In this document: piece by piece, positions 1-64,000 of the stretch
Numbering within the stretch: position 1 is the stretch's first letter
Layout of the letters: every line of letters starts with the position of its first letter
Origin: Candidatus Doriopsillibacter californiensis
Lineage (GTDB): Bacteria; Pseudomonadota; Gammaproteobacteria; Tethybacterales; Persebacteraceae
Length of the DNA stretch: 64,000 bases
Reading direction: 5' to 3'
NCBI GenBank assembly: GCA_030386295.1
Contig: JANQAO010000004.1
Coordinates: 11,131-75,130, forward strand
Translations under genes and position numbers: made by a program
The notes under the pieces: generated by a model
The model's input: only the letters and a program-made list of their open reading frames with translations
Told to the model about the DNA's origin: nothing
Databases searched by the model: none

Positions 1-94
1 GTTTTTGCAGTCCGATGAGTCGTGTGAAAGCTCCTACAAAGATCGTGATGGCAAATATCAAGGACAAACGGGGATTGTCCCGCCGCGCTCTTGA

Positions 95-895
95 ATGGGG
101 GATGCCGCCCACTGGGTTAATATTATTATTCTCGGCATCGTTGAAGGTGTTACCGAATTTTTGCCAGTTTCTAGTACCGGTCATCTGATTATTACAGCTC
201 ACTGGTTGGGTGAAAATTCTGCTGGTGGAAAACTATTTGAAGTGGTAATTCAACTGGGCGCAATTGTTGCTGTATGTTACGAATTTCGTGCCCGCTTGTT
301 ACAGATGGCACGTGACTGGCGTGGTGAGGCGACGCGGCGTATGGCGGTTAACCTCACATTGGCATTTTTGCCTGCCGCAATACTGGGGTTGCTGTTGTAT
401 GACACGATTAAACTTTATTTGTTTTCACCGGTGACGGTGGCGTTGGCGCTGATTGTCGGCGGTGTGGTAATTATATGGGCGGAACGCCGACCGCGTGCGT
501 CGCGTATCATGCAAATGGAAGAGTTACGTCCTCGCGATGCACTCGTTGTTGGGCTGTGTCAAACCTTGTCTTTATTTCCGGGCGTGTCACGGGCGGGAGC
601 GACGATTATTGGTGCCATGCTGTGGGGAGTGGAGCGACGAACGGCAACAGAATTTTCTTTCTTTTTGGCGTTACCGGTTATGTTTGCCGCTAGCGGTTAT
701 GACTTGTGGAAAAGCCGTGATTTGTTAAATTGGCAACTGGCGGGTGACATTGCGTTGGGCTTTGTTGTGTCGTTTGTATCGGCATTACTGGTTATTCGTG
801 TATTGCTACGTTATGTTTCGCGTCACAATTTCACACCTTTTGGCTGGTACCGTATTATTTTTGGATTGCTGGTATTGGCGGTATTTGCCAGCTGA
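95..895 (+). CDS. uppP: undecaprenyl-diphosphatase (UppP/BacA)
   Basis: 266-aa polytopic membrane protein with the N-terminal EGxTEFLPVSSTGHL motif and the PGxSRSGxT motif characteristic of UppP. Similar length to E. coli UppP. Confidence 0.9.
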   Translation: MGDAAHWVNIIILGIVEGVTEFLPVSSTGHLIITAHWLGENSAGGKLFEVVIQLGAIVAVCYEFRARLLQMARDWRGEATRRMAVNLTLAFLPAAILGLLLYDTIKLYLFSPVTVALALIVGGVVIIWAERRPRASRIMQMEELRPRDALVVGLCQTLSLFPGVSRAGATIIGAMLWGVERRTATEFSFFLALPVMFAASGYDLWKSRDLLNWQLAGDIALGFVVSFVSALLVIRVLLRYVSRHNFTPFGWYRIIFGLLVLAVFAS

Positions 896-1028
896 TTTGA
901 GAAAATTTATGGATGGTAACCGCCTCAAATGAGGAGAGTTTTTTTACAAAAAACTAGACGCAAATAATTGATAAATTCACTGAGGGATTTTGTGTTTTTT
1001 ATGTTGTTTAGGAACTCGTTTATTGCAT

Positions 1029-1253
1029 TCAAAGGCGAGTACACAGCGTGGTTAGACGTTTGTTGAGTTCTATCAACGCGGACGGGAATTTTTGCCAATC
1101 GGGTTCTTCCCTCTTGGCTTCGGCGACAAGTGTAGTCATGCTATTGATGGAGTCGGCCAGACGGTTCATTGCGTCTGCCAGCTCACGAATGTCGGCGGTT
1201 TGTAATCCTGCTATTGTTGGTTCTTTTTCCATGCAATTATTATAAGCGAGCAT
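1029..1253 (-). CDS. hypothetical small charged helical protein (67-74 aa)
   Basis: Open frame lying between uppP and rpmE. No recognisable motif. An antisense ORF of similar length overlaps it, so it could be spurious. Confidence 0.25.
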   Translation of the reverse strand: MLAYNNCMEKEPTIAGLQTADIRELADAMNRLADSINSMTTLVAEAKREEPDWQKFPSALIELNKRLTTLCTRL

Positions 1254-1315
1254 CTATTTTTTGCGGATGATAGTATAATTTGCTTTTTCCCTGAAGACGC
1301 GCAAGCGGCAATGCC

Positions 1316-1528
1316 ATGAAAAAAGACATTCATCCCGATTATCACTACATCCCTGCAACCTGTTCTTGCGGCAACACGCTGCAAGTTGGTACTACTTGCA
1401 GCCAAGAGCATTTGCAATTAGATATTTGTTCCAATTGTCATCCCTTTTACACAGGGAAGCAAAAGCTAGTTGATACTTCTGGGCGCGTGGAGCAGTTTCG
1501 TCGCCGCTTCGGCGCCAAAACCAACTAA
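1316..1528 (+). CDS. rpmE: 50S ribosomal protein L31
   Basis: 70 aa, starts [10 protein letters not shown]. Zinc-ribbon CxC...[12 protein letters not shown] motif typical of L31. Confidence 0.9.
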
Positions 1529-1559
1529 CTTTTTCGCGCCCAACCCATGGGCGGTACCG

Positions 1560-1595
1560 TAAGTATCTTTGGCGCAACACCCGCCGCCGGTTTTT
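1560..1595 (+). terminator. possible rpmE intrinsic terminator (GC-rich segment followed by a T8 run)
   Basis: cccgccgccggtttttttt lies immediately downstream of the rpmE stop. The stem is not a clean inverted repeat. The T-run falls inside the unlikely N-terminal extension of the next ORF, which is why that gene start was moved to 1643. Confidence 0.3.
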
Positions 1596-1642
1596 TTTCT
1601 GGGCGACAACAGGAGCCGCTCCCTATTTCATCGCGTAAGTCA

Positions 1643-3163
1643 ATGCTATACGCTATTCTCTGTCTGTTGTGGATTGGTTTTGGTTTAATTGGGCGCGATC
1701 CATGGAAGCCGGTAGAAATAGATTTTGTCGTAATCATAGCTGAGTTTATCGGCGCATTACCTAATCTGCCTGATGAGGCGAGTCCACGAGAAATTGTGTC
1801 GTTGTATCTGTTGCTTGCTGCTACTATGGGGTGGGCGTTTTTTCCGCTACTGGAAATTCATGAAGGTGCTCGGCTTATTAACGTCTTGATGCTGGCTGGC
1901 GGGCTTGTTTGTATCGGTTTTGCCACTCGTACTTGTCATGGTGGTCGTGCTGGCTGGATGGCGGCATTGTTAGCTATGGGTACAGCGGGTTTTATGATTC
2001 GCGCTCATTTGCTAAACACAGCTGTACCGGCTTTTTTTGGTATGGCGGTACTGGTGTGGGCGATGACGCGGTTGCGGCGGCACGCATTGGTCGGAGGTAT
2101 GATGGTGGGTTTAGCTTTGGGTTTTTTGTTTGTCGCCGCTTCTCCTACGGTGGCGGTGGCAGGAGCAGTCGGAAGTGGACTTACGTTGTGCCACCATAAT
2201 TGGAGGCGACCGTCACATGTTATTGGATTGGCGATTGTGCCAGTTTTTTTTGCGCCATGGGTGTTGTTATGGGTGCCTACCGCATCAATGTTAAGCGTAA
2301 CCACACCGTTTTATGAATGGTTGCTGGCTGGCTTTACGCCGCGTTTTAGTTCTGCCGTATCTCTGTTGCGTGTGGCGGCATGGGCACTATTTCCAGTATT
2401 ACCGGCGGCATTGGCAGTGTTGTGGTTACGCCGCCATACTTTGCCTAAGGAACCGATGCCATTTTTTTGTCTGACTTTGGCGGTGGCGGGATTTGTACAT
2501 TTTGGACTGTATGGTGATGGAGAAGAAGATTTGTTTTTACTGTTGCCACCGTTGGCGGTGTTTGCCGCCTGTGGACTAAGTCGGCTGCCAGATAATTATG
2601 CGGTCATTTTAGATCGATTTGCCTTGGGTGTTGTTGGTCTAGGTGCGGTAGGCGGTATGTGGATAATTTGGCTGATTGTGCAAACTGGTTTTCCTGCAGC
2701 ATTGGCCGATAGTATCCGAGAAAAAATTGCTTTTTTTCCTTTTCCTGCCGTAGCTTGGTGGAAGGTTGTGGTGGCTGCATGTATCACTCTGTTGTGGGTA
2801 GGGTTAGCGGCTAATTTTGATCGTTCTAACGAGCGGGCAGTGCTTAACTGGAGTGCGGGAATTACCGCTTTGTGGAGCGTTTTTAATTTACTGGCGGTAG
2901 ACATCGTAGACGCTGGTAAATCATATCGTCGCATGGCGGTAGCGGTGACGAGTGGAACACAATCCAATTGCTTTACTGCACAGGGGATAGACGCTTCTAC
3001 GTTGGGGCAGCTGGTATATTTTGGTGCCCCATTACGCACAACTGGCTGTGATTATGTATTACAACCAACTGCGTTGCCGTCAATCGGCACTGCCGTTTGG
3101 CGTGGCGGACGCTATAGTGAAAAAAATTACACACTGTATCTGCCGGCAACGCAGACACCATAA
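1643..3163 (+). CDS. polytopic inner-membrane protein, possible GT-C fold glycosyltransferase (ArnT/PMT-like)
   Basis: About 506 aa with more than 10 predicted TM helices. The first periplasmic loop, GRDPWKPVE, resembles the R-x-x-W-x-P-D-E-x-RY loop of ArnT/GT39 enzymes. The start was trimmed from 1547 because the upstream extension overlaps the rpmE terminator-like T-run. Confidence 0.45.
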   Translation: MLYAILCLLWIGFGLIGRDPWKPVEIDFVVIIAEFIGALPNLPDEASPREIVSLYLLLAATMGWAFFPLLEIHEGARLINVLMLAGGLVCIGFATRTCHGGRAGWMAALLAMGTAGFMIRAHLLNTAVPAFFGMAVLVWAMTRLRRHALVGGMMVGLALGFLFVAASPTVAVAGAVGSGLTLCHHNWRRPSHVIGLAIVPVFFAPWVLLWVPTASMLSVTTPFYEWLLAGFTPRFSSAVSLLRVAAWALFPVLPAALAVLWLRRHTLPKEPMPFFCLTLAVAGFVHFGLYGDGEEDLFLLLPPLAVFAACGLSRLPDNYAVILDRFALGVVGLGAVGGMWIIWLIVQTGFPAALADSIREKIAFFPFPAVAWWKVVVAACITLLWVGLAANFDRSNERAVLNWSAGITALWSVFNLLAVDIVDAGKSYRRMAVAVTSGTQSNCFTAQGIDASTLGQLVYFGAPLRTTGCDYVLQPTALPSIGTAVWRGGRYSEKNYTLYLPATQTP

Positions 3164-3333
3164 GTAGGATGATTTAAATGAGTGTGGGCGATAAAGAAAT
3201 AAAAAGTCAGAAAATAAACACAAAAAACTTTATCCACGGCATCATTGTTACCTTATCCTTTTAAATTATCGTGGATTGAATGTGGGTGGAGGTAATCACT
3301 GATATACAATAGGGCTTTCTCATTTTATCCGTT

Positions 3334-4435
3334 ATGATAGACACCACCGATATTCGTATTAGCCTTGATAACAGCAGGAAACTGTTGCTTGAAATCAGGG
3401 GGTTTCTTTAACGTTGATGGCAAGGCTTGCCGCGTCGCCGATATAGACGCGCAATTACAACAGCCGGAGGTGTGGCGTGATCAAGAGGCTATGGCTGCCT
3501 TGCAGCGCGAGCGATCGCGACTCACCGATGATGTTCGTATTGTTAATGAGTTGTCTGGTCGTGTCGACGAGGCGGTTGATTTTCTGACTCTGGCTACAGA
3601 AGAAAACGATGAAGGTTTGCTTGCTGAGACGGCGGCGGAAGTAATGTCGTTACAAGATTTGGTGCGTGATTTAAATATACGAAGGTTGTTTGATGGCGCG
3701 CATGACAGCGGTGATAGTTTTTTGACGGTGCAGGCCGGTTCCGGCGGTACCGAAGCTCAGGATTGGGCCGCAATGCTGTTGCGGATGTATTTACATTACG
3801 CGGAGGGGAAATCTTTTCAAGTAGAGATGTTGGAAGAATCCAAGGGCGAGGTTGCTGGTGTTAAGAGCGCTTCAATAAAAATATCAGGTGCCTATGCTTA
3901 CGGTTATTTGCGTACGGAAACTGGTATTCACCGGCTAGTGCGCAAGTCACCTTTTGATGCCAATAACCGGCGTCATACTTCATTTGCCAGCGTCTTTGTG
4001 TTTCCCGTGGTAGACCAAAACATTGAAATTGATATTAATCCTGCTGATTTGCGAGTGGATACTTATCGTTCCAGTGGTGCCGGCGGGCAACACGTTAACA
4101 CTACCGATTCGGCAGTACGCATTACACACCAACCATCGGGGATTGTGGTGCAATGCCAGAATGATCGCTCACAGCACAAAAATCGCGCTTCAGCTATGTC
4201 TATGTTGCGTGCCCGGTTGTATCAACATGAACTATCTATTAACAACGCCGAAAAAAATAAAATAGAGGAAAACAAAGACGAAATTACATGGGGGCGGCAA
4301 ATTCGTTCTTATGTGCTGGACCAGTCGCGTATTAAAGATTTACGTACGGGGCATGAATCTGGTAATACTCGCGCTGTGTTGGATGGCGCGTTGGATGATT
4401 TTATTCGTGCTAGCTTGTTGGCGCAGGTGTCATAG
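3334..4435 (+). CDS. prfB: peptide chain release factor 2, made by a programmed +1 frameshift (ORF0 3334-3411, then +1 frame to 4435)
   Basis: The downstream frame carries SGAGGQHVNTTDSAVRITH and QCQNDRSQHKN, including the GGQ motif. A 25-codon upstream ORF, MIDTTDIRISLDNSRKLLLEIRGFL, ends at an in-frame stop inside the slippery site. The geometry matches E. coli prfB. Confidence 0.9.
3397..3412 (+). promoter_or_regulatory. RF2 autoregulatory +1 frameshift cassette: internal SD-like AGGGGG, then CTT TAA C
   Basis: The sequence is aggggg ttt ctt taa c. E. coli has AGGGGG TAT CTT TGA C. The in-frame stop here is UAA rather than UGA. Confidence 0.8.
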
Positions 4436-4526
4436 TTTTATAAAATTGGGAAAAGCAGTTCAGTTTTTTCTGAATTAATTAATATTGACTGTAGTCCAGT
4501 TATTTATAAAACGAAAAAACCTAATT

Positions 4527-5642
4527 TTATTTGCTGCGAAACGCGTTGACAGCAGTAATAACCGCATCTGTCGCCGCATCAGACATGACTGGTGATATTG
4601 GCAGGCTCAAAACTTCGTTTGCTAACTGTTCGGTAAGTGGTAGCTGAAAAGCCGCTAACGGAGAGTCGGCGTAGGCACGTTGTTGGTGCGGAGGAATTGG
4701 ATAATGCACGAGAGTGCCGACTCCAGCGTTGCGCAAATGCGCTGCCAATTCGCCACGCCAACGGCAACGCACAACAAATAAATGCCACACATGAGATAGT
4801 TCATCTGCTGGCATTTCTGGTATTTGCACCAGCGGATTGTTAATGCCAATCGCATATCGTCTAGCGATGGCTCGACGCCGTGCATTGTCGCTATCAAGCA
4901 ACGGCAATTTAACTCGCAGTAGTGCGGCCTGTAATTCATCCAACCGCGAATTAACACCGATATAATAATTTTTATATTTTTGTGTAGAACCGTAATTGCG
5001 TAACGTGTGTACAGTGTCTGCTATTTCATCATCTTCGGTAATGAGGGCGCCGCCGTCGCCCAGCGCACCTAAATTTTTTCCCGGATAAAAACTGAATGCG
5101 GCAGCAGTGCTTTGCCCACCTAAGGATTGACCGCTAATTTTGGCTCCATGCGCTTGGGCAGCATCTTCAAATAGCAGTAAGCCATGCTCGTCCGCTATTG
5201 TGCGCAACGCTCCCATCGGTGCGGCGAGTCCATATAAATGCACTACGATAATGGCACGAGTTCGTGAGGTGATTGCTGCAATAGTATTTTGTGGACACAA
5301 ATTGTGTGTGTTTGCGTCCGGTTCAACAGGGCGCGGTACTAGCCCTGTGCTGCTGGCTGCTAGTATCGTGGCAATGTAGGTGTTAGCGGGGACAACGATT
5401 TCATCTCCCGGCTGCAAGCGTCCTTGTAAGATGGTGGCGCGCAACATTAAAGTCAGCGCATCCAGCCCTGAAGCGACGCCCACACAATGTCGTGCACCGC
5501 AATAATTGGCAAATTCGCGCTCAAAGGCGGTAACTTCTTCGCCTAAAACATACCAGCCGGAAGTGATAACTCGAGACGCCGCGGCAGACAGTTCTTTATG
5601 TTGCCGTTCGTTAATGGCCTTCAAATCAAGAAATGGCTGCAT
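4527..5642 (-). CDS. DegT/DnrJ/EryC1/StrS-family PLP-dependent sugar aminotransferase (ArnB/WecE-like)
   Basis: 371 aa with family-typical segments (LAIxGG..P, HLYG, FSFYPGKNLGAxGDGG). Family assignment only. Confidence 0.8.
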   Translation of the reverse strand: MQPFLDLKAINERQHKELSAAASRVITSGWYVLGEEVTAFEREFANYCGARHCVGVASGLDALTLMLRATILQGRLQPGDEIVVPANTYIATILAASSTGLVPRPVEPDANTHNLCPQNTIAAITSRTRAIIVVHLYGLAAPMGALRTIADEHGLLLFEDAAQAHGAKISGQSLGGQSTAAAFSFYPGKNLGALGDGGALITEDDEIADTVHTLRNYGSTQKYKNYYIGVNSRLDELQAALLRVKLPLLDSDNARRRAIARRYAIGINNPLVQIPEMPADELSHVWHLFVVRCRWRGELAAHLRNAGVGTLVHYPIPPHQQRAYADSPLAAFQLPLTEQLANEVLSLPISPVMSDAATDAVITAVNAFRSK

Positions 5643-5700
5643 TTGTAATTACTTTCTGTAAGTCAGAAAAAAGATAGTCAGTGTGGCAGTAGTGTATTTT

Positions 5701-5991
5701 TTATTCTTTTGCGGGCACAATAAAAATTTCTCCTGGTTTTACCATCAGCAACCGGTTACGAGCAATTTCTTCCATGCGTTGCGGATTTTTTTTTGTTTCA
5801 TTCACGAGTACGCCAAGTTCCCGATTGCTGATTTTCATACGGGTGCTTTTGTTTTCATAAGTGCGAACTTCTGCTTGCATTGTTTTTACCCGACTCCAAC
5901 CGTCATTAGGGTCATAGTAAGCGGAATACCACAGCCAGCTCCCCAATAAAACAAAGCCAATTGCTGCCGCATAGCATAATCGTTGGTTCAT
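5701..5991 (-). CDS. ftsB: cell division protein FtsB (septum formation initiator)
   Basis: 96 aa. It has an N-terminal TM segment and then a coiled coil. It sits immediately downstream of eno with a 4-nt overlap, as in other gammaproteobacteria. Confidence 0.7.
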   Translation of the reverse strand: MNQRLCYAAAIGFVLLGSWLWYSAYYDPNDGWSRVKTMQAEVRTYENKSTRMKISNRELGVLVNETKKNPQRMEEIARNRLLMVKPGEIFIVPAKE

Positions 5992-7283
5992 GGTTGCCGT
6001 GCCAATGTTGCTACGCCACGATAAGGCGCAGTGACGGTTAACTCGTCGGCAATGCGCAGTAGGCGGTTATATTTGGCGACACGTTCGCCGCGGCACGGTG
6101 CACCGGTTTTAATTTGTCCGGCATCATAAGCTACCGCCATATCGGCAATTTCGGAAAATTCCGTTTCACCGGAACGGTGCGATAAAACTACTCCATATCC
6201 TGCTTGTTGCGCCAGTCGTACCGCCTGTTGCGTTTCAGTTACCGTGCCTGCCTGATTGGGTTTAGCCAGCAGAGCAGTGCCTATTTGTTGGTCAATGCCT
6301 CGTTGTAGCAAAGCGCAATTGGTAACAAACAAATCGTCTCCTACTAACTGTAGTTTGTCGGCGAGTCGCTCGCTTAATATTTTCCAACCGTCCCAGTCGT
6401 CTTCGGCGCAGGCGTCTTCTATGCTGACAATCGGATACGTGTTGGCCCACCTTGCTAGCAATTCCACTAGCATGGCGGCGTCGCCGCGAAAGTTTTCTGT
6501 TTTTAGAACATAAACGCCGTCACGATAAAACTCGCTGGCAGCACAGTCCATAGCAATGGCAATGTCGCATCCCGGTGTGTATCCGGCACGGGTGATTGCT
6601 TCTGTCAACAAATCTAGCGCTTCTGTCGTGCCGCCACGCAAATTGGGAGCAAAACCGCCTTCGTCGCCGACGGCAGTGGTGTCACCACGAGAGAGTAGGA
6701 GGCGGCGTAGTACGTGAAAGACTTCCGTGCCGGCAAACAGGGCAGATGCAAAGTCGTTAAACCCTAGGGGCATAATCATGAACTCTTGAATATCCAGATT
6801 ATTAGCGGCATGGGCGCCGCCGTTGAGAATATTCATCATTGGCACTGGCATAGTGTTACCACCGCCTAAATGGACGTGCAACGGTACGCCTGCGTGAATT
6901 GCAGCCGCTTTAGCGGTCGCCAGAGAAACCGCTAGCAGTGCATTAGCACCTAATCGCGATTTGTCTTTACTGCCGTCCAAGGAAATTAATGTAGCATCAA
7001 TGTCTCCCTGCTGCGAGGCATCGGCACCGATAATTGCGGCGGCAATGTCATTATTAATGTGTGAGACGGCGCGACGTACGCCTTTTCCGGCTAAACGTTT
7101 GTCGCCATCACGTAGTTCTACCGCTTCGCGTGTTCCTGTTGACGCTCCGGATGGCGCCGCAGCAATGGCAGTAGCACCGCCGGTTAGGTGTATCTCGGCT
7201 TCTACCGTGGGATTTCCCCGTGAGTCCAAAATTTCGCGCCCTCGCAGTGAGGAAATAACCGCTCCGTCTTGACCATTTGTCAT
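5988..7283 (-). CDS. eno: enolase (phosphopyruvate hydratase)
   Basis: Start set at MTNGQDGAVISSLRGREILDSRGNPTVEAE, with AAGGA about 10 nt upstream. Strongly conserved enolase sequence throughout. The ORF-track start at 7340 is an N-terminal over-extension. Confidence 0.95.
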   Translation of the reverse strand: MTNGQDGAVISSLRGREILDSRGNPTVEAEIHLTGGATAIAAAPSGASTGTREAVELRDGDKRLAGKGVRRAVSHINNDIAAAIIGADASQQGDIDATLISLDGSKDKSRLGANALLAVSLATAKAAAIHAGVPLHVHLGGGNTMPVPMMNILNGGAHAANNLDIQEFMIMPLGFNDFASALFAGTEVFHVLRRLLLSRGDTTAVGDEGGFAPNLRGGTTEALDLLTEAITRAGYTPGCDIAIAMDCAASEFYRDGVYVLKTENFRGDAAMLVELLARWANTYPIVSIEDACAEDDWDGWKILSERLADKLQLVGDDLFVTNCALLQRGIDQQIGTALLAKPNQAGTVTETQQAVRLAQQAGYGVVLSHRSGETEFSEIADMAVAYDAGQIKTGAPCRGERVAKYNRLLRIADELTVTAPYRGVATLARQP

Positions 7284-7444
7284 TGAGTAATTTTTCCTTA
7301 TTTTTTGTGCGATATTATTTAGTGCAGTAAATTTTATCATGTAGCAAAAAAGTATGACGTTATAAAGATATCAGCCATGAGGCAAATTGGGCGAGTGGTA
7401 AAATTTGATTTGTTTTTGTTCATATAAATAAGCGAGAAACCACT

Positions 7445-10126
7445 ATGCCTAATCCTTTTGCTTCATGCAAAAAAACAATTGCGCTCTCCGGCGGTAAAGA
7501 AAAAATGTATTATTCCTTGCCGGCACTGCAACAATCCCTTGACGTTAATATTCAACGGTTACCTGTTTGTTTGCGGGTGTTGTTGGAGTCAATACTGCGT
7601 AATTGTGATGGGCGGCGTATTACCGAGGCGCATGTGCGGGCACTGGCTGGCTGGCAAGCGACGGGCGAGCGTGATAACGAGGTACCTTTTGTCGTTAGCC
7701 GTGTGGTGTTGCAAGATTTTACGGGGGTTCCGTTGTTGGCAGACTTAGCCGCCATGCGTGAAGCGGCAGCACAGCAAGACAAGCCCGCTAGTAATATTGA
7801 ACCATTGGTGCCAGTGGAATTGGTGGTAGATCATTCCATTCAGGTTGACCACTACGGCTCATCGGAAGCTATGCGCCTCAACATGGAAATTGAATTTGAG
7901 CGTAACCGGGAGCGTTATGAGTTTCTTAAATGGGGGATGGGTGCCTTTGATACCTTTAAAGTGGTGCCGCCAGGTGTCGGCATCGTGCATCAGGTCAATT
8001 TGGAGCACCTGGCGCGTGGCGTGATGGAAAAAGATGGTTTGTGTTATCCAGACACAGTCGTTGGCACTGACTCTCATACTACGATGATTAACGGCATTGG
8101 TGTTGTTGGCTGGGGAGTGGGCGGCATTGAGGCAGAAGCTGCCATGCTCGGACAGCCGGTGTACATGCTGGAGCCGGATGTAGTGGGAGTGCATTTGCAA
8201 AATAACCTGCCACTAGGAGTGACGGCTACTGATATGGTGTTGACGGTGACGGAAATGTTGCGCCACGCCAATGTGGTGGGTAAGTTTGTGGAGTTTTTTG
8301 GCGATGGTGCGCGCTCTTTGTCGGTGCCTGACCGTGCCACAATTGGCAATATGGCTCCCGAATATGGAGCTACCATGGGATTTTTTGCTACCGATGACAA
8401 AACTGTGGAATATTTACGCGCCACTGGTCGCGACGAAGAGCAATTACAAACGGTTGCCACTTATTATCAAGCGCAAGGCATGTATGGTATTCCTGCTGAC
8501 GGGGAATGCGATTATTCGCAAGTACTCACTTTAGATTTATCTACAGTAGAGCCTTGCGTTGCCGGCCCCAAGCGTCCGCAAGATCGTATTTTGTTGCGCG
8601 ATCTTAAAAAACGATTCGTCAATATGTTTGTTGCGCCGACGGCAGATGGTGGGTACGGCAAGCAAGAAGCGGATTTGACAGCGCGTTATGACACCGGTAA
8701 AGACGGCGTAGATATTGGTGATGGCGATGTGCTGATTGCGGCGATTACTTCCTGTACCAATACGTCCAATCCTAGCGTGTTGTTGGCTGCTGGGCTACTC
8801 GCTAAAAAAGCCGCTCAACGAGGACTCAAGCCCTCTGCGCTCGTTAAAACGTCATTGGCTCCGGGCTCTAGAGTTGTCACCGATTATCTAGAAAAATCTG
8901 GATTGTTGCCATGGCTAGAAAAAATCGGTTTTCATCAAGTTGGCTACGGTTGTACGACCTGTATAGGCAATTCCGGTCCGCTGGATACGGCTTATGAAAA
9001 AACTATAGTTGAGCACAATCTTGTCGGTGCCGCTGTGCTATCCGGTAATCGTAATTTTGAAGCACGTGTACACCAAAACATTCGCGCTAATTTTCTTATG
9101 AGCCCGCCTCTGGTAGTAGCGTTTGCTTTGGCCGGGCGCATTGATATTGACTTGCAAAACGAACCTATCGGCACCGGCAATGACGACAAACTTGTGTATT
9201 TGCGTGATATTTGGCCATCAGGCGAAGAAATTGCCAATGTCATGAGCTATGCTGTGGATCCGGAAAACTTCAAAAGGCGCTACGGTGCAGACTTTTCACA
9301 AGATGTTGAATTGTGGCAACAAATTCCAAGTCACGATGGTGTCCGTTATATGTGGCAGTATAACTCTACCTATATTCAAATGCCGCCGTTTCTGGCGCAA
9401 AGAGGCGTTGTCGGTGGCGTAATTAACGGTGCCCGTTCCCTTGCTATGCTGGGTGATTCGGTCACTACTGATCATATTAGCCCAGCCGGTGCCATTAAGC
9501 CATCATCGCCGGCTGGTGTGTATTTGCGTGAAAACGGTGTTAAGGTAGCTGACTATAATTCTTATGGCTCGCGTCGTGGCAATCACGAAGTGATGATGCG
9601 CGGAACTTTTGCTAATGTGCGCATCCGTAACCTGATGGCTCCAGGCACCGAAGGCGGTGTCACTCTACACCAACCCAGCGGTGAGCAATTATCTATTTAT
9701 GATGCGGCGATGCGCTATCAGAAAACGCAAACGCCACTGCTTATTTTTGCTGGCAAGGAGTACGGTACCGGTTCTTCACGTGATTGGGCGGCAAAGGGTA
9801 CGCGCCTTTTGGGAGTTCGGGCGGTTATTGCGCGCAGCTACGAGCGTATTCACCGTAACAACTTAGTGGGTATGGGGGTGCTGCCGTGCCAATTTATCGG
9901 TGATGATTCTATTCAATCTTTGGGGTTGTGTGGCGATGAGACGTTTGATTTGGTAGGCGTGAGCGGCGACATTAAACCACGCCAAAAAGCTCAGCTAGTG
10001 GTTCATCGCGCTAACGGCAAAATAGATACGGTTGAACTGTTAGTGCGCGTAGATACGCCGACAGAATGCGATTATTATGCCAAAGACGGAATTTTGCCAT
10101 ATGTGATGGAGCAACTAATTGCTTGA
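7445..10126 (+). CDS. acnA: aconitate hydratase A
   Basis: 893 aa, collinear with E. coli AcnA. Matching segments include [49 protein letters not shown] and [12 protein letters not shown]. Confidence 0.9.
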
Positions 10127-11469
10127 AGCGGCTTGCCTTAATATTTTTATAGGAAATGTTTGAATAGTGGGAAGAGATATTCAGAAAAATAAAGCTCGCA
10201 ATATTGTTTTGCATTATGCTTTGGCATTGGTGGTAATTTTTTTGATGGTTTTATATTTGACTTGGTGATTGACGTTTTACAGGAGGGTGGATTTGGCACA
10301 CCGCATTTTTTTATTGAAATACTTGCCTTTGCTGCTGCTTCGTGGGTAATAGTTGTTGGATTATTTGATTAAAGGGTTTCGTTTTTCTGAAATTGCACAG
10401 GCGCGTCGCCTGGTCATGTAGGATTTGGCCAGCCTCATAACCTTGTTTGTTGTAATGTCCAGTGATGCAATTGCCTAAAAAAATATTGGTTACTCTCCAT
10501 CTTGTGGTTAGCGCTTAGCGTTAACCCAAAACTTGAAGCTAGCGCTCAAGAAACCGATGGCGACCATATCGCCTTTTGGCGGAATGACCTAGACGGTAAG
10601 ATAAAAGCTGATGCGTATAGAGGAGAAATTACTGACAGAGATATTGCCGTTGTTATTTTGTGGGGAGCTACGCGCTCAATATCTGCTTTATGATGAGGTA
10701 GGAGTATCTTGATGAGGATAGTTTACGTGTGGATATTGCCGCCCGCCTCGAAATAACCCCCGACCAAGCGCATCTGCCGCATTTTTGGCGGAGGGAAAAG
10801 TGCCCAACCGATTAATTTATTCTAAAATGCAATAGACACATCTAATTTCTACTGTTGCAAATATCCGTCCAACTCCGCTTTTGTGGGGATGTTTTTTTAA
10901 TCGCCTCTCCCCATTGGGGAGAAGGTTAGGATGAGGGGGCAAAGCAAGGTGCGGTTTTAAACCGCCCAAAAATTACCGCAAGAAAAAAAGCAAAAAAGGC
11001 AAGACAATAAGTGCATGAACTTATTAGAGTTGCCTATTGAGAATATCCAACCGCAAGGCGTTAGAGATCCATTAACAATAGAGCGCGTGCAGCGACATAA
11101 GATTTGAACGAATCTTCAGCAATGCCGCCCCATACAAACGCCAAATAGCAAAGCCGCCATGACGAGCATAGTGCCAGTTTTAATGGGTTGAAATGTGGTG
11201 TTCATTATAAATTCCTTTCAATTGTTAAATAAAAACAAATAAAATTTAGGCGGGTTGTCGATTTTAGACAACCGATTGTTGTTATAACTTTGCGTTTTTA
11301 TGGTGACTATCGTATGAGAATGCCTTGTATTATCAAGATGGGCTTTGATTCTTGGGGCTTTTATACGACCAAAAATAAAAATGGGACAAAGAAATAATAA
11401 GGTGTGAAAAGTATTTACAGCCTTTCATGGCATTTTATATCGGCTTAGTTCGTCGCTTGCCGTTGTGTT

Positions 11470-12618
11470 TTAGACGGTGGTTATATTTTTTTGCCCAGAT
11501 AAAAAGCGGGTGATTTGATGGCGCCAAGGTAGTGATGCTGCCGATAATGTACTCGCTATTAATCCTCCCGCCACGCGAAAAGGAAAAAACCGCGCGTGTC
11601 CGCCCATTGCTAATACACTTGTTGCAGCGAGTGTTGCCACATGCGCTACAGAACGGCGCCGCACATAGTTGAGTAGGGCGTCTTCTACACTGCTTTTGCT
11701 ATTTTTGGCAAGCAATGATGACAAACAATCAGCATCGGCAATACCGATATTTAATCCTTGCGCGCCTGCTGGATGCAACATGCTGGCGCCCCCTCCTAAG
11801 CAGGCTATGCGCGCCGCTGCTAAAGGACGCACGTGCCGCGCCTGTGGTGCATAAACAAAACGTTTCGACGGTGAGTGTAGGCGAAAACGCCCGCCAAATT
11901 CGTCATTAATGATTTGCATAAACGCGTTATCATTCAGAACTGTCAGCTGTCCCGCCGCCGCTTCCGAGGCACAAATAATTACTCCCACTGGTTTATTCGC
12001 ATCGGCGCGCGGCACTAGAGCTACGATGCCGTTTTTGCCAAAATTTTCAAAAGCGCAATGTGGCGGCCAGTTGTCTGTCTTAGCAGTCAGTGCAATTACC
12101 GCTTGCTGATAATCAAAAACGCGACTCTGAAATGGTGTAGGTAATCCCGGCCACGCACAAGCAATTACAACCGCTTGTGCTTTTACACTTTTTTCGCCCT
12201 CCGGTGTTTCATAATCTACTCGGACGGCATCGTTTTCCGGAGTTAGTTTTTTAACATTTGCTGACAAGCATAACGAATTGTCTAAAGAAGTCGTCAATGT
12301 CTGCAGCACCGTGTGATGGGAAGCGCCGTACCCCAAAGGCACGTTGCCGTCGCCAATGGTTGCACTGCCCGGAGCGTTACCGAAAGACACGAATATTTGT
12401 CGCAAAGCGGCATTTTTTTCTGGCCACGCGCCTACTTCGGCAAGCACAGCCGCCGATGAGGCATTAAACATTACTGATTTGCCGTCTTCCGTCCCGTTTT
12501 TTGAAGCCCTTTCTAAAACCAATACTTCTGCACCGTGCCGTTGTCTCAAAAGGGCAGCGCATGTGAGACCAGCAATGCCGCCGCCAATGATGCAGATATT
12601 TGTCAACCGTGTATCCAT
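11470..12618 (-). CDS. ubiH: FAD-dependent ubiquinone-biosynthesis hydroxylase (UbiH family)
   Basis: N-terminal [11 protein letters not shown] dinucleotide-binding motif and UbiH/UbiF/Coq6-family architecture. It lies immediately downstream of pepP and overlaps it, which is the conserved pepP-ubiH arrangement. Confidence 0.7.
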
Positions 12619-13928
12619 GCTTCAATATCGGTGCGTGTTTTGGGTGCCCCTGATAGTACTTCCTTTCCGTTATCGGTAACTAGCACGTCATCTTCTATGC
12701 GTACGCCAATACCGCGTAATGGTGCCGGAATATCAGGTTCATCGGGGATGTACAATCCCGGTTCCACTGTTACCACCATGCCGGCGCGCAACGGTTCTTG
12801 TTTCCCAGCTATATTTTTATGGCGCCCAACATCGTGCACGTCCAGCCCAAGAAAATGGCCAATGCGATGCATATAAAAACGTTGGTAATTGCTTTTTTTT
12901 AACACCGTTTTGATGGTGCCTTTACACAACCCCAAATCAATTAACCCTTGCGCCAGAGTGCGTGTTGCCGTGTTTTCTATGGCGCTCCAGGTGTTGCCGG
13001 GTTTGATAGCCGTCAGCGCTTTTTTTTGTGCGGCCAGCACAATATCGTACACATCGGCTTGCGCCTCTGTAAATTTTCCACTTGCGGGAAAGGTACGCGT
13101 AACATCACCAGCATAACCGCAATATTCAGCTCCGGCGTCAACCAATACCAAATGGCGTTGGCGCACTGGTGCGTTATTAGCGCAATAATGCAAGGTACAG
13201 GCGTTTTTACCGCTCGCCACGATGGGTTCAAAAGCATAATGTGCTCCAGCAGAACGAAATGCTGCTACTAGTGCAGCCTCTACTTGCATTTCGTTTTTAG
13301 AGTACCTGACAGCACGCATCGCCGCTCGATGACCGTCACTGCTAATTTGTGCTGCCTTCCGCAAGAGCTCAATTTCTTCGGTATCTTTGATTAGACGCAT
13401 GGCGTCTAAGTGTAAGGATACATCACATAATGCTTGAATGGGAGTGGTGCTGTCGCGATTGTGTGCTCGTCGATTACTGATAATGGTGATCAATTTGGCG
13501 TCTAAGGCGGCATCGGTTCCCGGTAAACAGTAAAGATGGTCGTGTTCGGAAACCACATCACTCAGTAGCGAGTCAAAATACATGATGTCGGCGGTTTCTT
13601 CTATTTGTAGTTGCCGTCGAGCTCGTAAAGGACCTAGCCGTTCGCCATTCCATTGTTCGGTCCGTCGGTCACGTCCGCGACACAGCAAAATTTCGCGGGC
13701 AATACGACCTGCTTTTACACTGAGTAACAGTGCGGACTGAGGTTCAACGAAGCCGGTAAGATAATAAAAATAACTATCCGGGCGATAAGGATAATTGGTG
13801 TCGCGGCTGCGGCAGGCGGCCGCAGCCGCCGTCAAAATAACAAATCCGTCACCTATCCGCTTAGCTAGTTGTGTGCGGCGGCGACGGGTAGCAGACACTA
13901 TGATTGCACCCAAGGCAGCCGACGGCAT
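12603..13928 (-). CDS. pepP: Xaa-Pro aminopeptidase (M24B)
   Basis: 441 aa with M24 metal-ligand motifs ([22 protein letters not shown]). The N-terminal domain aligns with E. coli PepP. Confidence 0.85.
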
Positions 13929-14350
13929 CGCCAGCCATTAATTTTGCCGCGGTGGCCGTTTGTATCTAATTCGCCTTCAAATCCTTCCAAAATATTAAAT
14001 GCGGCACAATAGCCAGCTTCTGTCGCCACTGTTGCCGCGTAGTGTGAGCGTACTCCGCTGCGACACAAAAACATTACCGGTTGATTGACGTCAGCAATTT
14101 TCTTAAGTTCATCCAAAAACGCCTCGTTAACTGTCATGTCGGGAAAAAATTGCCACTGGATAGCTACCGCATTTGGTACTCGTCCGACATAAGTCATTTC
14201 TGGTATGGTGCGAACATCCACCAGCATTGCCTGAGGTTCTTCTTGCCACAGTGTATGTGCTTCATCCGGTGTTAGTGCGCCAGCATAAGGTAGGTCAAGT
14301 TGTTGTTTACGCTGAACGGCGGCTGCAAGGGCTTGTTTGGCGGTTGTCAT
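13898..14350 (-). CDS. rhodanese-domain sulfurtransferase-like protein
   Basis: 150 aa with the rhodanese active-site loop context FLCRSGVRS, including the catalytic Cys. Confidence 0.6.
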   Translation of the reverse strand: MTTAKQALAAAVQRKQQLDLPYAGALTPDEAHTLWQEEPQAMLVDVRTIPEMTYVGRVPNAVAIQWQFFPDMTVNEAFLDELKKIADVNQPVMFLCRSGVRSHYAATVATEAGYCAAFNILEGFEGELDTNGHRGKINGWRCRRLPWVQS

Positions 14351-14379
14351 TTTTTCGGGAGGGATAAAACAGGAATATA

Positions 14380-14455
14380 TGGTAGGCCGTCAGGGGTTCG
14401 AACCCTGGACAAACGGATTAAAAGTCCGCTGCTCTACCGACTGAGCTAACGACCC
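14380..14455 (-). tRNA. tRNA-Lys (anticodon UUU)
   Basis: The reverse complement reads GGGTCGTTAGCTCAGTCGGTAGAGCAGCGGACTTTTAATCCGTTTGTCCAGGGTTCGAACCCCTGACGGCCTACCA. This is near-identical in architecture to E. coli tRNA-Lys and the CCA is encoded. Confidence 0.9.
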
Positions 14456-14560
14456 AAGAGACGAATTTTATCGCAACTTTAGCATTGCGTATATGCCTGT
14501 TTGGTAATGTGCGGTTGTGTCATCCAAATTGAAAAAAAAGCAGTGTGAATTAATTGTTGT

Positions 14561-15736
14561 TTAACGGTTGGTTTTTTGTTGTAAATTAGCTACATTGCTT
14601 GCCTTGCTATCATGAATGAAGCGGTATCTATCCGTTGATTTCTGCAATTCCCGCCAACGCTTGGCAAAGCGTTTTTTTAATTGTCTGAGCCCTGTTTTAG
14701 AAAGATTCTCTTTTTTTAGTAATTGAGCATAATCAGTGTCTCCCTCTTGCCAATAAAAAGCATATAGTGCTACTTCTAGTGGGAACAATTTAGGTAATGT
14801 GCGATACATTGCCCCTGGCGGCCCATCTCTACCGGGCAGGCGGCGGTGTTCGCCAAGTCGCCCCTTAAACACATAAAAGGCGTCATTGGGTGGAAGAAAC
14901 TGTAATTCATAATTCACTTGCCTGTCACCACTTGTAATATCAGGTGCTGTAAAAAATCCGGCACGTGTTTCGGAGCCGATAAGATAATCTACATTGCCAG
15001 CATGGATAGATCCTACTGCCCGCCTTTTTGTTTTTTCCTTTCGGTGTGGATATAACTCATTGGAAGATATTGCTGCGTTTACTTGTGGGGCATTGCCGGC
15101 GGGAAAGGCTGCGTCCTCGCCGATAAAATAGGTGCGCATATAATTGTGCTGTTGCAATATGATGGCAAAAGGGGTGTTTTCACAAAGTGCTATAAATACC
15201 GCTGTGTAATGGTCCAATTGATGCCAGTCGCGCGCATTAGCGAAGATATTTGCTAATACTCGACCAAAATTCGTCAATCCAGCCGGCAGGCCAGAATGGC
15301 GAAACGCAAAATGATAGCTCAAAAACGTTAGTTCCCGCACGTCTTTTTCATCTAGTTGCAAGGTGGCGTGATAGACACCACCGTAAGCCACCGGCATTGC
15401 TGTTTTTACGGTTGGTTGGTGTGTGAATACTGCTTGCGGATTATGACGGACGGCATTAAGAGCAGTGGTATCTGGATTACGTATCAGTAATGTATTACCG
15501 CTAAATAATTCACCGTTACTAATATAGTCGGCATAAAAATCAATCGGTCCTTCTTCGCCATTTGCTACATATAAAATAGGACGATAGCGCGCCAATAGTG
15601 CCTGTTCCGCCACTGTCGGTGGCATATCACTTAGCGTGTTGTGAATGTTTTCAAAACCAGCATGCTGAGAGAATGTGCCGTCAGCGCATGCGGTTAACAA
15701 CAACACTGTCAACACCAATCCACTACGCTTAAACAT
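14561..15736 (-). CDS. hypothetical lipoprotein (signal peptide ending in lipobox LLTAC)
   Basis: 391 aa. The N-terminus MFKRSGLVLTVLLLTAC has a lipobox. No recognisable catalytic motifs. It overlaps the rsmA stop by 8 nt, so it appears co-transcribed with surA-pdxA-rsmA. Confidence 0.5.
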   Translation of the reverse strand: MFKRSGLVLTVLLLTACADGTFSQHAGFENIHNTLSDMPPTVAEQALLARYRPILYVANGEEGPIDFYADYISNGELFSGNTLLIRNPDTTALNAVRHNPQAVFTHQPTVKTAMPVAYGGVYHATLQLDEKDVRELTFLSYHFAFRHSGLPAGLTNFGRVLANIFANARDWHQLDHYTAVFIALCENTPFAIILQQHNYMRTYFIGEDAAFPAGNAPQVNAAISSNELYPHRKEKTKRRAVGSIHAGNVDYLIGSETRAGFFTAPDITSGDRQVNYELQFLPPNDAFYVFKGRLGEHRRLPGRDGPPGAMYRTLPKLFPLEVALYAFYWQEGDTDYAQLLKKENLSKTGLRQLKKRFAKRWRELQKSTDRYRFIHDSKASNVANLQQKTNR

Positions 15737-16496
15737 TAACTTCCTCGTGCGGGACTAGCATATGTGTCGCCAGTCTTGAAAATTCTTCTGGTGAAAGCGT
15801 TTGCGGGCGGCGAGTAGGTTCAATATTCGCGGTCTGCCAATTAATAGTAAATTTCTTTAGCGCATTGCCAAGCATTTTGCGGCGTGATTGGAATGCCGCT
15901 TTTAGTAATATTTGTAATGTGGGCGTCAGCGTTAGTGGTAGTGTTCGCGGTAACAGGCGTACTACGGTGGAGTGTACTTTGGGTGCTGGCCAAAACGCTT
16001 CCGGTGGCGCTTGTAGCACTTCTTCTACATCGTACGATAATCGCACCGACACAGTTAAACGCCCATAATCGCTGCCGCCGGGTTGCGCTAGCAGACGCAT
16101 TGCTACCTCGCGTTGCAGCATTAAGTGCATATCGCGGGAACGGCAATCAGCTAACCGCAAAAGCAACGGCGTGGAAATATTGTACGGTAGGTTACCTGCC
16201 ACCCGGACATTACCGCCGGCCAATAATCCGGCCAAGTCTGTACATAGTACGTCGTCTACAAGCAGGTGTAATTTTTTACCAAAACGAGTCCGAAGTCCGT
16301 CAGCTAGCTCGCGGTCAATTTCTATAGCTGTGAGATTAATCGGCGCTTGCAGCAAAGCTTCGGTAAGTGCACCGTTGCCTGGACCAATTTCAAGAAATTC
16401 CTCACCTTCCTGAGGCGCAATGTGTTTTAGCAAAGCGTTGATCAAATTTTTGTCGCGCAAGAAATGTTGACCAAAACGCTTACGCGGTACATTCAT
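15729..16496 (-). CDS. rsmA: 16S rRNA (adenine1518-N6/adenine1519-N6)-dimethyltransferase
   Basis: Starts MNVPRKRFGQHFLRDKN. Has a SAM-binding EIGPGNGALTE motif. Lies downstream of pdxA as in E. coli. Confidence 0.9.
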   Translation of the reverse strand: MNVPRKRFGQHFLRDKNLINALLKHIAPQEGEEFLEIGPGNGALTEALLQAPINLTAIEIDRELADGLRTRFGKKLHLLVDDVLCTDLAGLLAGGNVRVAGNLPYNISTPLLLRLADCRSRDMHLMLQREVAMRLLAQPGGSDYGRLTVSVRLSYDVEEVLQAPPEAFWPAPKVHSTVVRLLPRTLPLTLTPTLQILLKAAFQSRRKMLGNALKKFTINWQTANIEPTRRPQTLSPEEFSRLATHMLVPHEEVNV

Positions 16497-17455
16497 AGGG
16501 CCGCTAGCGCAACGGCAACACGCATGCTATCGGGACGTGCCTTGTTGCTGCCGGCTAATTCCGCCGCCGTGCCGTGGTCGGGTGAAACGCGCAAAAAAGG
16601 TAACCCCAAGGTTACATTAACGGTGTTGTCAAAATGAGCATACTTGATAACTGGTAACCCTTGGTCGTGATACATCGCCAGCACGCAGTCGCAATCATCA
16701 CGAAAGAAAACAGTGTCGGCAGAAAAAGGGCCCTTCGCATTCACGCCCGCTTGTACCGCTCGCTCAATTGCCGGAATAATAATTCGCGTTTCTTCATCGC
16801 CCAGATAGCCACCTTCGCCGGCGTGTGGGTTGAGCCCAGTAACGGCAATGCACGGTGCGCGGTTTATGAAATGGCGCTGCATGCCGTCGTTTAATACTCT
16901 CAATGTGTTAACTAATGTCTCTTCATTAATCGCAGCAGCAACTTGTGATAGTGGTAGATGTCGTGTTGCTAGTGCTACTCGCATGGAACTACTGGCGAGC
17001 AACATTACTGGATGTGGTGCGCCGGATAGCTCGGCAATATATTCCGTTTGCCCGCAAAAATTGTAACCGGCGGTGCAGATGGTTTCCTTGCTCACCGGAC
17101 CTGTAACAACGGCGTCAAAGTGCCCTTGCTGACAACCGTCAACTGCAATGTGCAGTTGCGACAATACATGAGCCGCATTCGCTGATGACAATTGTCCGGG
17201 TATGACGTCTGTTGCTGGACTGTGTAAAACCATGCGCTGTGCTGTTGAATCTGCTGCATAGTCGCTAACATCAAAAGGCACTTGCAATAATTTTGCCCGT
17301 GCCGCCAAGACATTGCTGTCACCAATGATGGTTAGTGTCGCAGGGCAATTCCCATTTAGGATGTCCAAACATAAATCCGGACCGACGCCAGCTGGGTCGC
17401 CGGTGGTAACGACGATGTGGCGGTCACTCGTTTTCTTGGTTGATAATGCCTGCAT
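16493..17455 (-). CDS. pdxA: 4-hydroxythreonine-4-phosphate dehydrogenase
   Basis: Collinear with E. coli PdxA, including GDPAGVGPD, GLNPHAGEGG and AMYHDQGLPV. Confidence 0.9.
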   Translation of the reverse strand: MQALSTKKTSDRHIVVTTGDPAGVGPDLCLDILNGNCPATLTIIGDSNVLAARAKLLQVPFDVSDYAADSTAQRMVLHSPATDVIPGQLSSANAAHVLSQLHIAVDGCQQGHFDAVVTGPVSKETICTAGYNFCGQTEYIAELSGAPHPVMLLASSSMRVALATRHLPLSQVAAAINEETLVNTLRVLNDGMQRHFINRAPCIAVTGLNPHAGEGGYLGDEETRIIIPAIERAVQAGVNAKGPFSADTVFFRDDCDCVLAMYHDQGLPVIKYAHFDNTVNVTLGLPFLRVSPDHGTAAELAGSNKARPDSMRVAVALAAL

Positions 17456-18707
17456 ATTCCGGATCTAGCACGATAATGTGAGCGCTACCGCGCAGCTGCT
17501 CTAGCCATTCCAAACGGTTTTCAAGTGCTTTGCGTTCGTGTACGATGCCGCGCGCCCATTCTTGTGTTTTTTCGGCATTTAATTCTTGTTTGTTAATCTC
17601 GACCACTCGTACCAAATGCAAGCCAAAAGGCGACTCAATTACTGGACTAATTCCGCCTTCTTTTACAGTGGGAACGGTTGTAGCAAAATAATCTGGCAAA
17701 TCGTGCACATTAAACCAGCCTAAATCGCCATTTTTTTCTACGCTTATGGAGTCAATGGAATGCTTTTGAACCAGGGCATTGAAATCACCACCCACTTCAA
17801 TTTCTTTTCGCAGTTGTTCGGCAAAATCTTTTTTTTCTAAGGGCAAAAATAAATGACTGAGTTTGATGCGATCAACGCCTTCTCGCAAACTACTACGTTT
17901 AGCATCAATTAATTGGAGCAAATGAAAACCGCGAGCGGTTTCTACGATGCGACTTAATTCTCCTATCCGGAGATTTTTGGCCTCCGTTAAAAAAGGTGTC
18001 GGAATATTGTCGGATTCTCGTGCGCCTAAATCACCGCCGTTCGCCGCGTTGCCTCCATCGGAATGCGTTTTGGCAAGAGAGGCAAAATCTTCCCCCGCTA
18101 TAACGCGGGCCCGTAGTGCCTCAATTTCAGTGCGTTTTTGCACTTTGTTACTTTCATCGGCGGCAATGAGAATGTGACGCAAATGATATTGACGTTTTTG
18201 TGTGGCGTCTGTCTCGGTTTGTAAAAAGTGGGTAACTTCCTCATCGCTAACTGGGGTTTGTATAAATATTTCATTGTAGTAAACCGCCTGTATTGTTATT
18301 TCATCGCGTACCGCTTCGCGGAATTTTTTCATGGTTATACCAAAACGTTCTTTTACTTTTTGTGCCAGCGCTGCACCGTCCGCAATTTCCCATTCTGCGC
18401 GTAATTCGGCCAGTCGTCGTTCCACAGCATGGTCGGGAATGGCAATGCCCAGCAGGCGTGCACGTTGCAGTTGCAGACGTTTTGCGATTAATGATTCAAG
18501 AGCGTTGCGGGATGCCTCTTCAAAGCTGAGTGTGTTGCCATTTTGCCGCGCTATTTTGAGAATATTAGCGGCTTCGCGCTCGGCTTGCAGGCGACTGATG
18601 CTGTCGTTGTTAACCACCGCTATAATAGAGTTGATTTTTTTATCAGCTATTGCCATTGGTGCCGATATGACTGCCGACACAATCCACACTAAAACTAGAT
18701 TTTTCAT
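17424..18707 (-). CDS. surA: periplasmic chaperone / peptidyl-prolyl isomerase SurA
   Basis: 427 aa with a signal peptide, an N-terminal chaperone domain and two parvulin-like domains. It is upstream of pdxA in the conserved surA-pdxA-rsmA operon. Confidence 0.85.
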
Positions 18708-18752
18708 TTTTTAATTATAATCTCCGTTTGTATTACAAACACAATTATCGCC

Positions 18753-19091
18753 ATGAACATTCAAGACAAAATTTTTGAGCAAATTAGTAACAGCCCTGTA
18801 GTGTTGTACATGAAAGGGTCACCCAATTTTCCACAGTGCGGGTTTTCATCGGTTGCCGTAGAAATACTAAAACGATGTGGCGTTACCAATATGATAACTG
18901 TTGACGTGCTGGCAGATCCTGATATTCGCCAAGGCATCAAAGAATATTCCAACTGGCCTACGGTTCCGCAACTTTACATCAATGGCGAATTCGTCGGTGG
19001 TGCCGACATTGTGCGCGAAATGTATGCTTCCGGAGAATTGGCTAAGATGCTGTCGTCGGAAGTAACAGACGACACGCCAACAAGCGAATAA
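18753..19091 (+). CDS. grxD: monothiol glutaredoxin (Grx4 family)
   Basis: 112 aa with the CGFS active site (PQCGFSS) and the conserved [16 protein letters not shown] segment. Confidence 0.9.
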
Positions 19092-19116
19092 AGTTAATTT
19101 AATGTAGTGTGCTGGA

Positions 19117-20517
19117 TTAATTGCTGGTACTTTCAACTGTTAATATTTCACGACGACGCTTAATTTGCCGTTCAATTTCTTCCGGTGCAGTGCCGCCAAC
19201 ATGATTTCTTGCCTGCACTGCGTATTCTGCACTTAGCACCTCCAGTGCACCCGCGTCGGCTTGCGGTACGTGCTGTTGCAACTCTTTTAGTGTCATTTCT
19301 TCCAGCCGCGTTCCTGTAGTGGACAGTGTTTTTATAATGGTGGCGACAACATCGTGTGCTTGGCGAAACGGTAAGCCTTGCTTTACTAAGTAGTCAGCCA
19401 GTTCTGTTGCCGTCGGATAACCCGCTTCCAGTAGTGTGCGCATGCGTGCTACCTTGACATTAATCGCGCTGACCATTGCGGCAAAAATATCTGTGCATTC
19501 TTGCACCGTGTCAGCACAATCAAAAACCGGTTCCTTGTCTTCCTGATTATCTTTGTTGTAGGCTAACGGTTGGGATTTCATTAGCATCAACAATGCGGTA
19601 AGACTGCCGGTAACTCGCCCGCACTTGCCGCGAATGAGTTCTGGCACGTCAGGGTTTTTCTTTTGCGGCATGATGGATGAGCCGGTGCAAAAAGCGTCCG
19701 CCAGCGTAATACAGCCAAACGCTGGTGATGACCACAAAATCACTTCTTCGCAAAAACGTGATAAGTGCATCATCAAAATAGCAGCAGCGGAAGTGAATTC
19801 AATAGCAAAATCACGATCGGAAACGGCGTCCATAGAATTTTCACATAACCCATCAAACGCGAGTGCCGTAGCAACTTGTTGTCGGTCAATTGGATGCCCT
19901 GTGCCGGCTAGTGCACCCGCGCCTAGCGGTAGGATATTCACGCGTCGACGACAGTCAGCAAAGCGTGCGCTGTCACGGTTTAGCATGTCTTCATAAGCCA
20001 GCATATGATGGGCAAAAGATATTGGTTGCGCCACTTGCAAGTGCGTCATTCCTGGCATAAGCGTATTCACATGTTGTTCCGCCTGCGTTAACAGGGCGCA
20101 TCGTGCGTCGGAAAGGCTTTTTTGCAGCATATCAATACGCGCCCGCACAAACAGCCGCAAGTCAGTTGCCACTTGGTCATTGCGAGAACGTGCTGTGTGT
20201 AACCGTTTACCTGCATCACCGGATAATTCAACAAGGCGCCGCTCAATATTAAAGTGGACATCTTCGTCTTCTTCCCGCCAATCAAAGCGGTTGTCTTTGA
20301 TTTCTTCTAAAATAGTATTGAGCCCCGTTTTGATGGCATCGCCGTCGCTGTCACTGATGATTCCCTGATTTTGCAGCATAGTGGCGTGTGCCAGTGAACT
20401 GACAATGTCATGTTCAGCTAGACGATAATCAAAGCGTACTGACGCATTAAATTTAGCCACACGGGCGTCCAGCGGTGCGCTAAACAGTGCTGACCATTTC
20501 TTTTTTTTATTTGTCAT
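19117..20517 (-). CDS. argH: argininosuccinate lyase
   Basis: 466 aa fumarate-lyase-family protein with an ArgH-typical signature region (GSSIMPQKKNPD). Confidence 0.9.
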   Translation of the reverse strand: MTNKKKKWSALFSAPLDARVAKFNASVRFDYRLAEHDIVSSLAHATMLQNQGIISDSDGDAIKTGLNTILEEIKDNRFDWREEDEDVHFNIERRLVELSGDAGKRLHTARSRNDQVATDLRLFVRARIDMLQKSLSDARCALLTQAEQHVNTLMPGMTHLQVAQPISFAHHMLAYEDMLNRDSARFADCRRRVNILPLGAGALAGTGHPIDRQQVATALAFDGLCENSMDAVSDRDFAIEFTSAAAILMMHLSRFCEEVILWSSPAFGCITLADAFCTGSSIMPQKKNPDVPELIRGKCGRVTGSLTALLMLMKSQPLAYNKDNQEDKEPVFDCADTVQECTDIFAAMVSAINVKVARMRTLLEAGYPTATELADYLVKQGLPFRQAHDVVATIIKTLSTTGTRLEEMTLKELQQHVPQADAGALEVLSAEYAVQARNHVGGTAPEEIERQIKRRREILTVESTSN

Positions 20518-20539
20518 AGTGAAATTATACGTCTCTGAC

Positions 20540-22000
20540 TCAAGGCTGACGGCGTGCCCATTTCATCAGGCTGTCTTGAAATTGTTTAGCCTGGTTGTTA
20601 TTTTGCTCTTCTGTTAGGCAAATAAAAAGTATATCTTGCCCAGCTTCATCGCGCAAAAAACCAGCAATAGATTTTACAGCCGCCAATGAGCCGGTTTTGA
20701 GATGGCCTTGCATAGGTAATTTTTTTAGACGTTTTCGTAATGTGCCATCTATTCCTAAAACGGGCAGGGAGGCAATCATTTCTGCGCGTAGTGGATGTGC
20801 CCACAAGTATTGCAGTAGTATTGCTATTTGCGCTGGCTGCACTCGCGTTTGTCGTGATAAGCCGCTGCCGTTGTCAACAAAAAAGCCACCACCACTTATA
20901 CCTCGTTCCGCCGCCCATTGATGAAAAGCCTCACGTGCTGTTGCTAAAGTGCGTGAGGTATTACTGTCGGCTAGCGATAAAAATAAATTTCGGGCAATAA
21001 CATTGTTGCTGAATTTGTTCATGCTGGTGATAGCTTGTGACAGCGGCGGGGACTCAAAAACTGTCAGCGTAACAGCCGTTGGCGGAACTTTTTCAATTCG
21101 CCACTGTCCGTTCCATTTTCCGCCCAACTGCTTCCACAGTGCACCAAAAACACCAGCGGCATTTGCTTCGTGGCTGAGTGCACTTATGTAAAAAGATTGT
21201 TGTCCACAACGCGGAGGAAAAATGCCTTTGAGTGATACGGTAATGCGAGTTTCGTTTCCTAGGTATCGCTCGCGAATTTTGTTGCGCCATGAAGAACATC
21301 TTCCCTTACCAGGGCGCAATTGATTATCAATGACAATATTGTCGTTAGGCGGATCAACATAAACGTGGATTTTTTTTTCTTGTGGTTGTAATACTATCTG
21401 TTGGGCATTGAAATTGACCGCCAGTGCACCGGCGCCAGCATTGTAAGACTTGAGCGGTGCACCGTCAAACGCTGAGGCGATGTGCGGTGGCAGATTAAAA
21501 AATGTGTTGTCAATTACCAATTGTCCATTAATCGTATGCAGCCCACGGTTACGTAAGTCGTGCAACAAAAGAAAAAAGTTTTCCAGTGTGATTTGTGGGT
21601 CGCCGCTACCAATGAGATACAAATCTCCTTGTAATATGCCGTCTTTAATTGCGCCGGTATGTGCAAATGTGGTTTCCCATCGGTGTGCGTGTCCGAGTAA
21701 ATCAATGGCCGCCACTGTGGTGAAAATCTTGACTGCTGACGCAGGATTAAATGCTTTTTCCGCCTGATACGACAATAACGGTTTGTCGTCTCCCACCCGT
21801 TGAATAACAATGCCAATTTTGTCGGTGCGGATGCGGTGTTTTTTTGCGAGTTGTTGAATGTCACGCGGCAACGGCGCGGCATTAACAGAAAAAACTGTTA
21901 GTGCTAGCAATCCTAGCAATAACCGGCAATAAAACAAACGAGAAAAAATAATCATGCGGAAGCTAGCGCTCAAGAGAATAAAAATGATGTGGAATAACAT
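20540..22000 (-). CDS. dacB: D-alanyl-D-alanine carboxypeptidase/endopeptidase (PBP4 family)
   Basis: Signal peptide, SxxK active site (ASAVKIF), and S13-peptidase architecture. An alternative start at 21955 (MIIFSRLF...) gives a cleaner signal peptide. Confidence 0.8.
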   Translation of the reverse strand: MLFHIIFILLSASFRMIIFSRLFYCRLLLGLLALTVFSVNAAPLPRDIQQLAKKHRIRTDKIGIVIQRVGDDKPLLSYQAEKAFNPASAVKIFTTVAAIDLLGHAHRWETTFAHTGAIKDGILQGDLYLIGSGDPQITLENFFLLLHDLRNRGLHTINGQLVIDNTFFNLPPHIASAFDGAPLKSYNAGAGALAVNFNAQQIVLQPQEKKIHVYVDPPNDNIVIDNQLRPGKGRCSSWRNKIRERYLGNETRITVSLKGIFPPRCGQQSFYISALSHEANAAGVFGALWKQLGGKWNGQWRIEKVPPTAVTLTVFESPPLSQAITSMNKFSNNVIARNLFLSLADSNTSRTLATAREAFHQWAAERGISGGGFFVDNGSGLSRQTRVQPAQIAILLQYLWAHPLRAEMIASLPVLGIDGTLRKRLKKLPMQGHLKTGSLAAVKSIAGFLRDEAGQDILFICLTEEQNNNQAKQFQDSLMKWARRQP

Positions 22001-22129
22001 GATTTTTTCAGAAATGATAATTTTTTGAAGGGGGAATAAACTCTGCGTTTTATATTTTTTATCATACTATTTCGGTGACTCAATGTAGGTAGTTTTATGG
22101 GAGGCTATTATTTGGTTGTGTATGGACAG

Positions 22130-22834
22130 TTAGCCGTCTATGTTTATGCCAGAATAGCCCACCAAAACTAATTTAAATACGTGCCCTTTGTCATCTATGT
22201 GTAGACGTACCGGCAGGAAATTTAGTGCTGGTGCTAACCAAAGTATACGCTCGCCGCGCTCACTGTGGCGGCGTAATGGCACCGCTTGCATCGTTCCCGC
22301 GCCGGTTTGCACGTCTTCTGCTGTTCCCGCTGTGTAGTTGTATGTTTTAAGCCGCCAGCCGTTGGTAGTTGGCGTTTTTCCGTCCACGACTCGCCCTAGT
22401 ACGTAGGAACGATACAGTGCGGTTAGATAATCAAACAGTGGTGCTTCCGTCTGCTCTTCGCGATTGTCATCACCGCGTTGGAGCAATAATGTGTCGGTGA
22501 CTTCGTTAAACACTGCTGATTGCGGTTTTTTCTTTCCGCGGGTTTCGCTATAGCGATGCATTTGCAGTCCGTGAATTTCATCTAATCTCCCTTGGCTTTC
22601 ACGATTAACATCGCCGTGTAAAAGTTTGGCTAGACCGACGGAGGCAGCATGGCTGCGTAGCGTATAGGTGCCATCTGCTGCGGGCATAAAAGTGTCGGTT
22701 GTGTTGGCAATTTTGATATCGTTATAAAAAAAATCAAAGCGTAACGTAACCGCCGTCGGAGTTTGAGCTGTGGCAATTGCTGATAACACACAAGTTATTG
22801 TCGTCATTGCAGCTAACCACAGATGTCGCATCAT
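22130..22834 (-). CDS. secreted hypothetical protein (DUF3108-like)
   Basis: 234 aa with a signal peptide. Overlaps purN by 4 nt. Position downstream of purM-purN matches the DUF3108 gene in Pseudomonas-type genomes. The assignment is by synteny, and the synteny is recalled from memory. Confidence 0.45.
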   Translation of the reverse strand: MMRHLWLAAMTTITCVLSAIATAQTPTAVTLRFDFFYNDIKIANTTDTFMPAADGTYTLRSHAASVGLAKLLHGDVNRESQGRLDEIHGLQMHRYSETRGKKKPQSAVFNEVTDTLLLQRGDDNREEQTEAPLFDYLTALYRSYVLGRVVDGKTPTTNGWRLKTYNYTAGTAEDVQTGAGTMQAVPLRRHSERGERILWLAPALNFLPVRLHIDDKGHVFKLVLVGYSGINIDG

Positions 22835-23397
22835 GTCGCCAACAAATCGGCTAATACTGCTGGATATAGCCGGTGTTCTTCCGCTAGCACTCGCGCTGCT
22901 AGCGTGTCGGCGGTATCGTCAACTCGCACCGGCACTTTTTTCTGGGCGATAATGCCGCCGGCGTCTATTTCTTCTATAACCCAATGTACGGTGCAGCCGT
23001 GTTCTTTCTCTCCCGCCGCCAAGGCGCGTTCATGCGTGCGTAACCCGGGGAAATTTGGCAGTAATGACGGATGAATATTAACTATGCGCCCGGCAAAAGA
23101 TTGCACTATGGTTGGAGTGAGTATGCACATAAAGCCGGCTAAGGCGATTATTTTTGGCGCAATGGCTTGCAATAATTCCACCAATTTTTCTTCAAATTCA
23201 GCAACGACGGAAAAATCTGCTGCCGCCACTACGTAGGTGTCTATACCGGCTTTTTGTGCAATATCTAAGCCGCTGGCGTTGGGGTCGTCACTGATGACGG
23301 AGATGACTTGCGCACCAACAGGCGATTTCAAAATGGCTTGTAAATTGCTTCCACGCCCGGAAATTAGTACAACCAAGCCTTCACCCATAGAACTCAC
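22831..23397 (-). CDS. purN: phosphoribosylglycinamide formyltransferase
   Basis: 188 aa formyl-transferase-domain protein. It follows purM with a 4-nt overlap. Confidence 0.9.
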   Translation of the reverse strand: MSSMGEGLVVLISGRGSNLQAILKSPVGAQVISVISDDPNASGLDIAQKAGIDTYVVAAADFSVVAEFEEKLVELLQAIAPKIIALAGFMCILTPTIVQSFAGRIVNIHPSLLPNFPGLRTHERALAAGEKEHGCTVHWVIEEIDAGGIIAQKKVPVRVDDTADTLAARVLAEEHRLYPAVLADLLAT

Positions 23398-24434
23398 GAT
23401 TCAAAGAGCACGTGTGGTTTGCCACTGTTGGCAACAACTGTGCCCAGCCGCCATGCCGTTTCACCGTTTTCTTGCAAGCAGGAGAGGGCAAGCGACGATT
23501 TTTTTTCGGCAACCACAGCGACCATGCCAATGCCGCAGTTAAAGACCCGCCACATTTCATCTTCACTAATTTCTCCAGCCGTTTTTAGCCAGTTAAATAA
23601 TCTCGAACGTGGGTGAGCGGCAGTATTAACTTGTGCCGCAGTATCTTGTGGCAGTGTCCGTGGGAGATTTTCCACCAAGCCACCGCCGGTAATGTGTGCT
23701 AATCCGTGTAGCTGACAAACTGCCGACAGCGCGCCGATACTTTGACAATATATACGCGTAGGGTACAGTAATTCTTCATGCAACCATTTTTGCTCAGATT
23801 CTATTGGTGGTGTTTGTTTGAGAATATGGCGGATGAGTGAATAACCATTGCTGTGGGCGCCGGAAGATGCTATGGCAATAAGTGCATCGCCAACTTGTAC
23901 CGCTTGTGGGCGAATAATCGCTGATTCGTCAACCATGCCCACTGCAAAACCAGCAACGTCAAATTTGTCTGTGTCATAAACGCCGGGCATTTCGGCAGTT
24001 TCGCCACCAACTAGTGCGCAGTTGGCTTGCCGACAACCTTCGGCCACGCCTGTTACCACGCGGGCTGCTGCCGTCGGTGATAATTTTCCACAGGCGTAAT
24101 AATCTAAAAAAAAGAGCGGCTGTGCGCCGCCGCACAAGAGGTCGTTTACACACATTGCCACCACGTCAATACCTGCTGTCTCCAGCCGGTCGTGCTGGGT
24201 AAGCAATTCTACTTTGGTGCCCACTCCGTCGGTGGATGCCATCAGCACTGGATTTTTGATGTTTGCTGGTGGTCGCAAAGCGGCAGCAAAACCGCCCAAC
24301 CCAGACAGTAGCGCGGCACCTTTGGTTGCTAGTGTCTGTTCTCCCGCCGCAATATGCGGCCGCAAGCGCGACACTAATTCGTTGCCAGCGTCAATATCCA
24401 CTCCGGCAGTGCGGTATTTATTTGTTTCGTTCAT
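23394..24434 (-). CDS. purM: phosphoribosylformylglycinamidine cyclo-ligase
   Basis: 346 aa AIR-synthase-family protein collinear with E. coli PurM. Confidence 0.9.
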   Translation of the reverse strand: MNETNKYRTAGVDIDAGNELVSRLRPHIAAGEQTLATKGAALLSGLGGFAAALRPPANIKNPVLMASTDGVGTKVELLTQHDRLETAGIDVVAMCVNDLLCGGAQPLFFLDYYACGKLSPTAAARVVTGVAEGCRQANCALVGGETAEMPGVYDTDKFDVAGFAVGMVDESAIIRPQAVQVGDALIAIASSGAHSNGYSLIRHILKQTPPIESEQKWLHEELLYPTRIYCQSIGALSAVCQLHGLAHITGGGLVENLPRTLPQDTAAQVNTAAHPRSRLFNWLKTAGEISEDEMWRVFNCGIGMVAVVAEKKSSLALSCLQENGETAWRLGTVVANSGKPHVLFES

Positions 24435-24484
24435 CGTTTCTGCGGTATTATTATAGATTTTAACCCACGCACGCTTGTCTGACG

Positions 24485-25546
24485 ATGAATACTTTCCGAT
24501 TATTTGTTTTTACTGCCGTTGGTGGCATGTTATTATGGCTATTGAGTGCTGCCGGCTCAGTGTTAGCACCATTCTTACTGGGAGCGGTTATCGCCTACAT
24601 TTTGTCGCCGTTGGCAAATAAAATGGAGGCTAAAAATATTAAGCCCGCATTGTCGGCGGCGTTGCTGGTTTTACTGGTTTTTGTTTTTCTTTTGGCGTTG
24701 CCGTTGGCATTAATTCCGGTAATTATTTCGCAATTGGCAGGCATTATCGCCTTGTTACCCGAATTGGTAGAGCGTGCTGGTGGTTGGTTGGGCGATGCAC
24801 AGCCGTATGTGGTGGAACAGTTGCAGGTGTTGGATTTGACTGATGTTGCCCGTCAAGCTGCAGGTACCATAGAAGCCAAAGATGCCGCTGGCGTGGCAAG
24901 TGCTATTGCCAACTTTTTTGGAAAAGGACTGGCGGCAGTGGTGGGCTTTTTTTCGCTGTTACTTATTACACCACTCACGGCTTTTTATTTTTTGTGCGAC
25001 CGAAAAATTATTGCCGGCGAACTTACCGATTCGTTGCCACCGCGATGGCGCGATAAAACCTTGCTTGTTTTGCAGGATTTAGACAATGTGTTGGGCGAAT
25101 TTTTGCACGGTCAACTGCTGGTAATGTTGGTGATGGGCAGTGTCTATAGTTTGGTTCTAAGCATTGCCGGGCTGGATTTTGCTATAACAATTGGTCTTGT
25201 AAGCGGTATGTTGGTGTTTTTGCCCTACGTGGGTTTTATTATCGGGCTGGTGCTAGCAACCGTGGCGGCCATCGGGCAATTTGAATCTTGGGCTAATTTA
25301 GTGTTGTTGTGGTTGTTGATGGGAGCTAGCACAGCATTAGAAAGTTTTTTTATTACGCCATGGCTAGTAGGTGAACGTATCGGGCTACATCCGGTTTTTG
25401 TACTGTTGGCGGTGCTGGTGATGGGTAGTTTGCTTGGATTTGTCGGTGTGTTGGTGGCATTGCCGCTAGCAGCGGTTTTGCTGGTACTTTCTCGTCATCT
25501 GCGGCGGTATTATATTGAGAGCGATTTTTATGGGCGGAATTCATAG
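24485..25546 (+). CDS. AI-2E family transporter (PerM-like permease)
   Basis: 353 aa with about 8 TM helices and AI-2E-family topology. It is divergent from purM. Confidence 0.8.
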   Translation: MNTFRLFVFTAVGGMLLWLLSAAGSVLAPFLLGAVIAYILSPLANKMEAKNIKPALSAALLVLLVFVFLLALPLALIPVIISQLAGIIALLPELVERAGGWLGDAQPYVVEQLQVLDLTDVARQAAGTIEAKDAAGVASAIANFFGKGLAAVVGFFSLLLITPLTAFYFLCDRKIIAGELTDSLPPRWRDKTLLVLQDLDNVLGEFLHGQLLVMLVMGSVYSLVLSIAGLDFAITIGLVSGMLVFLPYVGFIIGLVLATVAAIGQFESWANLVLLWLLMGASTALESFFITPWLVGERIGLHPVFVLLAVLVMGSLLGFVGVLVALPLAAVLLVLSRHLRRYYIESDFYGRNS

Positions 25547-26228
25547 CAAGCTGCTGCCATTTGCGCCGCCGCCGCCTGAATTTGATGATTTTGTGGAAGG
25601 GGAAAACCGTCAGGCGCTGCGAGCGGTGCGGGCGCTGATTAATAACCAATCTTCAACACAGTCAGTGTATTTATGGGGTGGCGGTGGCTGTGGAAAAACA
25701 TATTTATTGCGGGTGGCTGTAACCGCAGCGCGGCGCAACGGAGGGCGCGCTTTCTTTTGTGCGGGTGACGTTGATATACCGCCACCGATGCCGGGGTTTT
25801 TGGCGACAGATGATATTCACTTGCTCAATGCTACCTCTGCACTGAGCTTGTTTGATTGGTTTAATGTACTGCGGCAAGATAGTGGCTACTATATTTTGGC
25901 TTCCGGTGACGCGCCAGTAAATCAAATAACGTCCATTGGTAGCGAGTTGGCAGCACGGCTGGCTGCTGGCTTGGTATTTCATTTGCGTGAGCTGTCCGAC
26001 GATGAAAAAGGTAGAGCGCTGGCGCGTTATGCTGAACGCCGCGGCTTTGTTTTACCTCAAGGAGTGTCAGCGCTTTTTCTTACTCGTCTGCCGAGAGATA
26101 TGACAAGTTTAATTACGGCACTGGTTGATTTGGATCATTTTTTGTTGAATAAACAAAAGCCACTTACATTGTCGCTGGCGCATCAATGGTTGAAACACTG
26201 GCATAGCGATGGTGCTCTATCTGATTAA
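25530..26228 (+). CDS. hda: DnaA regulatory inactivator Hda
   Basis: A short, truncated DnaA-type AAA+ module with the GGGGCGKTYLL P-loop, consistent with Hda. The purM / AI-2E / hda neighbourhood matches Pseudomonas-type synteny. The ATG at 25530 is preferred over the TTG at 25515. Confidence 0.75.
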   Translation: MGGIHSKLLPFAPPPPEFDDFVEGENRQALRAVRALINNQSSTQSVYLWGGGGCGKTYLLRVAVTAARRNGGRAFFCAGDVDIPPPMPGFLATDDIHLLNATSALSLFDWFNVLRQDSGYYILASGDAPVNQITSIGSELAARLAAGLVFHLRELSDDEKGRALARYAERRGFVLPQGVSALFLTRLPRDMTSLITALVDLDHFLLNKQKPLTLSLAHQWLKHWHSDGALSD

Positions 26229-26340
26229 CCGCAAACGATAGTTGCACATTATTTATTTTTTGCGCAGAAGTAAGAGATACACGACTTTCATTTTTCTAAA
26301 ATTAGGGTTGCAAAATGAGAGGTAATAAAAAACAATTTAG

Positions 26341-27390
26341 CTAGGAAATAAAAATGCCATTACCTTCTTCCATATGAGCGACGACACATGCGACAGTGCT
26401 GCCATTTTTGCGTAGCGAGGCGATTACTTTTTTTGTGGCGGTAGGAGCGCAGGCAATAAGCAATCCGCCGGCAGTTTGTGGATCGGTGAGCAAAGTGCGT
26501 TGCCATTGCTCAAAATTACCATGGATGTCATTGCCGTAACTTTGCCAATTACGTGTTGACGCTCCGGTTGCTGCACCATCTTGTGCTAGTTGGCGCGCAC
26601 GTTCAAAACATGGTACCGCTGCTGAATTTAAATGCGCTTGACAGTTTGAAGCTTTGCACATTTCTAACATGTGTCCCAGCAAGCCAAAACCGGTTACGTC
26701 GGTCATGGCGTGAACACCGTCAATGGTTGCTAATTCTGTACCGGCACTGTTGAGTTGAGTCATACTTTCCACCATTTGCGCATAATCACTTTCGGTCAAT
26801 TCGCTCTTTTTGTGCGCGGCACTCATCAACCCGACGCCCAAAGATTTTCCCAGTATTACGGTATCGCCGACTTTTGCGCCGCCATTAGTGAGAATGTGAT
26901 TTGGGTGTGCTTGCCCCAGCACTGCCAGTCCATATAGCGGTTCCGCTGTGTCAATGGAATGTCCGCCGGCAATCACTACTCCCGCTGCTCGGCAAGTTTC
27001 GCGACCGCCAGCCAATATATTTGCGATATCCTTTGAAGAAATTTTGTTGCGTGGCATGGCAGTAAGTGCTAGTGCGAGCAATGGGCGCGCTCCCATCGCA
27101 TAAATGTCGGATAGTGCATTGGTGGCGGCAATACGACCAAAGTCGCGCGGGGAATCTACCATTGGAGCAAAAAAATCGGCAGTGGCGGCGATAGCGCAAT
27201 CATTATTTAACTGCCACACGGCAGCATCATCGGCGCCATCCGAACCCACCAGTAGTGCCTCCGGTGTGTCCATAGGCGCTATTATGCCGGCTTGATCAAG
27301 AATGTCACGTAATTGACGTGGGGCTATTTTGCAACCGCATCCGCCAGTGGTGGCTAATGTCGTTAAGCGCGTTTTATAATCTGTGGTCAT
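26341..27390 (-). CDS. selD: selenide, water dikinase (Cys form)
   Basis: Collinear with E. coli SelD. The N-terminus has GGCGCKIAP, so Cys sits at the Sec/Cys position. Matches the AIR-synthase-like fold. Confidence 0.9.
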   Translation of the reverse strand: MTTDYKTRLTTLATTGGCGCKIAPRQLRDILDQAGIIAPMDTPEALLVGSDGADDAAVWQLNNDCAIAATADFFAPMVDSPRDFGRIAATNALSDIYAMGARPLLALALTAMPRNKISSKDIANILAGGRETCRAAGVVIAGGHSIDTAEPLYGLAVLGQAHPNHILTNGGAKVGDTVILGKSLGVGLMSAAHKKSELTESDYAQMVESMTQLNSAGTELATIDGVHAMTDVTGFGLLGHMLEMCKASNCQAHLNSAAVPCFERARQLAQDGAATGASTRNWQSYGNDIHGNFEQWQRTLLTDPQTAGGLLIACAPTATKKVIASLRKNGSTVACVVAHMEEGNGIFIS

Positions 27391-28438
27391 GAATTATCCT
27401 TGGCATGGATTTGACGAAATTATAGATGTTCGTTCACCAAAAGAATATACCGAAGATTGTATTCCGGGTGCGGTTAATCTTCCGGCGCTTTCTGATGCTG
27501 AGCGCGCTGCCGTTGGCACCATGCACAAAAATTCGCCATTCGCCGCTCGTCGTTATGGTGCTGGGTTGTTGGCAGCTAATTTGGCGGCATACTTGCAAAC
27601 GCATATGCTGGAGCGTCCAGCAACGTGGCGGCCTTTGGTGTATTGTTGGCGCGGAGGTCAGCGCAGTGGGGCTGTAGTAGATGTGTTGCAACGCATTGGC
27701 TGGAAAGCACAGCAGTTATCGGGCGGTTATAAAGCGTACCGGCACGAAATAATCAATGGCATTGCACTGCTTGCGGCGCGTCCGTCGTGGCGAGTGCTTA
27801 CCGGTAAAACCGGCGTTGGCAAAACGCGCCTATTAGCGGTGTTGCGTCAATTGGGCGCTACGGTCGTGGACTTAGAGGCACTTGCCGAGCACCGTGGTTC
27901 AGCTTTTGGTAGGTTGAGCGAGCAGCCATCTCAGCGTCAATTTGAGAGTCGGTTGTTTACAGCATTGATAAATTTGCCAACTGATGGACCAGTATTTGTA
28001 GAGGCGGAAAGCCGTAAAATCGGTTGTATTCACTTGCCGCAGCCATTGCTGATTGCCTTGCGAGCCGCTCCCACTATGCAAATTAAGGCTGAATTGATAT
28101 ACCGCACAACACATATTATTAATGATTATCAGGAAATGAGAGAAGATGCCGCCTTTGCCTCTGCTATGGAAGTTGTTGGCAAATATATGGAGCGACAGCG
28201 GCTCGCACAGTGGTGTAGGTGGCAGCAAGCTGGAGAGTGGGAACAACTGGTGGCTGATTTACTGGTGTCGTTTTATGATGTGGGTTACCGACAATCACTC
28301 AGTACTAATTATGCGGCCACTGGTGATTGTTACCATGTTAACCCCAATGACAATGAATCGCTGGAAGAGGTGGCGCGGGCACTTATTGCCCATAGCACTA
28401 CTCAACATTTCAGCAGTGATAAGATAGAGGTATGTTAA
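27389..28438 (+). CDS. selU: tRNA 2-selenouridine synthase (SelU/MnmH)
   Basis: N-terminal rhodanese domain (IIDVRSP...CWRGGQRS) followed by a P-loop (GKTGVGKT). Collinear with E. coli YbbB. The ATG at 27389 is preferred to the GTG at 27383. Confidence 0.85.
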   Translation: MNYPWHGFDEIIDVRSPKEYTEDCIPGAVNLPALSDAERAAVGTMHKNSPFAARRYGAGLLAANLAAYLQTHMLERPATWRPLVYCWRGGQRSGAVVDVLQRIGWKAQQLSGGYKAYRHEIINGIALLAARPSWRVLTGKTGVGKTRLLAVLRQLGATVVDLEALAEHRGSAFGRLSEQPSQRQFESRLFTALINLPTDGPVFVEAESRKIGCIHLPQPLLIALRAAPTMQIKAELIYRTTHIINDYQEMREDAAFASAMEVVGKYMERQRLAQWCRWQQAGEWEQLVADLLVSFYDVGYRQSLSTNYAATGDCYHVNPNDNESLEEVARALIAHSTTQHFSSDKIEVC

Positions 28439-28920
28439 TCGCTTCTACTTTATCTGCTGTTACTAATGCTCGTCTTACGATGACACAACGGCAGCGATTG
28501 CGTCCTCATGTTGGTAGAGTGGTCGCGTTGGAAGCTGGAACTTTGCGGTTATGTTTTCGTCTGAATGCTGATGGATGTTGTCATCCTTTATCGTCGCTGG
28601 TGGAGGCAGATGTCACCATGCGTTGGCAGCCAGCAGCTGCCGGTAAGCATTTTCATGTTGCTGGCGATGCAGCACTGTTGCGGGATGTAGGTGATGTGTT
28701 GCAGGAAGCATTGCCGCAATGGAACGATTTGCCAGGTGGTGAAGATGGTGTTACAGCAAAAGGGTTGCGGCGAGCAGGTGGTGTGTTGTCACGACAATGG
28801 GCACAACTGGCACCAAATGCTGTTGCCGTTAATGACTTTAATGATCAAGTTCGACAATTTGAACGGCGTTGCCGAAAATTGACTCAAACGGTGGCTACAG
28901 TAGAATCCGCATATGACTGA
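28432..28920 (+). CDS. SCP2-domain protein resembling ubiquinone biosynthesis accessory factor UbiJ (UbiT-like)
   Basis: 162 aa. The N-terminal pattern TNARL..RQRLRPHVGRVVALEAGTLRLCF parallels E. coli UbiJ NTFLYRSPALKTARSRLLGKVLRVEVKGFST. Similarity is judged by eye only. Confidence 0.4.
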   Translation: MLIASTLSAVTNARLTMTQRQRLRPHVGRVVALEAGTLRLCFRLNADGCCHPLSSLVEADVTMRWQPAAAGKHFHVAGDAALLRDVGDVLQEALPQWNDLPGGEDGVTAKGLRRAGGVLSRQWAQLAPNAVAVNDFNDQVRQFERRCRKLTQTVATVESAYD

Positions 28921-29449
28921 GCGCGTTATTAAAAAATATTCTAATCGGCGGTTGTACGACACTTTACAAAGTCGCTATATCACCTTAAATGAACTCAAAG
29001 CAATGGTAGTAAACGGCGAAAAGTTCCGTATTTGCGAGTCTAAAACCAACGAAGATCTTACATGTGCTACGCTTTTACAGGTGTTGCTGTCCGAAGAAGG
29101 CGACAAAAAACCAGTGTTTTCAGAAAGCAGTCTGCGCAATCTGGTGGTCTTTATGAATGGCCCGATGCGAGGACCTATGTCTATTTATTTGGAGCAGTGC
29201 TTGCCAATTTTTGTGGAAGCGCAAAGCAAGCTGGAAGAAAGATTTGGTTCGTCACTGGGAGCTTCCGAAATAGAAAATATCGCCGTTTTGCAAAGCAAAA
29301 TGACGCGACAGATATTGGAACAATATGTGTTTCACGGGATTGAAAATTTTCTTGGTGCGCAACAGCAAATGCAGCAGAACATGAAAGACATGATGACAGG
29401 AAATATGTTTGGAATGCCTAATTTTTTCAAGCCTCCAGATAAGGAATAG
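28913..29449 (+). CDS. phaR: polyhydroxyalkanoate synthesis repressor PhaR
   Basis: N-terminal KKYSNRRLYDT motif (PHB_acc_N DNA-binding domain) plus the C-terminal PHB_acc region. Confidence 0.8.
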   Translation: MTERVIKKYSNRRLYDTLQSRYITLNELKAMVVNGEKFRICESKTNEDLTCATLLQVLLSEEGDKKPVFSESSLRNLVVFMNGPMRGPMSIYLEQCLPIFVEAQSKLEERFGSSLGASEIENIAVLQSKMTRQILEQYVFHGIENFLGAQQQMQQNMKDMMTGNMFGMPNFFKPPDKE

Positions 29450-29626
29450 CTGCAGAATTGCGACAAATAAAGAGCAACCTACTGCTTTTGAATGTTAGCG
29501 ATTCCAACAATACCGATTTGCGTCGTTCCTTCAAATGATTACCTTTATTCACCTAGCTTTATTGAGTGTAGGTAGAATGAGTGTTTGTTTCTTATAATCG
29601 TGGGGCGCAGAGCATTTTTCATACTT

Positions 29627-30367
29627 ATGAGTGGTAACGATACAGCGGATTTTGGCTTTTCTGACGTGGCAGCGGATCGCAAAGCGGCGCTGGTGGGTAG
29701 TGTTTTTTCACAAGTTGCGCCGTACTATGATCGGATGAATGATGTTATGTCATTGGGGCTGCATCGGTTATGGAAAAATGCTGCTGTTGCAGTTGCCGCC
29801 GTTCGTCCGGGAATGAAAGTGTTGGATCTGGCTTGTGGCAGTGGTGATTTGGCGGCACGGTTGTTGCCACAAGTGGCACCGCATGGAAAAGTAACATTAG
29901 CAGATATCAACGCTAATATGTTAGCTGGAGCGCGTGCGCGGCTGCGTGGTCATTTGGATGCACGTTATACCCGCTGTAATGGCGAGTCATTGCCATTTTC
30001 CTCTTGCAGCTTTGACCGCGTACTTATTGGTTTTGGCTTGCGTAATGTTACGCAGCGCGAGACAGCGCTTGCTGAAATGTACCGCGTGTTGCGCCCTGGC
30101 GGATTGTGTCTGATTATGGAGTTCTCTCCGCCACAAGGGATATTGGCGCCGTTACAGCGTCATTATCTGACCGCTATTCTGCCGCGATTGGGAAAACGCA
30201 TTGCCAACGACACCGATAGCTACCGTTATTTGGGTGAGTCTATTTTACGTTTTCCTGACCGTCACCGATTGAGCTCCATGATGGAAGTTGTCGGATTTTC
30301 GCGAGTGCAATGGCTTAATGTTGCCGCTGGGGCAGTCATGTTGCATTACGGTCGTCGGCTTTCCTAA
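29627..30367 (+). CDS. ubiE: ubiquinone/menaquinone biosynthesis C-methyltransferase
   Basis: Collinear with E. coli UbiE, including HFGF, YDxMNDxMSxGxHRLWK, VLDLACGSGD, GFGLRNVT and DSYRYLxESI. Confidence 0.9.
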   Translation: MSGNDTADFGFSDVAADRKAALVGSVFSQVAPYYDRMNDVMSLGLHRLWKNAAVAVAAVRPGMKVLDLACGSGDLAARLLPQVAPHGKVTLADINANMLAGARARLRGHLDARYTRCNGESLPFSSCSFDRVLIGFGLRNVTQRETALAEMYRVLRPGGLCLIMEFSPPQGILAPLQRHYLTAILPRLGKRIANDTDSYRYLGESILRFPDRHRLSSMMEVVGFSRVQWLNVAAGAVMLHYGRRLS

Positions 30368-31630
30368 TTGAGATTGAACACAAATATGACGGCTTTGCTT
30401 TCAGCACCACTTAAAGATTTGGAGCAGCGCATAGTAGGCGCGTTTGCCGATATTGAGGCATGGTTACGTGAGGCGTTTATACAGAATCCGCCAGTGTTTT
30501 ACAGTTCGGTAGACTTGCGCAACAACGGGCAAAAAATCGTGTCCGTAGATACGAACGTATTTCCTGGTGGATTTAATAATTTGCCATTGGCAAGTTATCC
30601 GTTGGCTGCGGAAGCGCTACGGCGGCAGGTGGGGCGGCTAGAGCGATGTGATTCTGTGCTATTGATTCCCGAAAATCACACTCGCAATTTGGCTTATTTG
30701 GACAATGTTGTAGTGTTGAAACACTTGTTTGAATCGGCAGGAATCAATGTGCAATTGGGGCGGCTAGATGGCGAAACGTTAACGCTTGTTTCCCAGAGTG
30801 GCGCCAGTGTATCAATGTTGCCGGTGGAAAGAGAAGGGGGGCTTTTGCGTTGCGGCAACGTCACTCCGTGCGTGGTGGTACTCAACAACGATTTGTCGGC
30901 GGGATTGCCACCGATGTTGCGCGATTTATCTGTTCCTATCATGCCGCCGCTGAAAATGGGTTGGATAACACGGCGGAAATCGGCGCATTTTCATCAATAC
31001 CGCCGTGCCGCTGAAGAGCTGGCGGCGTTGCTCAATGCTGATGCTTGGTTGTTGAGCGCAGATTTTTCAGTCTGTCACAAAGTAGATTTTCAACGTCGTG
31101 AGGGAATGGAATGTCTTGCCGTGTCGGTAGAGGAAACCTTACGACAGATTAGCGAAAAATATCGTCAACACGGTGTTACGGACGAGCCTTTTGTAGTGCT
31201 CAAAGCTGATGCCGGCACGTACGGAATGGGAATTATGTCGGTGCGCCATGCGGACGAGGTATTTAATTTAAACCGCCGTCAGCGTAATAAGATGTCGGTA
31301 GGAAAAGAAGGCGCGGTTGTCCGTGATGTACTTATTCAAGAAGGCGTCAATACGTTGGATGATGTGGGCAGTGCGCCTGCTGAGCCAGTAGTCTATATGG
31401 TAGGTGATAGCGTGGTGGGCGGATTTTATCGTGCTAACAAAACGCGTGGGCGGGATGAAAATCTCAATAGTCGCGGCATGTCTTTTTCGCCGTTACCATT
31501 TCAAGCAACTTGTGCGCCGTCTACCTCTACTGCCGATGATGCTGGCAAGCGCTTGTATGTGTACGGCGTTATTGCCCGCTTAGCCGGTTTGGCTGCGGCA
31601 CGCGAGTTGGAGGCAGCGAATTTAACATGA
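30368..31630 (+). CDS. hypothetical protein, possibly the proteobacterial-type glutamate-cysteine ligase family (GshA, PF08886-like)
   Basis: 420 aa, soluble, with no E. coli-type GshA similarity. The family guess comes from size and a vague recollection of the PF08886 family and is weak. It overlaps the next gene by 4 nt. Confidence 0.3.
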   Translation: MRLNTNMTALLSAPLKDLEQRIVGAFADIEAWLREAFIQNPPVFYSSVDLRNNGQKIVSVDTNVFPGGFNNLPLASYPLAAEALRRQVGRLERCDSVLLIPENHTRNLAYLDNVVVLKHLFESAGINVQLGRLDGETLTLVSQSGASVSMLPVEREGGLLRCGNVTPCVVVLNNDLSAGLPPMLRDLSVPIMPPLKMGWITRRKSAHFHQYRRAAEELAALLNADAWLLSADFSVCHKVDFQRREGMECLAVSVEETLRQISEKYRQHGVTDEPFVVLKADAGTYGMGIMSVRHADEVFNLNRRQRNKMSVGKEGAVVRDVLIQEGVNTLDDVGSAPAEPVVYMVGDSVVGGFYRANKTRGRDENLNSRGMSFSPLPFQATCAPSTSTADDAGKRLYVYGVIARLAGLAAARELEAANLT

Positions 31631-32508
31631 GCATTACCAAACATCGGCCAATGGCCGTTGTGGATATGGGGTCTAATGCGGCACGGCTTCTAGTCGGAGA
31701 ATTAAATGAGAAGCAAAACATAATTCAGCACTCATTTATACGGGTGCCTATTGCGCTTGGGCGGTATAGTTATGGCAAGGACGGGAATGTTCCAGAAGCC
31801 GCGCAGGCGGTAATGATTGACACTTTAAATGGTTTACGATTGCTTGCCCGCTCAATGAAGGCGTCACATTGTCGTGTTGTTGCTACTGCCGCTGTGCGCG
31901 ATTGCGAAAACCGCCAGGCATTACAATCGGTGGCTTTTAAGCAAACCGGCTTGCGCATTGAGGTATTGAACGGGGCAGAGGAGGCTGCTATTGTTGGTGC
32001 TTTTGTCTCACGGAAGTTCTCGCGTGCCAGTACCGTGCTTAACGTGGATGCTGGTGGTGGCAGCACGGACTGTTCCATTATTGTTGACGGAAAAATTATC
32101 GTCGCCGCTTCTTTTGACGTAGGTACTGCTCGTCCGAGGTGTGGGACGGTGGTGGAAAAAAAACGGCTTGCTGTCTGGTTGCGCCGGCACACGGCAGAAC
32201 GGAAGTTAACCGCCGTCGCCAGCGGGGGAGGAGCGCGTTCTTTGGTAGATATTTGCGGTAGCATTACTGATGATAAGCTAGCCTACTTTATTATGGCAGC
32301 TCAAAAAATGACACCTTCCAAACGTGCTACCACTTTTAATTTAACATTGGATAAGGCACACAAAATCGTGTCAGCGGCACGTATCTGTCAACACGTTTTA
32401 CAAGCTGTCGGCGTAATGGAATTGAAAACGATTCAAGGTGGTTTGGGAGAAGCGGTGCTGACGGAGATGCTGTTGACATCAGGTAAGTGTGGAGCGTTGT
32501 TAACGTAA
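31627..32508 (+). CDS. Ppx/GppA-family phosphatase, N-terminal ASKHA domains only
   Basis: 293 aa. It has the AVVDMGSNAARL phosphate-1 motif and a GGGSTD motif typical of exopolyphosphatase/GppA. It is about 200 aa shorter than E. coli Ppx. Confidence 0.65.
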   Translation: MSITKHRPMAVVDMGSNAARLLVGELNEKQNIIQHSFIRVPIALGRYSYGKDGNVPEAAQAVMIDTLNGLRLLARSMKASHCRVVATAAVRDCENRQALQSVAFKQTGLRIEVLNGAEEAAIVGAFVSRKFSRASTVLNVDAGGGSTDCSIIVDGKIIVAASFDVGTARPRCGTVVEKKRLAVWLRRHTAERKLTAVASGGGARSLVDICGSITDDKLAYFIMAAQKMTPSKRATTFNLTLDKAHKIVSAARICQHVLQAVGVMELKTIQGGLGEAVLTEMLLTSGKCGALLT

Positions 32509-32848
32509 AACTTAACATAAAATCATCCATGACAGGATGAAGAAAATGGGAGATAGAAATTTTATACAGCCGTAAAAAGCATTGATTTAGTGTAATTTGT
32601 AGGTTTTTTGGGTAACTAATCAAACATATCCGTAGATTTTGCCGAAAAAATGTGCTGTTTGGATAGTTAACCTTAACCTCGGCGGAGTGCCTCTAACGGC
32701 AGTATCGTTATTGAGTAATCAAAACATAAGAGTGAAAAGGTATTAAAAATAATAAGGATACGAACTTGATGATAATAGCTATTACAAAGTTGTAGGCAGA
32801 ATTATATTTTTATAGGGAAGGAGTTTTTGTTATATAATAAGAAGCTTG

Positions 32849-32932
32849 GGAGGGGTTCCCGAGCGGTCAAAGGGACCAGACTGTAAATCTGGCGGCTCAG
32901 CCTTCGCAGGTTCGAATCCTGCCCCCTCCACC
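32849..32932 (+). tRNA. tRNA-Tyr (anticodon GUA), long variable arm
   Basis: Reads GGAGGGGTTCCCGAGCGGTCAAAGGGACCAGACTGTAAATCTGG...CAGGTTCGAATCCTGCCCCCTCCACC. Near-identical in architecture to E. coli tyrU. Terminal CC is encoded, the A is not. Confidence 0.9.
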
Positions 32933-33029
32933 GCAAGGAACTTCCTTTTGAAAGAAAATTTATTGTGAATCAAATTATAGATGAAACAGCAAGTTATCAA
33001 GGATGTGTTGGCGCAACGGTCGTTTGTTG

Positions 33030-33103
33030 GCGGGTGTAGCTCAATGGTAGAGCGTAAGCCTTCCAAGCTTGATGTGAGGGTTCGATTCCCTTCACCCGCT
33101 CCA
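33030..33103 (+). tRNA. tRNA-Gly (anticodon UCC)
   Basis: Reads GCGGGTGTAGCTCAATGGTAGAGCGTAAGCCTTCCAAGCTTGATGTGAGGGTTCGATTCCCTTCACCCGCTCCA. Resembles E. coli glyT. Confidence 0.9.
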
Positions 33104-33125
33104 GATAGTGGCGCTCGCCATGTCG

Positions 33126-33200
33126 GCCCATGTAGCTCAGTGGTAGAGCGTTCCCTTGGTAAGGGAGAGGTCGCCAGTTCAATCCTGGCTATGGGCACCA
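33126..33200 (+). tRNA. tRNA-Thr (anticodon GGU)
   Basis: Reads GCCCATGTAGCTCAGTGGTAGAGCGTTCCCTTGGTAAGGGAGAGGTCGCCAGTTCAATCCTGGCTATGGGCACCA. Resembles E. coli thrT. Confidence 0.9.
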
Positions 33201-33322
33201 TGTGGAAGTTGATGAGGCTGAGGCTTGAGAAGTTGATGAAATCAGCCGCTGTTAAAATGTTATTGACGGGTCGGATACACCGACCGTTCATTGTTTTCCA
33301 TATTTTGTGAGGAGAAAGAAAG

Positions 33323-34513
33323 ATGGCAAAAGATAAATTTGAACGAACAAAGCCGCATTTGAATGTAGGCACGATAGGTCATGTAGATCACGGAAAGACA
33401 ACACTGACGGCGGCGTTGACGACGATATTGTCTAAAGAGTATGGCGGTGAGGCGCGTGGTTATGACCAGATAGATAATGCTCCAGAAGAGAAAGCGAGAG
33501 GGATAACGATTAATACGTCGCACGTAGAGTATGAAACGGCAAATCGTCACTATGCTCATGTGGATTGCCCGGGTCACGCAGATTATGTAAAAAACATGAT
33601 AACAGGAGCGGCGCAGATGGATGCGGCGATATTGGTGGTGAGTGCTGCTGATGGTCCGATGCCACAAACGCGCGAGCACATATTGTTGGCTCGTCAGGTT
33701 GGTGTGCCGCGTATTGTGGTGTATTTAAATAAAGCGGATATGGTGGATGATGAGGAATTATTAGAATTGGTAGAAATAGAAGTGCGGGAGTTGTTGACGA
33801 AATACGAATTTCCTGGAGATGACACTCCGATAGTTACCGGTTCAGCGTTGAGAGCTTTGGAAGGTGAGGATAGTGATATAGGTTTGGGTTCAATTCGGAA
33901 ATTAGCGGAAGCATTAGATACGTATATTGAAGAGCCGGAGCGAGCGGTAGACGGTGCATTTTTAATGCCAGTAGAAGACGTATTTTCTATATCGGGTCGT
34001 GGAACGGTGGTGACCGGTCGGATAGATCGTGGGAAGATTAAGGTAGGAGAAGAAATAGAGATAGTAGGGATACGAGATACGGCAAAGACGATATGTACGG
34101 GAGTGGAGATGTTTCGTAAGCTGTTGGATGACGGTCAGGCGGGCGATAACGTAGGCTTGTTGTTACGAGGGACGAAGCGAGAAGAGGTAGAGCGAGGCCA
34201 GGTGATGGCGAAGCCGGGTAGTATTCTGCCGCACAAGAAGTTTGAGGCGGAAGTGTATGTATTGAACAAGGAAGAAGGTGGTCGCCACACTCCATTTTTC
34301 CAGGGATACAGCCCACAGTTTTATTTTCGGACGACGGATGTGACAGGAGCGGTGAGGTTGAAAGAGGGAGTAGATATGGTGGTTCCGGGAGACAACGTAT
34401 CGTTAACGGCGGAGTTGATAACGTCAGTCGCGATGGAAGAAGGTTTGCGTTTTGCGATACGGGAAGGTGGCAAGACCGTGGGTGCTGGTGTCGTTACTAA
34501 AATCTTGGAATAA
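33323..34513 (+). CDS. tuf: elongation factor Tu
   Basis: 396 aa, with [22 protein letters not shown] and the rest of EF-Tu highly conserved. It is preceded by the Tyr-Gly-Thr tRNA cluster, as at E. coli tufB. Confidence 0.95.
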
Positions 34514-34531
34514 TGCGGATGAATAAAAAAC

Positions 34532-34606
34532 AGGCCAATAGCTCAATCGGTAGAGCGACGGTCTCCAAAACCGTAGGTTGGGGGTTCGATTCCCTCTTGG
34601 CCTGCC
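34532..34606 (+). tRNA. tRNA-Trp (anticodon CCA)
   Basis: Reads AGGCCAATAGCTCAATCGGTAGAGCGACGGTCTCCAAAACCGTAGGTTGGGGGTTCGATTCCCTCTTGGCCTGCC. Resembles E. coli trpT. Its position between tuf and secE is common. Confidence 0.9.
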
Positions 34607-34616
34607 GTGGGATATT

Positions 34617-34964
34617 ATGACATCGGCGGAAAAAATTAAGCTGTGGGCGTCTGCCGTTTTGGTAATTGGCTCCGTTTATGTTGCCGGCTATGAAATTAGT
34701 TCAGGTCAAGCGGCAGCACGTGTTGGTGTTTTGACTGTTGGATTGATGTTGGCTGCGACGTTAGTTGGTTTTTCCGATTCGGGGAAGGCGTTTTTTGCAT
34801 TTGCGCGTTCTGCTGGTGTGGAAGTGCGCAAGGTGATTTGGCCTTCACGACAAGAAACGGTGAGAACTACCGGTGTAGTAGTGATGTTGGTTAGTCTTGT
34901 GATGCTGTTTTTGTGGGTAGTTGATTTTATTTTAAGTAAAATGTTGGATATTTTGGCACGCTAA
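34617..34964 (+). CDS. secE: preprotein translocase subunit SecE
   Basis: 115 aa with 3 TM segments. The ORF start was trimmed to MTSAEKIKLW because the longer frame overlaps tRNA-Trp. Its stop overlaps the nusG start (TAATG). Confidence 0.8.
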   Translation: MTSAEKIKLWASAVLVIGSVYVAGYEISSGQAAARVGVLTVGLMLAATLVGFSDSGKAFFAFARSAGVEVRKVIWPSRQETVRTTGVVVMLVSLVMLFLWVVDFILSKMLDILAR

Positions 34965-35524
34965 TGAATGATATCGCTGAAAATATTGTTGAGAAAAAAT
35001 GGTATGCTGTGCAGGTTTTAGTCGGTTACGAAAAATCTGTAAGAGAGAACCTTCTGGAGCGTATTGATCAACACGATCTTGGTGGCTACTTTGGCGATGT
35101 TTTGTTGCCGGTAGAAAATACCTTGGAAATTCGCCAAGGAAAAAAGAAAATGACCGAGCGAAAATTGTATCCGGGATATTTGTTTTTGGAAATGTGTATG
35201 ATTCCTGAGTGTTGGCATTTGGTGCGAAAGACACGGCGTGTAGGCGGATTTATTTCTGGTACCAATGAAGAGCCAGCAGCTTTAGCGCTGGATGTTGTAA
35301 GTAAAATTCACCGGCAGATGCAAGATAGTATAGAGAAAGGACCGGTTATTCGGGCGCAATTTGCAACGGGTGATCAAGTTCGGATTAAAGAAGGACCTTT
35401 TAGTGATTTTTCTGGTACGGTTGATAGCGTTAATGCTGAGAGAAGTCGGCTGACAGTTATGGTGATGGTTTTTGGACGCTCTACTCCGGTGGAGCTGGAT
35501 TTCGGTCAAGTGGACAAAATATAA
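34964..35524 (+). CDS. nusG: transcription termination/antitermination factor NusG
   Basis: 186 aa with an NGN domain (WYAVQV) and a C-terminal KOW motif ([18 protein letters not shown]). Confidence 0.9.
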
Positions 35525-35525
35525 C

Positions 35526-35954
35526 ATGGGTAAAAAAGTCGTTGGTCTTATTAAATTGCAAGTCCCAGCTGGCGCGGCTACTCCGGCACCGCCAATAGGT
35601 CCGGCACTCGGTCAGCGTGGGCTTAATATTCAAGATTTTTGCAAGTCATTTAATGCGGCGACGGAAAGTAGTGAAAAAGGAATTCCTTTGCCGGTAATTA
35701 TTACGTGCTACGAAGATCGTACATTTTCTTTTGTAGTCAAAAAGCCGCCGATGTCGGTGTTAATCAAAAAGTCATTAGGGTTGGAAAAGGGGAGCGGTAA
35801 GCCGCACATGGAAAAAGTGGGTAAGCTTACTCGCGCTGCCGCTGAAGAAATTGCGCGAGGAAAAATGTCGGATTTGAATACTGCTGATTTAGACGCGGCA
35901 GTGCGTGAAGTGGCAGGCACTGCGCGGAGTATGGGTGTGGAGATGGAGAATTAA
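35526..35954 (+). CDS. rplK: 50S ribosomal protein L11
   Basis: 142 aa starting [35 protein letters not shown], a highly conserved L11 N-terminus. The ORF-track start at 35472 is an over-extension. Confidence 0.95.
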
Positions 35955-35958
35955 AAGC

Positions 35959-36642
35959 ATGGCAAAAATAGACAAACGATTACGCGATAAAGTTGTTCCA
36001 GAGAAAGGATGTTCGTTGGATGAAGCACTAGCTGCGGTAGTTGGTGGCAGTGGTGTGAAATTTGATGAGACTGTGGATGTCGCTGTTCATCTGGGTATAG
36101 ATACAAAAAAATCCGATCAGGCAGTGCGAGGTGCAGTAGTTATGCCGGCTGGCACTGGTAAGACTGTGCGCGTGGCTGTTGTGGCCGCCGATGCGGATGC
36201 CGAATCAGCTCGTGAAGCTGGTGCTGACCGAGTGGGGTTTGAAGATTTGATTGAGGAAATTAAAGGCGGTAAAACAGATTTTGATGTTCTAATTGCTACG
36301 CCTACCTCTATGCGTCATCTGGCGGCAGCGGGCAGGGTTCTTGGTCCGCGTGGTCTAATGCCTAATCCTAAGACTGGTACCGTTGCGGCGGCACCTGCCG
36401 AGGCAGTTAAAAATGCTAAAGCTGGGCAGGTGCGTTATCGTGCTGACAAAGCGGGCATTGTGCACGCGCCAGTGGGTAAGGCGTCGTTTACGCCTGCTGA
36501 CTTAAAGCGCAACATTGAAAGTCTGCTTGATTCACTCAAGCGAGCTAAACCGGCTTCCAGCAAGGGTGTGTATTTGCGTCAGCTGTCATTGTCTTCCACT
36601 ATGGGGCGTTCGGTTGAGCCGGATATTGCCTCTTACCGATAA
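35959..36642 (+). CDS. rplA: 50S ribosomal protein L1
   Basis: 227 aa starting [10 protein letters not shown]. Conserved L1 core. Confidence 0.95.
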
Positions 36643-36654
36643 AAGGAAAACGCC

Positions 36655-37188
36655 GTGATTAGTCGTGAACATAAAGAAGAAATTGTTAGTGTCGTCAAAG
36701 CTCGAGTGCAAGGTGCACAGGCAGTTTTGGTTGCCGAAAACGCGGGTCTGACTGTGGCACAAATGTCACGATTTCGCCAAGATATCACTGATTCTGGCGG
36801 TGGTGCTCATGCGCAAGTTATCAAAAATACATTGGTTCGGTTAGCGTTAAAAGGTAGCAACTTTGAGCCACTGGGAGAAACATTATCAGGGCCATTGATT
36901 TATGGTATGGGCGAAGACCCAGCAATGCTGGCCAAAGTTTTTTCGCGAGCCGCTAAAGAAAACGAAAAATTTATCATTCGTGGTGGTGCTTTAACTGTCG
37001 GTGGTGTGTTGAGTGCTAACGACGTTAATGCGCTGGCTGCTATTCCTGGCCGCGAACAATTACTGGAAAATTTAGTTGGTGCTATGCAGGCACCATCAGC
37101 AACATTTGTGCGTTTACTGAGTGCTGTGCCTACTGGTTTTGTACGAGCTCTGGCAGCAGTGCGCGATAAAAAATTGGCACAATCTTAA
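36655..37188 (+). CDS. rplJ: 50S ribosomal protein L10
   Basis: 177 aa. Its N-terminus aligns with E. coli L10 (..EEIVSVVKARVQGAQAVLVAENAGLTVAQMSRFR). GTG start. Only 12 nt separate it from the rplA stop. Confidence 0.9.
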   Translation: MISREHKEEIVSVVKARVQGAQAVLVAENAGLTVAQMSRFRQDITDSGGGAHAQVIKNTLVRLALKGSNFEPLGETLSGPLIYGMGEDPAMLAKVFSRAAKENEKFIIRGGALTVGGVLSANDVNALAAIPGREQLLENLVGAMQAPSATFVRLLSAVPTGFVRALAAVRDKKLAQS

Positions 37189-37224
37189 TCTATTCACCCA
37201 TCACTACAACAAAAGGAGATTCTC

Positions 37225-37596
37225 ATGAATAAAACGGAAATTATGGACGCTATTGCCTCAATGTCAGTTCTGGACCTTTCAGAACTCATCAAAGATATGG
37301 AAGAAAAATTCGGCGTGTCCGCCGCTGCGCCGGTAGCAGTTGCCGCTGCGGCATCTGGTGACGCCGCAGCGCCAAGCGAAGAAAAAACGCAATTTGACGT
37401 GATGCTGACCGCAATTGGCGACAGCAAAGTGTCGGTCATTAAAGTTGTGCGTCAAATCACCGGGTTAGGCTTAAAAGAGGCCAAAGAGCTGGTGGAAAGT
37501 GCTCCCAAAGCTATCAAAGAAGGCATTGCTAAAAGTGAAGCAGAGGAGATGGCAAAGCAGTTACAAGAAGCTGGCGCCTCTAGCGAGGTCAAGTAA
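37225..37596 (+). CDS. rplL: 50S ribosomal protein L7/L12
   Basis: 123 aa with the Ala/Pro-rich hinge and the conserved C-terminal domain ([33 protein letters not shown]). Confidence 0.95.
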
Positions 37597-37611
37597 CATA
37601 TTTTCTTTTTA

Positions 37612-37660
37612 TCCCTGCTCGCTTATCGCTTCGGCGATGGCGGGACTTAACTTTTGTCAA
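37612..37660 (+). promoter_or_regulatory. rplL-rpoB intergenic hairpin (candidate attenuator / RNase III processing stem)
   Basis: The core stem ATCGC-TTCG-GCGAT is extended by TCCC/GGGA outer pairing and followed by a T-rich stretch, cttaacttttgtc. E. coli has a partial terminator at the same position. Confidence 0.3.
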
Positions 37661-37680
37661 AATTCTTTGGGAGTTCCGGC

Positions 37681-40600
37681 ATGAACTTAACGTATAACGA
37701 AAAAAAGCGGCCCCGCCGTTCTTTCGCCTCGCAGTCTGCAATGACTACTATTCCGCCGCTGGTGCAGTTGCAAAAACATTCTTATGTGGGCTTTTTGCAA
37801 AAAGACACGCCGCAGAATGAGCGCGCGTTGCAGGGATTGCAAAACGCTTTTCATTCGGTTTTTCCGATTGAATCTAGTTCCGGTGCTGTCGTGCTAGAGT
37901 TTAAGCAATACGAATTGCGTGACCCAGTGTACACCGTTCAGGAATGTAAATTACGTGGCTTGACTTATCAAGCATCGGTATACGCTTTGATAGACATGGT
38001 GATGTACGATAAAAAAGGAGGTAGCGTCAAGGAAACCAAAGAAGAATTGGTGTATATGGGCGAGTTGCCATTGATGACTAACGATGGTTCTTTTGTTATC
38101 AACGGCACCGAACGCGTGGTGGTTTCGCAATTGCATCGTTCACCGGGTGTCTTTTTTGAGCATGATTCAGGGCGCAACACTACTACCGGCAAATATTTAT
38201 ATAACGCTCGCGTTATTCCTTATAGCGGCGCTTGGTTGGATTTTGAATTTGACAAGCGTGACGTACTATATTTTCGTATTGACCGGCGACGCAAGATGCC
38301 GGTTACTATTTTGCTCAAAGCGCTACGCTATACCAAAGAATCTATTTTGCGCCACTTTTATGAGTTTGAAAAGTTTGACTTAGGTAAAGAGCCAGGGCAA
38401 GCAACTTATCAGTTACAGGGTAAATTTTTGTTAAACGTATCTTTGCCTTTCGATATTTGTGACGCTAAAGGTAAAGTTGTGGTCAACAAGGCACAACGGA
38501 TTAAAAAAATTGATGTCACTCGCCTAGCTGACAGTGAAGGCACTTTTCATTCGATCCCAGAGGCTTTTTTACATGGTCGTCGGCTTGCTGCTGACATTTT
38601 TTCTGCTGACGGCGAATTGCTAGCTAAGATTAATGCCGAGATTGATGAGGCATTGTTGGCTGATTTGCGGGGTGCAGGAATACAACAGTTGGAAACACTG
38701 TATATCAATGAATTTGATTGTGGTCCTTTTATTGCGCAGACGCTTGCATTGGACGAAAAGTTAGATGAAGACATGTCACGGACGGCTATTTACCGCATGT
38801 TGCGTCCTGGTGATCCACCTAATAATGAGGTGGTTAATAGCTATCTGGATACTGTTTTTCATGACTCTTCTGTTTATGATCTGTCTCGTGTAGGGCGGAT
38901 GAAATTCAACCGCCGCCTGTATCCAGACAGACCACCTATGGAATATCGCGTTGTGCTTAGTGATCAGTCAGGCAAATCAGTGAACAAAACCGTTTCGCAA
39001 GCGGTTATGCCGCTGCTGGTTGAAACTGGCTGTTTTGCCGATAAAGACGCTGCTGCCGAGTATTTGGAATATGTAAAAAAATACGGTGGTAAGCGTCCTT
39101 TGATTGAAAACTTGACTCGTGAACAGGCAGATAAAATTGCAGCTACGTTGTCAAAGGCGCTACCTTGCGAAGTCTCTCGCCAGACTACGCTGTCGCGTTC
39201 GGATGTGCTTAAAGTGGTGAAGTATCTTGTGGATTTGCGTAATGGTAAAGAAAAAACAGATGATATTGATAGTTTGTCCAATCGGCGGGTTCGTGCTGTT
39301 GGCGAATTCATAGAAAATCACTATCGTCAGGGATTGCAGCGCGTTAATCGAGCTATTCGCGATCGCCTATCTCGTGCTGAGGTGGATGACCTGATGCCGC
39401 ATAATCTTATTAGCGCCAAGGCTATTAGTTCATCAGTGGCAGAATTTTTTAATGGTAACCAATTGTCGCAGTTTATGGATCAAACTAATCCATTGTCCGA
39501 GATTACGCATAAGCGTCGCGTTTCTGCTTTTGGCGTTGGCGGTCTCAATCGCGACCGTGTTGGTTTTGAAGTGCGAGACGTACATCCTTCGCACTATGGT
39601 CGCGTTTGCCCAATCGAAACGCCGGAAGGCCCCAATATTGGTCTAATCAATTCTATGTCGTTGTATGCCAGCGTTAATGAATACGGTTTTTTGCAGACGC
39701 CGTATGTACATGTCCGAAACGGTGTGGTAACCGACAAAGTGGTTAATTTATCCGCTATTGATGAAGCTGGATGCGTTATCGCTCCGGCCACCAGTAAGCG
39801 TGATAGCAAAGGCCGCTTTGTTGATAAATTGGTTTCGGCACGACGTGACGGCGAATATATTTTGTGTTTTGCGGAGGAAGTGGATTACATTGATGTCGCA
39901 CCTTCGCAAATATCTTCGGTAGCAGCGTCTTTGGTTCCCTTTATAGAACACGATGACGCCAATCGTGCCCTAATGGGATCTAATATGCAACGCCAGGGAG
40001 TTCCCTGTCTGGTGCCGGAAAAACCGCTGGTAGGTACTGGACTGGAACGTTTGGTAGTTAATGACTCAGGATCCGTTATACAGGCTGCTCGCGGTGGTGT
40101 GGTAAGTTATGTGGATAGCAATCGTATTGCTGTGAGGGCTGCGGCCAAGGAGATTCGCTCCGGCGAAAGTGGCGTGGATATTTACAATTTGTTCCGTCAT
40201 ACGCGTTCTAATCAAAATACCGATATTAGTCACCGTCCTATTGTGCGTGAGGGTGACAATATAGCTGCCGGTGATGTCATTGCTGACGGCTCCTGTACTG
40301 ACTTGGGCGAACTGGCTCTGGGACAAAACTTGCTAGTGGCTTTTTTGCCGTGGAACGGTTACAACTTTGAAGATTCCATTCTTATTTCCGAGAAAGTTGC
40401 CATAGAAGAACGATTTTCTTCCATTCACATTATTGAAGAAATTGTGCATGCCCGAAGCACTCAGTTGGGAGATGAAGAAATTACCAGCGACATTCCTCAT
40501 CAATCCGACGCGTCTTTGGTCAACTTAGATTCAGAAGGTATTGTGCATGTAGGTATGGAAGTGAAGCCGGGAGATATTTTGGTTGGGAAAATAACGCCTA

Positions 40601-42006
40601 AAGGCGAGCGCCAACTTACACCGGAAGAAAAGTTATTGCGTGCTGTTTTTGGTGAGAAAGCTGCCGATGTCAAGGACACATCATTGCGGATGCCGCCGGG
40701 AGCATCAGGTGTGGTGATTGATGTCAGAGTGTTTACCGGTGATGAGGCCAAAAAGAAGAAGAAGAAAAGCGGTAGCCGAGTTGCCAATATTCAAGACAGT
40801 GAAATCAAGGAATTTGCCCGCAACCAATCCGAAACTTTGCAAATTTTGGAAGAAGATGCCATCGTTCGCATTCGTGGACTGGTCAAAGGTAAAAAAGCCG
40901 CTGCTGCGATTGGCACTGTCATAAAAAGCAACGAGGTTTTGACCGATGTGCGGTTGAAGGCACTAAGCTCGGAACAATGGTCCAAAATTCGCGTTCAGGA
41001 TGAAAAAATAAATAGCGAAATTGAGGGCATTGAAAAATCGCTGAATGAAGTGCGCACCAAACAAAAAGAGGAATACAAAGCCTATAGCCAGAAAATACGT
41101 GAAGGACATGTGTTACCACAGGGTATTTTAAAAACTATCAAAGTATATATTGCTATTAAGCGCAATTTGCAAGTTGGTGACAAAATGGCGGGACGTCACG
41201 GTAATAAAGGTGTGGTGTCAAAAATTGTACCAATGGAAAGCATGCCCTATCTCAAAGACGGTACGCCGGTAGATGTGGTGCTGAGTCCGCTGGGGGTGCC
41301 GTCTCGAATGAACGTAGGACAGATTTTGGAAACCAATTTGGGTCTGGCTGCTAAAGGTCTGGGTAATAAAATTACGAGTCTGTTGCAAGAAGAAAAAGAA
41401 AATCAAGTAAAAGAAATTCGATCGTTCTTAGGTAAGGTGTTCAAAAATGATGTGCGGTTTGAAGACAAAAAATTGACTGATGATGAAGTAATTGAAATGG
41501 CGTCAAACTTGAAAAAAGGAGTGCCGTTTGCTACCCCGATTTTTGATGGTGCTTCTGAAGACGATATTGGCAATATGTTGGAGCTGGCTGATTTACCGCG
41601 CAATGGACAGATGACGCTGTACGATGGTTACTCAGGTGAGCAATTTGAGCGGCCAGTGACCGTGGGATGTATGTATATGCTTAAGTTGCACCATCTGGTG
41701 GACGAAAAAATGCATGCGCGTTCCACAGGACCTTATTCTTTAGTCACTCAGCAACCGTTGGGCGGGAAGGCTCAGCGTGGCGGGCAACGCTTTGGTGAGA
41801 TGGAGGTGTGGGCGCTGGAGGCTTATGGCGCAGCTTACACATTGTGTGAGATGTTGACCGTAAAATCGGATGATGTTTTCTGGCGGGCAAAGATGTTTGA
41901 AGGAATTACTGAGGATGATTTCCGACTTAAAAGCGGCGTTCCGGAATCATTTAGCGTCTTGGTGCAGGAAATTCGCGCCATGGGCATAGATATGGATTTT
42001 GAATAG
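37681..42006 (+). CDS. rpoB: DNA-directed RNA polymerase subunit beta
   Basis: 1441 aa. The start MNLTYNEKKRPRRSF aligns with the E. coli N-terminus. Conserved throughout, and about 100 aa longer than E. coli because of a lineage-specific insertion after KFNRRL. Confidence 0.95.
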   Translation: MNLTYNEKKRPRRSFASQSAMTTIPPLVQLQKHSYVGFLQKDTPQNERALQGLQNAFHSVFPIESSSGAVVLEFKQYELRDPVYTVQECKLRGLTYQASVYALIDMVMYDKKGGSVKETKEELVYMGELPLMTNDGSFVINGTERVVVSQLHRSPGVFFEHDSGRNTTTGKYLYNARVIPYSGAWLDFEFDKRDVLYFRIDRRRKMPVTILLKALRYTKESILRHFYEFEKFDLGKEPGQATYQLQGKFLLNVSLPFDICDAKGKVVVNKAQRIKKIDVTRLADSEGTFHSIPEAFLHGRRLAADIFSADGELLAKINAEIDEALLADLRGAGIQQLETLYINEFDCGPFIAQTLALDEKLDEDMSRTAIYRMLRPGDPPNNEVVNSYLDTVFHDSSVYDLSRVGRMKFNRRLYPDRPPMEYRVVLSDQSGKSVNKTVSQAVMPLLVETGCFADKDAAAEYLEYVKKYGGKRPLIENLTREQADKIAATLSKALPCEVSRQTTLSRSDVLKVVKYLVDLRNGKEKTDDIDSLSNRRVRAVGEFIENHYRQGLQRVNRAIRDRLSRAEVDDLMPHNLISAKAISSSVAEFFNGNQLSQFMDQTNPLSEITHKRRVSAFGVGGLNRDRVGFEVRDVHPSHYGRVCPIETPEGPNIGLINSMSLYASVNEYGFLQTPYVHVRNGVVTDKVVNLSAIDEAGCVIAPATSKRDSKGRFVDKLVSARRDGEYILCFAEEVDYIDVAPSQISSVAASLVPFIEHDDANRALMGSNMQRQGVPCLVPEKPLVGTGLERLVVNDSGSVIQAARGGVVSYVDSNRIAVRAAAKEIRSGESGVDIYNLFRHTRSNQNTDISHRPIVREGDNIAAGDVIADGSCTDLGELALGQNLLVAFLPWNGYNFEDSILISEKVAIEERFSSIHIIEEIVHARSTQLGDEEITSDIPHQSDASLVNLDSEGIVHVGMEVKPGDILVGKITPKGERQLTPEEKLLRAVFGEKAADVKDTSLRMPPGASGVVIDVRVFTGDEAKKKKKKSGSRVANIQDSEIKEFARNQSETLQILEEDAIVRIRGLVKGKKAAAAIGTVIKSNEVLTDVRLKALSSEQWSKIRVQDEKINSEIEGIEKSLNEVRTKQKEEYKAYSQKIREGHVLPQGILKTIKVYIAIKRNLQVGDKMAGRHGNKGVVSKIVPMESMPYLKDGTPVDVVLSPLGVPSRMNVGQILETNLGLAAKGLGNKITSLLQEEKENQVKEIRSFLGKVFKNDVRFEDKKLTDDEVIEMASNLKKGVPFATPIFDGASEDDIGNMLELADLPRNGQMTLYDGYSGEQFERPVTVGCMYMLKLHHLVDEKMHARSTGPYSLVTQQPLGGKAQRGGQRFGEMEVWALEAYGAAYTLCEMLTVKSDDVFWRAKMFEGITEDDFRLKSGVPESFSVLVQEIRAMGIDMDFE

Positions 42007-42015
42007 GAGATAGTC

Positions 42016-45000
42016 ATGCAAAAACAAAACCTTTTTGGTATTTTAGAAGGTGCCGACAAAAAAGAGAACTTTTCGGCGATCTGTCTAAATTTGGCTTCCC
42101 CAGAAAAAATTCGCTCGTGGTCTTACGGCGAAGTCAAAGTTCCGGAAACAATTAATTACCGCACATTTCGTCCCGAAGTAGGTGGTCTATTTTGTGCCAA
42201 AATTTTTGGTCCGACCAAAGATTATGAATGCATTTGTGGCAAGTACAAACGCATGAAATTTCGCGGTGTGGTTTGCGAAAAATGTGGCGTTGAAGTGACA
42301 TTGACGCGGGTGCGTCGTGAGCGCATGGGGCACATTAATTTAGCTAGCCCAGTAGCGCACATTCTTTTCTTCAAAGCGTTGCCGTCACGCATCGGGTTGA
42401 TTTTGGATTTGACCATGCGTGATATTGAGCGCATTCTATATTTTGAAACTTATGTAGTGATTGACCCGCAGCGTGTTGCTGAGTTAGAGCGCGGGCAGTT
42501 ATTAAGTGTGGAACAATATCAACAAATGGCGGCCCGATATCCGGGTGGTTTTCGTGTTGGTATTGGTGCCGAAGGAGTTCGTGATTTTCTCAAAGAGACC
42601 GACTTGGACACAGAGGCAGAAATATTGCGCGATGAGATTAGCGGTAGCAATTCCGAAACCCGTAGTAAAAAAATATACAAGCGTTTAAAACTAATTGAGC
42701 ATTTTCGCCGCGCTAAATTGCGCCCAGAATGGATGATGCTTGAATCGTTACCTGTGCTACCGCCAGATTTACGACCATTAGTGCAATTAGAAGGTGGGCG
42801 CTTTACGACCTCCGACTTGAATGATTTATATCGGCGAGTAATCAACCGTAACAATCGCTTAAAGCGGTTGATGGAGTTGGATGCGCCAGAAGTTATTATC
42901 AACAACGAAAAACGAATGTTGCAAGAATCAGTTGATTCTTTGTTGGACAATGGTCGTCGCGGTAAGCCTTCAGTGGGTGTTAATCGCCGACCGTTAAAGT
43001 CTGTTGTTGACATTATCAAAGGTAAATCTGGACGGTTTCGGCAAAATTTGCTGGGCAAGCGTGTGGATTTTTCTGGACGTTCAGTTATTGTTGTCGGTCC
43101 GGATCTTAAACTGCATCAATGCGGTCTTCCAAAGCAGATGGCGCTTACGCTTTTTCGCCCCTTTGTGTTTAACAAATTAATTGCACACGGTTATGCCACT
43201 AGCATAAAACAGGCACGAGCGATGGTGGAAAGTGCCGACCCGCAGGTGTGGGCGGCTCTGGATGAAGTCATTTCTCAGCATCCGGTCATGCTCAACCGTG
43301 CGCCGACACTGCACCGGTTGGGTGTGCAAGCGTTTGAGCCGGTATTGATTGAAGGTAAGGCAATTCAGCTGCATCCTTTGGTTTGTGTGGCATTTAATGC
43401 CGATTTTGACGGTGACCAAATGGCCGTGCATGTGCCACTTTCTATTGAGGCACAAACCGAAGCTCGGGTGTTGATGCTGTCATCCAACAATATCTTGGCA
43501 CCAGCTAATGGTGAACCGATTATCGTACCAACACAGGATGTGGTTTTGGGACTGTACTACGCGACTCGCGAGCGCGAAGACGCTCCGGGCGCTGGCATGA
43601 AATTCGTTGACATTTCCGAAGTGGAGCGGGCACTGGCGGCAGATGTGGTGTCTTTGCAAACTCCTATCGAAATGCTGATGGAAAATCCCATGCTTGCTCC
43701 TCGTGATGAGCATGAAGGTAGCTTAGAACTGGTTAAAACAACTGTCGGGAGAGCGCTGGTCAAGCGATTTTTGCCTAGTAATTTGCCGTTTTCGATGATT
43801 AACAAGACGCTCAAAAAGCGCGATATTACTCAATTAATTAAAGTTACTTTTCGTACCTGTGGTCAGCGAGATACAGTGATTTTCTGCGATACATTAATGC
43901 GCTTTGGTTTTGAAAAAGCTACTCGTGCAGGGATTTCGGTGTGTATGGAGGATATGATTATTCCTGCAAAAAAAGCGGATATTATCGCCGACACAGAGAA
44001 CAAAATTCGGGAAACGCATCAACAGTATCAAAACGGATTACTTACTGATGATGAGCGCTATAACAAATCTGTTGACTTGTGGGACAAGGCGGGTGAAGAA
44101 GTTAGTCGTGTGATGATGGAAAGTATTTCTCACGAGTCTGTAATCAAAGCTGGTAAGCCAGTTTTAGATAACGGTGGACGGGAAGTCAAGCGAGAATCAA
44201 TGAATTCTATTTACATGATGGCAGATTCGGGTGCGCGTGGTTCGGAAACGCAAATCAAGCAGCTGGCTGGTATGCGAGGGTTGATGACCAAGCCTGATGG
44301 GCGCATTATGGAAAATGCTATTACCGCTAATTTCCGCGAAGGATTGTCTGTTTTGCAATACTTTGTTTCCACCCATGGTGCGCGCAAAGGATTGTCGGAT
44401 ACGGCACTTAAAACCGCGAATTCTGGATATCTTACCCGCCGGTTGGTAGATGTAACGCAAGATATTGTAATTACTGAGACTGATTGCGAGTCCAATGAAG
44501 GGATTTCACTACGTCCGTTGCTCAAGGATGGGGAAATTGTTGTCGTGCTCAAAGACCGTATTATGGGACGCACTTTGGCAGCGGATGTGTTGCATCCACA
44601 GACTGGCAAGGTGGTGTACGAAAGTAGTGTATTTGTCACTGAAAACGAAGCCGATATTATTGCTGAGGCTGGGGTAGATGAAGTTATTGTGCGTAGCCCA
44701 GTGACTTGTCGTACTCGTTACGGCTTGTGTGCTAAATGTTATGGTCGCGATTTGGGGCGTGACGGTCTTGTTCGGTTAGGTGAGGCAGTGGGTGTTGTGG
44801 CCGCTCAATCTATTGGTGAGCCGGGAACACAGCTAACTATGCGCACCTTTCATATCGGCGGCGCGGCATCACGTGAAGTGGTATCACGTACGGTGGAAGC
44901 CAGAAATAACGGTGTATTGCGGTTAAACTCGGTGCGTTATGTTGCCAATGCCGAAGGCGACTTGGTGGTGGTATCGCGTAGCGGTGAAATGTTGGTTCAG

Positions 45001-46260
45001 GAGGCGAATGGCCGTGAACGCGAACGTTATCGGCTACAGTATGGTCAGGTTCTGAAAGTTAAAGAAGGCGAAAAAGTGAAGGCGGGCCAAATTTTGTCAC
45101 AGCGCGATCCTATGACGCGACAAATTATTGCCGAATACGAAGGTAAGGCTAAGCTGGAAAACCTAGAAATGGGCGTGAATGCGCGCGAACAAACTGATGA
45201 GATGACTGGTATTTCAGTGGTTATTATCATTGAAAACAAACAAGGCGCAAAAAAAGCCAAACAGCCACAAGTTAAATTTATTGATGAGCAAGGTGAGGAA
45301 GTTAAAGTTATCGGCACCGACACACCAATTACGATTTCATTACCTCCCGGAGCGACACTTTCATTGCGAGACGGGCAATCGGTACGCATCGGGGATAGCA
45401 TTGCCAAAATTCCTCAAAAAGCAGCTAAAAGTCGTGATATTACTGGTGGCTTGCCGAGAGTGGCAGAATTATTTGAAGCGCGTGAGCCCAAAGAGCCGGC
45501 GATTTTAGCCAGTGCATCAGGGCGGGTATCATTGCGAGGAATGCAGCGTGGAAAGCAAGTACTGGTTATCGTTGATGACAAAGGTAAAGAGAGTGTGCAT
45601 CTTGTTCCCAAGGGGCGCACTATTTTGGTGCAGGATGGAAGCTCAATTAACCGTGGCGAAGAGATTGTGGACGGCGATAACAATCCGCATGAAATTCTTG
45701 CGATGCGGGGAGTTGAGTCTTTGGTAGAGCATATGGTAAACGAAGTACAGGAAGTTTATCGCTTACAAGGTGTGAACATTAACGACAAGCATATTGAAGT
45801 GATTATTCACCAAATGTTGCGTTGTGTGGTGATTTCTGAATCAGGGGATTCGCACTATATTAATGGTGATCAAGTAATGTATTCCGAACTGGCAGGCGTT
45901 AATGATGAGTTGGAGGCAGCGGGCAAAAAAATAGCATCCTATCGGCACATTTTGCTTGGCATTACTAAAGCATCACTGGCAACAAATTCATTTATTTCTG
46001 CTGCATCTTTCCAAGAAACATCACGTGTTCTCACCGAGGCAGCTGTTGCTGGGCGCAAGGATTATTTGCGTGGATTAAAGGAAAACGTTATCGTTGGTCG
46101 TTTAGTGCCAGCAGGTACCGGTTTTATTCATTACCAAAAACAAAAAGAGCGCAATGCTGAGGCTGAGGCAGAAATGATGATGCGTGAAGAATTGGCAGCG
46201 ATGGAAGAAAATAACGAGAACCCTCCTTCCGTTGAGGAAGAAGCGGCAGATAGTGCATAA
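42016..46260 (+). CDS. rpoC: DNA-directed RNA polymerase subunit beta prime
   Basis: 1414 aa, collinear with E. coli RpoC, including the zinc-finger Cys residues, [14 protein letters not shown] and the C-terminal acidic tail. Confidence 0.95.
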
Positions 46261-46276
46261 GGAAAATGAGTGCGAG

Positions 46277-46304
46277 TGCCGCTATTGCGGCATTCGGTTA
46301 TTTG
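46277..46304. terminator. bidirectional intrinsic terminator between convergent rpoC and proV-like genes
   Basis: The stem TGCCGC-TATT-GCGGCA (6 bp) is followed by ttcggttatttgtt. It overlaps the last codons of the minus-strand ATPase gene. Confidence 0.4.
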
Positions 46305-47341
46305 TTAGCGCTTAAATATAGGGAGATATTTTTTCCTGTGATGTGACCGCGGATATTGCCGTCGTTATCTACGACTTCAACACTGTCATATTCTCCACTC
46401 AGCAAGTGAGGTAAGAATAATTCAATATTAGTGTCTTCATGCGCCCTATAGGGGCGCTGCGCAGAAGTGCTAGATTCTTCTGCGTTGCTAAGGTTAGTCA
46501 TAATAGTTTTGGCGCGCAATACTTTGAGACGATTGACGTCTTTGACAAAATCGGCAACATATTTATCCGCTGGGCGGACGATGATGTCTTCAGGTTTGTC
46601 ATTTTGGACTAAATTACCATCCTTGAGAATGCTGATGCAATCACCTAATCGCAATGCTTCGTCTAAGTCGTGGGTAATAAAGACGATTGTTTTATGAAGT
46701 TCAGACTGTAATTGCAATAACATGTCTTGCATGTCTTTGCGAATCAGTGGGTCAAGAGCGCTGAAAGCTTCGTCCATGAGTAGTATGCCGGCGTCATTGC
46801 ACAGTGCGCGAGCCAATCCTACCCGTTGTTGCATTCCGCCGGATAGTTGTTGTGGATAATGTTTTTCAAAGCCGGACAGACCGACGCGGTCAATCCAAAT
46901 TTGGGCTTTTTTATGAGAATCGGAGATGCTGACGCCTTGAATTTGCAAGCCAAAAGATACGTTTTCAATAATAGTTTTGTGCGGTAACAGAGCGAATTTT
47001 TGAAAAACCATTGCTGTTTCACTACGGCGAAATTTCAGTAATTGTTTTTTATCTAGTGAGAGTATATCAACATCACCTATTATCAAACTGCCAGCAGTAG
47101 GGTTTATGAGGCGATTGATATGACGAATTAACGTTGATTTTCCAGATCCGGATAGTCCCATTACGACATGAATGGTTCGCTCATATATGTTCAAGTTAAT
47201 ATTATTTAACCCCAGCACATGATTATTTTTTTCTAGTAAATCTTCTTTGCTGAGGTCTTTTTTGACAAGTTTAACCATTTTTTCCGGAGACGCGCCAAAA
47301 ATTTTATATAGCGACTTAATGGCGATTTTAATATCAGCCAT
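46298..47341 (-). CDS. glycine betaine/proline-type ABC transporter ATP-binding protein (ProV/OpuAA-like, C-terminal CBS region)
   Basis: Walker A GLSGSGKST, the LSGGMQQRVGLARAL signature and Walker B LLMDEAFSALD. The start was chosen at MADIKIAIKSLY (8-nt overlap with the permease) rather than the 47413 extension. Confidence 0.8.
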   Translation of the reverse strand: MADIKIAIKSLYKIFGASPEKMVKLVKKDLSKEDLLEKNNHVLGLNNINLNIYERTIHVVMGLSGSGKSTLIRHINRLINPTAGSLIIGDVDILSLDKKQLLKFRRSETAMVFQKFALLPHKTIIENVSFGLQIQGVSISDSHKKAQIWIDRVGLSGFEKHYPQQLSGGMQQRVGLARALCNDAGILLMDEAFSALDPLIRKDMQDMLLQLQSELHKTIVFITHDLDEALRLGDCISILKDGNLVQNDKPEDIIVRPADKYVADFVKDVNRLKVLRAKTIMTNLSNAEESSTSAQRPYRAHEDTNIELFLPHLLSGEYDSVEVVDNDGNIRGHITGKNISLYLSANK

Positions 47342-48236
47342 TAACGGCCCCATACAAATGTTTTTGAATACGCTTGCCATAGGATTGGGAAACGCGGTCA
47401 AAAATAATCGCAAGTGCTACGATGGCAAGACCATTAAAAACACCCAAGGTAAAATACTGGTTGGTAATTGCTTTGAGCACTGGTTGTCCCAACCCTTTTA
47501 CACCGATCATGGATGCAATGACCACCATGGCTAGTGCCATCATAATAGTCTGGTTAATGCCAGCAAAAATAGTTGGTAGTGCTAATGGGAATTGCACTCG
47601 AGTTAGTTTCTGCCAGGTGTTGGCGCCGAAAGCATCCGCGGCCTCTAGTACTTCTTTGTCTACTAAGCGGATTCCGAGATTGGTTAATCGAATTACTGGC
47701 GGAATAGCGTAAATTATCACGGCAATAACTCCCGGAACTTTGCCGATGCCTAATAGCATGACAATGGGGATGAGATAGACAAAAGAGGGCATCGTTTGCA
47801 TAATATCTAGAACGGGCGTAATAGCGGATTGAGCCCGGTCGGATCGAGCCATCGCAATACCAATCGGGATGCCCAAAGAAACAGCCATGAATGTGCATAC
47901 GACAATGATGCTGATGGTGCGCATGGTATTGTCCCACATGCCAAAATAGCCGATAGCGAAAAAAGATAAAATAACTCCGACTACTACTTTCTTACTGTGG
48001 CTTCCTAAATAGGCTAATACACAGAAAACGATAATCAATATTGGCCAAGGAGTGGCAATTAGCAGTTTTTCAAAAAAAACCAAAAACTGCAATAAAGGAT
48101 CAAAAAAAGATTCAATTCCCTCACCATACTCGCGAGAGAAATTTTTATAACTGGCATCAATACTTTTTTTTATTGAGCGTAATAGCTCAACATCCATTTC
48201 TGGAAAATCAAAAAAAACGTTGTTTTTTTCAGCCAT
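47334..48236 (-). CDS. ABC transporter permease (ProW/OpuAB-like)
   Basis: 300 aa with 6 TM helices and the permease EAA-like loop. Confidence 0.8.
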   Translation of the reverse strand: MAEKNNVFFDFPEMDVELLRSIKKSIDASYKNFSREYGEGIESFFDPLLQFLVFFEKLLIATPWPILIIVFCVLAYLGSHSKKVVVGVILSFFAIGYFGMWDNTMRTISIIVVCTFMAVSLGIPIGIAMARSDRAQSAITPVLDIMQTMPSFVYLIPIVMLLGIGKVPGVIAVIIYAIPPVIRLTNLGIRLVDKEVLEAADAFGANTWQKLTRVQFPLALPTIFAGINQTIMMALAMVVIASMIGVKGLGQPVLKAITNQYFTLGVFNGLAIVALAIIFDRVSQSYGKRIQKHLYGAVNG

Positions 48237-48284
48237 AAGTATAAAAACCCGCCGATTATTGATTGGCGGGCTTTTAATAAAAAA

Positions 48285-49298
48285 TTAAAGAGCTGCTTTA
48301 ATATTGGTGGCAACTTTAGCAGATACCCACTTGGACCAAATATCTTCATTATTTTTTAGAAAATGTTCGGCTGCTTCTTCGCCTGTTGCTTGATTATCAT
48401 CCATCCATTTCAAAAATTTGTTCATGAAATCATTTTTAAAGCCGCGGTTGGCAAGATAAGCATAAGCTTCTGGGGATTTTCCTTTTAATTCGGTAGTGGT
48501 AACGGTGAATACTTCGGAAAGTGACCACGCGTTTGGTTTGGGGGCAGGGCAATCAAGGATTGTCGTGCATTTGTCCCATTCCTCTTTGTCATGTGATACT
48601 TCAAAATCTACTTTGACCATGTCGAATTTACCAAGAAAAGCTGTTGGTGCCCAGTAGTATCCAAACCAAGGTTCACCGCGCTCATAGGCTTTGGCTAGTG
48701 AGCCGTCCAATCCTGCTGAGGACCCCGGATCTCCGAGAACAAATCCTGCTTCTTCTAGATCAAAAGCATTGTATAAATTACCAGTCGTAATCTGGCAATT
48801 CCAACCAGCGGGGCAACCCATTAATAGACCTTGTGACTTGTCTTCGGGATTGGGGAACAGTTTAGCGTTTCTTTTAATTCCAGAAATGGTGGCCAATTCG
48901 GGATTTTTGTCTACCATATAGCGAGGTACCCAAAAACCTTCTTCACCACCTTCTAGCAACGAACGTCCGGCATATTCCAATCGTCCTTCAGATACTGATT
49001 TGTCCAGCGCTTCTTTGAGGGCGTTTACCCAGAGTTCTGGAGCTACATCAGGCTCACCTTTTTCTGCCATGGAGGTGCCTGTGGGCATTGTGTCGCCGGG
49101 GACCAGTTCCACTTCACAGCCTAATCCGGATTCTAAAATCATTTTATCCATGTGCGCCATAAAAGTTGCGGACGCCCAGTTCATGTCGGCAATTACGATT
49201 TTTCCACAAGCTGCGCTTGCGGGTAACACCGAAAATGTGGCAACCATAAGGATAGTTGCTAAAAAGATTTTATTTATGTAACCAATAAGGAATTTCAT
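48285..49298 (-). CDS. ABC transporter periplasmic substrate-binding protein (glycine betaine/choline ProX/OpuAC family)
   Basis: 337 aa with a signal peptide. Resembles ProX-type binding proteins (GCPAGWNC and aromatic-rich segments). It is first in the operon, so the order is X-W-V. Confidence 0.7.
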   Translation of the reverse strand: MKFLIGYINKIFLATILMVATFSVLPASAACGKIVIADMNWASATFMAHMDKMILESGLGCEVELVPGDTMPTGTSMAEKGEPDVAPELWVNALKEALDKSVSEGRLEYAGRSLLEGGEEGFWVPRYMVDKNPELATISGIKRNAKLFPNPEDKSQGLLMGCPAGWNCQITTGNLYNAFDLEEAGFVLGDPGSSAGLDGSLAKAYERGEPWFGYYWAPTAFLGKFDMVKVDFEVSHDKEEWDKCTTILDCPAPKPNAWSLSEVFTVTTTELKGKSPEAYAYLANRGFKNDFMNKFLKWMDDNQATGEEAAEHFLKNNEDIWSKWVSAKVATNIKAAL

Positions 49299-49733
49299 TT
49301 TTTCTCCTGCTATTTGTAATGTATAACGAAAAAATTATACATACATGTAAGTTATTCACCAAGTCGTGTGATGGAGGCATAGTACATGAGACAGACGAAA
49401 AGGAATTATGAAATGCTAGCTACATTGCCGTAATCCGTAAATCTCCTAAAAAAGACACGCTTCTAGCGAGAATCTTCTATAGGATATGGTTAATGAATAT
49501 TTTACGAGTGTGAAATATTGCCTAAACTCATAAAATTGTATTTTACGATTCAATCTCGTTTATCTTGGCTTGGTTGTATAGCCATCAGAATAGACGCGGA
49601 AAAAAATACGATAAATTAAAAACTAAAATTATTAAAAATCAAACATAACCGGTATGAGCGGACGCCGAGGGAAACGAATTTTTTAATTTTCTTTGCAAAA
49701 AATAAAAAAAAGTCGTTTCTTTCTTGGAATGGT

Positions 49734-51284
<1,551 letters not shown>

Positions 51285-51632
51285 GAGAATGAATGGTTGG
51301 CGTCATTTTTTACTGTTATACCGATGCGAAAAATATCCGCATCCGCAAGATTGCAAGACGCCGATTTCTTGTGTCCAAGTCGGCGTCCGCGCATACTGGC
51401 TGTGTTGATTGTTAATGAACTTTCTTGCGTTGCGGCAAGATACGGGATTATATACACAAATCAAAGAAAAACAATGTGTTTTTTGGCAATAATTTATTTT
51501 CATGACAATTCTATTTTTTCGTAACCGAAAGTAAAGCGGTTATATTCTGTTTTCGGAGTTTTCTTTGATGATTTTTGTTTTTTTTAGGGGAGGTTACGCA
51601 CAACGTTATATAGTGCGGAGTATAATTTTTTT
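51285..51632 (-). promoter_or_regulatory. 16S leader and promoter region (AT-rich; weak -35 TTGTTT / -10 TATAAT candidate around 51448-51474 on the minus strand)
   Basis: The region is AT-rich. The minus strand reads ...cacaTTGTTTttctttgatttgtgTATAATccc. The spacer is only 14 nt, so the exact promoter is uncertain. Confidence 0.3.
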
Positions 51633-52460
51633 ATGAAAACGGCAGCGCTTATGCGGACAGTTATTGCCGCGCTTCTGCCGGTTGTGGTGGCAGCTATATA
51701 TGAACGCGGAGCTGGTGCATTGTTGCAGGTAGTGCTGGCGATTGGTGGTTGTTTGCTGTTTGAAACACTGTGTCTCGTTTGGCGGCGACAGCCGGTAACA
51801 GCAACCTTAGTGGACGGTACTGCTATTGTGGCAGGAATAATTATAGGTCTTTCATTGCCGCCACTGACGCCTTGGTATGTGTCGATTGCGGCAAGCGCGT
51901 TTGCTATGGTGCTGGCTAAACATTGCTACGGTGGGTTGGGCAATAATCCTTTCAATCCTGCTATGGCTGGTTATGCTTTAGCACTGGTGTCTTTTCCGGC
52001 AGACTTTGATGGCTGGGCAACGGCGTCGGTACTAAATGTTGTTTTTGGTGGTGCTGATGCCATTAGTAGTCCTACTCCGCTTACCGCCAGACAAATGGGT
52101 GTGGCAGTACCTGTAATAACGATTATTTTTCCACTATCGTGCATTATCGGAGGGGCTATTTTATTTCTGAGGCGAGCGGCAGATTGGCGGCTGACATCAG
52201 CTTTTTTACTGGGAGTGGTGCTGGTGGGCGGTGCAGATACGCTATTGGCGGGTGGTACGCTGCTGGCTGCATTTTTTGTGATTACTGACCCAGCTACTGC
52301 TGCTGTTACCGTACGTGGCAAGTGGTTATATGGATTAACGGCAGGTGCATTAGTTGTATGGCTACGCGCCGATGGACAGCATACCGATGGCATTGCTTTT
52401 GCCATTCTTATTTGTAACATGCTGGCACCACTTATGGATAGAATAGTGCGATGGCGCTGA
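51633..52460 (+). CDS. RnfD/NqrB-family membrane protein (shortened, 275 aa)
   Basis: Collinear with E. coli RsxD over VLKLRKQ..TLKDNSALLTG..SIPPLAPWW..AKQLYGGLGQNPFNPAM. The site equivalent to the covalent-FMN threonine is present, ISSPTPLT versus E. coli ISQATPLDT. It is about 75 aa shorter than canonical RnfD. Confidence 0.7.
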   Translation: MKTAALMRTVIAALLPVVVAAIYERGAGALLQVVLAIGGCLLFETLCLVWRRQPVTATLVDGTAIVAGIIIGLSLPPLTPWYVSIAASAFAMVLAKHCYGGLGNNPFNPAMAGYALALVSFPADFDGWATASVLNVVFGGADAISSPTPLTARQMGVAVPVITIIFPLSCIIGGAILFLRRAADWRLTSAFLLGVVLVGGADTLLAGGTLLAAFFVITDPATAAVTVRGKWLYGLTAGALVVWLRADGQHTDGIAFAILICNMLAPLMDRIVRWR

Positions 52461-52972
52461 AACACGCAGGAGCATTGGCAGTGTCGTTAGCGTTAGCATT
52501 AGCCACATTGTCGGGACTTCATGCTTTATGGGAAGATACCATTCATAACAATCGGTTAAATTATGAACAAGAATTAGTGAATGAGGCACTGCAGAACACG
52601 CCGTATGATAATGATATTATTTCGACTAGACAATCCATTCTCGTTGTTTTCCCGACGGCAACTATTAATGTCGTGTGGAAAGCCGTTTATAAAAATCAAT
52701 TGACGGCAGTGGTTGTCAAAGCTGTAGCACAGGGATACGGCGGTGATATTATTTTTATTATTGCTTATAATTTGCGAGGTGAGAGACTTGGTGCTCGTAT
52801 CGTCCAACATCGTGAAACTCCAGGTATTGGTGATTTTTTACATTCACGTGGTGGAGCTTTGCGTGCTATTGACGGTGTTAGTAGTGCGACTATTACTTCA
52901 AACGCTGTGGCTGATGCAGCAGCCGATATTGCAGATTGGGTGCGCGATAATACCGTCATGCTTTTTAACTAA
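52451..52972 (+). CDS. RnfG/NqrC-family FMN-binding protein
   Basis: 173 aa with an N-terminal TM anchor. It has RETPGIGD and DGVSSATITSNAV, which correspond to the TPGLGD and S(G/S)AT covalent-FMN motifs of RnfG. It overlaps the RnfD-like stop (ATGGCGCTGA). Confidence 0.65.
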   Translation: MALKHAGALAVSLALALATLSGLHALWEDTIHNNRLNYEQELVNEALQNTPYDNDIISTRQSILVVFPTATINVVWKAVYKNQLTAVVVKAVAQGYGGDIIFIIAYNLRGERLGARIVQHRETPGIGDFLHSRGGALRAIDGVSSATITSNAVADAAADIADWVRDNTVMLFN

Positions 52973-52984
52973 TCGGATTTTTTC

Positions 52985-54256
52985 ATGGAATTAATTAACT
53001 CTTATTATGAGGCTAGTGTATCCCGACCGCCTTCGGAGCCGATGCTAACGGGTGAAGTGCATGCTGATGTATGCGTTATTGGTGGCGGTTTTACCGGTCT
53101 TTCCTGTGCATTGGAATTAGCGCAGGCTGGTCGGAAAGTTATATTGTTAGAGGCCGAACGGGTAGGGTGGGGCGCATCGGGGCGTAATGGCGGACAATGT
53201 ATTTGTGGTTATTCCACCGACGCGCTTGCCGGTCCAGCTCGGCAAGCTGGTGTGACGGAGAAATATCTTTTTGATTTGACGCGTGAGGCAATTTCCTTGT
53301 TGCACGCTCGTAGGCAACAATATTCTATTGACTGTGACTGGCGTAGTGGCTATTTGCTGGCAGCTATTCACGCCCGCCATTGCCGAGAGTTAGAAGAGCA
53401 CGCCAACACATTGACTAATCGTTATCACTATCCGTTGCGCTTGCTGGATTTGCCGGAAACACGTGCCGCTATTGCCAGCCGCCGTTATTGTGGTGCGATG
53501 GTGGATGAACAAAGCGGCCACTTGCATCCGCTCAAATATGTGTTGGGTCTTTCCAATGCGGCTCTTGCCTCCGGTGTGCGCCTGCACGAACAATCGCCAG
53601 CTTTATCGGTCGTTGATATGGGTAACAATATTGAAGTCAAAACAGCTGCAGGTATGGTGTGCTGCAGGCAAGTAGTTTTTGCTGGCAATGCTTATTTGGA
53701 AATCGCCCCTCGTTTGCGCACGCGTGTTATGCCGGCGAGTACGTGTATTGGTGCAACAGCACCATTAGGAGCGGCAGCAGCAGAAAATTTGATTGCCAAT
53801 CAACGTGCCGTATGTGATATGAATTTTGTCATTGACTATTTTCGCTGTAGTGCAGATACTCGTCTGCTATTCGGCGGACGGGTAGATTATGCTAATCGTA
53901 CTCCTTCCGATTTGGCAGGCTGCATTCGCCAGCGTATGGAAAAGGTGTTTCCACAATTAATTGGAGAAAAATTGGATTACGTGTGGGGAGGAGCTGTTGC
54001 CATTACCATTAATCGTTTTCCCGATATCGGGCGACAAGGCAACAATGTTTATTATGCGCAAGGTTTTTCAGGGCATGGTGTGGCATTGTCGGGGTTTGCT
54101 GGGAAAATTCTAGCTGACGCTATTGTGGGGGATACGGAAAAGTTGGACGTGTTCAGCCGCATTCGTCACCGGCCCTTTCCCGGAGGCAACACATTTCGCA
54201 CGCCATTGCTAGTTTTGGCTATGCTGTACTATCAGTTGCGCGATTTGTTTGGATGA
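52985..54256 (+). CDS. FAD-dependent oxidoreductase (DAO family; PuuB / glycine-oxidase-like)
   Basis: 423 aa. The N-terminus has the VCVIGGGFTGLSCALELAQAGRKVILLEAERVGWGASGRNGG dinucleotide-binding fold typical of D-amino-acid-oxidase-family enzymes. Confidence 0.7.
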   Translation: MELINSYYEASVSRPPSEPMLTGEVHADVCVIGGGFTGLSCALELAQAGRKVILLEAERVGWGASGRNGGQCICGYSTDALAGPARQAGVTEKYLFDLTREAISLLHARRQQYSIDCDWRSGYLLAAIHARHCRELEEHANTLTNRYHYPLRLLDLPETRAAIASRRYCGAMVDEQSGHLHPLKYVLGLSNAALASGVRLHEQSPALSVVDMGNNIEVKTAAGMVCCRQVVFAGNAYLEIAPRLRTRVMPASTCIGATAPLGAAAAENLIANQRAVCDMNFVIDYFRCSADTRLLFGGRVDYANRTPSDLAGCIRQRMEKVFPQLIGEKLDYVWGGAVAITINRFPDIGRQGNNVYYAQGFSGHGVALSGFAGKILADAIVGDTEKLDVFSRIRHRPFPGGNTFRTPLLVLAMLYYQLRDLFG

Positions 54257-55314
54257 ACGGTATGCTTATTGTCGGTGGTGGGCCAGTGGGCATGACACTA
54301 GCGTTGGCGCGTCCTCAAACTGCAATGTTATTGTCCTTGCCGGCACAAAAATCTAGCAGAGTTTATGCTTTGGGAGGTAAAGCATCCGCTTTTTTGCAAC
54401 GGATAGGCGCACTTCCTATAGGCAATCCAGTTCGGCGCTTTTTGCTAACAGCAGATAATGAACAAATAAATATTCATGCTTCTGCAGTTGGTGTAGATGT
54501 GCTGTGCCATATTGTAAGAGAATCGGCGTTGTTGGAATGCCTGCAAGCGCGGATATTAGATGAAAAGGTGAACTGTCGCACGCTGTCTAAGGATTCTCGT
54601 ATTATTGATTATCAAGTTTCTTTAGAAACTGGACGATTATTCTTGAGTGATGGCGGGCATTATGAGACGGAACTGCTTATTGCCGCCGACGGTGCTCGCT
54701 CGGCAGTAGCTACTGCTGCATCAGTCGGTGCGGCGGTACACTCTTTTGAGCAGCGCGCGTTGACCATGGTATTACGTGCGCCTTTGGATGATGATTGTGC
54801 AGCGCAATGGTTTTCTCAGCGTAATGTGCTAGCGTTATTACCACTGGGTGGTGGCTTGTTTTCACTGGTATGGTCATTGTCAGAACTTCAAGTACACACG
54901 CTGCTGGCCAAAGGCAGCAAAGCGGTAGTGGCAGCGGCGGCGGCACACATTAATATGCCTTTGGAAGCGGTAGATGCGACAATGTTTTCTTTCCCGTTGT
55001 TTTCGATGCGTCGTGCTGTGCGTGTGACTCAACGGTTGGCATTTGTCGGCAATGCCGCGCGTGTTATTCACCCATTGGCGGGGCAAGGATTAAATTTGGG
55101 ATTGTTGGATGCCGAATTGTTATGGCAATGCTTAGATAAAAATAAAAATGTTGCCGAAGCGTTGGCGGTGTACGCTGAAGGTAATTGGCAAGGAGGATGG
55201 TGGAATCTGCTCACCGCATCTTTTAATGAATCAAGATGGTTGCCAGCGGTAGCTTTGAAAATGGGTAAACAAAAATTTTTGAGACAGTTGGCCGTAGCGA
55301 TTTCAAATAGTTAA
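54253..55314 (+). CDS. FAD-dependent monooxygenase of the UbiH/UbiF/UbiI (Coq6) family
   Basis: 353 aa. It starts LIVGGGPVGMTLAL. It has the AADGARSAV and GNAARVIHPLAGQGLNLGLLDA signature segments of UbiH-family hydroxylases. It overlaps the preceding gene by 4 nt. Confidence 0.65.
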   Translation: MNGMLIVGGGPVGMTLALARPQTAMLLSLPAQKSSRVYALGGKASAFLQRIGALPIGNPVRRFLLTADNEQINIHASAVGVDVLCHIVRESALLECLQARILDEKVNCRTLSKDSRIIDYQVSLETGRLFLSDGGHYETELLIAADGARSAVATAASVGAAVHSFEQRALTMVLRAPLDDDCAAQWFSQRNVLALLPLGGGLFSLVWSLSELQVHTLLAKGSKAVVAAAAAHINMPLEAVDATMFSFPLFSMRRAVRVTQRLAFVGNAARVIHPLAGQGLNLGLLDAELLWQCLDKNKNVAEALAVYAEGNWQGGWWNLLTASFNESRWLPAVALKMGKQKFLRQLAVAISNS

Positions 55315-55326
55315 TGCCGCGGTAAT

Positions 55327-58300
55327 TTATTGACTACCTTCTTGCTTGGCAATATTAAGGTGTCGTTGCGCTTTTTCAGGTTCTTCCACTGAGATATATA
55401 TGCCAGACAGCATTTTGTGAACTGATACGTTGCGTGGCTCAATTTCCAACGCTTGATTGAGTATACTGACTGCTTCAATAGCGCGGTTACGCTGCACTTC
55501 AATAGCAGCAATTCTTAAATAACTCTCAATTTGTTCAGGGTACTTTTCTATGATTTTCAGGTAAGCGTCAATGGATGCATCCATATTGGACAGCCGATGC
55601 TGAGAGAAAGCCAAGAGCCTCAAATAATTTAGGTCTTCTGGCGCTTTGGCGGGAAGTAACAATTCTAACTGTTCTACAACGCCCCTATAGTCTTTAATGC
55701 TAAATAATGCTCTTGCATAATTGTGGCGTACGATGTTTTCGCTGGACAAATTTAATTTTCCGATTTCTAGTGCTTTTGCATAGTCTTCCGCTGCGCGTAC
55801 ATAATTTTCGATGGCCATATAAAACCCAGCGCGGTTTTGGTAGGTACGTGCCGGATTTTTGGTACGAATGGTTTCGTGAGAAAGCAACTGTGTATACAAA
55901 TCAATGGCTTTATTAAAATCTCTTTCTTCCACCGCTTGGTCAATGCTTTTTATAAATTCACTCTCATCAGTGTAGTTTACAAAAATAGCCTCTGCACTCT
56001 GATTTTTCTTTGATAATTTTTCTGCGGTGTCGCGAGGCAGACGTTGTTCAAGAACCGCAATGCGAGCTTCTATGCGCTCGGCATTGTTCGCGTCATTGCT
56101 TTGCTTATAGACATTTAATAGTGCCCGTAATATAGAAGTTGAGGCATTCTGTTTTTTACGCATATTTTTCAAGTGGTTAATGGCATGTTTGCTGTCGCCA
56201 ACTGCAGCTAACGCTAAACAGGCATCAACTTGCGCAATAACGTGGTGGTGCTTTTCTGCTTCTTGTAAGATAACTCGTATTTCTTCAGCGTTAATATTAT
56301 CGGCGGCGGATGCTGATTTGAGGCGTGCGTCAAGCGCACGTAGTGCAATATCATCAACGACACTGCCCGTTTTGGCCGCTTCTGCAATAAAAGGATAAAA
56401 ATATGAGGTTCTTTCTATAAAATTGTAATCAAGATAAATGTGTGCGAAATCATTGGCGATTTCGGCTTTACGCTGTGCGGTGGGAGCTTTTTCTATAGCT
56501 AATTTTGCTTGTTCCATCCCTGAGGTAGAGGAGGGAGTATTTCGAACATCAAGAAGAGCTTTGGCATGCAACCCTATTGATTCATCCTTAAGCTGAAAAG
56601 AAGATACTTGAAGTAATTTATATGTTTTTTGGCGACTACCATTTTTTGCATATGTTAGTAACAGGCGGTTCAAAATAGCCTCATCAAAGGGAAACTTGCG
56701 ATACCCTTGTTCTAAGGTGTCTATCATAAGGAGTTGTTGTTGACGAAGCTCATACAAGTCAGCAAGAGTATCTACCACACGAGGTTCCTCTGGTAACAAT
56801 ATTTGCAATCTCCGCGTTAGTGTAGCGGCTTCAGCGTAATTTCCAGAAAGTTTTTCCAATACGATAGCGGCGTTAAGTAGCAATGACGATTCGGGATTGT
56901 TACTAAGTTCATCAAGCAACTCAACGCGTGTTGTTTCTGGTTGCCGTTGTGCGCTAATATCAAGTAAGAAAGATAGCGCTAACAGTTCGTTATTGAGGAG
57001 GTTGCGTTTTTGTGCTTGTTTTATTAATTCGGCGGCTTTTTTTTCATTACCGGCATACATAAGTAAAAAGACATAATTATTTAATGCGACAGTATTAGTT
57101 GGATCAGTGTCTGTCGCTTTTTGATACATTGCCAGGATATCATCATTTGGTAAATTTCCCTCCTGTCGCGACCACGCAGCCCCCGCAGCATAGGCGAAAG
57201 AATACGTGCTGGGCGTACGCTGGTTAATTTCTTCATAGTGTTTTTGAGCGGATTGAGTATCTCCATCTGCCATGTCCAAATAGGCAATAATGTACTGCGA
57301 CAGTAAAGATTGCGATGCGACAGTTGATTCAACAATAATTTTACGGGCTTGTTTGTGATTTTTATCAATAACGTAAGATAACGCTTGCAAGGCGACAATG
57401 TCGGAGGCCGGCGTGCTATTTTCTTGTTGAGCCAATGCTTCTACGTTTAGCGGTATACCGTAATAATTGTTAAACCCTTCTGTGTTGACGGCAAAACCAA
57501 GATTTTTGTCTATTGGCATTGGTTTTTTTAATTTGTCAAATGGCAACGGGAATTTTTCGCCGATTTTGACGTCTGTATTTTGCAAATAAAAATAATAGGA
57601 ATGGAGTAATAGATCGTTTAATGTTTGCGTTTCTTCTACTGATAGTTCTGTGTTGGATAATGTGTCAACGGTTTTTTCTAGATAATCGCGTGCGATGACA
57701 GGGTTGTTTTCTAAAAGGGCAAAAATTCCGAGCAATGCATATACGGGTGGATAAGAGCTATATTTGCTTTTTTCCAATAGTGACATGGCTTTTTGAGGTG
57801 CGTTACCATAGTTTGCTGCAGCGTTGATATAACTGGCTTTTGGTAATTCGGAAAATTTTTGAGATAACGGTCTCAGTGTTTTTTCTGCCTGCATTATGTT
57901 TCCAGACATTAGTTGCGCGCGTGCCAGCAGAATAATTTCTTCTTCGGATGGATTGGCAAATTCTGCGTATTGGGTCAGCGATTCGAGTGCTACTGAGTAA
58001 TTTTTTTCTACTAGAGCAGCCTTTCCTTCTTTTAGAAAATTATTGGCACGTAGGTTAAACCAAGTGTAGCCCCCGGAAACTAAAACTAATACGACAGCAA
58101 TAGCAATGATGATATTTTTGTTTTGGATAAAAACAAGAGTCTTTTGATGAAGGGAGAAAAAATCAGAAGGCGGCGGGAAATCCTCTGGCACCTCTGGTGT
58201 ATTTTTCTGCTCATACCTTGGTGCTATTGGCTCAAGTGTGGTGGGTATTGATGACGAAGGGGTAGCAGTAGTTTCTGAGGAAACTAAGCTATTTTCCTGT

Positions 58301-58335
58301 TTCTCAAGCTTCTTTGTTTTAAGATAGATAGACAT
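55327..58335 (-). CDS. 1002-aa single-pass membrane-anchored tetratricopeptide-repeat (TPR) protein, paralog B
   Basis: A K/S/T/P-rich N-terminal segment of about 70 aa, one TM helix (IIIAIAVVLVLVSGGYTWF), and about 900 aa of TPR-like repeats running to the C-terminus. There is no catalytic or beta-barrel domain. Confidence 0.7.
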   Translation of the reverse strand: MSIYLKTKKLEKQENSLVSSETTATPSSSIPTTLEPIAPRYEQKNTPEVPEDFPPPSDFFSLHQKTLVFIQNKNIIIAIAVVLVLVSGGYTWFNLRANNFLKEGKAALVEKNYSVALESLTQYAEFANPSEEEIILLARAQLMSGNIMQAEKTLRPLSQKFSELPKASYINAAANYGNAPQKAMSLLEKSKYSSYPPVYALLGIFALLENNPVIARDYLEKTVDTLSNTELSVEETQTLNDLLLHSYYFYLQNTDVKIGEKFPLPFDKLKKPMPIDKNLGFAVNTEGFNNYYGIPLNVEALAQQENSTPASDIVALQALSYVIDKNHKQARKIIVESTVASQSLLSQYIIAYLDMADGDTQSAQKHYEEINQRTPSTYSFAYAAGAAWSRQEGNLPNDDILAMYQKATDTDPTNTVALNNYVFLLMYAGNEKKAAELIKQAQKRNLLNNELLALSFLLDISAQRQPETTRVELLDELSNNPESSLLLNAAIVLEKLSGNYAEAATLTRRLQILLPEEPRVVDTLADLYELRQQQLLMIDTLEQGYRKFPFDEAILNRLLLTYAKNGSRQKTYKLLQVSSFQLKDESIGLHAKALLDVRNTPSSTSGMEQAKLAIEKAPTAQRKAEIANDFAHIYLDYNFIERTSYFYPFIAEAAKTGSVVDDIALRALDARLKSASAADNINAEEIRVILQEAEKHHHVIAQVDACLALAAVGDSKHAINHLKNMRKKQNASTSILRALLNVYKQSNDANNAERIEARIAVLEQRLPRDTAEKLSKKNQSAEAIFVNYTDESEFIKSIDQAVEERDFNKAIDLYTQLLSHETIRTKNPARTYQNRAGFYMAIENYVRAAEDYAKALEIGKLNLSSENIVRHNYARALFSIKDYRGVVEQLELLLPAKAPEDLNYLRLLAFSQHRLSNMDASIDAYLKIIEKYPEQIESYLRIAAIEVQRNRAIEAVSILNQALEIEPRNVSVHKMLSGIYISVEEPEKAQRHLNIAKQEGSQ

Positions 58336-58337
58336 TT

Positions 58338-61229
58338 TTAACTCCCGTCAATTAGTTGGGCCAACACTGCATTATTTTCCTTTGCAGCTAACATATCAAA
58401 GGCGGTTTGTTTTTTGTATAATGCTTTGTAAATGGGTGCGTACAGCGGCGTAGCGCGCGCAGCCTGGCGCAATACCGCAATGCTACTTGAGGTATCTTTT
58501 GCTCTGGAATGAGCGTCAGCAAGTGAAATATAAGAGGGGATGTCAAGAGGAAAAAATGCGATGGTTTCCTGCAAGTAAGTAATAGCCGCATCAATATCTT
58601 CGTTGCTGACTAAGGCATCACCGGCTAAGCGGCGGTATAGTGGTGTTTTAGGGAATGTTTCCGCTAATTGCTGATAGATAGCAAACGCCTGTTCGTATTT
58701 ATTTAGAAACATAAAATTCTTAGCTAGATAAAAAAGCGCATCATTTTCATTTTCCACTTTTAGGGCAAGGGCTTGTTTAATATCAGCGACGCTGTCGGCA
58801 TATTTCCGTAGCGCCAGAAAAAAAGTGCCGCGCTGAAAATGCAATAATGCCTTTTGTTCATTTGTTTTCGTTGCGGCCAATAGTTGCTGGAACCCGGCTA
58901 TTACTGTGCTGGAGTTACTATCGTTTTGTAGTGCGGCAGCAATGGATTGAGACAATTTCGCATCAGGTGGGGACAGTACACGATAAGATTCAACGGACAT
59001 TTTTTCACCCTTAAGTGCATGACGGATGTTATCAATAGCGGCGGTGGTTTTTGCGGCTAATTCATGCAAATTTTGCGAGTCCTGAAGTGTGGCAACGATT
59101 TCTAGTAAATTAACATCCGCTGGTTTCCAAACGGTGGCGGCTTGTAACATGGACAAAGCTTCAGCAGGATTACCCAAAGCTACCATGGCCAAGCCAGCGT
59201 GATATTGTGTGTCATACAGCAGCGATTCGGATGCTGCTTTTTTGGCTAGCAAGTATGCGGCTGCAGGATCATTTTCTGTTTGTAGCTGTGCTAGCATGGC
59301 GCGCCCGGCGGGCGGCAACGAATCAGCGGCAGATAGTAATTCACGCAATAGAGTCGTATTTGTGTCAAATAGCACCGGAGCTGCGCGCATCGCTGCTTCA
59401 GCTTGATTTGATGAATTTTCAGTAGCAGTAATGCCTTGTTCAAATGCCGCTAATGCCCCAATTTTGTTCTTTTCTTGATGGAGGATAAGTGCTTCTAGAA
59501 CGCTGGATTGTAGTAAGTAACTTTCTTGCTCTGACAGTGTGTTGAGATGTTCTTTAGCGCCATTAATATCGCCAACTGCCAGCGCTACCAAACCTAGTTG
59601 ATAGTCAACTCGCCCGTCTTTATGTGTGCGTTTTTGAGCTTCTTGTAATACATTGCGCGCGCGCATGTAAAGTCCAGTATCATATAGCAAATCAACATAG
59701 TGCAACAGCGAGTCAAAATTGTTTGCGAGGTCTTGCTCTGTTGGTTGTAACAAGTATATAGCGGTGTCGTAATCGCCATTGGCAATACTATGAGCGGCAA
59801 GCGCGTTACGTTTGCTGAGGTCGTGTTCGGGCACTGCCTGCGCCAGAGAAGAAATGTCTTCTTGGCCATTTTTTATTTCTAACAGTAGTTTTAGCAAATG
59901 TGTTTGGTCTGCAGTAATGTTGGCAATTGTTTTCACATCCGCTAGAGCGCGACCCCAATTGCCAAGCATCATGTGTAATGCGGCGCGATTACTACGGGCG
60001 ATGGCGTTGTCATGCTCTAGATTAATCGCTTGGTCTAACAGCGCTAGTGCGCTTATTGCGCCCGCAATCGTGGGTTGTGAGCTAAAAATGCTGTTGGCGG
60101 CATTGATAAATCCCGTTGCTGATTTGGGAAACGTCTTCGTTAAAGATTGAAATGCTATCGCTGCTTCCTCAGTTTTTCCTATCAACGCTAAGCGCAATCC
60201 GACCAAACTGGCCGCAGCGGGAGAATTTTTTAATGTGCTTTCTGAAAACTGCGATATTTCTACCTGTGCTTCATTAAAATCTTCTTCTTCAAGAAGTAGT
60301 CGCGTGTAGTGTACGGCAATAATATTGCTGGGCGTTAATTTTTCGGTAACATTACTATCTCGCAACGACTCGTAAGCATTAATATAAAAATCAGCACCTA
60401 TGGCGACCCCAAAAGCATTTTTCAATCGCCAGCGCAACACGGTATCTATATCGGGCGAAGGGGTGCCGTAATCACGCTTAAATTTGAGATTAGCCTCAAC
60501 ACGCTTATGTACAGCATAAATGGCAGCAACGTCAGTGTCAGGATCGCTACGCAAGACATCGTCAGCCTGTAAGAAATCTTCACGAGCTTGTCGAACTTCA
60601 CCTTGTTCAGCTAGCATAATCCCACGCAATAACCGCCCGCCAGCATGTCCCGGATTCATTACAATCAGTGTATTTAGCGCTTCCAGTGCTTTGTTAGAAG
60701 GTGCTACGAGCAATGCGTAATTAAAGAGAAAGTCCGGATTGGTTGAGTAATCCTGAGTTTGAGTAATTTTCTCCATTGCCGAAACGGCATAGCCATGGTT
60801 GCCAGTTTTTATAGCAGCCCGCGCTGCGTAAAATAAAGCTTCGGTGTCGTCCGAGTTATCGGCAAGATACTTTTGAAATTGCCCAAGCGCGGTAGCGTAA
60901 TCTCCTTTGTCAAAAGTGCTGAAGGCGTCGCTGCGTTGAATAAGCGATTGAATATTAGGTAATATAATGACCGCCAATAGCAATATAACACCGCTGGCAA
61001 TGGTAATTGTTTTGTTTTTGCTTATTTTGTTTAGTGAAGGGAGCGACGTCGCTATTGTTTTTATTTTGCTTTTTTGTATTTTGTCTTTAATAGATTGAAC
61101 AAAATTCTCAATTAGCGCAATAAAATCAACGCGAGCTTTAACTTCCGGAATATCTGGTTGAACTGTACGCGCCAAATGACTCAAATCTGCGCGTTTGTCT
61201 TTGTCAGATGATACTTTTTCTTCAACCAT
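58338..61229 (-). CDS. 963-aa single-pass membrane-anchored TPR protein, paralog A
   Basis: A charged N-terminal segment of about 75 aa, one TM helix (ITIASGVILLLAVIILP), then TPR repeats throughout. Its stop is 2 nt from the start of paralog B, so the two are translationally coupled. Confidence 0.7.
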   Translation of the reverse strand: MVEEKVSSDKDKRADLSHLARTVQPDIPEVKARVDFIALIENFVQSIKDKIQKSKIKTIATSLPSLNKISKNKTITIASGVILLLAVIILPNIQSLIQRSDAFSTFDKGDYATALGQFQKYLADNSDDTEALFYAARAAIKTGNHGYAVSAMEKITQTQDYSTNPDFLFNYALLVAPSNKALEALNTLIVMNPGHAGGRLLRGIMLAEQGEVRQAREDFLQADDVLRSDPDTDVAAIYAVHKRVEANLKFKRDYGTPSPDIDTVLRWRLKNAFGVAIGADFYINAYESLRDSNVTEKLTPSNIIAVHYTRLLLEEEDFNEAQVEISQFSESTLKNSPAAASLVGLRLALIGKTEEAAIAFQSLTKTFPKSATGFINAANSIFSSQPTIAGAISALALLDQAINLEHDNAIARSNRAALHMMLGNWGRALADVKTIANITADQTHLLKLLLEIKNGQEDISSLAQAVPEHDLSKRNALAAHSIANGDYDTAIYLLQPTEQDLANNFDSLLHYVDLLYDTGLYMRARNVLQEAQKRTHKDGRVDYQLGLVALAVGDINGAKEHLNTLSEQESYLLQSSVLEALILHQEKNKIGALAAFEQGITATENSSNQAEAAMRAAPVLFDTNTTLLRELLSAADSLPPAGRAMLAQLQTENDPAAAYLLAKKAASESLLYDTQYHAGLAMVALGNPAEALSMLQAATVWKPADVNLLEIVATLQDSQNLHELAAKTTAAIDNIRHALKGEKMSVESYRVLSPPDAKLSQSIAAALQNDSNSSTVIAGFQQLLAATKTNEQKALLHFQRGTFFLALRKYADSVADIKQALALKVENENDALFYLAKNFMFLNKYEQAFAIYQQLAETFPKTPLYRRLAGDALVSNEDIDAAITYLQETIAFFPLDIPSYISLADAHSRAKDTSSSIAVLRQAARATPLYAPIYKALYKKQTAFDMLAAKENNAVLAQLIDGS

Positions 61230-61338
61230 ATGCTATTTCTCTTATCACATAATAGGAAGTCGTTTTTATGACATCTCGCCGTAAATGCCAAAAAAATTAC
61301 TTATAGTTCCCTTAAACTTTGATATTATACTACTAGAA

Positions 61339-62655
61339 TTAATCACACACTTTGATTGATGCACTAGGGGCGTTCTTTTTGCATGTTTTGGTTAAATTTA
61401 CAACAATTAGTTCAGCTAGTAATTCCAGCCAGTGCATTGTCGGTAAGCCGCCGCTAGTCAAAAAAAGCTGACAGCCGATATTGGCCGTAACCGTACGTTG
61501 ACCATCGCAGGCGGTCAAGTTGCGTATTTTATCTGCGCGCAGCCGCTTTGCTCGGCTTGGCTGTAGTAAAGAGTAAGTGCCGGCAGAGCCGCAGCACTGG
61601 GTTTTATTTGTCGGTAGCGTAATGTCGTAGCCTGCGGCGCTTAATAATGCTTCCACGCGTCCGCCCAAATCTAGGGCATTTTGCATGGTGCATGGTGAAT
61701 GATAAGCGATTTTTTTATTTGTTGGTGGGTATAGTTTTGTTTGCAATACGGGCCATTCTTGTTCCAGTAGTTCAATAATATTGAGTGTTTTTTTAGTTAC
61801 CAGTGCTGCTTCAGGAGTATTGAGTTGATGTGCGTATTCTCGTACCATAACATCGCAGCCGCTGGCGGTCATGATTACCGCTTCTGCTTCTCCTGAACGC
61901 AACAGTGTTGCCCAAGCTGCTACGTTGCGGCGCATGTCCGCTTGTGCTGCTTCTTGCTGATTTAGATGAAATCGCAAGGCACCACAGCAACCAGTATTTG
62001 GTGGATTGATTACGCCAATACCGATGGCGCCAAGCACGTCCACTAGCGCGGCGTGAGTTTGCGCAGACAAGGCACTTTCGGCACAGCCGGCGAGCATGAT
62101 GACGTTGCGTGAATGTCGCACTGGGTGTGGCAGGCGGCGGCGTTCAAAGTGGGCGCGCCAGCTAGTGGGCAACGCAAATCGTCCCATTGTTGCTATTGCA
62201 GCCATCATGTTTAGCAGGCGAGGATTGCTCAAAACGGTACCGACTAACCGTCGTAGCCATACGGATGCTTGAGTTCGTGCGGGTTCGGCAGCGTGACGGC
62301 CAATGTCGAGTAATTCACCATAACGCACACCGGATGGGCAGGCGGTTTCGCACGCACGGCAAGTTAGGCAACGGTCTAAATGTTTTAGTGTTATTGCCGA
62401 CGGTGCCCCTTGTGCTAGCATTTCGTTGATGAGGTAAATTCGTCCGCGTGGGCTGTCGCGCTCATCGCCGTCTAGAGCATATGTGGGGCAAACCGCACAG
62501 CACATGCCGCAGTGTACGCAGCTGCGAATAATATCGCGTGCTTGTCCGGCGGCTTTCTCATCAATAAAATCGGGTGAAATATTACTTTGCACGTTTTTTG
62601 CTGAATGGGTGCTAGCGCATGGCGGTTGAGGTGTTCCGCACGTGCTTACATCCAA
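61339..62655 (-). CDS. glycolate-oxidase-type iron-sulfur subunit (GlcF-like; 2x 4Fe-4S plus 2x CCG domains)
   Basis: Collinear with E. coli GlcF, including [43 protein letters not shown] and C-terminal CCG motifs. No glcD or glcE sits next to it. Confidence 0.75.
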
Positions 62656-63272
62656 TAGCTGCTACGCGTCATCAACCGACCAAACAAGTGCATTGCTCCT
62701 TTAACTGGAGGTGGAAGGTCAACGCCACCCATTGATATCGCGTTGCTGGCATGTTGCTGTTCGTCAACATCCATTTGTTCTACAATACGGCGGCTTTTTT
62801 CGTCATTTGCCGGCAATTTTTGCAAATGACTTTGCAAATGTGCTGATACTTGCTGTTCAGTTTCGGCCACAAACCCCAACGATACTTTATCCGACACTAG
62901 AGCGGCGGCGGCGCCAATGGCAAAAGAACCACCGTACCACAGTGGATTGAGGAAGCTTTGCCGCCCGCCTAATTCATGAATACGTTGTGCTGTCCACGCC
63001 AAGTGATCAATTTCTTCGTCGGCGGCTTCTTGTAGCGCATTCGTTATTTTCTGATCACGAGAAAATAACGCCTGTCCTTGATATAACGCCTGTGCGCAAA
63101 CTTCACCACAATGATTGACGCGCATTAATGCCGCTGCGTGGCGTCGCTCGGCATCACTCATATCTGTTTCCGATGCTTCATCCGCTGGCGTTGGGCGCTT
63201 CGCGGTAATTGGTGTAAAAATTGTTTTTAGGCCGTTGCCCACAATGTCAAATAAGCGATTTTTTAATGTCAT
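62646..63272 (-). CDS. coq7: ubiquinone biosynthesis di-iron hydroxylase Coq7 (bacterial CLK-1 homolog)
   Basis: It has the [27 protein letters not shown] and DEQQH carboxylate-bridged di-iron ligand motifs. Collinear with Pseudomonas Coq7. The start was set at [11 protein letters not shown]. Its 3' end overlaps the glcF-like start by 10 nt. Confidence 0.75.
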
Positions 63273-63334
63273 GCGTTTGTCACCATTGAAAGTTTGCAAT
63301 TAAGATAAAGAATCCTATCATGAATTTCCCGTCG

Positions 63335-64000
63335 TCAGCGGCAAAAGTTGTCAGTTGCTTCGGTGATTGCAGTGGCAATACCCGGTTCATTGGCGGCATG
63401 ACCGGCATCATTCACAAGTATGAGCTTGGCTTGAGACCAGCGGCGCGACAGTTCCCATGCGGTTTTTGCTGGCGTTATTACGTCATAGCGCCCCTGCACA
63501 ATCACTCCGGGAATGGTAGCTAATTTGTATGCATTGTCCAGTAGTTGCCCGTCGTGGGAAAAAAAGCCGGCGTTAACAAAATAATGGCTTTCTATACGCG
63601 CAAAAGCCAAGGCAAAATCTGTATCAGAAAAATCTTCAACCCGTGTTGGATTGGGCGAAAAAGATAGTGTTGCCGCTTCCCATCGGCTCCAAGCACGAGC
63701 ACAGACAATCTTTATTTTTTCGTCATCGCCAGTTAATCGGCGGTGATAGGCGCTGATGATATCGCCGCGCTCTGCCGGTGGGATGGGTGCGATAAATTCC
63801 TCCCACAAATCTGGAAATAGCCAATTTGCCCCTTCTTGATAAAACCACAGCAATTCACGGCGACGCAGGGTGAATATGCCGCGCACAATTATTTCACTGA
63901 CTGCCCTTGGATGCGTTTGCGCATACGCCAGTGCCAAGCTGCTACCCCAAGAGCCACCACAAACCAGCCATTTGTCAATTTTCAAATAATGGCGCAATAT
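63335..64000 (-). CDS. pip: proline iminopeptidase (S33 alpha/beta hydrolase), C-terminal part; the N-terminus lies beyond the window
   Basis: It has GGSWGSSLALAYAQTHP, the nucleophile elbow GxSxG, and a downstream His region typical of prolyl aminopeptidases. The frame is still open at the window edge. Confidence 0.7.
   Translation of the reverse strand: MLRHYLKIDKWLVCGGSWGSSLALAYAQTHPRAVSEIIVRGIFTLRRRELLWFYQEGANWLFPDLWEEFIAPIPPAERGDIISAYHRRLTGDDEKIKIVCARAWSRWEAATLSFSPNPTRVEDFSDTDFALAFARIESHYFVNAGFFSHDGQLLDNAYKLATIPGVIVQGRYDVITPAKTAWELSRRWSQAKLILVNDAGHAANEPGIATAITEATDNFCR

Follow-up and report, generated by a model that had tools for sequence, protein, structure and literature searches.

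In the NQR/RNF-like systems, an NqrB/RnfD-like membrane protein is combined with a flavinylated NqrC/RnfG-like protein, and one-way electron transport across the membrane has been proposed for this arrangement (Meheust et al. 2021, PMC8238504; Huang et al. 2024, PMC10979944). In Na+-NQR, the flavin chain runs from FMN(C) via FMN(B) and riboflavin to ubiquinone, with the ubiquinone site of NqrB being formed from N-terminal helices. In the Rnf complex, RnfC is bound by both the N-terminal and the C-terminal arm of RnfD, as seen in two solved structures (PMC9588780; PMC11889175). Here, we describe a locus of Candidatus Doriopsillibacter californiensis (Tethybacterales), a symbiont of a nudibranch, in which genes for a short RnfD-like and a short RnfG-like protein (D-G) are followed by genes for two flavoenzymes.

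The locus lies in a 64-kb stretch of DNA, hereafter the window, and comprises four ORFs on the + strand. These encode a short RnfD-like membrane protein (51633..52460, 275 aa), a short RnfG-like protein (52451..52972, 173 aa), a DAO-family FAD oxidoreductase (52985..54256, 423 aa), and a UbiH/UbiI/UbiF-family FAD monooxygenase (54253..55314, 353 aa). The sequence confirms the junctions given in an earlier sequence-only reading of this DNA, namely a 10-nt overlap between the D and G genes, a 12-nt gap between the G and DAO genes, and a 4-nt ATGA overlap between the DAO and UbiH-like genes. The same reading regarded the four genes as one operon; their packing is operon-like and co-transcription is likely, whereas functional coupling of D-G to the two flavoenzymes is unproven. 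Upstream, 348 bp of intergenic DNA (51285..51632) separate the RnfD-like gene from a divergent 16S rRNA gene. We presume the operon promoter to be in this region, a placement that is indirect because a simple sigma-70 scan of 51285..51632 gave no match on the + strand.

The RnfD-like protein is a clear homolog of RnfD. PF03116 (E 3.9e-68) spans residues 2-273 and is the only domain in its 275 residues, PDB RnfD chains are matched with an E value of 1e-32, and the curated rnfD model TIGR01946 is passed narrowly (213.7 bits versus a cut-off of 207.05). An AF2 model (pLDDT 84) predicts a largely helical, RnfD-type fold, with TM scores of 0.82-0.85 to RnfD structures (0.85 to 9eri_D). The NCBI protein name is "RnfABCDGE type subunit D." Together with its relatives the protein forms a monophyletic short clade of 27 sequences, sharing 42-90% identity with each other and 27-45% with canonical RnfD. 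It had been described as about 75 aa shorter than canonical RnfD, which is correct in comparison with proteobacterial RnfD (median 344 aa) but does not hold against the solved Gram-positive RnfD chains (310-318 aa). Two parts are shortened. Ahead of the first helix, the median length is 6 residues in the short clade versus 20 in canonical RnfD; the start of the protein studied here corresponds to positions 19-21 in the solved RnfD chains, and the SSPH-type motif is absent from those N-termini of the short clade that were inspected. Thus, the N-terminal RnfC-docking arm was lost across the whole clade. In addition, the periplasmic five-helix linker has about 32 residues fewer than in canonical RnfD (56 versus 88).

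The flavin-binding positions of the RnfD-like protein are conserved to different degrees. Among the 27 short-clade sequences, 43 alignment columns do not vary. N108 and D219 are among these and correspond to N123 and D249, the essential riboflavin ligands in Acetobacterium woodii RnfD. Thr148, within the putative FMN-attachment region DAISSPT148PL (52056..52082, + strand), is likewise present in all 27 clade members. ApbE attaches FMN at a D-x-x-[S/T]-G-A-[S/T] consensus, in which even an Ala-to-Val exchange halves flavinylation, and the same review reports nothing on the tolerance of ApbE for Pro in the motif (PMC12052999). The residue preceding the flavinylation threonine is Pro in 26 of the 27 short proteins versus Ala in 77 of 78 canonical RnfD sequences, and position -3 is Ser or Thr in only 19 of the 27. 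With Pro ahead of Thr148, the sequence deviates from the ApbE motif, and the putative covalent FMN of the RnfD-like protein is therefore unproven.

The RnfG-like protein carries a PF04205 FMN_bind domain (E 2.1e-12), preceded by a hydrophobic N-terminus that we read as a membrane anchor. PDB RnfG is matched with an E value of 9e-10, and the curated rnfG model TIGR01947 is missed (67.1 bits versus a cut-off of 102). In the alignment, an insertion of about 22 aa found in proteobacterial RnfG is missing. The motif DGVSSAT147 (52871..52891, + strand) fits a relaxed ApbE pattern, with Ser where the consensus has Gly. All 11 aligned short-clade sequences possess the flavinylation threonine, and 9 of them match the strict pattern that we scanned for, D-x-x-[S/T]-[G/S]-A-[T/S], which accepts Ser at the Gly position. 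Hence, of the claim that both proteins keep their FMN threonine motifs, the presence of both threonines stands, but the RnfD motif, with Pro for Ala, is not canonical. This degradation of the RnfD-like ApbE motif, at positions -1 and -3, together with the reduced genomes of these symbionts and the relatedness of the RnfD fold to Amt and urea transporters, could be taken to mean that D-G is the remnant of a lost Rnf, devoid of a redox role or serving a non-redox, transporter-like one. We consider this reading very unlikely, given that the ORFs are intact in every lineage sampled, that neither the flavin ligands nor the two threonines vary, and that the tight, mostly overlapping order of the two genes was preserved across lineages.

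With tblastn, using RsxA, RsxB, RsxC, and RsxE of a canonical operon as queries, no match to rnfA, rnfB, rnfC, or rnfE was found in the 64-kb window, and this includes RsxA/E (NqrE/D-type) homologs. Pfam and NCBIfam annotation revealed no rnf or nqr genes among the other window ORFs scanned. The same tblastn queries detected no homologs within 8-10 kb of D-G in 11 other lineages of the short clade. For comparison, 63 of 78 canonical RnfD loci contain all five other subunits. The arrangement is therefore noncanonical and D-G locally orphan, as the sequence-only reading had it. Papers on the source organism do not mention Rnf. Conceivably, the two proteins could still serve as regular members of a complete Rnf complex, with rnfA, rnfB, rnfC, and rnfE located elsewhere in the genome. 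There are precedents in Thiotrichaceae and Beggiatoa-type genomes, in which rnfA-B-D-G occurs without the C and E genes (L012, L015, L018, and L039) or rnfD-rnfG alone (L032), and these loci look like split canonical operons; the NCBI name and the narrow pass of TIGR01946 agree with this possibility as well. However, the split-operon Thiotrichaceae retain the RnfD N-terminal arm that is gone in the entire short clade, the short clade is divergent and monophyletic, the RnfG-like protein has lost the insertion of about 22 aa and does not reach the rnfG cut-off, and other rnf genes were found within 8-10 kb in none of the 12 lineages. A split operon thus appears improbable to us.

Both flavoenzymes resemble well-known families, although neither reaches a curated equivalog cut-off. 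The DAO protein (PF01266, E 2.8e-69) is 50-54% identical to many proteins named gamma-glutamylputrescine oxidase by JGI and 52% identical over its full length to the product of a Pseudoxanthomonas suwonensis gene. The latter is flanked by two glutamine-synthetase-like genes, a Peptidase_C26 gene, and a class-III aminotransferase gene, which constitute a puu/pau-like polyamine-catabolism cluster; an Rnf-like gene was not found near it. Judged by these similarities, the DAO gene probably encodes a gamma-glutamyl-amine oxidoreductase of the PuuB/PauB type. The 353-aa protein matches TIGR01988 (UbiH/UbiF/VisC/COQ6) with an E value of 1.6e-52, yet its 178.6 bits are below the cut-off of 224.65. All of its best matches are Ubi hydroxylases, and its closest solved relative is Escherichia coli VisC/UbiI (4k22, E 8.6e-19). 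The pepP-linked ubiH (11470-12618) is a different paralog and fails the TIGR01988 cut-off too (148 bits), so that fast evolution is the likely cause of the low scores. As stated in the sequence-only reading, ubiH, ubiE, and coq7 are all present in the window, and the UbiH-family gene plausibly adds to the pepP-linked ubiH and coq7 as the third ubiquinone hydroxylase of the ordinary kind. A membrane relay is not normally required in either enzyme family: NAD(P)H serves the class A monooxygenases, and O2 or quinone the PuuB/DadA-type enzymes.

In relatives, neighborhoods of 13-21 kb around each match were inspected. Counting the lineage described here, D-G forms a tightly spaced gene pair in 12 lineages, with overlaps of 1-17 nt among the called genes and a single 1-nt gap (L090). 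The block of D, G, DAO, and UbiH-like genes recurs in six other lineages (L007/8, L010, L011, L094, L095, and L099), preceded, where this could be read, by variable genes (16S rRNA, a cation-efflux gene, pta, and dmsC). In five further lineages (L009, L090, L091, L092, and L093), D-G stands alone among unrelated neighbors. Conversely, the DAO and UbiH-family genes, still overlapping by 4 nt, occur away from D-G in two of these: one such pair (L096) lies about 74 kb from the D-G genes of L009 on the same contig, and another (L098) stems from the sample that also yielded L091. We found the pair with this 4-nt overlap in no group other than this symbiont clade; to our knowledge, it has not been described previously. 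Among the 12 lineages, we found no recurrent periplasmic or cytoplasmic partner gene of D-G. An ApbE lipoprotein gene, absent from the 64-kb window, was found near D-G only in L009, 4 kb downstream.

This distribution bears on the proposal that D-G is a relay dedicated to the adjacent FAD enzymes, delivering electrons to the UbiH-family hydroxylase or draining them from the DAO-type dehydrogenase, for instance. The tight packing of the four genes and the recurrence of the block despite differing upstream neighbors favor such a role, and among the six other block lineages the RnfG-like and DAO genes overlap in four (L008, L011, L094, and L095), by 4 nt in three and 13 nt in one, which is compatible with real coupling. 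Moreover, DAO homologs are found on contigs that match those of D-G in length in L092 and L093, on the D-G contig itself in L009, and in the same sample in L091, where a different UbiH paralog is located directly upstream of D-G. Nevertheless, flavoenzyme genes do not adjoin D-G in five lineages, the DAO-hydroxylase pair persists as a unit of its own, neither enzyme family normally needs a membrane relay, the Pseudoxanthomonas DAO homolog resides in a puu-like cluster lacking an Rnf-like gene, and co-occurrence within one clade may reflect shared ancestry alone. A dedicated relay, as the sequence-only reading proposed, is thus not borne out and seems unlikely; the link of D-G to the two flavoenzymes is facultative. 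Because D-G occurs alone in five lineages and the flavoenzyme pair elsewhere in two of them, we regard the four-gene block as a juxtaposition of two independent modules. No source assigns a specific function to this block.

We give roughly an even chance to the explanation that D-G is an RnfC-independent transmembrane flavin wire and that the locus consists of two independent two-gene modules placed head to tail and probably co-transcribed. Module 1, the RnfD-like and RnfG-like proteins, would have descended from proteobacterial RnfD and RnfG and, in Tethybacterales-type symbionts that live with sponges and nudibranchs, come to stand alone as a pair. From the conserved residues, we infer that it kept all three flavin positions known from the Rnf/Nqr core: an FMN on the periplasmic RnfG-like domain, an FMN at Thr148 of the RnfD-like protein near the periplasmic face, and, toward the cytoplasmic face, a riboflavin bound by Asn108 and Asp219. 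As the N-terminal arm that clamps RnfC was shed, D-G most likely works without RnfA, RnfB, RnfC, and RnfE. It could act as a short wire for single electrons across the inner membrane, connecting a donor or acceptor on the cytoplasmic side or in the membrane, such as ubiquinone or a soluble flavoenzyme, with a putative periplasmic partner. Module 2, the PuuB-type amine oxidoreductase and the UbiH/UbiI/UbiF-family hydroxylase, would be a separate conserved pair. Of this picture, the genes present, the clade, the motifs, the missing arm, and the independence of the two modules are demonstrated, whereas flavin occupancy, the direction in which electrons travel, and the partners are deduced.

A more specific possibility is that the riboflavin of the RnfD-like protein exchanges electrons with ubiquinone as in NqrB, which would make D-G an oxidoreductase between quinol and a periplasmic acceptor, or the reverse, possibly serving periplasmic reductases. 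The flavin path to ubiquinone is established for NQR, the organism makes ubiquinone, judging by ubiH, ubiE, and coq7, and DmsABC-type genes adjoin D-G in L093 and L094. However, this association is limited to 2 of 12 lineages, and the quinone pocket of NqrB consists of two extra N-terminal helices that are absent from RnfD, the short form being shorter still. We consider quinone coupling of this kind quite unlikely.

The RnfC-independent wire is our preferred reading. Among known systems, D-G shares with the RnfD/RnfG core of Rnf clear homology, the predicted RnfD-like, largely helical fold, a D subunit in which the FMN threonine and the riboflavin ligands are conserved, and a G subunit with a hydrophobic N-terminus, an FMN_bind domain, and an ApbE-type motif. 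It differs in the lack of accompanying rnfA, rnfB, rnfC, and rnfE genes at all 12 short-pair loci, in the armless RnfD with its 56-residue linker and Pro for Ala before the threonine, and in the low-scoring, insertion-free RnfG. Na+-NQR NqrB/NqrC resemble D-G in the flavin chain to a membrane acceptor and in the predicted fold (TM 0.68-0.80), whereas the RnfD-like protein scores only 109 bits against the NqrB equivalog NF003756 (cut-off 414) and lacks the N-terminal amphipathic helices of the ubiquinone site, and nqr genes were not found among the window ORFs scanned. The closest counterparts are the two-subunit NQR/RNF-like systems, in which an RnfD-like gene likewise stands beside an RnfG/NqrC-like gene. 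Their D-like subunit, however, carries a fused C-terminal NAD-binding PF00175 domain, whereas only PF03116 is present here, and its flavinylation threonine is not conserved, unlike the invariant one of the short clade. It is tempting, if rather doubtful, to speculate that D-G represents an undescribed minimal class of extracytosolic electron transfer, confined to animal-associated Tethybacterales-type bacteria: a self-sufficient two-protein wire of one riboflavin and two FMNs that has neither a fused nor a dedicated input domain on the cytoplasmic side. Its direct redox partners might then be ubiquinone or soluble flavoenzymes, for example the neighboring PuuB-type dehydrogenase or Ubi-family hydroxylase.

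Four genes on the forward strand at 51633-55314 encode, in this order, a RnfD-like protein of 275 amino acids (51633-52460), a RnfG-like protein of 173 amino acids (52451-52972), a DAO-family oxidoreductase of 423 amino acids (52985-54256), and a Ubi-type hydroxylase of 353 amino acids (54253-55314). The tight packing claimed in the sequence-only reading was confirmed, with overlaps of 10 nt and of ATGA at the first and third junctions and a gap of 12 nt at the second, and so were the families of the first two proteins (PF03116, RnfD, E value of 3.9e-68; PF04205, FMN_bind, E value of 2.1e-12). DAO matched PF01266 with an E value of 2.8e-69. The RnfD-like protein narrowly exceeded the cut-off of TIGR01946 (213.7 against 207 bits), and the RnfG-like protein scored below that of the rnfG model (67 against 102 bits), as did the hydroxylase for TIGR01988 (178.6 against 224.65 bits); neither of the two flavoenzymes reached a curated equivalog cut-off. 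Their public names are "RnfABCDGE type subunit D," "FMN-binding protein," "FAD-binding oxidoreductase," and "FAD-dependent monooxygenase." The same reading had noted a local lack of rnfA, rnfB, rnfC, and rnfE; tblastn with RsxA, RsxB, RsxC, and RsxE of a canonical operon (L036) gave 0 matches in the window, and among its other annotated open reading frames (ORFs), which are ordinary housekeeping genes such as pepP-ubiH and ubiE, there was no further rnf or nqr gene.

The organism, Candidatus Doriopsillibacter californiensis, also designated Candidatus Persebacteraceae bacterium Df01, belongs to the Tethybacterales and lives in symbiosis with the nudibranch Doriopsilla fulva; its assembly includes the proteins MDM5148164-66. 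The RnfD-like gene is preceded, on the opposite strand, by a full 16S rRNA gene (49739-51284). It is solitary, with no adjoining tRNA or 23S rRNA gene and a proX-like binding-protein gene (48285-49298) as its next neighbor, and represents an unlinked rRNA arrangement. Promoter and terminator sites in the operon were no more numerous than in shuffled sequence. An antisense ORF of 164 amino acids (51971-52465, minus strand) was judged spurious, because it lies wholly within the RnfD-like/RnfG-like coding region.

Homology searches with the RnfD-like protein recovered about 58 proteins of 199 to 313 (mostly 262 to 310) amino acids with 42 to 66% identity, below which the matches fell to canonical RnfD of about 335 to 350 amino acids with 33 to 40% identity. 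When 27 short sequences were aligned together with 78 canonical RnfD sequences taken from a genome scan, the short ones were monophyletic, sharing 42 to 90% identity with each other and 27 to 45% with canonical RnfD. A library of 1.84 billion representatives at 50% identity contained 5135 of the RnfD/NqrB type, of which only two full-length ones scored above 200 bits, and this clade is therefore rare. Scans of genomes and metagenomes added the loci L010, L011, and L099, among the matches listed. The clade seems to be hosted by uncultured Gammaproteobacteria. The contigs read are mostly 0.9 to 3.3 Mb long and, judging by the series of their ENA accessions, may be sponge metagenome assemblies. 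Four more short RnfD representatives seemingly have no N-terminal arm; Pro precedes the threonine in P0318 and P0350, P0396 has Pro-Ser, and SGAT is kept in P0412.

The short proteins retain the flavin sites of RnfD. Across the 27 aligned sequences, 43 columns are invariant, the FMN-bearing threonine, T148 in the protein of the window, is present in all, and N108 and D219 are invariant as well. In the alignment to chain 9eri_D, these two residues correspond to N123 and D249 of Acetobacterium woodii RnfD, which are essential riboflavin ligands (PMC11889175). An AlphaFold model of the RnfD-like protein (pLDDT of 84) superposed on solved RnfD chains with TM scores of 0.82 to 0.85. What has been lost lies at the N terminus and in the periplasm. 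Two cryo-EM structures show that the N-terminal arm of RnfD anchors RnfC by insertion (PMC9588780, PMC11889175); the short proteins start at the equivalent of residues 19 to 21 of the solved chains, with a median of 6 residues ahead of helix 1 versus 20 in canonical RnfD, and their periplasmic five-helix linker comprises 56 versus 88 residues, a loss of about 32. The residue before the threonine is Pro in 26 of the 27 short proteins versus Ala in 77 of 78 canonical ones. Because the motif for ApbE reads D-x-x-[S/T]-G-A-[S/T] and an Ala-to-Val change alone halves flavinylation (PMC12052999), we regard covalent FMN on the RnfD-like protein as no more than plausible.

The RnfG-like protein keeps the GYGG motif and DG[VI]x[GS]AT, the threonine of which, T147 in the window, is invariant. 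Its hydrophobic N terminus is read as a membrane anchor, and an insertion of about 22 amino acids found in proteobacterial RnfG is missing. In L009, L091, L092, and L093, where the RnfD-like and RnfG-like genes occur alone, the C-terminal tail carries two cysteines about 10 to 20 residues apart, a Cys being the last residue, and could form a redox-active disulfide or a metal site. In lineages bearing all four genes, aligned without L099, the tail has no cysteine in four of the seven (that of the window included) and a single one in L011 and L094. L009 also encodes, 4 kb downstream on the same strand (15024-16052), an ApbE protein with a lipoprotein signal (LGGC), which would be consistent with periplasmic flavinylation; it is the sole case, as no apbE gene was seen near the other short-clade loci.

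The sequence-only reading regarded the RnfD-like/RnfG-like pair as a relay dedicated to the two adjacent FAD enzymes. In all 12 lineages whose context was read, the RnfD-like gene adjoins the RnfG-like gene, mostly overlapping it. The four-gene order recurs in part of them (the window, L007/8, L010, L011, L094, L095, and L099), with varying downstream neighbors and, among those read, upstream neighbors as different as 16S rRNA, a cation-efflux gene, pta, and dmsC. In five lineages the pair stands without the flavoenzyme genes, behind recA (L009), ahead of an aminotransferase gene (L090), behind pepP-ubiH (L091), behind a MOSC gene (L092), or beside a convergent dmsABC-type cluster (L093). In two of these, DAO and hydroxylase genes are located elsewhere with their 4-nt overlap retained: on the contig of L009 at a distance of about 74 kb (L096), followed by the same two tetratricopeptide repeat (TPR) genes, and on a contig from the same sample as L091 (L098). 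The four-gene block is therefore two joined modules. This independence weakens the idea of a dedicated relay, and we consider it unlikely despite overlaps between the RnfG-like and DAO genes and evidence that both modules co-occur in four of the lineages with the pair alone.

In the window, two convergent TPR genes encoding proteins of about 1000 amino acids follow DAO and hydroxylase (55327-63299, minus strand, the span extending through glcF and coq7). Such genes also lie beside DAO and hydroxylase in L007/8, L010, L095, L096, and L099, and thus stay with them even when the Rnf-like pair is elsewhere (L096). A glcF-type gene after the TPR pair was found in the window, where coq7 overlaps it by 10 nt, and in L095. 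DmsABC-type molybdopterin oxidoreductase genes adjoin the short pair in L093 (12972-17490, minus strand) and L094 (1800-9984), with 17 nt between the end of dmsC and the RnfD-like gene in the latter. Neighboring proteins of 309, 175, and 116 amino acids in L009/L093 had no Pfam match, and one of 440 amino acids had weak helix-turn-helix matches only.

DAO has hundreds of relatives at 50 to 54% identity, for many of which the JGI name is gamma-glutamylputrescine oxidase. A Pseudoxanthomonas homolog (52% identical) is encoded amid genes for a glutamine-synthetase-like protein, a Peptidase_C26 protein, an aminotransferase, and a binding protein, which is a polyamine-catabolism cluster. The closest solved relative of the 353-amino-acid hydroxylase is E. 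coli UbiI, and the protein is a paralog distinct from the pepP-linked ubiH product (11470-12618). With ubiH and coq7 (62646-63299) it could complete the set of three ubiquinone ring hydroxylases, as we infer, regioselectivity being unreadable from sequence. Both UbiH-family proteins score far below curated Ubi-hydroxylase cut-offs, and at the conserved "GD" FAD motif the sequence is GNAAR in the paralog and GGGAS in the pepP-linked UbiH. The 1.3-kb acnA-ubiH interval (10127-11469), corresponding to the place that ubiI takes after ubiH in the pepP-ubiH-ubiI operon of E. coli, contains no ORF above 67 amino acids, no Rfam match, and no UbiH-family remnant detectable by tblastn. The adjacency of a UbiH gene to the short pair in L091 was downgraded to weak support for a dedicated relay, because that gene is the ortholog of pepP-linked ubiH and not of the paralog. 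A new electron-supply route to ubiquinone biosynthesis is not supported; the sequence-only interpretation is borne out in part, for a locus reduced to the two Rnf subunits, and the link to ubiquinone-ring hydroxylation is not supported.

No further rnf gene occurred within 8 to 10 kb of the short pair in any of the 12 lineages, and all five other subunits are encoded at 63 of the 78 canonical loci. This lack applies to the loci read. The two genes might belong to a full Rnf complex with the remaining genes elsewhere. Precedents exist in Thiotrichaceae, with rnfA-rnfB-rnfD-rnfG and no rnfC or rnfE, and in a Beggiatoa-type locus with rnfD-rnfG alone, but those proteins are of canonical length with an SSPH-type arm and the short clade's are not, and a split operon is a serious though improbable alternative. 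The loci concerned are L012, L015, L018, and L039 (about 6870-9600; no rnfC or rnfE within 8 kb) and L032 (7956-9626, on a Candidatus Albibeggiatoa contig), and they look like split rnf operons. That the pair is a decaying relic appears very improbable in view of its conservation.

Electron transfer in Rnf and Nqr runs from the FMN of RnfG/NqrC to that of RnfD/NqrB and on to riboflavin about 8 Å away, and thereafter to the iron-sulfur clusters of RnfC or to ubiquinone (for Rnf, PMC11889175). The short pair retains precisely this three-flavin segment and is without the RnfC anchor. Most economically it is read as a membrane-crossing flavin wire that works independently of RnfC and could face ubiquinone or a soluble flavoenzyme on the cytoplasmic side and some partner in the periplasm. 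Coupling to quinone as such seems quite unlikely, since the RnfD-like protein is without the quinone-site helices of NqrB. For the transmembrane flavin wire as a whole we see the chances as evenly balanced; its evolutionary and structural side has good support, and cofactor occupancy, the direction of electron flow, and the partners are what we infer.

Rnf and Nqr are ion pumps of six subunits. The short pair, a tidy minimal version of the Rnf core, is conserved within an order of uncultured sponge and nudibranch symbionts whose respiratory physiology is almost unknown; the papers on Tethybacterales or Doriopsillibacter that were checked make no mention of Rnf. A search for descriptions of a module of this kind, restricted to RnfD and RnfG, turned up none but that of the two-subunit "NQR/RNF-like" cluster (Meheust et al. 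2021, PMC8238504; Huang et al. 2024, PMC10979944). In that cluster, the sole described two-subunit Rnf/Nqr derivative and the nearest known system, an NAD-binding domain of its own is fused to the D-like subunit and the threonine of the latter is lost (PMC8238504, PMC10979944). In contrast, the short pair has no NAD-binding domain, and its threonine is invariant. If our reading is true, the unusual Ser-Pro-Thr site would define an extra class of ApbE targets, and the flavin core would be reusable as a bare membrane-spanning electron conduit, with all flavin sites and no RnfC-docking arm.

Follow-up and report, generated by a model that had tools for sequence, protein, structure and literature searches.

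The 64-kb stretch of DNA analysed here (the window) comes from Candidatus Doriopsillibacter californiensis, a nudibranch mantle symbiont found in sea-slug skin, and it raises the question of what two giant repeat proteins encoded one directly after the other are for. The organism belongs to the Tethybacterales, which are widespread uncultured sponge symbionts with small genomes. A preliminary description, made from the letters of the window, had reported a tandem pair of giant open reading frames of 963 and 1002 aa separated by 2 nt, and our reading of the locus confirmed it. Both genes and all of their features given below lie on the minus strand. tprA (58338..61229) is a 963-aa ORF of the A-type ortholog group and tprB (55327..58335) is a 1002-aa ORF of the B-type ortholog group. 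Each begins with ATG, both are intact, and together they occupy 5.9 kb.

The junction (58336..58346) was read directly from the sequence as GAC-GGG-AGT-TAA-AA-ATG. The TAA stop codon of tprA (58338-58340) is followed by a 2-nt spacer (58336-58337) and the tprB start codon, and the GGGAG Shine-Dalgarno sequence of tprB (58342-58346) sits within the final tprA codons, 6 nt ahead of the ATG. We infer translational coupling of tprA and tprB from this spacing alone. At the other seven loci with the pair, the A-B gaps were 3-41 nt and also carried Shine-Dalgarno-like purine runs. In the 109-nt intergenic region 5' of tprA (61230..61338, minus strand), an exact TATAAT hexamer at 61324-61329 marks a candidate promoter of the pair's own. 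A consensus scan for promoters and terminators gave nothing above the shuffled expectation and called no promoter in 61230..61338.

The family was characterized by an exhaustive profile search, which recovered 32 proteins at E<=1e-30. Among these, twenty-six further clusters were full-length tprA-type proteins, all of them from uncultured bacteria, with 25-37% identity across the full length. For tprB orthologs the full-length identity was 22-31%. The identity between tprA and tprB was 17-23%, and the two could be aligned end to end in the multiple alignment only. The earlier view of the two proteins as paralogs stands as regards their common architecture, with the qualification that the relationship is distant. 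Bit scores were 66-514 for A-A comparisons and 99-412 for B-B comparisons, but only 25-94 for A-B comparisons, and by these sequence scores A and B form two distinct ortholog groups.

The A-then-B pair was found in related uncultured marine symbionts at eight distinct loci (the window, L001, L002, L003, L004/L005, L006, L007 and L010), with the order kept in 8/8 across a GC range of 37-63%. Two frames 2 nt apart with a common architecture could in principle stem from a single gene broken up by a sequencing error, as the preliminary description had itself allowed, or by recent pseudogenisation. The comparative data refuted this reading, whose probability we regard as negligible. tprB has its own tail and TM helix, each gene has its own tail and TM helix in 8/8 pair loci, and A and B are full-length with their own stop and start in these eight independent assemblies.

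Two more distant genomes (L008 and L009) hold one copy at the syntenic site, and because of this we take the duplication to be old and vertically inherited. The single-copy protein P0063 aligned end to end with both profiles (E 2e-33 for A and 3e-38 for B). The flanking enzymes were 37-73% identical where A was 25-37% and B 22-31% identical, and both A and B stayed collinear. Such rapid divergence, together with a GC content below that of the flanks, could equally be expected of a protein under weak constraint. A 1017-aa ORF in L004 (98-3151) was considered as a third paralog and rejected, since it encodes an unrelated multi-TM protein.

The GC content was 44.3% (GC3 38.7%) for tprA and 40.6% (GC3 35.3%) for tprB, compared with 46.8% for the window and about 49% GC and 44% GC3 for typical genes, in agreement with the AT-richness noted at the outset. 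Both genes were GC-poorer than their flanks in 6/7 genomes, and B was always below A, so we read the low GC as a trait of the family. A foreign origin or recent horizontal transfer behind the low GC was rejected on the grounds of this offset in 6/7 genomes and of the old synteny.

To Pfam and NCBIfam profiles, tprA and tprB matched TPR-type families only. The best Pfam scores were TPR_19 at 88.7 bits (cut-off 25), TPR_16 at 74.1 and TPR_14 at 56.9 for tprA, and TPR_19 at 66.5 bits and TPR_14 at 41.2 for tprB. Both AF2 models showed all-alpha hairpin solenoids that start near residue 100 and run to the C-terminus, with about 50 antiparallel helices each. Profile scores and AF2 helices together show that tprA and tprB belong to the TPR superfamily, whose hallmark is a tandem array of helix-turn-helix repeats of about 34 aa. 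Each solenoid spans about 870-910 aa, or about 25 helical hairpins, and is broken once by a beta-containing insert of about 50 aa. The description of both proteins as all-TPR thus holds for the solenoid up to the C-terminus and fails at a conserved two-strand insert of about 50 aa in each (A 247-299, B 254-297). The rest of the proposed plan was borne out by profiles and models: a long TPR region follows the single TM helix, and enzyme, LysM, barrel and secretion domains are absent. Profile, PDB-sequence and fold searches of tprA and tprB found no catalytic, porin, lipoprotein or lipid-anchor feature, and a non-TPR catalytic domain, which would have overturned the first description, was likewise absent from the profile, PDB-sequence and Foldseek results.

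Foldseek against the PDB matched both models solely to long TPR proteins that act as scaffolds of multi-subunit complexes (IFT-A chains, SKI complex, Ctr9/Paf1, Naa15 and APC/C) and to one bacterial scaffold. The best of these, the IFT-A chains, the SKI complex, Ctr9 and Naa15, are TPR solenoids of 900-1300 aa that organise multi-subunit complexes; unlike tprA and tprB, these eukaryotic scaffolds lack a membrane anchor and reside in the cytosol or nucleus. With TM-scores of 0.15-0.3 and 11-14% identity, the match is a generic solenoid likeness, and nothing in these values points to a shared ancestry closer than the TPR superfamily. The sole bacterial match among the best 50 in both searches was the Campylobacter flagellar periplasmic scaffold 9hmf_L, which at rank 30/35 and a TM-score of 0.18 did no better than unrelated long TPR proteins.

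The predicted cytoplasmic N-terminal tail of tprA (residues 1-70, 61020..61229) is mostly disordered, with pLDDT below 50 at residues 1-14, 19-36 and 53-70 of the AF2 model. Alignment conservation picked out a tail motif, ADLSH(L/F)xR (residues 14-21, 61167..61190), which was invariant among the four closest tprA orthologs, and 'LSHFxR' was the consensus in 28 sequences. The JGI gene call for tprA begins at residue 85 and so misses the N-terminal tail. Kyte-Doolittle hydrophobicity averaged over 19 residues (KD19) placed the single TM helix at about residues 72-93 (60951..61016). The KD19 maximum was 2.48 at 75-93, no other segment exceeded 1.6, and in the AF2 model the TM helix is part of a continuous helix, H71-107. 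Directly past it lies the juxtamembrane motif PNIQSLIQRSDAFST (60915..60959), whose family consensus NIPxQIxRSxAF occupies this place in almost every member. This motif starts the best-conserved part of tprA, residues 91-230 in the 28-sequence alignment profile.

TPR block 1 of tprA (residues 108-246, 60492..60908; AF2 helices H111-H246) holds the conserved motifs GGRLLRG and RAREDFLxAD, with conservation maxima at 193-228. The non-TPR insert that follows (residues 247-299, 60333..60491) has a strand-helix-strand arrangement, assigned by DSSP as E253-255, H263-273 and E285-287. Its residues N284 and Y286 were invariant in A and B proteins in a four-sequence A+B alignment, and the single-copy homolog P0063 also has a G[YF]xNxY motif. 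TPR block 2 (residues 300-962, 58344..60332) continues with about 40 AF2 helices to the C-terminus, contains the best tprA Pfam stretches, and has no terminal barrel or globular domain in the AF2 model (pLDDT 88.7, pTM 0.79).

The tprB model was built from only 6 sequences and reached a pLDDT of 77.8 and a pTM of 0.52. The N-terminal tail (residues 1-71, 58123..58335) is rich in Pro, Ser and Thr and disordered, with pLDDT below 50 throughout, and among B orthologs the tail ahead of the TM helix varied from 13 to 109 aa. The single TM helix (about residues 73-93, 58057..58119) lies in the sole hydrophobic segment (66-93), where KD19 reached 2.3 at both 68-86 and 75-93; elsewhere the values were <=1.6. 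One hydrophobic segment in each protein agrees with the tail of about 70 aa and the single TM helix originally predicted. The tprB insert (residues 254-297, 57445..57576) is the counterpart of that in tprA, with two short strands (E258-261 and E291-294), low pLDDT at 265-287 and the motif PLPF...GFNNYY, of which the B consensus includes PLPF and GFxNxY. TPR block 2 (residues 298-1000, 55336..57444) is formed by AF2 helices H298-H1000. Conservation in tprB peaked in the C-terminal 200 aa, with maxima at 801-863 and 962-998. The single Cys of tprB is remote from the N-terminus, within the conserved stretch 700-714, and tprA has 0 Cys.

The orientation of both proteins in the membrane was assessed from flanking charges and cysteine content. 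In 28 tprA-type proteins, the 15 residues flanking the TM helix contained on average 3.9 K+R on the N-side and 1.6 on the C-side (Wilcoxon p=5e-6), and the tprB-type proteins gave 3.4 and 1.3, respectively (p=0.016). The charge bias gave an N-in orientation in 28/28 A proteins. Cysteine made up 0.02-0.07% of residues in the family (7 Cys per about 28,000 residues in the A family), compared with 1.41% in the other proteins of the window and 0.87% in generic TPR matches, and was thus 20-70 times rarer than in the other window proteins. Because of the flanking charges and the near-absence of cysteine, tprA and tprB are predicted to be type II inner-membrane proteins with the N-terminus in and the TPR region out. 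The periplasmic placement of the repeats, at first proposed for this one pair, is backed family-wide by the same two properties.

The window neighbours are COQ7, a GlcF-like gene, FAD_binding_3, DAO, FMN_bind, an RnfD-like gene, 16S rRNA and a betaine ABC transporter. All recurrent neighbours were metabolic, with COQ7 and the GlcF-like gene upstream and the convergent FAD_binding_3/DAO/FMN_bind/RnfD-like genes downstream, and the downstream neighbour was retained even at single-copy loci. The neighbours were on the opposite strand or 69-384 nt away, and they were different in L004, L006 and L010. No envelope-machine gene consistently adjoined the pair across the 10 loci. Membership in a recognised operon, named in the preliminary description as grounds for dropping its reading, was not seen, as neither the 64-kb window nor loci L001-L010 had a pel, bcs, pga, pilus or T4SS/secretion operon. 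Exosortase/PEP-CTERM, EPS, synthase and Wza-type genes were absent from the 64-kb window and from the 10-kb flanks of L001-L010, and flagellar genes were absent from the window and the loci inspected.

Our favoured explanation, held with slightly better than even confidence, is that this conserved two-gene unit of ancient paralogs encodes an inner-membrane-anchored periplasmic scaffold, probably a heteromeric one. tprA and tprB would be co-produced from one transcript, and A and B would assemble as a hetero-oligomer whose forerunner was a homo-oligomer formed by the single-copy ancestor, with the common insert (invariant N284/Y286) as a candidate A-B contact. Envelope or periplasmic proteins whose genes lie elsewhere would use the assembly as a periplasmic docking platform. 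Conservation of A is strongest near the membrane, at NIPxQIxRSxAF, repeats 1-4 and the cytoplasmic ADLSHFxR, and suggests that A may be coupled to an inner-membrane or cytoplasmic partner. Conservation at the distal C-terminal repeats of B suggests that this protein may bind clients away from the membrane. Of the two roles first put forward, scaffold and host-interaction protein, the scaffold is the better one, although no client machine was found among the loci inspected. A bolder form of the idea, which we think rather unlikely, is that the pair and its single-copy form are the core of an unrecognised envelope structure specific to Tethybacterales-like symbionts of marine invertebrates, namely a heteromeric periplasmic lattice or strut. 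Two solenoids of about 25 repeats would then connect outer-envelope components with a cytoplasmic partner held through the ADLSHFxR tail of A, and the genes would be kept in 1.3-2.1-Mb genomes since the symbiotic cell envelope depends on the lattice.

The scaffold reading has to be weighed against what long TPR proteins do elsewhere. The closest architectural analogue of tprA and tprB is PflB of the Campylobacter/Helicobacter flagellar motor, in which a cytoplasmic N-terminal tail, a single TM helix and a very long TPR region in the periplasm follow the same plan. In H. pylori PflB the tail is 61 aa, the TM helix covers 62-83 and the periplasmic TPR region 141-844, and PflB forms a structural scaffold alongside a second large TPR protein, PflA (PMC11392913). 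This parallel, together with the presence of 9hmf_L in both fold searches, would favour a stator- or secretin-type periplasmic cage of a flagellar or pilus motor. We consider such a cage very improbable, as the 9hmf_L match ranked low, no specific sequence kinship was seen (PflA and PflB were absent among NCBIfam or PDB sequence matches) and no flagellar or pilus gene adjoins the pair at any locus inspected. PflA has a signal peptide and a beta-sandwich domain and is no TM-anchored paralog of PflB, and tprA and tprB exceed PflB by about 150 aa, have no unstructured post-TM linker and carry the beta insert. A part in exopolysaccharide or PEP-CTERM-type export like that of PrsT or of the TPR parts of PelB, BcsC, PgaA or AlgK, with the rest of the system elsewhere in the genome, was suggested by PrsT/PEP_TPR_lipo (TIGR02917), likewise an all-TPR, extracytoplasmic protein of about 900 aa and the best curated NCBIfam family for both proteins. 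PrsT-like proteins were the commonest generic match to the B profile, many JGI 'PEP-CTERM system TPR-repeat lipoprotein' entries were drawn at 100-170 bits, and Pfam gave a weak Wzy_C_2 match. The PrsT scores (78.9 bits for A, 74.8 for B) are, however, 4-fold under the cut-off of 312.2, and the BLAST coverage of PrsT-like matches was merely 3-28% of the query. PrsT is a single lipoprotein, whereas tprA and tprB are a paralog pair with a signal-anchor behind a tail of about 70 aa, without a lipobox Cys, and the synthase, exosortase, EPS and Wza-type genes of such a system are missing from the window and the L001-L010 flanks. BcsC, PgaA, PelB and NfrA share a long periplasmic TPR scaffold region but end in an outer-membrane porin, while tprA and tprB are helical to the last residue, are anchored in the inner membrane and lack a synthase operon. 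BcsC scored 20.9 against a cut-off of 858 and PgaA 8 against 366.65, and with no C-terminal beta-barrel in the models the unlikeness to PelB and BcsC noted earlier was upheld. A role in such export is distinctly unlikely.

The remaining readings concern where the repeats are exposed. Eukaryotic-like TPR effectors, surface-exposed or released, could bind proteins of the nudibranch or sponge host and influence recognition or phagocytosis. The carrier is a host-associated symbiont, the proteins diverge fast, and their best fold matches are scaffolds from eukaryotes. TPR domains also count as one class of the eukaryotic-like proteins enriched in sponge symbionts, a Persebacteraceae MAG among them (PMC12625764). 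Host interaction, the second of the roles first proposed, is nevertheless disfavoured, and we rate it as unlikely. The signal-anchor is uncleaved and stands behind a tail of 40-120 aa, the tail and juxtamembrane motifs are conserved, and no cleavable signal peptide, lipobox, autotransporter, secretion-system neighbour or other surface export route was found. Inheritance is vertical and syntenic, with single-copy outgroups and without a patchy or HGT-like distribution, and the eukaryotic similarity is that of a generic solenoid only. An inverted topology, with the tail outside and the TPR region in the cytoplasm, where it might organise ubiquinone-biosynthesis enzymes (COQ7, UbiH-like), would give a meaning to the recurrent COQ7 upstream and the convergent FAD_binding_3 hydroxylase-like gene downstream, the latter found even at single-copy loci. 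The positive-inside asymmetry is opposite to this in 28/28 A proteins, the cysteine depletion speaks against a cytoplasmic location, signal-less translocation of a charged N-terminal tail of 40-120 aa is unlikely, and the position and variability of the neighbours given above do not fit. We hold the inverted arrangement to be highly unlikely.

Smaller anchored TPR proteins were also compared with the pair. In YfgM, CcmI/CycH, HemY and LapB, too, TPR repeats follow a membrane anchor at the N-terminus, and in YfgM and CcmI the periplasmic repeats hold client proteins. These four are 200-450 aa long, compared with about 1000 aa for tprA and tprB, and LapB has cytoplasmic TPRs ending in a Cys-rich rubredoxin, which tprA and tprB (0-1 Cys) do not have. 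HemY_N scored 10.6 bits against a cut-off of 31, TPR_CcmH_CycH 17.9 against 42, PilW (TIGR02521) 22-27 against 154 and NlpI (NF008391) 29.7 against 250. Scores below cut-off and size together support the original distinction from PilF and HemY.

The retention of the pair side by side across GC contents of 37-63% and at about 20-35% identity suggests that it is important to the biology of the clade. With the family recognised, localisation and interaction work on the symbiont envelope gains a concrete target. TPR-domain counts used in these symbionts as a proxy for eukaryotic-like host-interaction proteins (PMC12625764) would be too high by about 50 repeats, contributed by two proteins that are probably confined to the periplasm. 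If the oligomerisation is true, the single-copy and tandem distribution offers a clean natural transition from homo- to hetero-oligomer.

tprA and tprB are a real, previously undescribed family of ordinary protein type, detectable only through the exhaustive profile search and not through word-index protein searches. A word-index search with the single tprA sequence returned itself and one homolog only, the single tprB sequence returned weak generic TPR matches only, and the B profile returned generic PrsT-like TPR proteins and no B orthologs. Scans of GTDB genomes gave none in the first and one MAG in the second, the Doriopsillibacter genome being seemingly outside that collection, and a scan of JGI metagenomes for the family gave no match. 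In a back-translated motif scan, whose information content was too low, the inter-motif gap varied between 11 and 12 residues. Existing annotations of family members read 'hypothetical', 'NlpI' or 'PilF'; the JGI names 'NlpI' and 'PilF', given to fragments, are unsupported, with scores far below the PilW and NlpI cut-offs.

The two genes lie on the minus strand, tprA at 58338..61229 (963 aa) and tprB at 55327..58335 (1002 aa), each an open reading frame with an ATG start. Reading the coding strand across the junction gave GAC GGG AGT TAA AA ATG, with a spacer of 2 nt and a GGGAG Shine-Dalgarno sequence for tprB within the final tprA codons, 6 nt before the tprB start. The observation as a whole is real and far beyond chance, and the 2-nt spacing noted in the preliminary description was confirmed. 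The same was true of the greater AT-richness of both genes: GC content was 44.3% for tprA and 40.6% for tprB, compared with 46.8% for the window and ~49% for most genes. In 6 of 7 genomes both genes had a lower GC than their flanks, and B was below A in every case; because the offset recurs, low GC is a property of the genes themselves. Public gene calls mis-handle both. In the JGI model, tprA begins only at residue 85, within the transmembrane (TM) helix, giving an 879-aa ‘lipoprotein NlpI’, and a 528-aa tprB fragment carries the name ‘Tfp pilus assembly protein PilF’. Both names were rejected, as both fail the family cut-offs.

The family was nearly overlooked by word-index searches and was brought out by an exhaustive profile search over 1.84 billion representatives, which returned 32 proteins at E<=1e-30. 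These included 26 further full-length clusters (930-1046 aa) with a single end-to-end match and a TM at residues 40-135; below ~100 bits, all that was left were generic multi-stretch TPR proteins. All named members are called ‘hypothetical protein’ and come from uncultured Proteobacteria MAGs. As far as sampled, the genes occur only in Tethybacterales-like uncultured marine symbionts. Exact sequence matches to EF-Tu, GlcF and Coq7 of the window identified its source as Candidatus Doriopsillibacter californiensis Df01 (Ca. Persebacteraceae, Ca. [quoted passage not shown] We found no literature account of either gene: TPR and tetratricopeptide terms led to nothing about these genes in the Doriopsillibacter and Tethybacterales papers, and a 2021 Tethybacterales study explicitly left hypothetical genes out.

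Genomic context was obtained for ten further loci carrying homologs (L001-L010, with L004 and L005 treated as one). An A-type gene (tprA ortholog) was followed by a B-type gene (tprB ortholog) in L001 (969 and 1015 aa, 1.87-Mb contig), L002 (1001 and 1013 aa, Logan contig), L003 (1017 and 1019 aa, ENA contig), L004/L005 (994 and 930 aa, 2.05-Mb contig), L006 (1023 and 1067 aa, Logan contig), L007 (981 and 1035 aa, GTDB ‘MAG_seacave_91’) and L010 (1008 and 999 aa, 1.68-Mb contig). A single gene was present in L008 (1051 aa, 1.58-Mb contig) and L009 (1025 aa, 1.42-Mb contig), and both of these loci kept the convergent FAD_binding_3 neighbour. In the pair loci A and B were co-oriented and separated by 3-41 nt, and the GC of these loci ranged from 37 to 63%.

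All-against-all BLAST split the proteins into two ortholog groups, with scores of 66-514 bits for A-A, 99-412 for B-B and only 25-94 for A-B. The single protein of L008 (P0063) aligned end to end to the profiles of both groups (E 2e-33 for A, 3e-38 for B). The simplest history is that one ancestral gene was duplicated in tandem before the clade containing Doriopsillibacter radiated and that both copies have been retained since. Such a history rules out recent horizontal acquisition of the pair. It also rules out a single gene split by sequencing error, the artefact against which the preliminary description had cautioned; with two ortholog groups from an old duplication, that explanation is refuted and has practically no probability left. 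Between these genomes identity was 37-73% for the flanking enzymes, 25-37% for A and 22-31% for B, so the TPR genes evolve about twice as fast as their flanks, yet they remain collinear and full-length. One 176-kb ENA contig does carry a tprA ortholog (P0020 cluster) as two ORFs, P0169 (399 aa) and P0170 (570 aa), whose lengths sum to full length; the gene is intact at 969 aa in sister assemblies, and the split reflects a frameshift error or, alternatively, a pseudogene in that strain.

Each protein has one hydrophobic segment, peaking at residues 75-93 in tprA (Kyte-Doolittle 19-residue mean 2.48) and 66-93 in tprB (~2.3), and no other 19-residue stretch exceeded 1.6 in either. AlphaFold2, run on a 28-sequence family alignment, modelled tprA (pLDDT 88.7, pTM 0.79) as a disordered tail (residues 1-70), one long helix forming the TM and a short stalk (71-107), and ~50 antiparallel helices, the last ending at residue 962. 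The sole non-TPR element was an insert at 247-299, with strands at 253-255 and 285-287 and a helix at 263-273. The tprB model (6 sequences, pLDDT 77.8) showed the same plan with its insert at 254-297. A four-sequence A+B alignment ran end to end, and N284 and Y286 of the insert were invariant. The all-TPR architecture first described thus stood as to tail, single TM and TPR helices to the C-terminal end, and fell short in the one non-TPR insert of each protein.

Pfam and NCBIfam matches were to TPR-type families only, and profile searches of PDB sequences gave generic TPR matches. Foldseek against PDB returned long TPR scaffolds only (IFT-A, SKI complex chains, Ctr9, Naa15 and APC/C subunits) at TM-scores of 0.15-0.3 and 11-14% identity; the sole bacterial entry among the best 50 was 9hmf_L, a Campylobacter flagellar periplasmic scaffold. 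None of these searches or models revealed a catalytic or barrel domain in either protein.

The charge and composition of the family supported the periplasmic placement of the repeats originally predicted. Lys+Arg averaged 3.9 in the 15 residues before the TM and 1.6 in the 15 after it in A-type proteins (n=28, Wilcoxon p=5e-6), and 3.4 and 1.3 in B-type proteins (n=9, p=0.016). Cysteine made up 0.02% of residues in the A family and 0.07% in the B family, compared with 1.41% in other window proteins and 0.87% in generic TPR proteins from the same search. At 40-120 aa, the tail before the TM exceeds the length of a cleavable signal peptide. The A tail bears a conserved ADLSHFxR motif, and a conserved NIPxQIxRSxAF motif directly follows the TM, where an AxA cleavage site would be and none is found. 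Combined, these features point to an uncleaved N-in, C-out anchor, and the sequence statistics support TPR solenoids that are periplasmic and tethered to the inner membrane.

The gene neighbourhood did not identify a client, either in the window or in L001-L010. The rest of the 64-kb window is housekeeping (uppP, prfB, eno, acn, a ubiH-like gene, pepP, ksgA, pdxA, surA, argH, dacB, purN/M, hda, ubiE, gshA, tuf, nusG, rpl genes and rpoB/C); it also includes a betaine ABC transporter and a 16S rRNA gene that stands alone. Operons for polysaccharide, pilus, flagellar or secretion functions were absent from the window. The genes that recur beside the pair are ubiquinone-related or encode flavoproteins, and they lie on the opposite strand or beyond sizeable gaps; neighbours differ in L004, L006 and L010.

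tprA and tprB belong to the TPR superfamily and fail tests of membership for PrsT, BcsC/PgaA/PelB, PilW, NlpI, HemY and CcmI, in line with the unlikeness to PelB, BcsC, PilF and HemY remarked on earlier. Judged from sequence, they would work most like the anchored periplasmic TPR proteins of the PflB and YfgM/CcmI types, but differ in their size (~1000 aa), conserved paralog pairing and family-specific insert and motifs. Neither Pfam nor NCBIfam has a model specific to these proteins. They are a genuine, conserved, undescribed family; as putative repeat scaffolds they would interest a specialist but not astonish.

We weighed other roles for the pair. Host-directed eukaryotic-like proteins would suit a symbiotic lifestyle, and TPR counts serve as markers of such proteins in Persebacteraceae (PMC12625764); however, the membrane anchor, conserved tail and vertical synteny oppose this reading, and the host-interaction role proposed in the preliminary description is unlikely. 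A part in polysaccharide or PEP-CTERM export is also improbable: PrsT was the top curated match, but its score lay 4-fold below the cut-off, lipobox and barrel are missing, and no such operon occurs in the window or in the parts of L001-L010 that were read. The protein plan is the same as that of PflB (PMC11392913), yet specific homology to PflA/PflB is absent and no flagellar genes lie in the window or the other loci, making a PflA/PflB-like motor cage very improbable. Equally remote is the opposite topology, in which the proteins would act in the cytoplasm near the ubiquinone enzymes; the charge bias and cysteine depletion contradict it.

An inner-membrane-anchored, heteromeric periplasmic docking scaffold is, on balance, probable, with higher confidence in architecture and topology and lower confidence in heteromerisation. 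The description of the pair had been accurate, and of its two proposals the scaffold is better supported than host interaction. The two-gene unit, conserved order, signal-anchor and solenoid plan and shared insert are shown by sequences and models, as is the tprB ribosome-binding site that overlaps the end of tprA. Conservation was highest at residues 91-230 in A, beside the membrane, and at 800-1000 in B, at the distal end. The two genes would be co-expressed, and their products may form a hetero-oligomer succeeding the homo-oligomer of the single-copy ancestor. Within this putative docking scaffold, the tail and juxtamembrane region of A could link it to a partner in the membrane or the cytoplasm, while a distal surface of B could bind clients.

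Several further observations concern the flanks. Upstream of tprA on the same strand (61339..63299, minus), coq7 (217 aa) shares 10 nt with the beginning of the next gene, which encodes a GlcF-like Fe-S/CCG-domain protein (438 aa) and is followed by a 109-nt gap. Neither glcD nor glcE lies beside this second gene, and its product may be an orphan GlcF-like protein tied to ubiquinone hydroxylation. L001 has the same order, and in L008 an AMP-binding enzyme comes after the GlcF-like gene. Downstream, four tightly packed plus-strand genes with overlapping starts and stops (51633..55314) converge on the pair. Their products are a 275-aa RnfD/NqrB-like membrane protein, a 173-aa FMN_bind protein, a DAO-type flavoprotein of 423 aa and a short FAD_binding_3 protein of 353 aa. 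The cluster, whole or in part, also converges on the TPR genes of L001, L003, L004 and L007. To our knowledge, an RnfD and RnfG-like pair without other Rnf/Nqr subunits is not a described system. About 7 kb upstream of the pair in the 2.05-Mb relative, L004 carries a 1017-aa ORF (98..3151, plus) with no Pfam match and several hydrophobic helices toward its N-terminus; it is unrelated to tprA/tprB by BLAST.

The complete 16S rRNA gene (49739..51284, minus) lies between the glycine-betaine ABC transporter operon (46298..49298) and the RnfD-like gene. The whole window yielded no 23S, 5S or spacer tRNA, so the rRNA operon is unlinked, a frequent arrangement in the reduced genomes of symbionts. The housekeeping region could be annotated in full except for three sizeable ORFs that lacked a Pfam match at E<=1e-6, at 1547..3163 (plus, 538 aa), 14561..15736 (minus, 391 aa) and 28432..28920 (plus, 162 aa). 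A second FAD_binding_3 gene, UbiH-like (382 aa), lies at 11470..12618 (minus) and ubiE at 29585..30367 (plus); with coq7 and the short FAD_binding_3 gene, at least four ubiquinone-pathway-type genes are thus scattered over the 64 kb.
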